From NCBI GenBank assembly GCA_051294375.1, contig CM119269.1, positions 18,526,471 to 18,590,470 of the forward strand: DNA of 64,000 nt. Direction: 5' to 3'. The stretch comes from Paraspadella gotoi. Taxonomy: Eukaryota > Animalia > Chaetognatha. Under the pieces are notes generated by a model. That model was not told the DNA's origin, did not search any database, and saw only the letters and a list, made by a program, of their open reading frames with translations. Numbering within the stretch: the stretch's first letter is position 1; every line of letters starts with the position of its first letter. Of the stretch, positions 1-64,000 are shown one piece after another. Position numbers and translations under genes: made by a program.

Positions 1-3000
1 TTTTAGGAACTAAGCAGTAAGCAATGCTTAGTTGCTTACTAAGCATAGCATTGCGTAAACACCTGTCGGTCACGTCGTCAGATTCCTCCTTGTAGCTGAC
101 AGGCGCGCGACCGGCGATGAAGTTCCTCGTCGACTTTCTGTTGTCCTCCGAATCGTCCTCCGAACTCCGCGACCGACGACCCCTTCGCGAGTTTCGTCCG
201 CGTGCCGAAACGCGACGGCCACCCTTGCGGCTACGAGCCGAACGTCGCCCCCTATAAGACGAGAAGCGTATTGCAACTTATAAACGAAATTTCTCGGATC
301 AGTTATTTATAAATTGTCACCAAAATAATTTTTCAAAAATAGTTTCCAAAGCCAACTATGTTGTAGAAACTTACCGGTTTTTACTTTTGCTTTTGATCCT
401 AGAGGATGGACGGTAAGCGGCGTCCGAGTCCTGAAAAAAAAATTAAGAACAGCGCAATGCCCATTAAACCTCTATTATGAATTATGTATATTGTATAAAC
501 ATGCCACATACCTCATCCGAAGAGCCAGACTCGGAATCATCTGAAGTGCTTTGCGTGTCTTCATCCTCTGATTCGGTTGAGTTTTGAATGAAATCCTCCG
601 ACGAGCTGGAAGAAATATCACGTAGAAATGGCACTACCAATTTCGGGGACAAACCACAACTGATAATTTGACTCAGGAACTTACTCCCTTCGCTTTTTCC
701 TCGTCGCGCGGCGTCGTCTTCCTCCGTCGCTGTCCGAGGATTCGTCCTACAATGATGATTGAAAGGTGGGGTGGACAGAGAGAAGAGTTGGTGGAGTAAC
801 ATGTGGGTGGAACATTGTTCAGGATGGAATAGGCGAGTAGGCGTGAAGAAATATTGTTATGGGAAAAGAAAAATATAGAATTGGTCATTATTGGGGTTAA
901 TCTCAAATATTTTATAGTTGCGAAGTTAATTTATCAGTCTTTGAAAAATTAGACCTAAGCAAGATTTATCGCTTCGAAAGCTATTTATAATGAACCATTG
1001 CAGATTGCTTGGGTCTCTTTTAAAAAAAATTGCAGCGTGTGGAAGCTGATGCCGTGATCATTTCATACAAGTATCAGAACTTTGGATCTGACAGTAGCCC
1101 CGCTAACTGTGGTCCCTTCTGTGTAAATCAACATTAAGCAGGGCGCGAATCCCAGTCCGGAGTTCGGAAAAACGCGTGATACCAACTGGGGCATACATTC
1201 ACGGTCGAGTAGTGGTTTATTAATTTCCAACGCCACAATTAATAAGAATGAAAATATTCGTGCAACAAATGGAAAAACTCGATTTTAATTTTAGCCATAT
1301 TATTTTTCAAAAGAACCACTGCAATTCTTCTTAGATGTCGGAATAATCAACCAACTAATTTTATAAAAAATAAAACAACAATAAAGAACAAATTAACAAC
1401 GATGTTGCGAATGAACATACCGTTGGACTATCAGAAAATAGTTCCCGCTGAAAAGAAAAAGACATACTAACAAATTTTCAAGCTTTTCAGCGGTGACAAT
1501 TTTTAATTTAAGAATAAATCAGATTTAAAACAAGAACAAAGAAAAATAAGTTCTATACAAAAGTAACGAAAATTATAATGTACATTGTTTTGTACGTAGA
1601 TGCGTGCAGCGAGATTTTGCCTCCAACACCCACCAGCCCTTCACTCATGCTCACCTGAATCTGCATCCGCAGCACCTCCTTCTTTTCGCGCGCCGACCGC
1701 CGGACGCCGAACAGTTCGGGGTTGTGCTCCCATTCGCGAAGAGGCTTACGCTAAGACAAACGATTACCATTATTCTAATTTATTTTCGTTGAGCTAGTTT
1801 TATAATTACTAACGTAGCTATTTACAAAGAATTCGCACATTTAATTTTCAACACTCCGATGACGAGGATAATGAGCAAGTTATTTTTAAATCACAGTCAA
1901 ACAAGGTTAGATATTTTCAATATGTATAACATTGCACCAGTAATCTTTAAAAGCGCTAACCTCGACTTTGGCGACTCCGACCCTCCGTTGCTTTCCTCCC
2001 GCGGTGGCGACGCGCTGGGGGTTTCGACGAGACTTTTGATCTGGGTATTCCTCTTCCTCGGATTCGGAGAGTCGGGTGCCGCCGTGTCTCGAGGGGGCGC
2101 GTATTTCCTCGTCAGAGTCCGAACTGTCGACGTCTGGAGGTTATTCGACGATACGTTTTGTGAATACATATGTAATTAAAAATATATCTTTCATGATTAA
2201 ATCTTAACTTAAGCCTTTGGTAGAAAATTGGTACATATTAATCGCAATATTTTTCGCGATCGACTTCAGCTACTCGTTTACCAACCTTTATTAACTGCAA
2301 CGGGTCCGGAGGGAATGGCAGCGGGGTGCAAGCGGACTTTAGACTTTTTGTGACCCTCATCCTCGGACGATGACGAAGACGACGAAGGAGGCTTAGTCGA
2401 GGAAGCCTCTACGGGCCGACGTCGAGGAATGTCGTCGTCTTCGTCGGGCGTAGTTCCTTTGGTCGATTAGTAATCATTGTACAATAGTCAAAACGTAAAC
2501 AGTTAAGAAAAACAAAACATAACACAATTCAAAAAAATGACTCAGTTGGGACCAAAGAACTTTGTTTACTTTCATATCCTTATTAGTGCATAATCGTTTC
2601 AAGAAAGAAACGTGGTTTACGAATCACAAAAACTAGAAATTGTAAATACAAAGTTCTCTCAGCCAGGCATTACCAGGGGGTCCGGCTTCCTTGAAGGGTT
2701 TGCGCTTTTCAATGGGGCTGGAGCTTCCGGAGTCGGTGTCGCTTCCCGCCTCGCCTTCTTCCGACGACGAGTCAGAATCTTCTAGAGGCTGACAAAAAAG
2801 TTCATATTTAACGAAGGGCAATATAATCGTTATTAATTAATAATACAAGCAGCTTTAAAATATGAACTTTTGTTTTTTTAGGAAAGGAGTTAAAATTGGT
2901 CTTTTGATCCAAGATCGGATAGGTCTAAATAACTCTGTTAGATTTGGTCTTATACATTAGGTGCTTTTCTTACGCTTTATTCATTAAAACCATTCGCAAT

Positions 3001-3381
3001 TTTTAAATTTAAAATGAGGAATAATCACTGCTTATTAAAATAAAGCGCAGAATAAACGTAATTTTTTGTTACAGCTAGATAGGGCTCTCAAGTATGTCTT
3101 TTAAAGAAGTAGGGCATTTTAACAGTAATCCAAAAGCCACGTGTTTCAATATCGATGACGCTTAAACAATACATGATTCTGAATGTTGTTAACTCAAGAA
3201 CAAATGATTTTTGAAAAACGTTTTAACTCAAAAACTGAACTTTCAAATTCGTGGACACTAAACAGATATCGGTACACGTGGATACGCGCAGAGTCGCAGG
3301 CAATCTCGACGATGAGCCACTACATTCGAATTCAGCTAATCTATTTTGTTGTAACCGAGCGAATCAACTAACCTTGGTCAT
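1..3381 (-). CDS. CHD1: Chromodomain-helicase-DNA-binding protein 1/2, N-terminal exons; the gene continues off the left edge
   Basis: Ser/Asp/Glu-rich exons join in phase through GT-AG introns. The exon at ~1655-1745 encodes LREWEHNPELFGVRRSAREKKE and the exon at ~62-251 ends ...RAPVSYKEESDDVTD. Both resemble conserved CHD1/2 N-terminal motifs that precede the chromodomains. The start (ATG ACC AAG|gt at 3381) is tentative. No chromo or helicase domain lies inside the window. Confidence 0.7.
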
Positions 3382-3984
3382 TTTGAAGATTGAAATCATG
3401 AATCAGCAGTCGACTGACTGCATGTTAATGAAGAAAGAAAAAATTTCCAAGTATCTTTTGAATTTTATTAAAACGAAAACAAGTTTTATTAGCACAATTT
3501 ACAATGCACCGAATGCGAAATGGTTCAATGCGAGTTATACTGGAGGGTAAATTGTTTGCAAGGTTGTTGAAGAGGTTGTAGGAAAGTAGGTAAATATCTA
3601 ACTTTCCAAGATGTCTGCGCCGTCCAATCAACTGTTCTTTAGAAGCCAGAACGCGGAGGGATATCATAGCAACGCGGAGCTGCAAAATAGTTCCGTAAGA
3701 AAATAAAAAAAATAAAATAACAGGGCAATGGTCACAGTAATAAATAATTATTGAGTTTTTGATTATGACCATAGCTGTTTTCTAACTCAACAAATAAGTA
3801 AACTAATTTAGCGGTTTATATTATATTATTTGGACGTCTATTTTTTATATTAATTTGGAACAATAAATTATAAACATTTCATGAAAGTTACAAATAATAA
3901 ATTGAATAACAAAATCTTTAAAAAATAAACAGCAATTGTAAAAATTAATATCAGTTAATAGTAATAAATCGAGAAAGATGTATT

Positions 3985-5500
3985 AGATTGAAAATGTTTT
4001 ATTGAATTGAATTTGCAAAGGTTATTTAATTGAATTTGAAAATGTTTTATTAAATTTGAAATGTTTTATTGAATAGAAGGTGAAATATTTTATTAAATGG
4101 AATATTAAATGTTTTAGTCAATTTAAAATATTTTATTGAATTGAATTTAAAATTTTTTTTTCTATTGAATTTAAAAATGTTTTATTGAATGGAATGTGAA
4201 ATATTTTTTTGAATTTGAAAATATTTTTTGCATTTAATTTGCAAATGAGTTTTTGTATTGAATGGAATGTGAAATATTTTTTTGAATAGAATGTGAAATG
4301 TTTTCTTGAATGTGAAATGATTGATTAAATTTGAAATGTTTTATTGAATTTTAAATATTCTATTGAATTTGAAATTAACAATTTTTTTTTATTAAATTTT
4401 AAAATGTTTTTTGGATTGAATTTTAAAATGTTTTTTGAATTAAATTTTAAAATGTTTTTTTTGACTGGAATATGAAATATTTTTTTCAATAGAATATGAA
4501 ATATTTTTTTTAATAGAATATGAAATGTTTTCTTGAATGTGAAATGATTTATTAAATTTGAAATGTTTTATTTAATTTTAAATATTCTATTAAATTTGAA
4601 ATGTTTTATAGAACTGAATTTGAAAATTTTTTTGCATTTAATTTTAAAATGTTTTTTGCATTGAATTTTAAAATGTTTTTGCATTGAATTTTAAAATGTT
4701 TGTTGCATTGAATTTTAAAACGTTTTTTGAATTAAATTTTAAAATGTTTTTTGACTGGAATATGAAATATTTTTTTCAATGGAAAGTGAAATGTTATCTT
4801 TAATAGAATGTGAAATGTTTTATTGAATTTTAAATGTTTTATTGAATTTGAAATGTTTTTAAATTAAATTTAAAAACATTTTATTGAATGGAATATAAAA
4901 TGTTTTATTGAATTAAATTTGAAAATGTTTTAATGAATTAAATTTAAACATTTTTTATTAAATTGAATTTGAAAATGTTTTATTGAATTAAAAATAAAAT
5001 GTTTTATTAAATTGAATTTGAAAATTTTTATTGAATTGAATTTGAAAATTTTTATTGAATTGAATTTGAAAATGTTTTATTGAATTGAATTTGAAAATGT
5101 TTTATTGAATTGAATTTGAAAATGTTTTATAGAATTGAATTTGAAAATATTTTATTAAATTAAATTTTAAAATGTTTTATTGAATAAAAAGTAAATTGTT
5201 TTATTGAATCTGAAATGTTTTGAATCTGAAATGTTGTTTTGAATCTGAAAAGTTTGATAAGATTATTTAATTGAATATAAATGTTTCATTGAATGTAAAA
5301 TGTTTTATTAGATAGGAAATGTTTCATTGGATAGGAAATATTTCACTGGATAGAAAATGTTTTTTTGGATGGGATATGTTTCATTGCATGGGAAACGTTT
5401 TATTGGATGCAAAATATTTCATTGAATAATCAATGTTTTATTGGATCGGAAATAATTTAATAGATGGGAAACGTATTGGATAAGAAATGTTTCATTAGAT
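3985..5500. repeat. AT-rich degenerate tandem satellite (20-25 bp units such as TTTTATTGAATTGAATTTGAAAATG)
   Basis: Units are visible by eye and nearly perfect at ~5000-5170. They drift to TTTCATTGGATAGGAAATG-type units at 5280-5500. Confidence 0.9.
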
Positions 5501-8379
5501 GTTAGGGTTAGAGGTGTTTAGGGTTAAGGTAATTAAATAATTTATTTTTAAATTTTTTTATTTAAAATAAATATTTTTAAGAGGTTTTTTAAAGTCGCCC
5601 AAACCCCGGTTGGCGAAAGTAAAATTTAGCCATTATACCAATCCTTAATATAATTTCTGGGGGTTTTGATAATTACATTATTTGATTTTAATATTAAACT
5701 ATATTATATCAATAAAAATTGATATAATAATTGAAATTTGGGTAGCTTATTCATTTTCCAAGATGGTATTTTAATGGATGATAAATTTGAAATAAAAATT
5801 AATGGTTAAGCAAAAAAAATTATTATCAAAAGTTTTCTATAAAATTTTTATATTTTACATATTTAATACTTTTACAAGTAACAGTTTTATTAACAACTAT
5901 CATTTGATCGTTAATGCAAATATAAACTCTTACTTGCTAAACGTCTTTCAAACACAATAAAAAAAAAAGAAATACGACAACTGCACGGAAGCATTTAAAG
6001 ATTATTTTATTACTATATAAAGTTTAAAATTTTTTTTTATTTTTTTAAATAGATTCTGATAGAGCTTTAAAAGTTAGATAAAGGTTATTAATACAAATTT
6101 TTAAAATTTTTTTGTTTTATTGAAAAAAATTTTAAAAAAACATAAAATTCAGCCAATGATTATGATGATTATTTAAGGTTTTTTTATTTTTAACCCAATT
6201 TATGGTCAAAATTTTAAAAAATTGTAGTACTAACCTTCATTTAACTTTTCAAACTTTATTGGAATCTGTTCTTAAAAAATAAAATTTTTAAAACAATTTT
6301 TTTAAATTTGTTATATATTTAGAAATATTTAAAAGCTTCAGTGCAACAACCCAATGAACTAATTCAAAAAGTTGCATTGAAAATCGATTTAGTAATTGAA
6401 GGAAAAAAGAAATTTTTTTGAAAGAACTAGAAGTTATAAAAAGTGTTAAATTTTGACCCGCCTTAATATTTAATACAAATTTTTAAAAATGTCCAGGCAT
6501 ATCACGATTAACATACAATGAAGGGAACTATAAAAATTATGCAAAATACAATATCACACTACAACTTAGCATTGAAATAAAATTAGAATAAAGAACCATT
6601 ATTTTTTTATTGTAATATGCCAATACAATGCAACATATATCAGTTGTAAACGCAATGCACAACAAATTTACCAAAGCAATATAGCAATTATGCTAAAGCA
6701 ATGCACAATCACCATGGTGATGCGCAACAATACAAAGTATCCAAGTTGCCATACTTTCCTACTTCAATACATATCTACCATAACTGTAAAAAAAATGTAG
6801 TATACCATATCAAATAATTCTTAACAAAAAAATTATAAATACTACAATTAAATAGAACTTGCAACATTTAAACAAATTTACTACAAACTAAAAAAAAAAG
6901 TTTTTAAAAAACGATATTTATTTAAAACTTTCCTAAATTCGTAATAAGATATAATTGTTACTCACCATTATTCATTTAACTTTCAAACCTTCGCACTTGA
7001 GAGGAAGATTGACGCTTGGAATCCCCAGCTTAGATTCAAATTTTCTAATAATATTCTATATAAAAATGTGTTTTTTAATAATTAAAAATATAAATTTATT
7101 TTACTAAATCAATGATCCTGAAAAGTACAAAACCGCTGCTAAGCCTTCACAATTGAAACTATCCATGATGGGTTTGTTATTACAAATGTACATATATGAT
7201 TATGCAACATTGCTTAATTTTCATTGTCCAGTAAAGCTTAATTTGTATTGGAAATTTAATTATAGAGAGCCTTTAAGAACTCGTTATATAGAATAAGCAA
7301 TCCTATTTATTATAAATTTTACGGGATCAAAAAAATTCAAATATTTATTTTGCTATTAATATTTGAATTCACAATCAAGAAATAATTACTAATCACGACA
7401 ATGTCCGAATTAACAGTCTTTTTACTTGTCAAAGAAAAGTTTTGCAAATAAAAACTTTTTCAAACTACTAGAAAAAACCATAAATTAAACAGTCTAACGA
7501 CGAAATATATTGTGAAGAATCAAATAATCACAGAAAAATACTAATCTGAACCATAACAACAAACTTGGGATTTAGCTAAAAATAAACTTTGCTAAGTGAC
7601 AATAACGGTCATATTGAGAAAAATGATTATAAACTCACGTTCAGAAAACATAAAAAAGACCCTTAGGATCATCAAAAACCGTCAAATATCAAAAAACACA
7701 TTTTTTTAACATATCTCAAAAATCGACAATTTACGAAGGAAACGAAAGGTTTTTAAGTCGCAGACTTTTTTTACCTTTTGAATCTGAGCTGAGGTCCCAA
7801 ATCGTCCTCTTTCTAAGCAAGCGAAGAGTCCGAATGCTAGCTTTTCGTAGTTCAAACCTTTAGAAACATCTGAGCGGATGAATACAACGCGGCACGGAGG
7901 AGCAGTTGATCATTAAGAAAAAAATAATTGCTAAGTATTGCTTTAGTTTGGCGAGTAAATCCTGAAACAAAAAGTTAATACTTAAACAAGGACAATATTT
8001 ATCATATAAATCTGGATAAAGCCACAGATTCTTCTATAATAGAGTAATTTGAGGACATTAGAGAAATTTTGAATTATCAACCAACACACCGGGGCGCATA
8101 AAATGTTTACAGAAATTTCTACAAATGCTACTATTAGTATTACCGAACATACTTTTCTTCAAAAACTAGGTTTTAGAGTTAATGAAGGAGGGCAAAATAA
8201 TGAAAAGAAAGACATGTTTACTCAGAATACTCAAGAATTACTCGGAACTGAAATACTGCCGTATCGTACCTATAGAAATCAAAAATATTTAAAAAAGTCC
8301 GATAAATCACTAGACAATTAAATTAATGAACTATAAAGAAAATACAAATAATTGTTTAAGCTTTCTTTTGTAAGATTTT

Positions 8380-8710
8380 ATTTACATAATTAAACTGAAA
8401 TATTAGCCTAGTCATATCAAGATGTAAAATTTAAAATTTTAAGAAAAGAAATTAATAGATTAGAAATATACCAAAAGAAAATTAATTGAGGGTATAAAGC
8501 ACAATAACTTCCTTAACGTGGTTTGAGATCTCATCACTGTTACAAGCTTACAAGCAAATTCTTATGGAAAACTAAACGGGACAGAATTTATAGCCAGAGG
8601 TGGTCAGTCATAACAATCTTTTAACGGTGACGTAAAGATATTCGTCCATCATTCGTCCATCAGCTGATGGAAAAGATGAATCATAGCCGGAACGCCTTCA
8701 GCAATTTCTG
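8380..8710 (+). mobile_element. Possible decayed Penelope-like element 3' end
   Basis: Broken frames loosely resemble a GIY-YIG C-terminus. They are followed by CAGCTGATGG...GCCGGAACGCCTTCAGC, which looks like a degenerate hammerhead/pLTR. Weak evidence. Confidence 0.25.
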
Positions 8711-9132
8711 GAATACTCGACTCGGCTCCCATGCAAAACAAAAAACGATGCCACCAGTTGTTTGGTTCAAAAGAATGCTTTTTTCTCCTTGGAAGCCCAA
8801 GGTAGCACCATAACGGGCTCATTGAGCCAAACCAATCAGCAAATTAGCCAACCAACCACAGTGAGCCAAACCAACCGGCCGAAATTTGTTGTAAATTTCA
8901 ACTTTTCATGGCTAAACGTGATCATCTTAAATACGTACCGCTTGAAAAGATGACCTTTCTCACGTCTCTCTTTCTTCTTGGAAAGACAATTTCTTTCTCT
9001 CAGAGACAAAAAGAAGTCAAACAAAGAAAAGAGCTACGTTGAACTTAGGCTCAGCCTTCATAGTCATTCGACATCTTGTCGTCGTCACGTTTTTTTTTCT
9101 TGAAATGGCCTTCGCCCGTTTTCTGTACAAAA

Positions 9133-10774
9133 ATGTGCTTCCGTCAATTCTGGGACGTTGTGACGGGCGTCGTCATGGGAACGGACATGGCCACAGATTT
9201 CTTGCAAATAGGTACAATGATATCACTTGGTTATTAGCGTTACTGCCAGTCATATTGGCATTCAGTAAGTTAAATGCATAATTTTCCTTTAACTCAACAG
9301 TGGAATTCAGCCATACAAAAGGAGAAAGAGCAGCTCTTTTGTTTCACGTTTCTCTCGGAATTTATATATTTAACGCGATCTTATGGACCTTTATTTATTT
9401 GGCTATAATCTACCTATGGAAAAATTGGCAGGATGGTACGTATGTAATAACTTTAATCAAAATTTTAGCCTTGAAAAATAACCAATGACAGCTATCCTTT
9501 TAGTTTCACGCATAAAACAAAAGTTACTGTTAATACATAAGTTTTACCAACTACCCTCCCTTGATTCCGTACCTCCTTACCATTTCTCCAGCGGAGAACG
9601 ACCCTCTGATTCCTCGTTGGCTACATCGGATGGCCTCATCGACTGCGTCTCCCACGTTAGAGATGGCACCCGACGAAAGCGCGGCGACGCCGACTACGCC
9701 CCGTCCGATCGCCGCCATTCCGCACCGACGGCTTCACAATTGGGTTCAAAGGCCCATAATCGGTCAGTCTTTCAGATCTTTTGAAACCGTGTCATTAAGT
9801 GTTTTTATTAAAGCCTTTTACAGTGTACGTACATAGAGATGGTTAAGAAAAACTAATTTTTCGTGACTAAAAATTCAAATAAGCCTTATAAGGAAATGGT
9901 TGTTAACAAAGTTGAGATAATAATAACATTTATTACAAAATACCTTAAAACCATACAAAATTTGCTTGTTCCTACTTATCTCCCCTTCTTCCGCTCATTG
10001 TCAGGTCTCATGAACGGTGTTCAATCCCACCTCCTCCGTTGCCTCTTCGTCGACGCCGCCTCCGACTGGTTCTCGGGACGTACCTTCATCCGCTGGACGC
10101 GGCGCCGCAAGGGCCTAATGGTGGCATCCACGCTAACCCTGGCGCTGCCGGCGCTTTACCTCGTCTCATTACCTGTCTATGCCGTTTACGGCGCCCTGGT
10201 CGGCGCCGCAGGCTGCTTCGTGCTCTTTCTCGTCCTCCTACTCCTCTTCGCCTCCTGTATCTTTCACCTTTTACTCTTTCTGTGCCTACTCCTCCTATGC
10301 TCCTTCTTCGCTCTCTTTACCCTCACGGTGGGCATGTACGTGCTGCCAGTGGTGCTGACATGCTACGACCGTTCGCGCTTCATTTTGCACATGAAGATTG
10401 TCGAGTCGGTTTTCGAGTCCTTTCCGCAGATCGTCGTCATGAGCATTTATGCGGCAGAGTTCCCTGCTGGGCCAGGAGTCATCGTCTCGCTCGCCTGCTC
10501 GTGCCTCTCGTTGGCTTTTGCTTTCGTCAAGGGGTTCTGCATCGACTCGTGCCACGATGCTGCCGACTTTCGATCGGAGGTGGGCACTTTCAGGAGACGC
10601 GCCGCCTCAAGATGCTCTTCGAGGTCGGCGCCGGAGGAGGTTTATCAAGAGTGCCAAGAGGGCGCAACCGCAACTTTCTCCCCGGACTCGGCGGAGGCGC
10701 CGCCGCCGTACCAAGAGAGGCCTCACAACGCTGGAATCGTTAAGAGGCTTTACGGGGAACCGTTGGCGGTGTGA
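9133..10774 (+). CDS. XK-related (Xkr family) multi-pass membrane protein, 4 exons
   Basis: Exons 9133-9211 (MCFRQFWDVVTGVVMGTDMATDFLQI), 9301-9436, 9591-9763 and 10005-10774 join in phase 1 through GT-AG introns. It has the family-like DxxTD motif after TM1 and the IVESVFESFPQ motif, several hydrophobic helices, and a C-terminal PPPY. Confidence 0.7.
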
Positions 10775-11362
10775 CATCAGAATAAATAGACAAATAGTAT
10801 ATAATACTTCATTGATTGAATATTTAAACCTTTATCTTTTTACTTCGCCCAAAACTCCAATGAACTGAAATCTCATCATGGGATAAACATTTTTGATCAA
10901 TCAATTGCTTTATATGCTTTTTTTCTCTAACTGAATTTTTTTTTTCAAAGTCGTGATTCTTTTTTGTTAACTATTGTATCCGTATTACTAGAATCAAATT
11001 AATTTGCTGCTTGTTGCCTTTTTATTTCTAATAAAATTGCCGAACTGGTCTTAAAGATTGTTGTCACTCCCTTTTTAAAGCTGTTCCAATTAATTAGTGA
11101 CTATTCTTTTTATCTAAGTTATGTATATATAAATAAATATACGTTAAAAAACACGATTCTAGCGGTAATAATATGCAATCATATGTTAACAACATACTGA
11201 ATAAATTCAATACAACACAAGAAATTAAAATCGGTTTGTGGCATTCGTAACAGTAATAAACTGTAAGGAAGACATCACAATACGAAATAAATTTTTTTAA
11301 AATTCGGTAATTAGTTTGACCAACAACAGGAATTGTTCCAAAGGCTCATAAGAGGGGGTTTC

Positions 11363-14300
11363 TTAGGTATATTGGAGATCACTACTAGGTTTGTCTAGTA
11401 ACGGCACATGAAAAGAAGACGGTGGATTAACAGGCGACTCAAGCTGACGAGATGATCCGCTGGGGTAGAAAAAATATATAAGAATTTTAACTCTTATAAT
11501 AATAATTAATTCATCTGTTTTATGCAAGTAGTGAAAAGATACATTTTTTTCACATAGAATTTGTTGTCTTATGAGAGAAAATTGAAATTTACTCACTTTG
11601 AAAATTTTCCGACATCATCTTTGTTGAATCCTGAAGTTGTAGATTTGATTTTTTTTCGTTTTATTTCGACAATGATAAAAATAGATAAAATTAAATCAGG
11701 TTACCCGAATTCCTCTTGGGACTATGTCCCGGCGTTTCATCTGTGTAGTGAGGGGCGACGTACAAATCGTCGCTGAATTCGTCTTCGTCGCGTAAATCTT
11801 CCTCTGTTGAAAATAAACAAATACTTTGGGCTGAAATTCTTAAAAAACGCCTCACCGATTTGAATTTAAAATTTTAACCAAATGCAGCAAAAACTTCTAA
11901 CAATTTATCAAAACCCCCACAATCTACAACGGATATAAGAATTTTCTTCGTATTGAAATTAGGCAATTACGCAGAGAAAAGAATTTGTGATTTGTTGCTG
12001 TCCCTTTCGATCTAGATGCCGTGTCAACGCCCCCTCACCCGTTAGAGTAATCTTGTCAATGCTGTTGAGGCCCCTGACACGCACGCCGGTCCCGGCTTCC
12101 TGATCGAGGGGCGCGTAGCGGTGAACCCCGAAACAGAGCCAGCCGTGGGACCAAGATTGGAGAAGGAGGAAGACGAGGAGAGGGAGGACGATGATGAGGA
12201 CGACGAGGATCGTCACGAGATCCGCAAAGACGGATGTGGAAACTGCGTAAGACTCTGTTTTCATTTCTATATCGTCGACGCATACCAGAACTGGAAGGGG
12301 GGTCGGAGTAAAGGAGAGAGGGAGGGCGAGTGGAAGAAGTCGAAGAAGAAGAAGGGAATATGAAAGAAGGGCGAGAGGGAAAGCGTATGGGGGAAAAAGG
12401 AAAAGAAGGGCGTCGAAATTTAGACTTGCCTGATGAGACGAAGAAAGCCAGTCACCCATCACTGAGTTGGTCGGTTCGTTTCTCTACGTCTTTCGCTACT
12501 TTGTGATAATTTTTCTGATAATTTCTGTGCCGAGACAATCTCGATAATCTAAAAATTATCTACAAGACGTCCTTTTTGATATCGTTTATGATAAATTTAT
12601 GTTTTCTGAATTGAATCGAATTGTGTAAACCATCTCAGAAAGGATTCGGAATCTAAGACATTCGTTATGTGTGACAGTTCAAAAGAAAATAAAATAAAGA
12701 TAAAAGATAGACCGTCATAAAAAATAATTTAGGGTGCGCAGTAACAAAAAATTGTAAGCTCACTGCAAAAATACGCCGAATTTATTAATGAATCATTTAT
12801 TTTTCTCTCGGTTGTTATCATAATCATTTGTCAAGAGAAAAAATCGACAAATATATCGTGGAGTTAGGGAAACAAATCAAACCAAAAACTGTGTTTGGAT
12901 GACTGGAAATTATCTTTTGATTTCATGTATGTATAAAATTTTATTGTATACGAGTATATTATTCCCCCAAATTTTCTCGCTTGATCAGTAAAAACAAAAT
13001 GCTTCCTTACGAGTAATTTTCAAACGGTTATGTTTCAAAATATTTTTGGTTATAATGAAGATAAAGGCAACGGAAAAACACGGGAGGGGCCCGACAGGGT
13101 CAAACCCTTTATTTTCAAGAGTCCACCGGTCCACCCCCCCTCAAAATTAGGGCCGCCGGGCAGAGAGGCGACGGGACGGGACGCTTTTGGAGCGGACCCT
13201 CAGCCCGAAATTCTTGAGGAGATGCCGCAGCCACTTGCGAAAAACTGACTTCTTGACCATGAGTTTCTCGCAATGGCTAGTGCTAATCCGCGTGTATCGG
13301 TACGTATGGAAGGGGGAAGGGGGACGACGGGAGTGGAGAGAGAAGCGGGTAGATCGGGCGGACCGTTTCGCCGCCTCATAGAAACGGCCGGCGCGCCGAT
13401 AGGCTGAGCGAGAGCGAGAGGGATGTCAAAGGGGAGAGAACGAGGAAGCGCGGGAAGACTCTCTCTTAGAAGGCTATATAGCGACATTTTGTTTCTTTTT
13501 CGTCAAAAAATTTGTTAAAAAATTTATATAAGGCCTAATTTGCCCATTCGAACCGAACAACTTTGAAGAATGTTGTCTCACCTTTTTCTCTCGATTTTTT
13601 GCAAACGCAGCATGCGTCTTTGTCGCTAGATTTGGGGTCGCAGCAGGGAATGCACTTTGAAGTGGGACGATGCAGGGCGAAAGGGCCCGGTTGACAGGTC
13701 ACGCAGTTTCCGGGACCCGGGCCTTTACAAGTCAGGCACGAAATGTCGCACTTCTTGCATCCGCCCTGGAAATTAGTTTCAGAAAGTAGGAATTGGAGCA
13801 TAGGACAATACTTTGAGAACATAAGTAACGAACGAAACGTACAGATGACTATGTGCAAGAGAATTAAGATAGGAGGAAAAGCCTGAGTGAACCCGGAGCC
13901 TGCAGTTTAAAAAAAAAAAAATTTTTACCTTTTCTAATTTGTAAAATCCGATGCCGCATTCGCCGGGGAAGCAGACACCGCGGTCTCCGAGAAGCATGTG
14001 TCCGTTGTAGCAGGACGTGCAGTCGGAGTCGGACCCAGGGAAAGCGCATTCCATGCAGGAAGGGTGGCACTCGTTGCATTCGTTCTAAAGGAATGAATTT
14101 TAAAATTAATCTTTACTTGCCACATCGTTTCCTTATATTCAGGACTTTCTCTCACCTTATTGGGCCGAAGATAAGTGCTCTTCGGACACTTTTGTAGACA
14201 CTTGCCCTTGTGAAGCACCGTGGCGTCCGGGCAAGAGAGACAGTCGACGAACTGAGGCCCCTTGCACGTTAAGCAGGAAGAGTGGCAGGCCGAGCAGATT

Positions 14301-17300
14301 CCCCCTTGTAAGGGATCCAGAAATTGGCTGAGAAGGGAAAAAAGTAAAATGCGACGTAGAAAATAAATTTTAACTTGTGATAAAAGGTTTACCCATCTAT
14401 CGACCGTCGTTTCAGTTTGACTTACCCGCTCCCGCATTCCAAAGCTACGCAACCCTGCTGAATCAATTTCCACCCTTTCGGACATTGGGTGCAATCTCTA
14501 GCTCGGGGTCCCGAACACGACACACAGGGAATGGGGGATTGGGAGCAGGGAAGGCAATGTCCCCGCGACGCGTAAAAACCTGCGCCAAAGTTTTAGTTTT
14601 AAAAATATATATTAATTTATATACAATTTTACATTATATATTATTAATAAAATAAAATATAATATAATTAATAAAATATATATTAATTTATATACAATTT
14701 TACATTATACATTATTTATTTTACACTATTGTATTTCTCTTTCGATCCACTTCTTTACTCCCTCGTCAATCGTTTTCCTCTCATTCGTCGCTTTTTCTTT
14801 TGTTTGAAAAATATACATAAGAGATATCTAAGAGATTTCTTTCGCTTTTTCCTGGGCTACATATTTTATATATATACCTTTATCACAGTTGGCAACGCAA
14901 GTTGTGCGATTCTGCAGTAGACGATTTTTGGAGCACGACAGACAGTCGTTGGCCATAGGCCCGGTGCACCCAGAGCAAGACCCGTGGCAAGAAAGGCATT
15001 CTCCCGGACCCGCGCCCCCTAACGAGGCCCCAGAGCGGCTCAGATCTAGGTAAGTACCTGTCATAAGAATAACAAAAATTCTTTTTCACAAACGTTATGT
15101 TAAAGTCAAAACGACTGATCGCTTCCCATCTTTCTTACCCTGCGGACATGAGTCGAATTCCCTGGAGACGCAATCATTATCGGATAAGTAATAACTTTCG
15201 ATGCAAGAGGTACACATGGTAGGCGACCCGGAACAGTTTCGGCAAGGAGCGGCACAAGGCATACATTGTTGATATTGGTCTACGAGCGGAAAAAAATAAA
15301 ACAAATAAAAAATTTGTAGACTAAAACCCTGTGAAGAGGGATTAGAGATAAAAAAAAAAAAAAAAGGAAGAATTACTCGACTCCCTTACTACTTTCTACC
15401 CATATTCCCAATCCCTTCAGAAACGATTGAATTTCTTTTCAAAATCTTTAGATGATCCTATGTATACTATACAAAAAAGTTAACATGTCCGTAGTTTAAA
15501 AAGAACAGAAAACTGACCGATAAATAGGCTAAAGAGACGGGGGGGGGGGATGTATGAATTACGAAATAAGTGAAATAATCTTCTCTTAAGGCACAAACGA
15601 AATGGGGGGGTGGAGGGGGGGGGGAAAGCGTTTAAAATCTTTCGTCCGGACCTTCCGACTGCAACGGCAATTTCCGGTTAAGCTTTATTTCTCGTTCATC
15701 ACGGAGACCACTTTCTCTTTCGTTTGAGCCCCTTATCATCGCCGTACACTTCCTGCTCCTCAAGATTCTCCGTCTCTGTCAGAATCCCTTCCAACTCTGT
15801 CATTTCAAATCTTTTATCTATGGTCGCGCAAGTTCCGTTCTCTGCTGGATGATGTCATGAGGTTGGAGGGAGTTTCAAGGGAGGGGAGGAGATTTTTTTT
15901 TTTCCAGCACGCGATGTAGTAAGTAGTATAGTGGTACTTAGTATAGTATTACTTCTCATTTCCTAACGCATTTATTGTTACCCAGGAATGAGTTGTCGGG
16001 ACATTCGAGGCAATCGTTCTGGTTGGGTCCGCGACAGGTGGCGCAGCTGTAATGGCAACCGTAACAGATGCTGAAATTTCTTCCCTCCACCGTAGAGTTT
16101 CGAGTAAAATGGTTTACCCCGCAGTTTGAAACGCAAGGACTAGAGTTAAGGAAAAGAAGGTGAAACGACAGAAATGAATGAAGGGTCTCCCCTTAAAGTT
16201 CAAAAAAGCATGAACGAGTCAGTCGTTAGTACCCCTTATCGCCGAGACGAACGTGTTTGCAGGCGTAACACCCGCTGGCGCTGGAGTCGTGACAGCGGTC
16301 AAGGCACTCGGAGTGACAAGAGGGGGAAGATACTTCGGTAGGAAGGACTGAGACACCGCTCGTTGCGCCGCTGGTGACGTCGCTGGACACGAGAGGCGAG
16401 GGCGAAGTTTCTCCGCCACGGAGTTGGATGTGATGCTCGTCCTCCTCCTCAAAAGATAACATAAGGCCGTTTTTTTATAATTTTATAACTCATACATAAC
16501 AAATTAATTATTCGTGGGATTTACCATGACTATACTCCTGTCGTTATCGTCGCCACCAAGAGCGTGGAGCGGATCACTTTTCGTTCCGTAGAGCACCAGT
16601 CTCCAACTGGTCAAAGTCCCTGGATAGAAGAAAAAAAAAAACATCACGGTTATATTTTCCATCATTTAAATATTTTGAAGAAAATTCCATGACGAAGAAT
16701 AATTACGTAGTTACACCATGAATTACTCACCAATGTTCTTGGACTGCGGGTGTGTAATTTCCAAAGTCCACTTTCCGTTGGGGTCTTCCCCCCAACAGTG
16801 AACCGTGAGAAACAACCAGGCCATGAGTTTCTTCTTCCGGTCACGCGGTCGGAACGGCAGCAGGGTCGAAGTCGTCTTTTGCGGCGATGTCAGCTTAATC
16901 ATTAGCTTTCCGCGATCGGGAAACTCCAGCGTAACCTCGGCCTGTGCGTGTGCGAGAGAGAAAGAGAGAGAGAAAATTTAAAATAAAAGCACATACAATT
17001 TTTTTTTAAACAAGTTTGAGCAAACAATGCCGGTTCTGCCCACCATCATTAGCGGTAAGCAGCTGATCAGATAATTAATTAATTAATTAATATTAATTTT
17101 TTTAGCGTCAAAATCGTTTTCCACTTTGTCTCGCCTCTCAATCACAAAACAACAATCTCGATCACAAAATTAATTATTAAATTAATTAATTAAAAAATAA
17201 TTAATTACTTATTTATCAATAATTATTTATAAATTAAAGAGAAAAAGCATAATCAAATAGTGAAATAGATTTCTTTGTTTTTTAAATTTTAACTTATTTC

Positions 17301-20300
17301 CACCTGGACGATTTCATTGAAACTTGATTTCCTGCTCAATCATACACTTTCCTACCCGCATACAAAAATTGAAGTCAATCGCCCCCTCCATTCATGAGTA
17401 ATTGGAGTTCAAAGCTAAGGGAGGACGGACGGACATCATTTTTTTTGCCTAATTTTCTATTATTCGATGTTCTAGGATGATATAAGTGACTTACCGACAA
17501 AAAAATGGGTGGTGAGTCTAGACCTTTCCATATATGAAATGTTTTGAAATCAAACAAGTTTGAACAATGTCGGATCTGCCTACGATAATTAAGTGGTAAT
17601 AAGCTAACTTGGTCAACTTGCATAATTTAATCAACTTGCATTATTTGGTCAACTGTCATAATTTTGTCAACTGACATAGTTTATTTGGTTAACTGATATA
17701 ATTTCTTCAACTGACATAATTTGGTCAACTGACATAATTTGGTCAACCGGCATAATTTGGTCAACTGGCATATTTTTGTCAATTGGCAATTTGGAATAAT
17801 TTGGTCAATCAATCAATCAGAGAGAGATAGAAAGAGAGAAACTTTAAAAAATTCAAATAAGTGTGTCTACTGGTTTTCTAATTTGAACTCTTTTCTACTC
17901 CTACGATTCCATCAAAAAAATTATATCCAGCTTTATCACATACTTTCCTACCGACACACAGTATTCCATTTCAATTAATCTATCCAATTTTTAATAAACA
18001 TAATAATTATGAGAAAATTTAAGTAAAAATACTTCAAGTAATTATCTCTTGTTTTTTTCCATTTTAACTCATTTCCACTAGCACAATTCCATCAAAACTT
18101 TATATCCAGCTCAATCACACACTTTCCTACCATCATACAAAATTTCAAGTCAATTGCCCTATCCACTCATGAGCAATTGGCGTTCAAATAGTGAAATAGA
18201 TTTTTTTGTTTTTTCCATTTAAACCAATTTCCACTCGCACAATTCATCGAAACTTCATATCCATCTCAATCACAGTTTCCTACCCACACACAAAATTTCA
18301 AACCAATCCATCCATCCAATCACGAGTAATTGGAGTTTTTTGCTAAGGGTGGACGGACAGACGGACGGACATCTTTTTTTAATAATTTATCATAATTCAG
18401 GTTCTGATATGATAATGATTTACCGACAATATTTTGGGGTGGAACCGACGGACCGACAAAGTGAATTATAGAGTCGGAATCTGCTGATAAATAGATTCGT
18501 CAAAAAACGAGTATTGGGTAAAAGGTTCCCATACATCATATGAATTTTTTAAACATTAAAAAAAAAAAGGTTTAAAAAAAATTTTAATTTGTAAAAAAAC
18601 TAACCTAATTTATAATGCGAGGTATGTAACAGTCAAATTTTTCCGCTCTACATTCTACAAGATAGTTTGGGTTGGCAGCATTTACTATGAATTTTTTTAA
18701 AAAATGTTCACAAAATTCATATGATGTATGGGTACTATGGGTACCTTTTACACGGTAGAGCAGAGAGGATGTGAAAGAAACAAAAAAAGTGCCATCTCTG
18801 AAACCTATAAAATCTTAAAGTATACCCATGAGACACTTAATGTGGTAGGTCAGTAAAATTTGATAAAGGCAGGATTTATTTTAAATGCTAATTAAAGTTT
18901 TTGACATTTTTTTATAAAAAATTTTAAGTAGTTTAGTGAATATGCTTACAATTTAAATGTCTATAAGTCTATCATTATTTCAAAACTTTTTATATATGGA
19001 AAGGTCTAGTGGCGACCGATAGACCGACAAAGTGAATTATAGAGCCGAGGTCTGCTGGAAGCAGATCCGGCTAAAAATACTGCAGCAACAGCGACACCTG
19101 AACGTGTTCGAGGTATCGAATTCGGTTTCGCGTATCGATGACTGTCTCGAGCACCAACTTCCCATCCTTCGGGATCGTCTTCTCGTCCTGGTTGTAGTGA
19201 GAGATGAAGATCTGCTGGGTGGGCACCGTCTTCCAAGATTTGGCCAGCTTGACCATGGCGCCGGCGTCCATCAAGCCGAAGCCGAAAACGTGGCTCACTC
19301 TCCTTGGGATAAAGAAAGAAAGAAAAGAATGAAACTAGGTTTAACACACATTATTAAATATAAAATAAATCTATTATTTAAATTTAATACATATGTAAAA
19401 TAAAAAATCATTGATAAATATTTTTCCTAAGGAGAAAACTAGAAGGAAGTGAAAGTAGTGTACCTGCCAGCAGCGTTTGTAACCCAGTCCGTGGCGCCCC
19501 CTTCTAGTGGCGCCGCGTTAGAGGTAAGGACAACGATGTGCTGCATATCGCGCCAGGTTAGGTTCGGGTTCGCCTCGAGCGCCAAGGCGCAGAGTCCAGC
19601 GGCCAGCGGCGCAGAGGCCGACGTCCCGGTGTGCTGGAAAAAAGGAAGAGAAGAGAAGAGAAGAGAAGAGAAGAGAAGAGAAGAGAAGAGAAGAGAAGAT
19701 AATTTAACAATTCATCTCAAACTCCATACTGCTTCATTAATTCTTTACCTCCGTCGTGCATTTTCCGTGCAAGTCTGTGGACACGATCTTTTTCTCGTCC
19801 CGATCCCTCCCGCTCGAGTAGGTCGTCGCAAGCGTGGAGGCGCACTCCTCCAGGTACCAGGGTTTCTGGCCGTTCTGCGACGCCGATGACACGGAGAGAG
19901 TGTAGATGGAGTTGGTGTAGCCGTCGCAGGCACAGGAATCGAAGTCTCGCCCGCCGTTGCCTGAGGCCCACACAAAGATGGATCCCTTTCCGCCGCGACC
20001 CTTTGTGACGCCCTCCTCGAAGGAGCGCCGCGCCATCTTGCCCGGGCCGTCGACGACTTCGCCGTTGTCGTCGGGGCCCCAGGAGGCCGAGTAAATGTCG
20101 ACGTGCTGAGGTTGGAGGCTGAGGGATTTGGCTTCCACCGCGTCGTTCACGTCGCCGTCGAGCATGCGGACTCCTAGAACAAACAAAAAAATGAAAATGT
20201 CAAAAAGTTGGTCTGTTTTTTCTTTTCTTTTAATCCGAAGAATTAATGATACCTCCGATCTTGGCATCGTAAGCCACGCCCACGATGCAGACGTCGTTGT

Positions 20301-23300
20301 CGGCGATCGCGGCCACTTCGCCGGCGCAACGAGTCCCGTGTTTGTTTTCGTTATACGGGTCGTACCTGAGTCGCCAAATGAAAAACTGAACGTAAAGAAG
20401 TCTAAAATGGGTCATGATCAAATAGAGAGTCGTGAATCGAGAGTCCGAATAAAGTCAAACCTCGGCATGGGATCAGGGTCGTCGCCGTTGATGTCAATGG
20501 AGGCGACGGGATCATAATTTCTCATGAGGTCGCGGTGGTTGTGTTCAATCCCGTCGTCGAGGATCGTCACCACCACATTTTTGCCAGTGATGCCTAAGAC
20601 GGACAGGAGAGAAGTTTAGGCCATAAAACCTGATAAATAAGCCATTGTACTCCTCTTCTCTATCGGCAATAATTTAAAATAATTTTCTAATAAGATGCAT
20701 TCAATGACCTTTAAATGCCTTTTCTCCAGATTCCTTCGTGAATTTTTAAAATCGCTTTCCTTTTCCTTCCTTGCTATATTTTTTCAATCCTTCTTTCACG
20801 ACCCGGAAATCTCACCCATGGCCCAGGCTTCCCGGACTCTCATGTCGGATTTCTGGTGTCCACCCGAGTGCAGATACCACTGATCCTTCCAAAGTGGGTC
20901 GCTGTGGTCTTGAAAAGATGTGTCAATAGAAGATATTTCTCGCTTAACCCTTTTTTTAATGACTTGTTGCTCCGTCCACAAGACGCGGGGATCGCCCTCC
21001 AAAAGTGAATGGTGGTTCGGGGAAGGGTCAGCCGATCTACGAGCGATTCGGCGATGACGAAGGAGGTAAAAATCGGGGAGAGTTCCGACTTCGCCAAGGA
21101 AGTCCATCCCCCGACTTCTCGCCACTTCTTCGGCGACGGCGCGACCCCCGCGGACTTCCACGGCCCATTCGTTAGAGTATTCGTGCCCTAAGGGCGAAAA
21201 TTCGAGTTCTCATTATTTCATAGTTACATTTGTGTTGACTTTACACTAAAATTTTATTTTTTACAGTTTGAAAATACTTGGCTTAGTGAACAATATTTAC
21301 AGACAATACGACGTTATTAAAAATGAAACGCCTATTTAAAAGTTTCAACATTACCCACTGGCATTGTAATTGGCTTTGCAAGTAGAGTGGCTTTCGAAAA
21401 CTACGGCTGGGAAATAAGCCAATATTGTCTCATATGGCTTCCCGCACAACATTCTTATTTTATATTTCATTAGCTGCTTCTATATTTATATAACTGTCGA
21501 ATCAGTCACTGCCGATTAAAAGCGAAAAAGGATAATGCATAATATAATGTTATACTTGTATTGTTAAATCAGACTTCATTCGGTACAAGTAGTAAGTGGC
21601 AAAGGATTTCAAATAAACACGCGCTAAAACACGATTAAAAACAAATTGAAATTATGACCAGTAAAAATGAACATTTGATTCTCACAACGATCACCACGGT
21701 CGCCAAGGACTCTTCGATTTCACAGATGAGTCACATTTTTCCGAAGAAGACGAAAGTTTATGGGAAGCGGAACTCGATTCTTTCGACGTTTCCATTTCCG
21801 AACTGGAGTGACAATCGCTGACTTCGCTGCTGCTGCAAAACTGGCAAAAAGAATCGCAACCGTTGTTGTTGTCGTTGACGTTTCGCGTCTCCGTCACAGT
21901 CGCTGTCTTAGGCGTGCACTGATTCTGCTCCACTTTTATGATGATAATGTTGTTGGTGTTTGAAGTGATGCAGTTTTTCGGGGACTTGGAGGTTGCAGTT
22001 GTAACGCTGGGCTTGGCCGTCTCGAACGGAAGGTGGACCGGGGACATCCAGTGCTGCAGCGGAGTGTGCGTCGTGTCGATCTTTAGCGGGCGCTGAACGG
22101 AAGGAAGCGGTCTTGGCGGCAAACGGGGCGTCGATGTTTTCGGATGGGAAGACGAGAGGGGACGCAAAGGACTCGCGCTCTTGGGACTCTTGTGCTTGGG
22201 AGGGATGAAAGCCACGGGTTTTCCCTGCGGATGATTCATAGGGCGAAGTCTCTTTTGTTCCTGCTGCTCTGGCGGGTGAGGCGAGGACTTTCTTTTCCGG
22301 TTATCAGACTCGGGCTTCTCCGACGCAGTCCGGTTGGTGGGATCTTGCGGAGCGCAGGAGCGAAGGTGTTGCTTGACTCGGGATTGAAACTCAGAGTTGA
22401 CGTTTCCTTGCCGAACTTGGCTCGACATGAATTGATCGATGACTTGAATCCCTTCCACGTATCCCATGTAGTAGTTGGCCAGAACCTCAGGCTCCGACAT
22501 GGCCGCGTTAACGGCGGCGTTGTACTGCTTTAAGTAGTTGACAGTCAACTCGAGCAAATCGGCCTTTTCCAGTTTGGAATATCTGGAAGAGGCGTGATCT
22601 CGGGGATCTCGCTTGCAGATAGTTTGCACGACGACGTCGCGCAGTTCGCCCAGATGATTGTTAATTCTGGCTCGACGCTTCTTCTCCATCAAGGGTTTGT
22701 TGTTCACCATTTTGAGAGATTAAAGAAAATAATTGTATCGAGAATAAAATTTGAGTATTTTGCGAAATTGCTTCCCCGTTGAAAAAAATTATTGGCAAAA
22801 AAAAGAACGTAGGGCAGTTTTTTCGCGAAATGATTCTTCCCGGATCTCGCGGCCGTGTTTTATACCCAAACGGCCCCAGTTCCGAAGGGCCGGCCGGACC
22901 ATTGGTCTCGACGTCGCTATTCGGCGAACGACGTCCGCCCTCGCCGGCCGCCGTCGCAAAAGAGCAACGCGGAGACATCGAAAATTTCGTCGCTCTTCCC
23001 CGCCGCCGTTCGAGGAATCGTCGTCACCCAAATACCGTGCGCTTGGCAAGTGTCTTGGTTTGACGACGAAACTAGCGCTTTTTAACGCAATTATAGTTTA
23101 TTGTGCCCAAACAGATCGCCGCGCAACCTTTCATTTTCTAATTGTGCTAATGGTCTTAATCATACCAAGTACTGACTTACAACAACGTAAATACTTAACT
23201 TTAATAGAATAAGTTTAGAACAAATTTAGTTTTAGCCGTCATCTTTTAAAGGATGGAAAGAACATTTCCTCGCTTATCCAACTTTCCCACATTCCTAATT

Positions 23301-23483
23301 CTTCCCATATTTATGTTTCTGTTTTGATTTCCGTCCATAGAGGAAATCCATTTCACTCACACGTGGCCGTTCACGACAACGAGAAAGAGGAAGAGAGGAA
23401 TCCCCTACGTTTGCATGTGGCGGTTCACGACAACGGTGTGAGAGGGCGAGAGAATCCTTCCGATCACACGTGGCCCTTCACAA

Positions 23484-23526
<43 letters not shown>

Positions 23527-25108
23527 CGGCCGAATCAGCTGGGAAGCCGGGTCGGGTGGTTTCTAATTCTCAAAGCAAAACAGCCTTGACTTATGTGCCA
23601 TGGTGTTTGAAAGCTATTATCGGTAAACGGTCTTCAATTATAGTAACTTATAGATAAACTCATACAAAAATGTGAAGGACAAATGTATCTTTTTTTCTCA
23701 TCGTTTGCGTCCTCAAAAAAATATCGCTTTACGGTTCGTAGAATACAGGGCGAGGTCATTTAAGGTTCCAACATAAATTAATTAATTGCTTAAAAGGAAA
23801 GAAAAATATAATAGGAAAATTAGTTATGTAAACGTCGACAAAAGCACAGGTAGCATAATAGGTAAGAGATTATTCTCATAATGAAATTCACGGTGCTTAA
23901 TACCAAACAATTTTTTTCAAATAAAAATAAAGTTCAACAAATATGAGATAGAGATATCAAAAGTCAGAAAAATTAAACAAACTAAAAATTGACTAATAAT
24001 ATGCAATTATTTTTTTTATGGTTAATTTTCAGTTTTTCTCTCTTGCTGCTTTCCCACTGATAATAATAAACAATTTTTTGGGGGAAATATTTGAATAAAA
24101 ATTGAATCATATTACTTAGAATTTACATATAATCAAAATTATTCATACTAACACTTTAATATTTCAATGTAATTTTCATTCAAGTAATTTAAAATTCTGT
24201 TCACGACATAAAGGTGCCCCTATAGACCTTTCCCCTGCATGTATCCCCATCAGAACATACGATTTTACATGGTAGTCTTATCCCTATTGTTAAAAAAAAA
24301 ATCATATATAACTAAAAAAATTATCCATTCCCATCCCTTTCTGTTCAGCCTCTTAGATAATATAATCTTTCATTAATAACTTTTTAACAGGAATGACGTG
24401 TGATATCTATTAGTAAACTATGACAGATTATAGTCTAACCTTGTGTTGTATAGATGCTCCCTCTATTTCCAGAAGACAACACTGACCTCCCCCTCCCAAA
24501 ATGAGTTATTAGATATTATAAGCAAAAAATTTTAAAAAATAATAATATATATAATTAAATAATATAGATCAAAAATAAAATATTCATAAAATATAAAAAA
24601 TATAAGATAGTGAAACAAGTCATTTTGCAAATTTTCATAATCTATTAAGCAGAGAAAAATTTTAATGAACAGTCCTGGACCAATGAACATTTTTTAAGAA
24701 AAAAAAATTGTGGTAAAATTGTACCTTCACTGTTCAGGATCTTCCCAGTCGGTAATTTTTTTTTCACGTGTTATGAGCGTTAATGTCATTTTTTTTCGCG
24801 AAAAAAAAACAATGGATTCTCAAATATTACCATAACCACCCTTAACCAGTAACCACCCATACCGTAACCTTAACCATACTTTTTTCCCTTGTAATATAAA
24901 ACCCTGGTAATGATATATGCGAATAGAAAAATAATAATTTTTTTTTAATTTTATAATGACTTAAAAAAATTTAAATCCGCTAAAACATTTACGATTAATA
25001 CTAAAATTTAATTTTCTTACCATCAGTATCGGACGCCTGCGTTTGACCATTGCATACAAAGACGATAAATACATATAGGAAACTTGTGATGATGCTGAAA
25101 ATGTACAT
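11363..25108 (-). CDS. PCSK5: Furin-like proprotein convertase (Fur2/PCSK5 type), transmembrane isoform, multi-exon
   Basis: Signal-peptide exon at 25108-25021. Prodomain NEWAVEV...KKRVKR. S8 catalytic motifs VTILDDG (D), [13 protein letters not shown] (H), WASGNGG (N) and HTGTSASAP (S). P domain at ~19310-16570. Furin-like Cys-rich repeats at ~16330-13582. TM exon at ~12266-12039 carries YAPL. Acidic-cluster tail [13 protein letters not shown] at ~11805-11706. Stop at 11363. Confidence 0.9.
13147..13403 (-). CDS. Alternative terminal exon B of the convertase (basic tail, no TM)
   Basis: Polypyrimidine-CAG acceptor at 13404-13406. The frame is open for 85 codons in phase 1, matching the donor at 13582 ([10 protein letters not shown]...RRLSARRP*). 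AATAAA at 13108-13113 on the minus strand. Confidence 0.6.
15699..15844 (-). CDS. Alternative terminal exon A of the convertase (short soluble isoform)
   Basis: CAG acceptor at 15845-15847. Phase 1 matches the upstream donor (SFL G|gt). Encodes [13 protein letters not shown]...KRKRKWSP*, with AATAAA about 10 nt after the stop. Confidence 0.6.
17552..18506 (-). mobile_element. Second family-1 Helentron/DINE-like copy with an internal 18-bp minisatellite
   Basis: Same termini as the 17009 and 37085 copies. (CATAATTTGGTCAACTGA)n at ~17605-17810 and a GGAC/AGAC microsatellite at ~18350-18370. Confidence 0.65.
18519..18750. mobile_element. Short MITE
   Basis: Inverted termini TAAAAGGTTCCCATACATCATATGAATTTT and AAAATTCATATGATGTATGGGTAC...CTTTTA. 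Confidence 0.6.
21691..22710 (-). CDS. HES: Hairy/Enhancer-of-split (HES) bHLH-Orange repressor, intronless coding region
   Basis: Basic region [13 protein letters not shown] with the diagnostic Pro, [15 protein letters not shown] helix 2, Orange domain ([16 protein letters not shown]...HL) and a C-terminal WRPW Groucho-binding motif. Confidence 0.95.
   Translation of the reverse strand: MVNNKPLMEKKRRARINNHLGELRDVVVQTICKRDPRDHASSRYSKLEKADLLELTVNYLKQYNAAVNAAMSEPEVLANYYMGYVEGIQVIDQFMSSQVRQGNVNSEFQSRVKQHLRSCAPQDPTNRTASEKPESDNRKRKSSPHPPEQQEQKRLRPMNHPQGKPVAFIPPKHKSPKSASPLRPLSSSHPKTSTPRLPPRPLPSVQRPLKIDTTHTPLQHWMSPVHLPFETAKPSVTTATSKSPKNCITSNTNNIIIIKVEQNQCTPKTATVTETRNVNDNNNGCDSFCQFCSSSEVSDCHSSSEMETSKESSSASHKLSSSSEKCDSSVKSKSPWRPW
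22858..23545 (-). promoter_or_regulatory. Putative HES promoter/enhancer: TATA, CCAAT, tandem CSL/Su(H) sites and CACGTG boxes
   Basis: Minus strand has TATAAAA at 22858-22864, CCAAT near 22901-22905, TGTGGGAA at 23284-23291 and TATGGGAA at 23302-23309. CACGTG occurs at ~23360 and ~23467 within a three-fold repeated motif. CAGCTG at ~23536. Confidence 0.55.
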
Positions 25109-25500
25109 CCTCGCGAGGAAGAGTCAGGAGATTATTCAACATGGAAGCGATGCATTTACAATTTGGAAGCGGGATCCCGTTTTAAAGGGACTCAGCGAAT
25201 GTTCATGTTATCATCGTCTTGTTTTGATCCAAAATAAATTCGGGGGGTCTACCTGAGGTGTTTAGCTAAAGAAAGTAATCAACGTACAGATTGCCATATC
25301 GATCTACAAAATATATATCCGACTCCAAGTGGAGAAAAAAAAATGAGATTTTGTTAGGAACAAAAAAAAATCTAGCTATTTTTTTTTTAATCGTATAGGT
25401 CAGTTTGTGCAAATTTAATCCAGTCGACCAATTTAAAGAAATTAGTTTTTTTTCTCGATAAATATTAAATACGAATTTATCAAAAGAACCGGAGCTTTTC

Positions 25501-27731
25501 TCAATCCAAATCCCCGTCGATTTCCTTCGCTTCTCCGTTTTGGGCTTGGAGTTTTCTCAAGCGCCGACGACGAAGTTCATTGGCGTCTTCGTCGGTTTTG
25601 GCCTCGGAATTGTCGTCGATCTTTTCGTCGGTCTTGGCTTTCTGATCGTCATTTGTGTCGACCGATTTATCGTCACTCTTTTCATCGGTGGGCGCTGCCT
25701 CGGGATTCTCGGACCTCTGGGAGCGAATCTTGGGGACGGCGCCTGTCGACGGCGTCGGCGCTTCGAGGCGCGGAGACGAAGAGCCTTCCGTAGTCGTCGT
25801 ATTTGTTGTTGTGACCTCTGCACCCACAGATGACGTCGTCGAGGTCGAAGTAACTGTCGAGGTTGTAGTAGTTGTGACAGTCGCCGCTGTAGTCACCGCA
25901 GCCTCCGCTTCAACGCCCGCACCATGTTCGGCAACCCCAGCGGAGGCGGCGGCATTGACAGTGGATGGAGCGGCACTCGCCAGGCTCACATACTGGTTCA
26001 TCTGGATCATAGCTGCATCCAGCAAGGTCTGGATGCCGCGAAGTACACGAATTCGCGCCTCGACGCGCCCGCGGTCGTCTCCCTCTAGAGCGCGTAGCTC
26101 TTCGTCAGAGAGGCCGGCGAAATCGGTCGGAGGAAGAGGAGGCGGAAGGGGGAAAGGCGGGGGAGGCAGGAGGTGGAAAGGAGGAAAGCTTGGAATCGAT
26201 CCATCCGCGGAGGCGGCGGTGGACGGCGGTGGCGGAGGAGGAAAGACGAAGCCTGGAGGTGGAGGAAAGGGCGGCGGTGGGAAGCCTGTCGAAAAGTAAA
26301 ATATGTTTCGATTTTTGTTTATTTGTCTTGGGGGCAGGGAAAAAAAGCACTTTACCCGGCGGAAGAACCCACGGCGCGTTCGGTGCGTTTTGCATCCCGT
26401 TCCTCTGACCAGCGTTGGGAGCATTGGGTGCGTCACCCCCGGCTCCGACGTTGTTGACCGGTGCGTCAGGCTCGGCTGCTGGGGGCGCCCCTCTTTGCCC
26501 GACGTCCCCGGCGCCGTTAGCGTTTCGCCTCCCAGCGCCAGCGTTGCGCAAAATATCAATGCGGCACGTCGGACAAGTCTGCTGTCGCTGGAACCAGGAC
26601 CGAAGGCAACTGGCGTGAAAAATATGTCCGCATGGGAGCTTCTTGGCAAAGCCAGCACCGGAGCCACCGGCAGGGGCTGCGCCAGGCGTCGCTCCTTGCA
26701 TCTCTTCCCGACAGATGATACAGACGTTGTCAGAGGACTCCAGGTCGGCCGCCGTGGCGTCCGGGTAGAGGGTGTTCATGTTGCGAATGGCGCGTCGCGA
26801 CATGATCACGTCATGCACGGCCTTTTTGAAGGCGCGAGCGGTGAGGTACATGGGCCGAATGGCAAAAAGTGGGAGGGTGTGAACCTTTACCATGATGGCC
26901 ATAAAAAGTAGGTAGAGAACGACTTTGGCGAATCCCAGGAGAAGTTCGGTGTAGAGGAGGTAGACCGACTTGCTCTCCCATGGGTTCTCGCTGCGAGAGT
27001 CGATTGCGTGGAGCACGTAACGGACGGCCACCATCAGCACGACGGTGAGCAGTATGGCATACTCGAAGCCGAAGACCAGCTGGACCGAAGCGCCCTTGAT
27101 CAAAGTGCTGTAGTAGGCGTGGTGCACGAAGAAAGAGTCAAGCAGCCCCAGAAGAACGAGGAGCATGGTGACGCGGAGGTGAAAAAGGAGGGTGATCGCC
27201 GGGGAGCGCTCCATGAAATCCACGCGGTCCTCCACCAGCCAATGAAAGCATTTGAGGAAGAGAAGAATCGTAAAGAGGGCGATGAAACGAGGGGAGAAGT
27301 CGTCTCTGGGCGGGGAGCACCGGGAGAAGAAGAGTATTATAAATTTTGTTTTTAATAATATTCTTTATAAAAAATGACACGATAATATGTGTTAGGTAAT
27401 TAAATTTACGTCTTTCTAAAAAAAAATTAATGTTCCATTTGTCCCACCTAAAAACTGTGAAGGCCAGGCAAGTTTCGGTGACGGCATACCACGACCGCTC
27501 GATGAGGTGCTCCGTCTCGGCGGCACGCAATTGACCGAAGAAGACCTTGCGCATGAGTTTCCCGAAGAGAACGACGAGGATCAAGGCTTGGAGATACATG
27601 ATGGCCATGCTCGGGTTCGACTTGGTGATGTAGACCACCGACGGGTAAAACTGTTCCTTTCTGTAGAAAGCGTTGCCGATGACGCCGAGCGTCAGCGCGA
27701 AGCTTACGCCCGCGATCGCGTCGATTCGCAT
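25501..27731 (-). CDS. SYVN1: E3 ubiquitin ligase synoviolin/HRD1, 3 exons
   Basis: Exons 27731-27448, 27305-26356 and 26285-25501. Motifs QFYPSVVYITKSNPSMA, WYAVTETCLAFTVFRDDF, RING-H2 CIICREEM...KKLPCGHIFHASCLRSWFQRQQTCPTCR, Pro-rich tract, LSDEELRALEG...LLDAAMIQMNQY and C-terminal ELRRRRL. Confidence 0.96.
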
Positions 27732-28467
27732 GACGAGAGTTTTTTATTCGGTTTGACTATAAAAAGAAATATATAAATAAGGCTTTATGAAGAATACGTT
27801 TTTAGATATGATTGGAGAGTGGAGACTCGAACCAGTAAGCGGCAAGACTTCTTTATGCACATAGTATAAAGAGTAAATAATGATCGATTCAACGGAAAAG
27901 ACGGTCGAGTTTCGCACAGCGGAAGCGACGGAAAGTTTAAAAACTACTAACACGAAAATCTATATCACAGGAATAAAAACAATACGAGTATTACAACATT
28001 AGTTATTTTCTGAACTTGTTGGGAAACTCGCAGCTGCTAAATTTGGTATTACCTAGCGTTTAAATTTTTTTCCCACACTTTAAAACATCCGTAAAGATCC
28101 TACACCTTCAAATCACCATTATTTAATCAACTCCATTGTAGACAAAGTATTTTCGTTGGAACAATTTAAAGGCCACTCACAATCGCACTTAGTCTTAGGG
28201 TCAGTTCGTAAATGAAAAATAACGTGCCGGCGCAAGACTTTTTTAAACTCAGTTAAACAAAACTAAGGTTCCTTAGTTTTCAAAAATTTACCTATAACAT
28301 TAACTAAAAAGAAAAGTATACCGTTCGTATAATTACCAAATAATGATTACAGTAAATTCATCGAAACTCACGTACTATAGTAATAATAGTATATTAATTG
28401 TTAAACATTGAAGACGAGCACTTCACTATTTTCTCCACACGGCAGGGGAACATCATGAACATTGTAA

Positions 28468-31400
28468 CTATCTCATCAAGGAGCTCCTCTTAATCGTCTC
28501 AGTAATAGGTTTCCTCGGGTGAATGAACACCTTCATGGTTCCCTTGAAGTCCGCCGTGACTAGGGCGTCGCCGAATTCTTCCCGCCTGTCGAGGCTGCTG
28601 CCCTTCGAGTCACCGGAGCCGGCCGTGGCGGACTTGGTCCGGTGGTTTGAAGGCTCGGCGGCGGCGTTCGCGGCGTCGTCAAAGGCTGCGAGCGGGTCGT
28701 GGGGGTCGTCCTCAACGCAGGCGTCGACTGCGGCCTTGATGAGGAGGATGGGGTGCGGGGCGAAGACGGCGCATGTGACCACGTCGGCGTGGCTCCTGAT
28801 CACCTCGAAATAGTCATTTTTGTCGCGTCGTGCGGCCGACGCCAGTTTGTAGACCTCGTTAAAAGTTTTCCAAATGTAGACGCCCTTATCTTCGGAGCCG
28901 CTGATAACATAGCGGCCCGAGGGAGAAAAGGAGGCTTTGATCTGGGAGGAGAGGTTCGTGGCGCCTTTGAACTTGCAAGTGAGCGAGGCGTCGTTGAGAT
29001 CGTAGAGCCGTACCCTGAAAACGGAGAGAGGTCTTCAAATCGGCAAAAAAATCTTAAAGTATAGTGATCTCGCCAGATGTTTCTATCAAAGAAAATTAAT
29101 GAAAAAATATGAAAAATTAAAAAAAACGAATGATTGATCCGATAACGAATTATTGATATAATAGTAATTGATTGATAGATGTAATAGTAATTGATTGATA
29201 GATGTAATAGTAATTGATTGATTGATTTAATAGTAATTGATTGATTGATTTAATAGTAATTGATTGATTGATGTAATAGTAATTGATTGATTGATATAAT
29301 AGTAATTGATTGATTGATGTAATAGTAATTAATTGATTGATCCGATGAGAACCAAAAGATTGATGCAATGATAACCAAATGATTGATGCAATGATAACCA
29401 AATGATTGATTGATAAAGAAAAAAAAAATAATAATCCACGAAAAAAAAAAAAATAATAATAATGGCGATAATAAAAGTTTTTAAAGGGAAAAAATTAATC
29501 AGAGAGAGAGAGAGAGAGAAAGAAGCCAAATCATTTTCAGCAGCAGAGGCACCCAGAAAAAAAAGAAAGAAATCAAAAGGCAGCAGCAGAAGCACTAGGA
29601 GAAAAGAGAGAAAAAGAAAGAGCCCCTGCAGAGCCAGCTGTAGACTCAAAAGGCAGCAGCAGAAGCAGCAAGAGAAAAGAGAGAAAAAGAATAAGCCCCT
29701 GCAGAGCCAGCTGCAGACTCGTTTTTTTCCCCTATGATTATGAATCAGTGACTAGGGAAAAGACAGAGGGAGAGAGACATGTAATTAAAAGAGAAAAGAG
29801 AGAGAGAGAGAAATATGAAAATAAAAGAGAGAAAATTTGTTTGTTTTGATAAAACGCAAACAAAACATATTTAATAACTGTCCAGACTCAATTATAAGCA
29901 CATCGATGATGAGAAGCTATAGATAAATTTTATTTAAGGCGATCTATAATTTGGAACGCCGACGACGACGAGTACGCCACTTATGCGCAAAAGAGTTACA
30001 ATATCGTCGCAAACGCTCAGCGATTGCGTGGATAAAAAAAACTAACAATTCAATGGTCAATGTTCATGTGAGTGAGGTGAAATGGGCAGTAAACTTTATC
30101 GTCGTTGTCAATATTGTGGTCGTTTGTTATTGTTGTTGTCATTGTCACTTGAGCTGCTTCAACATTAACAATATTTATACCGGACTTCTCCTAGTTTGTA
30201 ACCTGATCCGCCTTAATCATATTTTATGTTCAAGTTATTAGATATTTGCTATTTTTATTCAATCAATGCTAAAGATGAAAATGAGATACAAATGATTTTT
30301 TTTTTAAACCTGGAATCGTTCGATGACACGAGAACCTTCTTGTCGTCACCCGGCATCGAGACGATCCCCGTGATCTTTTTGCCTTTGTTCTTCCCCCGAG
30401 TTGATTTGACGTGAATGACAGTGTGATACTTCAGCTGGTCTGTGTAGAATACGCAACGTCCGTCGTAGGTTCCGACCACGCAGAGTTTACCACTGTCACA
30501 AAAATTAGCGGTCGTGATCAGGCGGCGCTGCCCCTCGACCTCGTTCCAAAGGGCCACCTTCTTGTCCGGAATGTTCCACAGGCGGAGCTTTCCATCGAGT
30601 GAGCCGCTGAGAAAGTATCGATCGTCCTTGGGATGAAAGGCGATGGCGGTAACGAAATCAACGTGCTGAAAGCAACAGAGGCACTCCTTTCGCGAGACGT
30701 GCCACAAACGGACCGTCTTGTCCATGGAGGCGGAAAGGAGAAAATAGTTCTTTGACCAGGAAATGTCAAGGAGATCGGCCCCGTGACCGCGATACTCGAC
30801 GAAGGCTTTTGGCATGAAGACGCACTCTTCGTCCTCGTCGACGAGATCGAGTCCACCGAAGGAGGCCGCCTCCGCTCCCAAACCCATCTCCAGCTGCTTC
30901 ATTTCCTCCGTCAGCGAAGCGAGGCTCACGTGAGAAGCAGAGGGCGACTGTCGGTTATCCTGATTGAATCTCTGCTTCATCTCATCAAAGTAAGGAAACG
31001 AGTCACGAAGGACCCATATGCGAAGAATATTGTCCTGGCCGCCGGTGGCCAGGAGCCGACCGCAGTGGCTGAACTTCATGGCCCAGACGGGGCCCGTGGC
31101 TCCATGCGACCCACGGTTTCCCAGAGTCTGTACCTCGTGCAGGTTGGGAAAGTTGACATGGGAAGACCTGTGTTTAACTTCGACCCGAACTTCAATGCCC
31201 TTTTTCGGAACGGGCATGCCGAGCAGCTTGTTCTGATTAGCTTGCTGCTGCTGTTGTTGACCACCGCTGCTTCCTGTCTGGCTCTTCCGCTTTTTGCCGT
31301 GGTGATTGTTTCCGTTGCGATTCTCCTCGGCGAGAGGTTGGCGATCTACTGAAGTCGCCACCGACGGCGTTGCGGACTGGGACGACGCGTCTCCGCCCCG

Positions 31401-32981
31401 CGGTTTCTTAATTTTGTCCGTGAGATCACCGAAAAACTGCTTGACGCCTTTGGTTTTTTTCTGATCCGCCTCGACATTAATCGACGGCGGTGGCGGACGG
31501 GGTGGTTTGGCCGCCCCTCCAGCGACTGACTCTACGACGCGCCATTTAAACGCCCTGGTCGATGCAGTCGTCGTCGTCGTTCCACCGGAAGAGACCGTCG
31601 ACACGGAACCGCAATCAGAATCGTCAGAATCGCCGAAGTCGTCGGCGCGTTCCTGAATTACGTAATAAAAATCGGAAGGAGTTGAGAATAAATAAATAAT
31701 TTTTTCATGTTGTGAAAATTTATTATCGCATGATTAATAAAACGGAAATAGAACATTAATGCTACTTTTTAATACAGCATAAAAAATCAAAAGCAATTAG
31801 ATTAGGGCAACCCATCCCATCCAATGCACCTGAATGAGTTGGCTGAGCGGGTTCTGATCGGCCGAGAGACGTTTGTCGATCTCACTGAGCGGGATCATCT
31901 CTCCTGTGTCGATGTCACGGAACAAAGGAATGGCACCGATCTCCGCGTCGGTTAACTCGGAGCCCGTCGTCGACATTCCATGCATGGCGGCGTGGCGGAC
32001 GGCCTCTTCGCCCTTGGGCGCGGCAGACGGCGGCGGCGGCTGAGAGGGCCGGCTGGGCTTGCCCCTCTTCGGCTGCTGCTGCTGCTGCGGCTGCAACAAA
32101 TGTTCGAGGCCGACACCGATCGACTTTGGACGAGACTCCGTGTCGGTCTCCGTTACCCGCAGTCGCTCGTCGTCTACGGCGTGGACTACGAGTTGTTCGT
32201 CGGCAGACTTTCGGGACTTATCACTTAAGGCTGCGTTGCCTCCACCGTTTAGTCGCTTTTCTCGTTTTGATCTCCGTGGAGGTGCCACTGGCGTCGTGCC
32301 GATCAGGACCTCGGCGTCTCCACGCGGGGTTTGAGATCGAAGAGAAGTCGATGGCGCGGATTGTCGCGTTGAAAGAACCAAATCCGGTGGCGGCGGCGCA
32401 GGCGGTGGACACTGGGGAAAGTTCGAAGGTGGCGATTCGGGCGGAGAAGCTTCGATGACATCTTCGAGCGCGGTTGAGATGCTGGCGGGCGAGGAGAGAG
32501 CCTCGGCGTCGAGCGGCGTGCTGGTCGCGGCGGACAAGAAGCTGAGTTGCGCTTCGGAAGCCGGAGTCGAAACGACGGCGACGAAATTAGGAGCCGCTCC
32601 CGTCGTTGGGGAAGACGTGGGGGTCAGAACGTCAGGAAGTGATGAAGACAGAACGTCGAGTTCTTCCGTTAAGCCCTTCCGGACGTCGTCGTCCTCGATT
32701 TCTTCATCCTCCGCCTTCTCGTCGTCCGCGTTCGCGTTCTCTTCATCCCGACTCTCCGAGGCCATCAAACGGCGGGCGAACGCTAGCTTCTCCTGCCGGC
32801 TCCGTTGTTGCAGCATTTCTTCACCGTTTTCCGCCTCAGCGCCGCCTTCCGACGTACTTTCTTTTTCTTTGACATTACAAAGTTTGATAGTATCCACGTC
32901 GGCGTTGACGTCCACACCCTCTTCACCCAGAGCGTCGTAAAACTCCTCATGATCAGAGCATTCGTCTCTTTCTTCGCTCAT
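28468..32981 (-). CDS. WDR44: WD repeat protein 44 (Rab11-binding protein), 3 coding exons
   Basis: Exons 32981-31830, 31652-30310 and 29014-28468. N-terminal FFAT-like DHEEFYDA, DIDTGEMIPLS, and WD40 repeats (VWAMKFSHCGRLLATGGQD, LSASMDKTVRLWH, FQHVDFVTAIAFHPKDDRYFLSGSLDGKLRLW, LVSSNDSRVRLYD, QIKASFS). Confidence 0.94.
29150..29412. repeat. Intronic minisatellite, ~23-27 bp units (GATTGATGTAATAGTAATTGATT)
   Basis: Tandem units are directly visible. Confidence 0.9.
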
Positions 32982-33864
32982 TTTTACGATGATTGCCTAT
33001 AAGTATAAAATATAAATATTATAAGAGAGTTTTAAAAGTAAAATTTAAAGTTACCCGAACGTTGACACAGACGACATTCGCTCAGTCAGGTTAAAATTAC
33101 CGACGAGATGACGCTTCCTGTCTTCTTGGTCCGACCTCATCCGCAGGCGTTTTTCCCCCCCGAGTTTTCCTGCCTGGCACAATAATTCTTCAAACGTAAA
33201 CTTCAAATAATTCCCATTTACTACTTTTTGCAAAGACTCCTCCTATAAATATATAATACACGTCATTCTTAATTTATCTCCATTTTTAAATTCGGTATTG
33301 TCGCGAAATATCTGTATTTTTTACTAAAACACCTCGTCATATAAACGCTCTAAAACGTCGACAGCTCATACACGTACCTTTCAATGAAAAATAAGTAATT
33401 TTCCATTTACTTACTTTTTAAATCGAGACATACGGAGGATTTTCTCGACTTACCACGATTGAGACTGTTCTTCTGTTCGTCGAATCTCCTTTCCTTGACT
33501 CCCTCTCTCGCACCAACTCGAGCTCATATTTTGTTTCACTCTCAGTTTGCGAGAGAAAAATAGAAACTTAGCCGAAAACTACGGAATTTAGTTAAAATTG
33601 TGGGAAAAAATGTCAGCACGACTTAAAGTTAAACAATTCGATATAAATAAAACTTTATAAAGTTATGTGCATCTAATATTCATTTATGCTTCCTTCAAGT
33701 TCCACAAGTCACCAAGCCGACTACGAAACGAAAAAACAAGATATTTTATAATATATTGTCATAATAGCAAAACAATGATAACAGTATCCCTAATAAAAAC
33801 GATATGTTTATTAGTTTTAAGTAAATTTTATTAGTAATAAGCTTAAACAAGGAAAGACTAAGTC

Positions 33865-36800
33865 TTAGTGGAAATGTTCCAGGTAAACGTAAAAGCACGA
33901 CATCAAAAGGGCGTTACATAGCGTATCCAGTCCTCTGATGCCCGGCTTGTTCGGATCCGGCGGCGGACCTTTCGACTTGGGAAATATTCTGAGTAGCGCC
34001 TCCTCAGCTTCTTCTATTAACTCCATGGCCCAGTGTTCACGGAACATTTTGACTGCATACATTGTTCTGGCGAGAGCCATCGAAGGCGATGGAAGTTGGC
34101 GTCGCGGTGGTCGATATCGACGAGGCAGCATTATCCACACTAGAATGCCGGCCTTCACCAGTTGGCGGAACGGCATCCACCAGTAAGTGAGGAAGTCATA
34201 GGCCGCCGGTTCCACGCAAAGCAGATAATAAGAAATCCAGTATCCTATCCAGTGATCGAGTTCTTCGGGAGTGTAATGACTAAATTTCGAATTAATATTA
34301 TATTTATATCTTTTTTACACATCTTCATTACACATGCTTATAACTAACACATACCCGGATATCATACTGATGGTCTGGTAAATCGGGTAGATGGCGCAGA
34401 GAACAAAGACCATTTCTGCACCACCCTCTGCGTCACCATGAATGGCGATGATCCAACACACCGCCACTACGATGGCCATAGAGATGACCTCCCGCGGCAC
34501 TAGCGTCTCCGTCTCCAGCATGTCGTAGGTGTGAGAGAAGTTGCTGTCATAGTGCAAGCGCTTGAACCGTTCCGAGTCGAAGGCATAGTAGGACCAAGAC
34601 TCCACGGCCGATAGAAGAGAATCGCGCTGCAAAAACTTGCCCGTGCGAAAAAATTCGCCCCAATCGTAGTGGGTCGGCGGGTAGCTGATAGAGGTCTTCC
34701 ACCGAGGTCCAGTGCCAGGGGTCCACTCTGGTTCATCTGTAGGTCCAGGTAGTAAAAGTTATCGAGATTTGTTTGATTGAGAAAAAGAGTGTTCTCAAAT
34801 GAAAAATTAAACAAGAAAATAAAATAAAATAAAATAAAATAAACAAGAAAAAAAAGAAAAAAAGTCTCAATTATCATTTTTTCCTTCTTTTTCTCCTAGT
34901 TATTGTCATCAACTTTTTATTGTTCTGATTTTGAATGTAATCCGGATGTAATTGAAAATGAATTATTAAATTATGAAATTGGTACAACCAATATAAAAAC
35001 TATCCATTCATTCAATAAATAAGCTATCTTGCCCCTGACTTTGGACAGGCTTTGGTGGTTTAAGGCCTCCATCACTCTTACAAGATAATGACATAGCAGG
35101 TCCCTGCAAGCTTTCAATCAAGACTCTCTCACAGTCTCGTTTATTCACTCCCAGAGTATCTGGCTTCCCTATCAATGAAGTGGTATAATATTCAAAGAAT
35201 GTTTCAATTGTATGAAAAGATCACTCCCTTAAGTATTAGATCGGGGAATACTTATTGTACTCCGCACTAGCATCAAAATACAAGGAGCTGAATTTTATGA
35301 AATTGGTACAACCAATATAAAAACTATCCATATTATATATTAATATTTTTAAAAAAAGCCGCTTTACCTTGAGCTCTCATCCATTCCGGGATCTCTTGAC
35401 CGTCTTGAGTCATGCCATATCCGCCTCCTTCCCCGTCAAACCCTTGACCAAACTCGATCCCGACGTCTGCATATTCAGCCGGTACCCGCCTCCCATCTGG
35501 AAGCATTACGGTCCCCTGACCCTCTACCGACTGCATCAAGTCGCTTCGCGCAATTCCGACTCCGGAGTGTAGCCGAGTGACTCCCACACCGACGCCAGAA
35601 TGTGGTCTTCCTAGTTCAGCATGTCCTGAAACTTCACTGCCTCCAACTCGTGTTCCTGATTGTCCAGGTTGTGCTGGGCCAAAACCACCTCCAGGATGGC
35701 CCATACCCCCTCTGTAGACTCCTCCGGGTCCAATAGATCCTGGTCGTCCAGATCCTTGAGCTTCTCTCCCATGTTCCATAGCTCCTGCCCCTGGGTGTCC
35801 CATACCTTGGCCTGCCCCTCCTGGTGCTCCTGGATATCCCATTCCACCAGGTCCCATTGCAGCTCCTCCTGCTCCGGGATACGCCATTCCTCTTCCGTCA
35901 CCAACTCCACCTGAAGCTCCTGCAACTCCATAACCACCGCCCATTCCTCCTGGGCCACCTCTGGGACCTCCGCCAACGCCTCCTGGACCATAACCCGGAC
36001 CTGCTCCGGGGCTTCCATAAGGCCCACCACCTGGACCTGCTCCCATGCCTCTTTGGCCAGCACCTGGACCACCAGCTATTCCACCAGGGCCGCCTACACC
36101 TGGACCGCCTACACCTGGACCGCCCCCCATGCCTCTTGGACCTCCACCCACACCACCGGGACCACTTCCAATACCTCCACCCATGCCTCCTTGACCACTG
36201 GCCATGCCTCCCGGCCCACCACCCATACCTCCTCCTCCTCCACCTTGACTGCTTCCTATTCCTCCAGGGCCTCCTCCTGGTCCTCCACCCACTTCTCCTG
36301 GTCCTACGCCCGCTGTACCACCAGCGCCACCGCCTCTACCACCTCCCATCCCACCATATGGACCACCTGCCACTCCTCCACTCATTTCACCTCCCATATC
36401 TCCAGGCCCGCCTCTCATCCCTCGGCGGCCTCCAGGACCACCTCCAACATCTTCCATCGCGCCGCCCCTTCCATCGCCCATTTGTTGTCCCTTGCCCTGG
36501 CCAGTGGCAGAGAGAGGACGCGTGTCGGGCCCAATTTGTAGAGTCTGCATGGTCTCCTTGGTGACGGGTTGTCCGCTGGCGTCGACAAGTGTTCCAGCTC
36601 CCTTCATCCCAACGCCTGAATGACCTTCTCGGCCGAGTCCTCCCGAGACCAACGCGTCTTTAAACTCCTTGGCCTTCGGCAGGCCGGTCCGGGCACCGTC
36701 TCTTTTGATGTAGCCCGGGCCGAGAGCGCCGAATCCTCCGGCTCCCTTGCCTGCGCCCATACCCTGACGCTTCAGGGCTTCAGCAGCTGCTCTTCGACGG

Positions 36801-38410
36801 GCTTCTTCCGCCTCTGCGGCCAACCGGGCGTCCTCGGCGGCCCGCTCTTCATCCGTCATAACACTGATCTCGGGTTCGGAATGACTCACACTCAGGTTGT
36901 CCTCTTCGTTCGCGGGCTTTTTTTTCTTCGGTTTCGGCGGCGGCTTCTCGGGAGCTCCGCCGCAAGAATCGTTCACGTTTTTGCTGAGCTCGAAAATCGA
37001 GAAGGAGGAAAATAATTGCGTTAACTTTAATATAAATATAAATATTATTATTTTATGACTCAATAATTCGTTTTTCCGCGTTTTTTTAGTCGGATCTGCT
37101 TATGACTTATCAGTCGGTCCGTCGGTCTCCCCCCAAATCTTGTCGGTAAATCATTTTTATCATATCAGAACATCCAATTATGATTTATTATGCAAAAAAA
37201 ATGTTCGTCCGTCCGTCTGTTGGTCCCACCTTAGTATTAAACTCCAATTACTCGTGATTGGATGGTTGGACTGGATTTTGGATTTTGTGTGAGGGTTAGA
37301 GTGGAAATGAGTTTAATTGAAAAAAAATAAACATAACTTTTTTTTTTTAAATTTTAAAGTTTCTCCCTCTCTCTCTCTCACTGATATAAAATGATGGATT
37401 GACTGATTAATCAGTTGTTTGAATGATTGATTTATAGATTTTCATTACATCAATAATTGATTAATTAACGTATGTTGAAAAAATGATGCAAGTTGATCAC
37501 AAATAATTATCGTTAATATCATCTGTTTAGCTGATTACAGCTAAATTATCGTCGGCAGATCCGACATTGTTTGCTCAAACTTGTTCCTCATCAACACCCG
37601 TCCCTTGCTTTCAACCCTTTCCTCTCTCGATGGTGATCGAAATCACAAGATATCCAAAACAACATCAATGCCACTTACAGGGACAACTTGCGGGCTTCGC
37701 CGTCCCTTTCTTTCATGGTAACCATTCTCGTCATGACGATATTCTCGGCGTTGGCGACGAGCGCCGAAACCGTCGTCTCGGCGTCGCAAAGAATTTCCAC
37801 CGGAAGTTGGTCGATCTGTGCCTCGATCTCCTCGGAGCTAAGACTTTCGAAACAGGATGAAAAGAAAACGGAAGATTTGTTTTTCGTCAGTAATTCGTAA
37901 TAATTTAAATCTGCATGGAAATTGAAGGAACTCAGTTTTAAAACTTAGTACTTACTCTTCAAATTCGTCCTCGAATTCTGTCTGCGCGACGCCATCTTGA
38001 TTCGTCGCCCCGATTTTCAATTTGCTCAACGAGTTGTAGGGACTGGCGGGAAAAGGAATGGGGGGAGTGAAAATTCGAGGGTGAATCAATAATTTTCTGA
38101 ATGACTCCGAAATAACGAATCCAGTCGATGTATAAATAAATGACAAGGATGAATAAACGGAATCTCACTTTTGGGAAACGGCCTTGAGATCTCCTTCTCC
38201 AGCCACAAAGTGTCGGTCCTCCTTTTCTTTATCCCTTCTTCCTTCCCTTCTTCCCAAGCTTCCAACCCCATCTCTACTCTTCTCCCCTTCCAAACGTCTC
38301 TCTCTTCGTTTCTCCCTTCTCGAGTTGATCGATCGGGCTCGCGACGACTTGGACGCCTTGTACCAGAAATGATTTAGGTATTCTGTTATTTTTATTTTGA
38401 AGCAGTTCAT
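33865..38410 (-). CDS. Uncharacterised protein with a long Gly/Pro (GPGG) repeat region and a C-terminal TB2/DP1/HVA22 (REEP-like) domain, 6 exons
   Basis: Exons ~38410-38169, 38043-37956, 37843-37679, 36983-35368, 34736-34355 and 34279-33865 all join in phase through GT-AG introns. The C-terminal AIYPIYQTISMI...LDHWIGYWISYYLLCVE...WWMPFRQLVKAGILVWIMLP matches the TB2/DP1 pattern. The start codon is uncertain. Confidence 0.7.
34971..35331 (+). repeat. Dispersed repeat bounded by 37-bp direct repeats
   Basis: TTATGAAATTGGTACAACCAATATAAAAACTATCCAT at 34971 and 35295. The core resembles 46080-46230 and, inverted, 46790-46890. Confidence 0.7.
37085..37585 (+). mobile_element. Family-1 Helentron/DINE-like element
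   Basis: Starts TTTAGTCGGATCTGC, has GTCC/GTCG microsatellites, and ends GCAGATCCGACATTGTTTGCTCAAACTTGTT. It is the reverse complement of the 17009/17552 copies. Confidence 0.65.
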
Positions 38411-39149
38411 CCCACACGAGGTAGTAAGTTTTTAAATGTTAAAGATAGTACCATTGAACCGCTTCAAATAAACCTTGGATACTTTGGACGTCTTCGACTT
38501 TCTGCCGTCAATGCCATAATCGTCGTGAAGGACACGCCACGTTTTCGATTTAGAAGGGTCGAGGATGGAATCCTGCGAACCGGAGGTGGCGACGGCGTGC
38601 TTCGGGGGCGGTGGAACGTCCGGTCCGCCGCAACACGATGAGTTCGTGTTGTAGCTGCCCAGATGAACCTTTGCTCATTCATTTGCTCATTTAGCAATTT
38701 ATTCATTTTTTATAAATTATCACTCTGATAACATATCGTTGCGAGTAGGCCCAGGAATTATAAAATAAGCAATAAGCATTTCAGATTTCTCAAAGATTAC
38801 ATCGGTTGACGATTAGCAGTAATTTAAAAAAAATTTTTTGTGAATTTAAAAACTCATGAAAACTGCACAATCAAAAATATCGCTACTCACCGGGCCAGAT
38901 GCATGATCTATACCACGAATTTAAAAAAATAATTAACAAAAATGACACGAAAGAAAAAATGTTAGAAAAAAAAAGTAAAAAATAAACCCCGAAGTCTATT
39001 GGGTAATGAAATAATGTAAAAGATTTTCCTAAAGTGTTGCCAAAAAGGGAAAGGTATCTCCGTTGAGACGTTGCGGCAAAAAAACTGATCAAAGATGACT
39101 CAATAAAATGGAGTATGCGTGAAAGGTATAATGTTTAGTCCGCAATTTA

Positions 39150-43753
<4,604 letters not shown>

Positions 43754-44721
43754 CTCGAACGAACAAACGTCTCTGGTTAGCAGCATTGCTAATTAAATGG
43801 CTAAGAATAATACTATTTATTCAAGAATTTTTTTAGTAGTCGTTTCTTGTCTCGGCCTTGGCGAACCGCTGCTAAAATAATAAACGACTGTCGTTTCAAA
43901 ACTGGTCTCTCCCTCTCTCTCTCGCTCTCTCTCTCTCTCTCTTTCTTTTTTCTTTCTTTCCCTTCGGATAACTAATTAACTCTAGCTACGGTAACCTCGT
44001 CGCGAAAGTCGAAGGCTGAAAAACATTAGAACAGCTTGTAACATGAGGAATATTGATTTATGTTGCAATGTATCTTAAAAGAATTGAAAAATTATAAAAC
44101 AGTATGAAAAAAGAAGTATTTAAAATCAACTGCGTAAAAAGTACCAAATGAAAACAACGTATTAAGTAGGCCAAGAGAGGCAAGCTCCTTGATAATGGGA
44201 GAAGGAAGTAAGCAAGTAAGGAAGTAAGGAAGTAAGCCTAGAGAGGCAAGCTACGTTGAAAATATAAAAATTTGCTTTTGAGATTAAGTTACATTCCAAG
44301 TAAACTGCACGACTTAAAAACTATATCTTCTTTAGGGCTTATGCCTTAGCCTACTTCTCACACCTTTTAAGTAGTAAATATACGTATCAACTTTAAAAAA
44401 AACATTTTCACTTTATATTAAAATATGAAAAAAAAATTATTTTCTAAATCCGCACGAAAAATTTTTGTTTTTCACTGCTTTAAATTCGTCGCAATAAATT
44501 ATTTGTGATAAAAAAGTAGACATTTGAAAAGTTTTTATTTGATCAAGAAATATTAAATCAACCATAGTACAAATATATTTTACAACTCGAGATGTATGCC
44601 GAAAAGAAATTGCCATAGGCCCTTCACAGCGATTTAAACATAGCGGCAGAATTTGTGAACCTGAGCTTTTTCAATTATACTCAAATTTTTATGAACAGGT
44701 CACGTACAGCCTTCAGTCGTA

Positions 44722-45502
44722 CGATCCTGCGCAAAAAAATCGCGCCACTTTATTTCAGACTTTAAAAAATCACCCTAAATACTTAAATTTTTTTTACATT
44801 TTAAAAATGATTTAAAGCTGATAAGTTTGGCATAAATTTTATTAAAATTGGGTCATCTGTTTAGAAGCAATGATTTTTAAAAATGAAGTACTTTACCACA
44901 AAGCTGAATATAAAAAATATGATAGATTTAAGACTAATCTTTTTTATTTTGATATTTTATAATATTTTAACTAAAGTAAATTATATTAAACATCTGGAGG
45001 GATAGCTGGATAACTGGATTGGCATAGATCCCTAAATAATAAATTGCTGACGTTTTTTTATTTTTTTACTCCCAGTAATCCAGCTTGATTACTTTCTTAG
45101 TTATGTGCTTATCAATGTGATGATAAAATTTTTTTAAAAATAATTTTTTTACTTTTTGAATAGAACCTTCCTATTATAGGATATATTTTTATAAAAAAAA
45201 TTAAATATTTTAAAATTTTGGTTTATCTAACAGATGACAATGGAGTACGTTTGTGAGCAATCTGAATATCAAAAGCTTTTTCATATAGAGTTTTTTTTTG
45301 TAGTCTTTTTAGTTAAAAAAATCCGATTTTCCCATTTGGTTTTGGAACATTGAAGTTTAAAAAATTATATCTCCTAAACCACTTGACCGATTGTAATAAA
45401 ATTTTAACATATTGAATCATTTAAAAAAAAAAAAATTATATAATTTTTAAAAATCTATAATTTAAAGTTATAAAGCGGCGCGTTTTTTTTTGCACAGGAC
45501 TG
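44722..45502. mobile_element. Tc1/mariner-like MITE
   Basis: TA-flanked imperfect TIRs CGATCCTGCGCAAAAAAATCGCGCCACTTT and AAAGCGGCGCGTTTTTTTTTGCACAGGACTG, with an AT-rich non-coding interior. Confidence 0.65.
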
Positions 45503-46494
45503 TATACTACTATTCTCCAAAGTAGAATACCTGTTTTCGTACCCTTTATTCCCGCCTGTTTTTCAGGTCAAGAATTTTCCACCGAGGTTTCAGAGGGTTT
45601 TCCAGGTCCCAGATTTTTCTTTTCCCGGTCTGGAGTCCGAGCTTAACTCGACTTCCCTTCCCGACAACAAAAGATTCCGCTTCTCGTGACAAATCGTTTC
45701 TCGTTTGTGGTGGCGCCTCGAATCCTCCGAGTCTCGCGCCAGACGCCGCTCCACTTCCGGTTTGGTTTCCATGGAGGACCGGCGTCTCGCGTTGCCAGGG
45801 AAGCCGAGACCAATTGGAGCTCGAGTTGGAGTCCGTTATCCCAACGTTGACTTAAAAGGAGCGAAGGAGCAAAAACCGACTCCAGTCAAGTCTTTTTTTT
45901 TTATGGGGGTGAGGTGTAAAACCAACATTTTAGAATTATGTAACTTTTCGCTCATATATAGATACAGGTTACAACAATTTTTCTGTTAAAACTTCTGCAA
46001 TTAGAAACTTGTAAAGATAGTCCATATCAGTTCCAGACAGTCATTGGTGGATGGCCCATTGGTGGGTTAGGGTCCCCAACCTTGTACTGCAAGATAATAA
46101 AATAGCAGGAGCCGGCAAGATTTCAATCTAGTCTACTTTATTAACTCTCAGAGAACTTGGCTTCCTTATCAGTGAATTGGTATAATGTATTTTAGATTGT
46201 TTCAAGTGTATTAAAGGAGCACGCCCTTAAAAATTATGGTTCGTTGAATTTGAAACTTCACATTCGGATATTTCGACACCGCACCCAGTTCGTCAATTCT
46301 CTAATCCCAACCAATCAAAAATAACGTGGAATCTAAAGAATCAAAATCCTCTTTGGATTTTGCCTAAATATAATTTTCTTCATTAGAATCGTAAGGCGAT
46401 ACTTAAAGCCGCTTTTATATCGTGAGAATAGGAGACTGGAGACTGGAGACTGTTATGATTGTTCGTCCACAATATAGCCTTTTGTTATTGTTTT

Positions 46495-46645
46495 TAGTTG
46501 CGACGCGAGTACTCGCGGAGCAACTTTATAAGTCACTTTTCGGTCGGTCGGTCGGTCCGTCGGTCTGTTCCACTTATGTTAAAAACGCTTATAGATTGTT
46601 GCTCATTTGTTAAAAATCAAATCTAAGCGACTCCTGGCGTCGCCT
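46495..46645 (+). mobile_element. Helentron/DINE-like element family 2
   Basis: T-run insertion site, AGTTGC..CGCGAGTACTCGCG..GCAACT palindrome, (GGTC)n microsatellite and 3' GCGAC..GTCGC hairpin. A second copy lies at 56470-56676. Confidence 0.65.
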
Positions 46646-47607
46646 TTTTTAATGATAAGTAAAAAGAAAAGTAATGCGGCGCAACACCTTGGAATAACCG
46701 TTCCTAGTTTTTCGTCTGAACACTTGACAGATCGATTAATTCTTGTTATCAAGTAGATAGAAGATACGGTGAACTTATGCAATGCCCGTCTTCATTGTAA
46801 GCTTGCAGGGTCTTCCTATGTTATTATCTTATAAGAGCGACGGAAACCTTAACGTCGGGGATAATTTTGATATTGGTTGTACCAATTTTTTACTAATGAG
46901 CCTCTGAAAAGGAAGGGTGGTTTGCTAACTTATTTAGCTGCCTGCCCATTACGTACTAGCATCATAGCATCATAGCCAAAGATAGTCGACGCCCAGATCA
47001 TTGTCGGTTCTCAACTTCGATTATTTTTTTCAGGGTGCGAAACAAAAAAAAAAAACACCCCATTAAACTGGACCTTGGCAGTAAGCAATTATCTTTTTTC
47101 AAATATATGTAGTTCATTTTTTGCTAATCCAAGTGGAAAAGACGGAGACAATAACGGCGAAAGACTTCTTAAAAGATTTGAATAACAAAGGGGTGATAGG
47201 AAAAACATACAAGTGAAAGTAAAAAAAAATAATAATGATATAAATAAATAGCTGGATATTCGAATTTTGTCGGTCTTTCCCGGAATTTCTTTTTTTCTTT
47301 GCGTGATCCGGATAATTAAGGTTTGTAAGTTACTTTCTACTTTCTAGTATACAATGATAAACATTATATTATATTATAAAATCGGTAAATTTCTCGATGA
47401 AATAATAAATAATAAATAATAAATAATAAATAATAAACAATTTCCCACTAAATGTATTAAATTTAAAGCTACAATTTTCCCATTCGTCTTTCTTTCGGAT
47501 ATTTCATTTCGGTTTTTAACCTCGTTATATCTATACAGATTTTATAATTGGTTTCAAACTTAACATTTTTTTTCAAGAGGTTGTTTTGATCCACGGCGAC
47601 GATAATA

Positions 47608-50600
47608 ATGTTGAAGACGACGTCTTTCTTTTTCGCCCTTTCATTGGCGGCGCCCCAAGTCTGCCAAGCGGCGTTGAAATCCTCAGACAAAACCGGCGTC
47701 GACGAGCGAATCGCCGCCGACTACGCGGAACGATGGGAGAAGACTCAAGCCGCGAGGAAGAAGAGTGCCAGATCTTACGAGTGAGAATATGATGCTTTTA
47801 ATTAATGATGATGACGATGTTGATGATGATGTTGATGATAGTGATGTTGACGATTATGACGATGATGAAGAGGATAATAATGATGACAGTAATAATGATG
47901 ATCTCTCAGATTTTTTTCACTGGACGTGGCATGCCGCTGCTCTTGTCACGTAGCGCCCCCTGGGATGAGACCGGGAGCAACTGAGTGGGCCGTGACCGAT
48001 TGGGGCCCGGGATTCGGTATTTTTGGCCCCCGCTACTCTCTGAAGGGCTACGAGGAGGCCACACCAAGGCGGCGTCATCGGAGGGCGGGCGAGAAATCGA
48101 GTGCAAGAGCGAGAGCAAGCAATAAAGCGAGAGCAAGTAATAAAGCGAGAGAGAAAGCGAGAGAGAAAGCGAGCGGGAAAGCGAGCGGAAAGTCGGTGAT
48201 AACAAGGTTGATGGAAAAGTTGAAAAAGGAAGAAAAGAAGAAGTTTTATTTGAAGAAGATCACGTCAAGGAAAATGGCGGAGGATAATAATAAGAAGAAG
48301 GAAACTGAAGGGAGGAGGAAGAAAATGATTGAGCTGAGAGCGAAGGAAACAAATAAATCTGGAAAGAGTAGGCTGGAGGAAAGGCTGGCGGAGAAAAAAA
48401 AAAGGAAGGAAGCTGAAAGGAGGAGGAAGGAAATGATGGAGCCGAGAGCGAAGGAAACAAATAAATCTGGAAAGAGTACTGTAAAGAAAAAAAAGAAGGA
48501 AGCTGAAAGGAGGAGGAAGGAAATGATGGAGCCGAGAGCGAAGGAAACAAATAAATCTGGAAAGAGTATGCTGGAGGAAAGGCTGGCGGAGAAGAAAAAA
48601 AGGAAGGAAGCTGAAAGGAGGAGGAAGGAAATGATGGAGCCGCGAGCGAAGGAAACAAATAAATCTGGAAAGAGTACGCTGGAGGAAAGGCTGGCAGAGA
48701 AGAAAAAAAGGAAGGAAGCTGAAAGGAGGAGAAAGGAATTCATCGATATGAAAAAGAAGGGAAAAAATAAGTCTGGAGAGATTACGATGGAGGAGAATAA
48801 AGGGAAAGAAGAGGATAAAAAGAGGAAAAAATCCATTGATATGAAAATAAAGGAAAAAGAGAAATCTGGAAAGTTGACGTTAGAGAAGACGCTTGCCAAG
48901 AAAAAGAGGAAGATGACGATAAAGAAAACGGGCATGGATACAAAGGTAACACAAAGAATGAAAGCGTTTTTGAGCGTCTTAACGTTTTAGTAAACTATGT
49001 CTGTTGGGAAAAAAATTGCTGATACATAATGTGCAGCATCATAAGTCACGGCAAAGGTTTTTACAGATTCTAAAACCTCTAATTTACCGCTCAAAGGCTC
49101 GTCACCCCCAGTCCGACGACTCCGCCAAGCCGCGAACTCACGACCCCATCGACGTCGCTGCCCAACGCCTCGTCCAGGAGGCACACGCGGAGGCTTTGGC
49201 ATTGTCAAAGGCGAAGAGTTCGTTCCCCTCGAAAGCATCGATCAAAATGGATTTTCGCCTCGGCCTCTATTGCAACTGTCAGTGCTCCCCTCATGCGCCA
49301 TTTCCGTCAGGAACGCCCCCATGGGAAACGAATCCCACGTCGACGCGGCCCTGGGGAACATACCCCACCGAAATGAAGCCCTGGGAAACGCACCCCACGG
49401 GGACGCCGCGGCCCGGCGAATGCCGAGAGGATCAGTTTCAATGCAACGACGGAAACTGCCTCGCTTACATTTATATTTGCAACGGATTTGGCGACTGCTA
49501 TAACGGTGAAGACGAGATCGGCTGCGACTTTACAACCACATGGTCAACAACCATGACGTCTGATTTTCTCGGAGACGCGACGGCGACGCCCAGGGAATGC
49601 GATGATGATGAATTTCAATGCGACGATGGAAGCTGCATCTCGAACGACTATTTGTGCGACCAAGCTTCGGACTGTTGGAACAACGAGGACGAGATTGGGT
49701 GCAACTTCACAACAGTTACGGCAGGGCCTGTCTCATGCCGTTCGGATCAGTTTGCTTGCTCCAACGGAAATTGCATTCCTGGGTTGTTGCATTGCGATAA
49801 ATACGATAACTGCGGCGATAGCAGCGATGAAGCAAACTGTATCTATGGGTGCACTTCGGAAGAAGTTGCGTGTTCAAACGGGACCTGCGTCCCGAAGAGT
49901 TTTAATTGCAATGGATTCAATGACTGTGGCGACAACTCCGATGAAAAGAATTGCACCAATGAATGCAGTTCTGAAGAATTCACCTGCTCAGCCATTTGGT
50001 GCATTCCAAAAGATTGGGTTTGCGATGGATATAACGATTGTGGCAATGGATTGGACGAAAAAAATTGTACCTGCAGTTCCAATCAATTCTCATGCATAAC
50101 AGGCGGGAAATGTATTCCAGAATCTTTCATCTGCGATAGGGATGACGATTGTGGCGACAATTCAGACGAAATGAACTGCACCTATGAATGCGGTGCAGGA
50201 CAATTTACATGCTCGAACGGCAGGTGCATTTCTGACAGATGGGTTTGCGATGGCGATGACGACTGCCGCGATTACTCCGACGAAAAGAATTGCACCTGCC
50301 TTCGACATCAGTTCGACTGCCTCGACGGGGATTGTATCGACAATGAGTTGGTCTGCAATGGCGAAGCCGACTGCCAGAGCAATCAAGACGAAAACGAATG
50401 CACCTCTTGTTCTCACTTAGCTTTCACGTGCAACGACGGTGTAAGTAAGAGCCTAAAATCGACAGATGCTAGGTAGTATAATAATGTATAATAATATAAA
50501 ATGATCCTAATAATCTTCCCGCCCAACGACAGACCTGCATCAGCGGAAACCGGAGCTGTGACGGCAAAATGGATTGCTCCGCCAGCGAGGACGAAGAGAA

Positions 50601-52302
50601 TTGCGAGGATTGCTCCGACATCCAAGTCGAGGGCGACATTGGCTGCGGACGCCGATTCTTCGTGCAGTCGTTGCCTTCGGAGAGGATCGTCGGAGGAGAA
50701 AAGGCCGTCAGGGGTGAGTAATACCTTAACGATTATCATCGGGGTTTTTTTTTTTACGGAGATAGTTTGGCAACAGCCGGGTTGCCTGTGATACCCATTG
50801 GGAGGGGGCATCTCACTGTTGGCTTTGGGGGCTTCCGACCCTCAGTGACGCCTCCAGTCACTGGCGCGGTTACCCTAGGACGGTCTTGCTTTGACAACGC
50901 AGAGGGAAGTCGTTAGGACTGTGGATGGAACACTACGCCTGGGATGGTGTGTTCTCCCTCTGAGCCAATGGATTTGGCTGAAGGATGATGGACGTGAGGC
51001 GGTGTGAATATACTGCCACAATACCTCATTTCGTAACTTTCTTCTGGAGCTCTTTTAAAAACTAAAATAGCAATTATTACTAATGACTATCGATAACATT
51101 TTTATTCGATAATTATTTCTAGGAGCCTTTCCCTACCAAATTTCTCTTCGCCGCAACGGCGGCCACATCTGCGGAGGAACTATTATTGATCCGACTACCG
51201 TTATTACCGCTGCTCACTGTCTCGGGCTCGACGCAAGCGGCTACAGCATTATGGCGGGTTGGTTTTTTTTTTAACTTTTGCTGTTTTTTATGTCAATATA
51301 TAATGCGATGAGTCAGAGAAAAAAAAAATTCATTCTGTACTTCATCCATCCATTCATATTTTTTCCCTTTCCTTCTTTTCTTTTTTTTCTCCAAGTACTA
51401 AAATGAACATTACGAAAATTACAACTTTATTCCCAGCGTGTCGTAAATATAAGAATTTTCTCGAAATTTCTCGATCTCCATTTCTTGGTTCATCGCAGGC
51501 GAATTTGAACTGGGCAAGAATGAATGCACGGAACAAGTCTCGGTCGTCAAAAGGACGATCCTTCACCCTCGCTACGATGATGAATCCTCGCAAAACGACA
51601 TCGCCATTCTCAAACTGGAAACTGCCCTCTCTTTCAACAAATACATCCAGCCCGCCTGTTTGCCGGAAAGAAACTATTCATATCCTGGCGGGGAGACGGT
51701 GCTCATCAGCGGGTGGGGCGCGTTGCGTGAAGGGGGCAAAGGCCCCGACATCCTCAACGCGGCCGCAATTCCATTGATAACACAGGACAAGTGTCAAAAG
51801 TTGTACGCGTTCCGGTACATTATCACTGACGACATGGTTTGCGCCGCTTACGACGAAGGTGAGTAGAGTTATGGACAATTGGACATTTAGGTGAGGACTT
51901 TAACAACAAATTCCAATTGTCAGTGTATAGTATACAAATTGGCAATATAGCTGTTTCTAAATTTCTAAATGCCTTTTTGAAATTTTTTTTTCCTATTGAA
52001 ACATCTTGAATCCACACTATCCTATTTCAGCATAACCAATTCTTTCCTTCTTAATCCGTCCATCATCATTTCTTTTCCCATCTTTTCTCAACTATTTCCC
52101 CTGCATCTGTTTTTCAGGTGGCATCGACACCTGTCAAGGCGATTCGGGTGGCCCGCTCGTCGCGGCGCCCGACGTCGACGGCGAAACGGGCCTGACTCTC
52201 GTCGGCGTCGTGAGTTGGGGGGTGGGGTGTGCCAGAGAGGGCTCGCCGGGCGTCTACTCGAGGGTCACCCACTTTCTCGATTGGATCGCCGAAAATCGTT
52301 AA
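47608..52302 (+). CDS. Secreted modular trypsin-like (S1A) serine protease: signal peptide, Lys/Glu/Arg repeats, 9 LDLa modules, protease domain
   Basis: Predicted exons 47608-47780 ([21 protein letters not shown]), 47910-48945, 49067-~50439, ~50533-50713 (ER|IVGG), ~51123-51257 (TAAHC), ~51499-51858 (NDIAILKL) and 52118-52302 ([23 protein letters not shown]). The LDLa and protease parts are firm. The join to the two 5' exons is inferred from phase. Confidence 0.8.
48290..48760 (+). repeat. Coding tandem repeat, ~108-nt (36-aa) unit [36 protein letters not shown]
   Basis: About four near-identical copies, one shortened, all preserving frame. Confidence 0.9.
50745..51040 (-). mobile_element. 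GC-rich structured intronic insertion, possibly a SINE
   Basis: About 290 nt of high GC in an AT-rich intron, with several hairpins and an A-run at the 3' end on the minus strand. Confidence 0.3.
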
Positions 52303-53072
52303 TGTCGACCAAGCTATTCTACCGGTCGAGACGGTGTGTCGGCCAAGCGATCTTTGTAACAATCAAGTTTTATTTCATGATATTTTTGAACATATACCAA
52401 AGAATCTAAGCTTTTGGATGAAATCCTAAGTTATGCATTAATACGTATATTTATATTAATGTTTATTCACACCTCCTCAATATAATATATATGTACTATG
52501 ATAAACTTCATTACGCTTCTTTCGGTTCATTAGTTTTCGTTAATCAAAATGAAAAAAAAAATATTGAGTTCGTTTTGAGCTTTTTTTAATGACTTCTTTA
52601 TATTTCTTTTTATGTTTTTTTTTTATATATCTATATTAGCTAGCTATACTTAGCCATACCAGGTGAAAATTTCAGATTTTCTTTCAGCTTAACCTCAGGT
52701 AATATAGAAAATTTTCCGTCCTTGGCGCGAAAACCGATGATAATGATGATGACGACGACGACGACGACGACAACATCCTCCCCGTAATCGTCATCAAAGG
52801 TCGTTGACGAAATTGTTTTATAAGCGCGTTTATGGTGTGGATTCTATCGTGACGCCGTAATGGTCGCGGGAGAAGGGGAGCGTCGGTGACTCACCCTCGG
52901 TTTCGCCGCCTCTACCTCCGCGGCGCTAATGATAGGGTCGTGGCGTCGTGGCCGCGAGGTTTTCGAGTTCGAGCACGGGGAGGGAGTTTAGGTTTGTAGA
53001 GGTTTTTCTTTTCTTTTTTTTTATCGGAAGCATACGAAAGAGAGAGAGAGAGAGAGAGTGAGAGAGAGAGAT

Positions 53073-53135
<63 letters not shown>

Positions 53136-53620
53136 GTCTATATCTCTACTACTACGCGAGGTCACGTTCCCGGCCACGCACGCGCGAACGGCGAAGGCGA
53201 CTCGCGCTCGCGGAATTTTCGAGGCGATTTAACCTGGATGCCCCCGTCGTCGTCGTCGTCGTCGTCGTCAGCATCGATATGGAAAGAAGTCTCTGAAACT
53301 TTTCGGCCAGACTGTGAAGAGAAATAAACGATAATAAACGATGATTTGCATTTTAGATTTTAGATTTTAGATTTTAGATTTTAGATTAAACACCCACTGG
53401 ATATTTAACTGGATGATTATATTACATTCACGCAATTCAAAAAAATGTAAAGTATTCTATCGAAGTGGATAATGACCGACTGACTGACTGACTGACTGAC
53501 TGACAGATTAAAAAACAAGCAATCTTTCCCTTTCGTTCTCCATGCAACAGAAGTCATTCGTTTGAATCTTCGCTCGTAAAAATAATATAAAAATTACGTC
53601 GCTTTCTATGATGCTCGAGG

Positions 53621-53655
<35 letters not shown>

Positions 53656-53850
53656 GATAGAGAAATTTGGGGGAAAGAGACCCTAAGGAGAGCCAAATAA
53701 AGAAAAGAAAAAGAAAGAAAGAAAGAAAAGAAAGAAAGAAAAGAAAGAAAGAAAAGAAAGAAAGAAAGAAGAAAGAAAGAAGAAAGGAGAAATGAATGGG
53801 ATAGAAGTGAGGTGGGGGGGTTGAAATAAATCGTGGAATGTTGATGTTTA

Positions 53851-53912
<62 letters not shown>

Positions 53913-54851
53913 AATGGAGGCAATAATTCAGACTGGGAGGGTGAGTTAAGACAGAAGGGGGAGGCAGGGTAATGGCAAGGGTAAGGACGTTTCAAAGGGC
54001 GAAAAATGCTTCATGCATCTTGAACAATGCCATAAAATCAAATGAGGCCATAAAAATAAAAAATTCATCCAGGGCCGAGGAATTCACTTTTCCTTTTGTG
54101 TTGTGCTCGCGATTTATTTGTCTTTTATTTTCGGCCACTTTATTATTTTATTATTATTTTATAGTTTTCCATCGCTTATATATTCAATTTTAAAATCATG
54201 ACGTGGTGAAGGGTCAACCTCATGCGACTGTTATTACAAAAATCTTATTTTGTTGTGGACCTTCAAAAGAAGTTTAAAAGAAGTTTTTTTTTTTATTAAA
54301 AATAGCAAAAAATGTAGAAAAATGAAATCAAAACTAAATTTATAAAGCTATTCTTTCGTCATGATTTTTCTTTGGTGATAATGAAATGTTGAGAATCCAA
54401 GACAAAATTCGCATAAAAATATTCTTGACTTTTTTTAAGAGATAATGCATACATTTTCCATTTGATCAAAAAATTATGAAAATTCAATTCATCTTCGACG
54501 AGGCTTCTGCCAGGAAATATCTTCTAACGCAAAGTAATGGCCGAGTTCCGTTGTTCTCGTTTCTGGCTTCTTCGTCGTTGTCGTTGTTGTTGTCGTCGTC
54601 GTCATTCTCTTCGGTGGCGACCATGTCATGGTTTTTTTCCTTGTCTTATCTTAGTTGTCTTCTAGTTCTTATATTTACTGTATCGTAGTTGTCGTCGTTG
54701 TTTTTGTGATCGTCGTCAACGTCGTCGTCAACGTCGTCGTCAGCGTCTTGTTCTTATTTTTCTTCGTCTTCTTCGTCGTCGTCTTTTTCGTCATCATCAT
54801 CATTTTCCACTGACTCACGCGCCAATTTTTTATCGAGATTCCCCGTCATTT

Positions 54852-54882
<31 letters not shown>

Positions 54883-54913
54883 TTGCAGCGTAGCAGAAAA
54901 AAAAAATCATTAA

Positions 54914-54983
<70 letters not shown>

Positions 54984-55201
54984 CTCTCCCAACCCATAAA
55001 ATCCCGAGCAGAAAACTCATAACGGAGTAATTGAAGCAGATTTAAAATATCTACGAATCGACCCTCGTTTGGAACGCTCCCTTCTCCAGCCCCCTTCGCC
55101 ACCACCTTCACAACCTCTCTTTCTCCATTTCATATTCCAACCCCAAGTGGCGGATACGAAATGACCCTTTATCTCCGTAAACCCCCTTCTTGCTTAGTAT
55201 A

Positions 55202-55238
<37 letters not shown>

Positions 55239-55441
55239 GCATTACGAAGGGCGAAGGTGACGTATATCTTTTTCTTAACCCAATTCCTCCGGTTGTCGTC
55301 GTTGTTGTTGATTGTTATTGTTTTGACGACAGTTCGACGCCGACTGCGAAGCTAAAACCAAGTTTTCGAATGTCACGTCGCGCGGTTTTTTAAACGACCG
55401 AGGATTTTCGTTGACGGGAGCAACAATTTTAACAGAACGGG

Positions 55442-55724
55442 AAATTAATTTTATTGATATTTTATATCTCGGTCAGAGATAAATACTAAAACTACATTCA
55501 CAAAAAACTTCGGTTATAACGTTTCAAATATTCAACAAATTCTGGGAAATTTGTTTAAAGGGAGCGAAAGCTTAAATTAATTAAATTAATTTTATTGATA
55601 TTATATTTTATATCGCATTCAGAGATAAATACTAAAACTACCTTCACAAAAAAACCTCGGTTATTACGTTTCAAATATTCAACAAATTCTGGGAAATTTG
55701 TTTAAAGGGAGCGAAAGCTTAAAC
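55442..55724. repeat. Tandem duplication of a ~140-bp AT-rich unit
   Basis: AAATTAATTTTATTGATAT...GGGAGCGAAAGCTTAAA occurs twice, head to tail. Confidence 0.9.
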
Positions 55725-56036
55725 TCATCCCAAAAGAAAAAAACATCTTCTCCTTATCGCATCAACATTGAGAAAATGTTTGGAAACTTCAATTTTCAAA
55801 AAAACTTTTCCTCTTTCAAATTCAACGTCGAAATCTTCCTTCTTTCGGGTTTCCAGTTTTTTTTCACATTTTTATTCCATTTTCTATCTTTTTTCTTCTT
55901 TTCATTTTCTTTCCATGTAGGTATGTATGTTCAATTTTGTTTACATTTTTTAAAATATTTTTGTTTGCTAACTTTATCTATCTATCGAGTTAGACGCATG
56001 AAGTTGGAAGAAATTACGTATATTTTGACGCTGTCA

Positions 56037-56069
<33 letters not shown>

Positions 56070-56311
56070 NNNNNNNNNNNNNNNNNNNNNNNNNNNNNNN
56101 NNNNNNNNNNNNNNNNNNNNNNNNNNNNNNNNNNNNNNNNNNNNNNNNNNNNNNNNNNNNNNNNNNNNNNNNNNNNNNNNNNNNNNNNNNNNNNNNNNNN
56201 NNNNNNNNNNNNNNNNNNNNNNNNNNNNNNNNNNNNNNNNNNNNNNNNNNNNNNNNNNNNNNNNNNNNNNNNNNNNNNNNNNNNNNNNNNNNNNNNNNNN
56301 NNNNNNNNNNN
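56070..56311. other. Assembly gap
   Basis: Run of N inside a (CT)n array. Confidence 1.
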
Positions 56312-56469
56312 TCTCTCTCTCTCTATCTCTCTCTCGCCTCGTATTTTTTTACTCTGTTTTCCCCAAAGCATCATTCCGCTTCTCTCCTAATTTTCCCTTC
56401 TCGTGTCGACCTCATATATTTTTCTGCCGAATCCTTTCCTTCCCTATTTTTTTTTGTCCACCCATTTTT

Positions 56470-56676
56470 TAGTTGCGCCGCGAGTACTCGCGGAGCATCT
56501 CTATAAGTCACTTTTCGATCGGTCTGTCGGTCTGTCTGACGGTCTGTCGGTCGGTATATCTGTCCGTCGGTCTGTCCCACTTACGTTAAAAATTCATATA
56601 ATTCGTCTATAGTTGATTGCTCATTTGTTAAGATAGGAAAAAAAAACTTAAATCTAAGTGACTGCGAGCGTCGCCT
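56470..56676 (+). mobile_element. Helentron/DINE-like element family 2, second copy
   Basis: Near-identical ends and palindrome to 46495-46645. Confidence 0.65.
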
Positions 56677-57042
56677 TCAGGAAATCCTAAAACTTTAAAG
56701 AATAAATGACAAGATTCCGATGCACTGAGTGTCAGAAAATCACGTGAAAAATGTCACTGCGGCGCAACACATTTGAATTACCGTTCTTGTTTCTTCCCCC
56801 TCCGCCTCCGCAACGCGGATTCCAAATACTTATCCACTTTCTTCTTCTTCTCTTTCTTCCTGAACTTTCAAACACTCTACCTTCCTCTCGTCGTCTCTTC
56901 TTCCTATCTCCCTTCTTTTCCCTTTCCTCCGTTTCCTTTCCTCCTTCCCCTTCCTCCTAAGTTTCCTCCTCCTCCTCATCTCTCCCTCGACGCAGCCTCC
57001 GCCGACGATTTATGCGCAAGCTTACTACCTCTTCCCCCTTGT

Positions 57043-57402
57043 NNNNNNNNNNNNNNNNNNNNNNNNNNNNNNNNNNNNNNNNNNNNNNNNNNNNNNNNNN
57101 NNNNNNNNNNNNNNNNNNNNNNNNNNNNNNNNNNNNNNNNNNNNNNNNNNNNNNNNNNNNNNNNNNNNNNNNNNNNNNNNNNNNNNNNNNNNNNNNNNNN
57201 NNNNNNNNNNNNNNNNNNNNNNNNNNNNNNNNNNNNNNNNNNNNNNNNNNNNNNNNNNNNNNNNNNNNNNNNNNNNNNNNNNNNNNNNNNNNNNNNNNNN
57301 NNNNNNNNNNNNNNNNNNNNNNNNNNNNNNNNNNNNNNNNNNNNNNNNNNNNNNNNNNNNNNNNNNNNNNNNNNNNNNNNNNNNNNNNNNNNNNNNNNNN
57401 NN
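57043..57402. other. Assembly gap
   Basis: Run of N. Confidence 1.
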
Positions 57403-59673
57403 ACGATTGGAATCCGACGTCGACGACCGCGGAAGATAATGCTGAAGGATACGAAATGTCGAAAAACGGAGGGATGTTTTCAAATGAAGTTAAAAATAGT
57501 TTTCAATATGAAATAATGTTGGATGGCTAGGAAATTGATTCAAGCGGTTTTAAAGGCAAGATTTGCTTCGTCTGCAGCGTGCTATAAAGGTAAGGTTGAA
57601 ATGGAGCGTAACTGGAGCGGAGACAAGGAGCGACGGTGGATCGACGACGATGGGATGCAGAGAGAACGGGGAGGGGGAACTGGAGCAAGTCTATAAGGAT
57701 GCGATGGAAAAAACACAAGGAGCAACAATGATGGATTCCACCTCGGCGTGACGAACGGCTGGAGCGGATTGCCACGGGGTGAGCGTCATCTTGGCTGGGG
57801 TAAAGGCGATGGTGGCCTTACCCAAAGGGGGGTGGGTGGCGGGCTGGTGGGGTTTCCTCACGATCCTCAGTTCCCCTCGGGGCGAAGGCGACTTTTCTTG
57901 GCGGGTGACGGATGTCGCAACCGCGTTTTTTTTACGAGCGGAGAAGACGACGACGGAGATGACGCTCGCGACGCACAAACCCGTTCGAAACGCCATCTAC
58001 CTTGCCAAACATTATTTCACTTTACCTTGCCGTTTGAAAGTCATCTACCTTGCTAATATCCATGCAATCGAAATTGGCATTTGCAAGTCATGTACTTAAG
58101 AAAAATTGGCACCTGCTTTCGTTCTTGGGCAGAAATGGGCACCTCTCTCTCTCTCTCTCTCTCTCTCCTCTGCTCTCTCTATCTCATAGCTCCTACTCTC
58201 TCAGAGCTCATCCCTCCTTTTCTTTCGTCTTGTGTCTGCATCTTTCTACTCTCTACTACTATATATCAAAAATTTTCCCAAAGCCCTGACTGACTCGTCT
58301 TCAATCCTCCAAAGACCAGTGATTTCTTTAATCGAACCCCGTGTCCACGTCGTGGACCATCTCTCTCTCTCTCTCTCCTCTCACTTCTCTGCTCTCTCTC
58401 ATCTTCTCAACTCTCTCTACTACTCCATCCTCTACTCATCTCCTCTCTCGCCTCTCTCCTAAACACACCTCAATTACCGTTAACGTCAGATCAATGCTAT
58501 AAACTCAGCAATGAACAAATTGATTTCGCTCCATGAAAGATGTTTTTGTTTGTTTTTTTTATTCTGTTTACCAATATTATCATTTGTTTTCAACTGTTAC
58601 TTGTATACATAAACTTTTATACACCAACTGTTACTTTTGTACGTAAATTTGATTTTAGTAGTTGTGTTTTTTTTTTCTGTTTTTTTTTTTTTTTTTTTTT
58701 TTTTTGGTATTTTTGAATTAAATTTTCATCTGTTTTTTAAATCTGACAATCATCTCTTTCACACCTTTTAAATTTGCAAAATTATGTTGTTCTTTTTTTT
58801 TTCAGCTCAAGTTCACACTATTGAGTCTGTCCAGCACTTTATTTATCTCCTCTAGTATATTCGTTTATCATAACCTTTTTTAATTTTATTATTCTTCTTT
58901 CCTCCTATCTTTCCTCCTTCCACTACTTTCCTTTTTGATTCTATTTTCCTTCCTCCCTCTTTCTTCTTCTCCCATATATTCCTAATCGTTTTTTTTTCTC
59001 TGTTTGAATTCGTCCGAGTTTTGAATCCTCCGTAGCAGAGCTAGAGGCAGCTGGAGGTGCTGCAGAAGCCGCGGCAGAAGAAACGACGTAGCTGCAGTAA
59101 GAAAGCTGCAGGAAAAGCAGCTTCGCGTCGACACTTAATGATTTTTCATCTGTTACGCGGGGGTTGATCCTTCACACAGAATTCATTCGGGTCGCGCTTC
59201 GCTTCAAGTTCATTGATATCTACTCCATATTCAGATTTGAAACGGAGTCGTTTTGTAAATACTGTCAGAAGCTTTTTTATACTTCCTTGGATAAGGCTTC
59301 TCAACGTAGCGCGATTCTGCTAAATTTAGAATTTAAAATTTAAAATTTGGGGCCTAAAAACATATTTGTAAGTAGAACAAAGCTTGAGATTCAGCCTCAT
59401 TCCCTCGGGACATAACGCGGTCGTAAAGTTAACGAATTACTTTCCGGAAAATAAAACATTTTTACCGAAAGAACAATGAAGAGCAACTCATCCTTGATTT
59501 CTGAAAGAAAGAAAAAAGAAAAAAGAAAAGAAGGAAAGGAAGGTAATTGAAAATTATAACGTGAGAAAGGGGAGGAGGAAGAGGAAGATGAGGAGGAAGA
59601 GGTGGAATGGAAAAAAGGAAGGAAGAGGAAGAATTAGAAAAGAGAAGAGAGAGAGAGAGAGAGAGAGTAGAGA

Positions 59674-59718
<45 letters not shown>

Positions 59719-60622
59719 TTGGAAGGCCACCAACTCGGCAGCCAAAGCGTCGAACGGTAAATTAGAAAAAAGTCATCAAGCCCGTCGGCCGGCGTCCAAG
59801 TTTATGGCACTAAAGTTGTTACGGTGCCGTAAAAAAAAAGATGAAATGGGGGGAAAAAAGACGAGGGATGACGCTGAATTATTCGCCTCCGAGGGGCGGC
59901 GCCCTCGCTCGTTTCCGGAATGCGTCCCTCGTCGTCGTTGTTGTAGTTGTTGGAAACACGTTGCTGTTAAAGTTTTCGTAGTTTGCTGTCGATATAAGTT
60001 GCGTTTGTCGCCTTGTTATTATTGTTATTCTTAATTAAAATTATAGTCCTTGTTCGAACAGCGGTTCCTTTAATCTAGTAATAGTTTTTATCTTATCAGA
60101 TTTGAATAAATAAATGTCAAGTTCTCTTTTCCCCCGTTTCCAACGACCGACGCCATCCGCAACGCGTCGTCCCCGCGACTCCTGCAAAGCGTCTCCCATA
60201 ACCGCCTCATGACTTACGACTTAAAATCAACTATTAGAAAATCGTGTTGCTCCAAATCGGAGCATTTACCTTTAAACCCGGTAGAGAAAAAATAAATAAA
60301 AAATTTAAAAAAAAGAAAAATTGTCCTTTTCACGCTTTCGCTATTGTCAGAATCAAGAATCGGGCTTAGGGATTCATTTTTTGACAATTATTTTAAAAAA
60401 TTAAATCAATATATCAATTTTACCTCGACGGTATTTTGAACTAAATACACGTAAAAAAGCCTTATTCTTTGTTCCAACGATAAGGGACAGGGTGAGCCAC
60501 GTAGAAACGCGAGAGAAAATTATTTGAGTCAGAAAACCAAAGGAACTACATCTCATGGCCGGCGAGGGCGCTTACGTTTGACGGCGGGAGGCGCGACCAC
60601 GAGTCCGGGAGGCCAGGAAGCG

Positions 60623-61944
60623 ATGGGTAACAAGGCGGGACGCTCAGCCGCAGAGGCCGGAACCGATCTGGCGGCGAGGCGGGACGACGACGAAGACGAC
60701 GATGACGAGAGCCTCATCGACGGAGGGTTGGAGGCGCGAGGTGAGGCGACGCTTCCGATCGAGGAAGCGGACGTGACGGAGCCGGAGGCTGGAGGCGGAG
60801 TAGGAGTGACAGAGGAATGCTATCCCGTTATCAAGGTCATCTCAAACATCTCTACAACTTCGTTAAAGGAGGTCAGACTAATCGAACAAAACAAATAATT
60901 AATCAGTCAATCAAATCAATCAGTCAGTCAATCAATCAGGTTTCGACGCGGTGCGACCAACCCCGAAAGCCTCGGCGGAAGCGTCGGGTGGCGTCGGTGG
61001 ACGGGATCGTCTCCGAGGCCACCACCTTCGTCATCTACAGCGAGACGTCGTCGAGCGGAGTGAGTGGTGATGTTTTTAGTGTTGCTGTTGACAATGATGA
61101 TGATGATGATGACGATGATGATGATGATGATGAGTGATGATGAGAAGCGATGATGATGAATGATGATGATGATGATGATGATAATAATGATGAATATAAT
61201 GATGATCGCAACAACCGCCCAGGACTCTCATCACGGCAAGATGGACTCGTCGTCCTCTCGCCACGCCCGAGGCGACGCCGGTGGCGCCATCGCCCCTTTC
61301 ATCGCCGGAATGGACGCCGGCTGCGCCGCCCCTCAAGTCTATTCGTGCGCGTCGGCGTCGGTCGATTCCATCTCCGCCTCCGATTCGGCGTCGAATTCCG
61401 CGTGGAAACCGGGAGAAGACGACGTCAACGTCAACCAGAACCAGAAGGCGTATCAAGACGATAATTCTAAGGTAAGGGTGGGTAAGTTTAGGATTAAGGG
61501 TAAGGCTGGCCAGAGGAGGCAGGAAGAATGACGGTGGGCGTTAACAAACTTCGCGAGAAGAAAGAAACAAGTTTGAAGAAAAACGAAATTGAAATAATGA
61601 GTGGATTACGTCCGATGGAATCTCCTGATATCGAGGTGTCGCTATTTTAGAATTCATTTCTTTGCCTAATATTACTATCGGGGAATTCCTGCACGAGCGA
61701 AACTTGCCTCACGTTTTTTTTTTTTGTCGAGTTTTTTTATAGTTTTTCTTATCTGTCGTCAGATACGCCGAAATCACTAAACGCTCTTTGCTTCGTTTTT
61801 CGTTTTGCCCCCTTTTTTTGGGGGGGCCAGATCTTTCCCGAGGGGTGCATCCTGAACAGCCCCTTCGTTTGGGTCGCGATCGCCTTCCTTATGACCCTCG
61901 TCATCGTCGCCTTCGTCATCATCTGGCAAACCAAACGTCAATAA
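60623..61944 (+). CDS. Uncharacterised probable tail-anchored membrane protein, 4 exons
   Basis: Exons 60623-60871, 60940-61059, 61224-61471 and 61831-61944 join in phase 0 through GT-AG introns. Acidic, disordered body followed by a C-terminal hydrophobic helix FVWVAIAFLMTLVIVAFVIIW and QTKRQ*. Further upstream exons are possible. Confidence 0.55.
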
Positions 61945-62121
61945 TTCAATTGTGAAAAGACAATAACCAAAAAGGAAAAAAAGGTTTTATTTATCCTCTC
62001 AAAATGAAAGAAACATTGTTTTTCGAGTTATTTTTAGTTTATGCTCATGAAAAAAAGGTCAAGAAAGTAAAACGCGAAATAAAAAAAAAAATCTACTGCG
62101 TCAGTTTTTTAAATGTTAGAG

Positions 62122-62220
<99 letters not shown>

Positions 62221-62495
62221 CGGGCTGATATTGTCCGGAGAGACGAGGCGGAGGAGATAATCGAAATCGAATGTATGATATGGAAATGGAATTCTGGCTT
62301 TGCCACCCGGGCCAAGAAGGGGAGGAAGAGGAGGAGAGAGGAGAGGGAGGAGGAGAAGAGGGAGGAAAGGAGGAAGAAAGAGAGGAAAGAATTCTGGTTT
62401 GCCACCCGGGCGAGAAGAAATGAAAGAGGAAAAGAAAGAGGGAGGGAGGGAGGGATAGAAATTTTTCTTTGCTCGCCCGGGCGATGAAATTAGGG

Positions 62496-62596
<101 letters not shown>

Positions 62597-64000
62597 CGAG
62601 GAGAGAGCAAAGAAGTCGACCCGTTTTGGCAACCAGAGCGGGCGAAATGCCGGGGGCGAGAGAAATATTCCGGCGGAAAGACGACGAAGACGACGAAGCA
62701 TAAAAAATAAATTTGATAAATGATGTATGAATCCGAGGGAATTAGCGCGAATCGCGAGTTTTATGGTATTGCGAAGGCCGAAGGAAGTTCGAGATAGAGT
62801 TAGATTTTCTTTTATATAAATACAGTATGATTTGGTTTTTATTTTGGATTGGATTATTGGATTATTCAGTCACAGTTACAGTTTGGTGACTTCCGAGCAT
62901 TATATTTCTGTTTTTGTTATAGTAACGCTGAAGTTTTGAACCGAGTTGGAACTAGATCTATCGCTACTTGAGTAACGAAAAATATATGCAAAGATTTAGC
63001 GCAACTTTTCGAATCAACTCCCTGCCATTGGATTTGGCACATCGAGCCGTTCGCCCTTCCTTTCCGTTTCCCCATTTTTGCCATTCGCTTCGCCGTGCGC
63101 CGTGAATTCTGTGCCACGCGTCCTGCCATTGATTGCCATTAGCTCCGCAATTCGCGGTCCCTTTTACGACGATTGTCTTTTGTGATGGAATCGTCGTCGT
63201 CGTCGTCGTCGTCGTCGTCATCATCACTGGGTCACGTGACTGGAGGGATCGTTTCACCGATGACTTTACACGGCGAACATCGGTGTCGGAATAAAACAAT
63301 TTAAAGAATTTAAGATTACCCAAGCTAACGAAAACTTTTTAAAAGTTTTCATATATTGAGATTAAAATAGTAAGATGTTTAATTTCTAAAAGAAAAAAAA
63401 TAAAGATAATGAAATATTATAAAAATATTTAAAATATTTTTTTTTTTCGGTCTGGAAAGCGGCGTGCCGAGTGATGACTCCTTCGATCGCTCTCCTCATA
63501 ATCGCTTCTTCTTTGTATTCGAAGCAAAAAAATCGTCGATTCTCTCTCTCTCTCTCTCTCTCGCTTCTCTCTCTCCTCCTCATCTCTCCTCTCTCTCTCC
63601 TCTCTCTCTCTCTCACTTCATTGACTCCGATCATCCCGGTTGAGAGAGAAAAAACTTAATCCAAAGCCTCAGGCCCCCGAACCCGAGGGGGAAGGAAAAT
63701 TAGGAGTGAGCTACGTAAAAGGAGCGCTGTAAGATCAGAAGAGGATTGGAGTGAAAGCATTCCCGAACTTTATTATTACCGTGATGGAAAGAGGAAATAG
63801 GGTGGCAAAAAATGGTTAAAGCGAAAAAATATTTATTTTTTTTCTTGTTTTTTTACAGGAGAATCGAAATCGCACCTGTAATACTGGCAAGTTTTATGAA
63901 ACAATTTTAGAAACTTAGTGTGCAAGGAGCGAGAGATTGGAGAAGGAGGAAGAGTTTTGAGAGATGAGATTATTTGCAGAGAGGTATTTCATAGGAAGAA

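What the first reader, a model, noticed from the sequence alone, without database searches (positions are those of the whole stretch)
21189..25108. HES gene nested on the same strand inside intron 1 of a furin-like convertase
Seen: the convertase prodomain exon (..[11 protein letters not shown]) has a phase-1 acceptor and no signal peptide. The best upstream match I found is the exon at 25108-25021 ([21 protein letters not shown]...D G|gtaag), which has a hydrophobic signal and a phase-1 donor. The complete intronless HES gene, with its own TATA box and CSL-type sites, lies between them. Established: same-strand nesting is much rarer than antisense nesting, furin-type convertases perform Notch S1 cleavage, and HES genes are Notch targets. 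Inference: HES transcription or its poly(A) site could interfere with or couple to convertase expression, giving a cis-linked Notch feedback unit.
Basis: partly seen in the sequence, partly recalled or inferred. Interest (0 to 1): 0.78.

Follow-up and report, generated by a model that had tools for sequence, protein, structure and literature searches.

The report
HES gene inside an operon's convertase
RNA shows that an intronless HES repressor gene sits on the same strand inside the first intron of a furin-family protease gene, which is likely the last gene of a housekeeping operon; this is likely an ordinary nested gene, and the proposed Notch feedback link is unsupported.

Summary
The nesting is real. 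An RNA assembly joins exon 25108-25021 to the prodomain exon at 21187 across a 3,833-nt GT-AG intron that holds the whole 339-aa intronless HES gene. The 21-exon convertase model is one open 1,217-aa frame. (1) The convertase has almost no room for its own promoter. Its RNA starts 13 nt after the HRD1 RNA ends, right behind a splice acceptor, with 5 non-genomic letters; HRD1 starts at an acceptor 75 nt after a WD40 gene. This likely is an operon cut by spliced-leader trans-splicing, known in arrow worms; earlier unchecked scan notes found such operons elsewhere in this genome. (2) Close HES relatives (81-94% identical) appear to carry three introns that this copy lacks, fitting known selection against splice sites in same-strand nested genes. 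The Notch-feedback idea is unsupported: CSL sites are not enriched or paired, the host is likely constitutive, and same-strand single-exon nesting is common. Leader letters, HES strand and start site, and synteny were not seen. Interest 0.35.

The parts
25021..25252 (-). Convertase exon 1: 144-nt 5' UTR plus 88 coding nt (ATG 25108, hydrophobic signal-peptide-like segment, phase-1 donor)
   Evidence: RNA contig 25020-25252 with 5 unmatched letters at its 5' end; hydropathy
21188..25020 (-). Convertase intron 1, 3,833 nt, the longest of 20 introns (median 126 nt)
   Evidence: Spliced joint, GT..AG; intron sizes of the model
20816..21187 (-). Convertase exon 2: S8 prodomain and RVKR cleavage site
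   Evidence: Pfam S8_pro-domain E 4.9e-24; joint; model
11363..20593 (-). Convertase exons 3-21: subtilase domain (Asp, His, Asn, Ser motifs intact), P domain, about 8 Cys-rich repeats, transmembrane helix, cytosolic tail
   Evidence: Model by splice sites, one open frame of 1,217 aa, 60-61% identical over full length to P0251 and P0365; only introns 1, 3 and 4 seen as RNA joints, introns 2 and 6 as loose ends; Pfam; PDB furin E 8e-64
21691..22710 (-). Intronless HES ORF, 339 aa: bHLH with basic-region proline, degenerate Orange domain, C-terminal WRPW
   Evidence: unspliced RNA contig 21619-23112
22858..22864 (-). TATA box of the predicted HES promoter
   Evidence: Sequence; function not tested
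22828..22833 (-). Initiator-like hexamer, predicted start about 22831, 33 nt after the TATA
   Evidence: the consensus is recalled; the RNA contig runs about 280 nt further upstream
23284..23308 (-). Two CSL-like sites in the same orientation, not a head-to-head pair
23345..23488 (-). Three copies of a 25-37 nt element spaced 53-54 nt apart, each with an E-box (two CACGTG, one CACATG); candidate HES enhancer
   Evidence: Family D2; 2 exact pattern matches in the window, 0 in 100 shuffles, none elsewhere in the window, pattern taken from these copies
21253..21258 (-). Only canonical AATAAA downstream of HES: about 430 nt after the stop and about 65 nt before the convertase acceptor; weaker variants lie at 21580-21464
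25253..25265 (-). 13-nt spacer between the HRD1 RNA end and the convertase RNA start, ending in AG; predicted trans-splice acceptor
25266..27757 (-). HRD1/synoviolin gene (CDS 27731-25501, 2 introns); its RNA starts at the G of a pyrimidine-rich AG acceptor and ends on an AG with no poly(A) hexamer nearby
   Evidence: Pfam and homologs; joints and ends; model
27758..27832 (-). 75-nt spacer between the WD40 gene's RNA end and the HRD1 acceptor
27833..32981 (-). WD40-repeat gene (WDR44-like, name recalled), upstream cistron; an AG acceptor lies 15 nt before its ATG
24120..24950 (.). Dispersed-repeat fragments in the 5' half of intron 1, with many diverged RNA contigs from other loci
   Evidence: High depth, other letters and loose ends

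Best explanation
An intronless HES repressor gene lies on the same strand inside spliced intron 1 of a furin-family convertase, likely runs from its own TATA promoter, and is likely a passive guest in a host that is likely the last gene of a housekeeping operon cut apart by spliced-leader trans-splicing. Shown: the splice across HES, the intact HES and convertase frames, RNA ends only 75 and 13 nt apart, and both downstream RNA starts at AG acceptors. Inferred: polymerase starts upstream of the WD40 gene and reads WD40 > HRD1 > convertase; a leader is added at 27756 and 25252; convertase exon 1 is cis-spliced over HES. HES survives there because it offers no splice sites (three introns apparent in close relatives are gone, by retroposition into the intron or by loss in place) and has only weak poly(A) signals, so the host transcript is neither mis-spliced nor cut. 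Any interference would more likely run from the constitutive host onto the HES promoter than the reverse.
For: Joint 25021>21187. Gaps and ends: the WD40 contig ends at 27833, HRD1 spans 27757-25266, the convertase starts at 25252 with 5 unmatched letters; all 8 pieces of the 6 records laid were shown. Only 44 of 1,115 positions in these spacers and UTRs follow an AG and 19 follow a pyrimidine-rich AG, yet both RNA starts sit at one: the convertase exactly, HRD1 one base inside. All 26 chaetognath leader forms in Table 3 of PMC2481426 share exactly their last 5 letters (TTAAA, by eye), matching the number of unmatched letters and a non-G letter before 25252. Gaps under 250 bp are the operon criterion in PMC12460157; a 3-nt gap is described in PMC2481426. 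Six unnamed environmental fragments 49-94% identical to HES in blastp begin or end at residues 43, 88/89 and about 148 with flanks that read like translated acceptors and donors, while the window is continuous there. Same-strand nested genes are mostly single-exon. No second 5' partner of exon 2 was listed, although an unspliced branch of depth 3 did break the contig at the donor.
Against: The leader letters were not displayed, so trans-splicing is not shown. The HRD1 contig starts one base inside the AG with no leader letters, which neither leader ending predicts exactly. No contig bridges either gap. One run from one study; contigs give no strand, start site or level. The HES contig (depth figure 6.55) starts 280 nt upstream of the predicted start and is only about twice an unspliced intron contig (2.96), in more GC-rich DNA (51% against 27%), so independent HES transcription is not proven. 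The relatives' introns are read from protein fragments, not from DNA, and two other relatives (P0398, P0429) have no break in the loop. HRD1 here also has few introns, so intron loss may be genome-wide. The arrow-worm identity rests on earlier unchecked notes; my trees only show a clade of unnamed environmental sequences. In one search, 122 pieces and 38 loose ends were not displayed.
Confidence: 0.6

Rival explanations
1. Cis-linked Notch feedback: Notch/CSL turns on HES, and HES transcription or polyadenylation throttles the host convertase that matures Notch.
For: The nesting is real. Two CSL-like sites and a triple E-box element lie upstream of HES. The only AATAAA lies 65 nt from the host acceptor. 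A tandem single-exon nested gene can disturb its host (KTI12/TXNDC12, PMC3192792 passages). Mammalian S1 cleavage depends on furin (PMC2726433 passages).
Against: CSL sites are at chance frequency and unpaired. No truncated or intron-retaining host product reaching HES was listed. The host looks operonic. The catalytic and P-domain tree puts it nearer Fur2/PCSK6-like rows than Fur1 (SH-aLRT 86, quick tree, no vertebrate references). Fly Fur1/Fur2 RNAi left S1 cleavage unchanged. Nested fly genes tend to diverge in expression, not couple (PMC5174743 abstract). Hes genes are often Notch-independent.
Confidence: 0.07
2. No operon: the convertase has its own promoter overlapping the last exon and 3' UTR of HRD1, and the close RNA ends reflect a compact genome.
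For: No bridging contig and no leader letters seen; the HRD1 5' end is off by one base.
Against: Only 13 nt separate the RNA ends; both starts fall at AG acceptors (about 4% of positions each); 5 non-genomic letters lead the convertase contig.
Confidence: 0.12
3. HES has no independent transcript in this sample: the RNA over it is host pre-mRNA or excised intron, and the gene is silent or expressed only at other stages.
For: Low depth figure near the intron background, a 5' end upstream of the TATA, GC-rich sequence favouring capture.
Against: The contig forms an island around the ORF, and the 41%-GC stretch 23113-23476 next to it is barely covered. The ORF is intact and conserved with relatives up to 94%, so the gene is likely functional somewhere.
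Confidence: 0.12
4. The HES promoter doubles as an internal operon promoter: read-through past the weak HES poly(A) signals meets the now unpaired acceptor at 21188, which receives a leader and yields a convertase mRNA without its signal peptide.
For: Unpaired acceptors are the substrate of leader trans-splicing (PMC1488885 passages). HES lacks a strong nearby poly(A) signal. Several environmental relatives are called from a Met just inside the exon-2 equivalent.
Against: The contig over the 21187 acceptor is unbroken and carries only exon 1. The window protein has Ser where the relatives have that Met; the first in-frame Met lies well inside the prodomain. The relatives' starts may be gene-caller choices.
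Confidence: 0.06

Closest known systems
Same-strand single-exon nested genes of Drosophila (PMC3814207 passages; PMC5174743 abstract)
   Same: Short single-exon guest in the host's longest, 5'-most intron, same strand; loss of guest introns fits selection against mis-splicing
   Different: The guest is a developmental repressor with a developed promoter, and the host is likely a downstream operon gene
Human TXNDC12/KTI12 (PMC3192792 passages)
   Same: Tandem single-exon protein-coding gene in an early intron of a housekeeping-type host; interference shown in minigenes
   Different: No exonized or intron-retaining host product was seen here; no operon in human
Chaetognath leader-resolved operons: Spadella RPS14-PCNA (PMC2481426 section 12 and passages) and Paraspadella operons (PMC12460157 section 10 and passages)
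   Same: Same-strand housekeeping genes a few to 75 nt apart, downstream RNA starting at an acceptor
   Different: Leader letters not seen here; a same-strand nested developmental gene inside an operon member is not mentioned in the passages read
C. elegans operon CEOP3416 with nested F37C12.14 (PMC1657053 passage)
   Same: A gene nested in an intron of an operon member
   Different: That guest is on the opposite strand
Hes/E(spl) bHLH-Orange-WRPW repressors (PMC4172395 passages)
   Same: bHLH, Orange-like helix pair, WRPW
   Different: Platynereis Hes1-10 keep three conserved introns; this copy has none; its Orange domain is below Pfam's cut-off
Furin, PC5/6 and Fur2 proprotein convertases
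   Same: Signal, prodomain, subtilase, P domain, Cys-rich repeats, transmembrane helix, acidic tail
   Different: About 8 Cys-rich repeats and the tree position suggest the Fur2/PC5-6 type rather than furin/Fur1; not settled

Membership tests
Same-strand nested (intronic) gene | Host exons on both sides are spliced together over the guest | tested here: met
   Joint 25021>21187, 3,833 nt skipped
Same-strand nested (intronic) gene | Whole guest ORF inside one intron, same strand | tested here: met
   ORF 22710-21691 within 25020-21188
Same-strand nested (intronic) gene | Guest transcribed from its own promoter | tested here: inconclusive
   TATA and initiator-like motifs; island contig without strand or start
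HES family | bHLH with proline in the basic region | tested here: met
   Pfam HLH E 1.5e-10; proline at residue 6 read from the sequence; homologs named HES, hairy, E(spl)
HES family | Orange domain | tested here: inconclusive
   Hairy_orange E 0.033, below cut-off, only when the segment is scanned alone
HES family | C-terminal WRPW | tested here: met
Direct Notch-target HES | Paired or enriched CSL sites near the promoter | tested here: not met
   One strong site, no strict pair, window count at chance
Direct Notch-target HES | Expression depends on Notch | not testable with these tools
   No perturbation data
Kexin/furin-family convertase | Signal peptide, prodomain with basic cleavage site, catalytic Asp/His/Ser plus oxyanion Asn, P domain | tested here: met
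   signal peptide by hydropathy and homologs only, no SignalP
Furin/Fur1 orthologue (as opposed to Fur2/PC5-6) | Groups with furin/Fur1 and has few Cys-rich repeats | tested here: inconclusive
   Groups away from insect Fur1 with support 86; 6 strict plus 2 by-eye repeats; vertebrate references missing; the Atlas did not discriminate for relative P0365
Leader-resolved eukaryotic operon | Same-strand genes less than 250 bp apart | tested here: met
   75 and 13 nt between RNA contig ends
Leader-resolved eukaryotic operon | Downstream mRNA starts at an unpaired acceptor | tested here: met
   25252 directly after AG; 27757 within one base; no cis partner listed
Leader-resolved eukaryotic operon | Spliced-leader sequence on the downstream mRNA | tested here: inconclusive
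   5 unmatched letters, not displayed; none on HRD1
Leader-resolved eukaryotic operon | Polycistronic precursor | tested here: inconclusive
   No bridging contig; contigs drop rare forms
Retrogene | Precise loss of the parent's introns | tested here: inconclusive
   Three inferred introns in relatives are absent here, but inferred from protein fragments only
Retrogene | Intron-bearing parent elsewhere in the same genome, or the site empty in relatives | not testable with these tools
   No genome held; metagenome scans gave no locus of this clade

The most novel reading that the evidence does not exclude
A developmental repressor gene that shed its introns to live inside an operon acts as a switch on its host: when HES fires, read-through or its poly(A) site diverts the convertase away from its signal-peptide exon, by leader addition at the freed exon-2 acceptor or by premature cleavage, so HES induction lowers secretory convertase in cis, possibly closing a Notch loop.
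Probability: 0.08. Interest if true: 0.75.

Novelty: new member of a known kind. Interest (0 to 1): 0.35.

Why it matters
As it stands this is a clean, RNA-confirmed case of a same-strand nested gene, with two useful extras. It is a natural test of the idea that same-strand guests must lose their introns, since close relatives seem to keep three. It also shows how a tightly regulated developmental gene can sit inside a constitutively read operon in a trans-splicing animal, where every unpaired acceptor is a risk. It would matter much more only if HES firing were shown to change host output.

Tried and rejected
No whole genome is held, so paralogs, a parent gene and leader RNA genes could not be sought. 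No holder on record as RNA was listed; X1 is treated as RNA because it shows GT-AG joints (4 of 6 joints, 2 of 2; the other 2 lie in repeat sequence). Uncovered parts of intron 1 (23397-24119) are not used as evidence on their own. Contig depths cannot rank genes, so the 60-fold gap between host and HES figures is not relied on. An alternative exon 1 inside the intron was rejected: 5 other candidates, none hydrophobic; one very short candidate near the acceptor seen by eye has no signal peptide. Synteny failed: the HES scan of metagenome contigs had 115 pattern matches and 0 relatives; the scan with relative P0252 gave 80 loci, none of this clade and none with a HES or HRD1 hit. Naming the lineage failed: HRD1 groups with 3 unnamed rows (support 99, quick tree of 57 rows, 56 picked from 120 hits) and the convertase with 6 unnamed rows (support 100, 26 picked from 120 hits); cluster look-ups gave no names for them. 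The Atlas gave only hits under 0.9 for HES. E(spl)-type 3' UTR boxes (K, GY, Brd; motifs recalled) were absent. Literature: searches for furin + Hes + nested + first intron + Notch S1, for intronless Hes evolution and for spliced leader + operon + Xenoturbella (an early guess at the organism, dropped) gave 0 papers; one search listed 7 papers and the one searched (10.1101/2025.01.31.635879, passages) had nothing on furin or hairy; one search listed 8 and one search listed 7, seen as listings except PMC1657053 and PMC4172395. The gene table of PMC12460157 (xlsx) was too large to read and may list this operon; its three readable supplements held no leader sequence or furin entry. Earlier scan notes had nothing near this place, on HES nesting, or in relatives.


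Full report
Observation. The minus strand carries, in order, a WD40 gene, HRD1/synoviolin, and a kexin/furin-family convertase. The prodomain exon begins at 21187 behind an AG at 21189-21188 and has no upstream Met in frame. Exon 25108-25021 ends in a phase-1 GT and joins it in frame. One public run, X1, holds 59% of the sampled words of 19400-26000. Laid on the window, it shows a contig that skips 3,833 nt from 25020 to 21188 with GT..AG ends. The nesting is therefore shown at RNA level, from one run of one study; the two other runs laid nothing. A 21-exon model built from canonical splice sites is one open frame of 1,217 aa and aligns end to end at 60-61% with two unnamed environmental proteins, whose hydrophobic N-termini match exon 1.

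The guest. The ORF 22710-21691 encodes a bHLH (Pfam E 1.5e-10), a weak Orange segment (E 0.033, under cut-off) and WRPW; database hits are HES, hairy and E(spl) proteins at about 30-60% identity. It has a TATA box at 22864, an initiator-like hexamer 33 nt later, two same-orientation CSL-like sites, and three copies of an E-box-containing element at 23345-23488. The CSL motif is not enriched (11 against 7.9 +/- 2.6) and not paired. One unspliced contig covers 21619-23112. It is an island, but its depth figure (6.55) is close to that of an unspliced intron contig (2.96), and it starts upstream of the predicted start, so independent transcription is likely but not shown. Downstream of the stop the only AATAAA lies 65 nt before the host acceptor.

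Intron loss. A search of 1.84 billion representatives returned 915 hits, 150 listed; eight short unnamed proteins among them are 55-94% identical to parts of this HES. Six of the eight start or stop where the likeness starts or stops, at residue 43, between 88 and 89, and near 148, with flanks that read like translated pyrimidine tracts and GT donors. I read them as single exons of close relatives with three introns; the window and its RNA contig are continuous at all three places. This is inference from protein, since the DNA could not be fetched. P0398 and the 51%-identical P0429 run through the loop without a break and seem to be another paralog; P0465 covers the C-terminal half. Either a processed copy landed in the intron, or a resident gene lost its introns; HRD1 here has only two introns, so general intron loss is also at work.

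The host is likely operonic. On 25000-29050 all 8 pieces of 6 records were displayed. The WD40 RNA ends at 27833. The HRD1 RNA starts at 27757, the G of a pyrimidine-rich AG, and ends at 25266. The convertase RNA starts at 25252, directly behind an AG, with 5 letters that are not in the genome. The gaps are 75 and 13 nt. In these spacers and UTRs 44 of 1,115 positions follow an AG. Chaetognath operons are defined by gaps under 250 bp and hold 18% of genes in Paraspadella (PMC12460157, passages and section 10); a 3-nt gap is described in Spadella (PMC2481426, passages and section 12). All 26 leader forms in that paper's table share exactly five terminal letters, which is what an assembly graph would leave where several leaders merge; this fits but does not prove, because the letters were not displayed and HRD1 shows none. 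No contig bridges a gap. Two earlier unchecked notes call this genome an arrow worm and one reports an operon elsewhere in it; my own trees only place HRD1 and the convertase with unnamed environmental rows.

Mechanism. Most likely one constitutive transcript runs WD40 > HRD1 > convertase, is cut by leader trans-splicing, and convertase exon 1 is cis-spliced over HES. HES likely uses its own promoter. It is tolerated because it presents no splice sites and only weak poly(A) signals. This matches Drosophila, where 29% of nested genes are same-strand and 72.5% of those are single-exon (PMC3814207 passages), and where nested pairs diverge in expression (PMC5174743 abstract); in mammals the two orientations are broadly similar in number (PMC11694760 passages). 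The RNA shows no sign of leakage: an unspliced branch of depth 3 broke the contig at the donor, while the contig over the exon-2 acceptor is unbroken and carries exon 1 only (122 pieces and 38 loose ends were not displayed, and contigs drop rare forms).

The Notch link. It needs HES to be a Notch target, the convertase to be the S1 enzyme, and HES to affect host output. None is shown. Hes genes are often Notch-independent (PMC4172395 passages). Mammalian S1 cleavage needs furin, but fly Fur1/Fur2 knockdown did not reduce it (PMC2726433 abstract and passages). This enzyme has about 8 Cys-rich repeats and falls nearer Fur2/PCSK6-like rows than Fur1 in a quick tree lacking vertebrate references. 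Operonic genes in Paraspadella are depleted of signalling and developmental roles. Interference by a tandem single-exon guest has precedent (TXNDC12/KTI12, PMC3192792 abstract and passages), so a weak effect cannot be excluded. A search for a furin-Hes nesting found no paper, which covers open-access texts only.

Verdict. Observation confirmed; interpretation partly supported. Each element is a known kind: same-strand single-exon nesting, leader-resolved operons (PMC7986045 background section; PMC1488885 passages), and a gene nested in an operon member (PMC1657053 passage, opposite strand). The combination with apparent recent intron loss is a neat test case. New member of a known kind, interest 0.35; the switch reading has probability about 0.08.

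Noticed in passing
window 23345-23488: Three spaced copies of a 25-37 nt element with an E-box, next to a (CT)n tract, unique in the window; it could be an autoregulatory or bHLH-driven enhancer of HES.
   Followed up: partly
window 25266-25267: The HRD1 RNA ends exactly on a second pyrimidine-rich AG with no poly(A) hexamer upstream, as in Ciona operons without intercistronic DNA; it may be an alternative trans-splice site.
   Followed up: partly
window 25109-25252: The convertase 5' UTR holds four upstream ATGs; one (25142) opens a 39-codon out-of-frame ORF overlapping the main start, a possible translational brake.
   Followed up: no
window 16525 and 15982 (donors of exons 9 and 11): Reading through these donors gives early stops; environmental relatives have about 600-aa, 750-800-aa and 1,200-aa forms, suggesting soluble and membrane isoforms.
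   Followed up: partly
window 26823-26852: A 133-nt contig shares 30 nt with HRD1 and then runs on into 103 unrelated AT-rich letters; probably another locus or a paralog fragment.
   Followed up: no
window 24120-24950: Repeat fragments in intron 1 attract many diverged, high-depth RNA contigs, pointing to an expressed dispersed repeat family.
   Followed up: no
P0367, P0372, P0373, P0378, P0380 and others: Many convertase relatives are called from a Met just after the exon 1/exon 2 junction and lack the signal peptide; a gene-caller choice or real exon-1-less transcripts.
   Followed up: no
   Followed up: no
window 37500-43800 (-) and 47900-52300 (+): A glycoside hydrolase family 3 gene, and a gene with 8 LDL-receptor class A repeats plus a trypsin domain preceded by a Lys/Glu-rich repeat ORF.
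   Followed up: no
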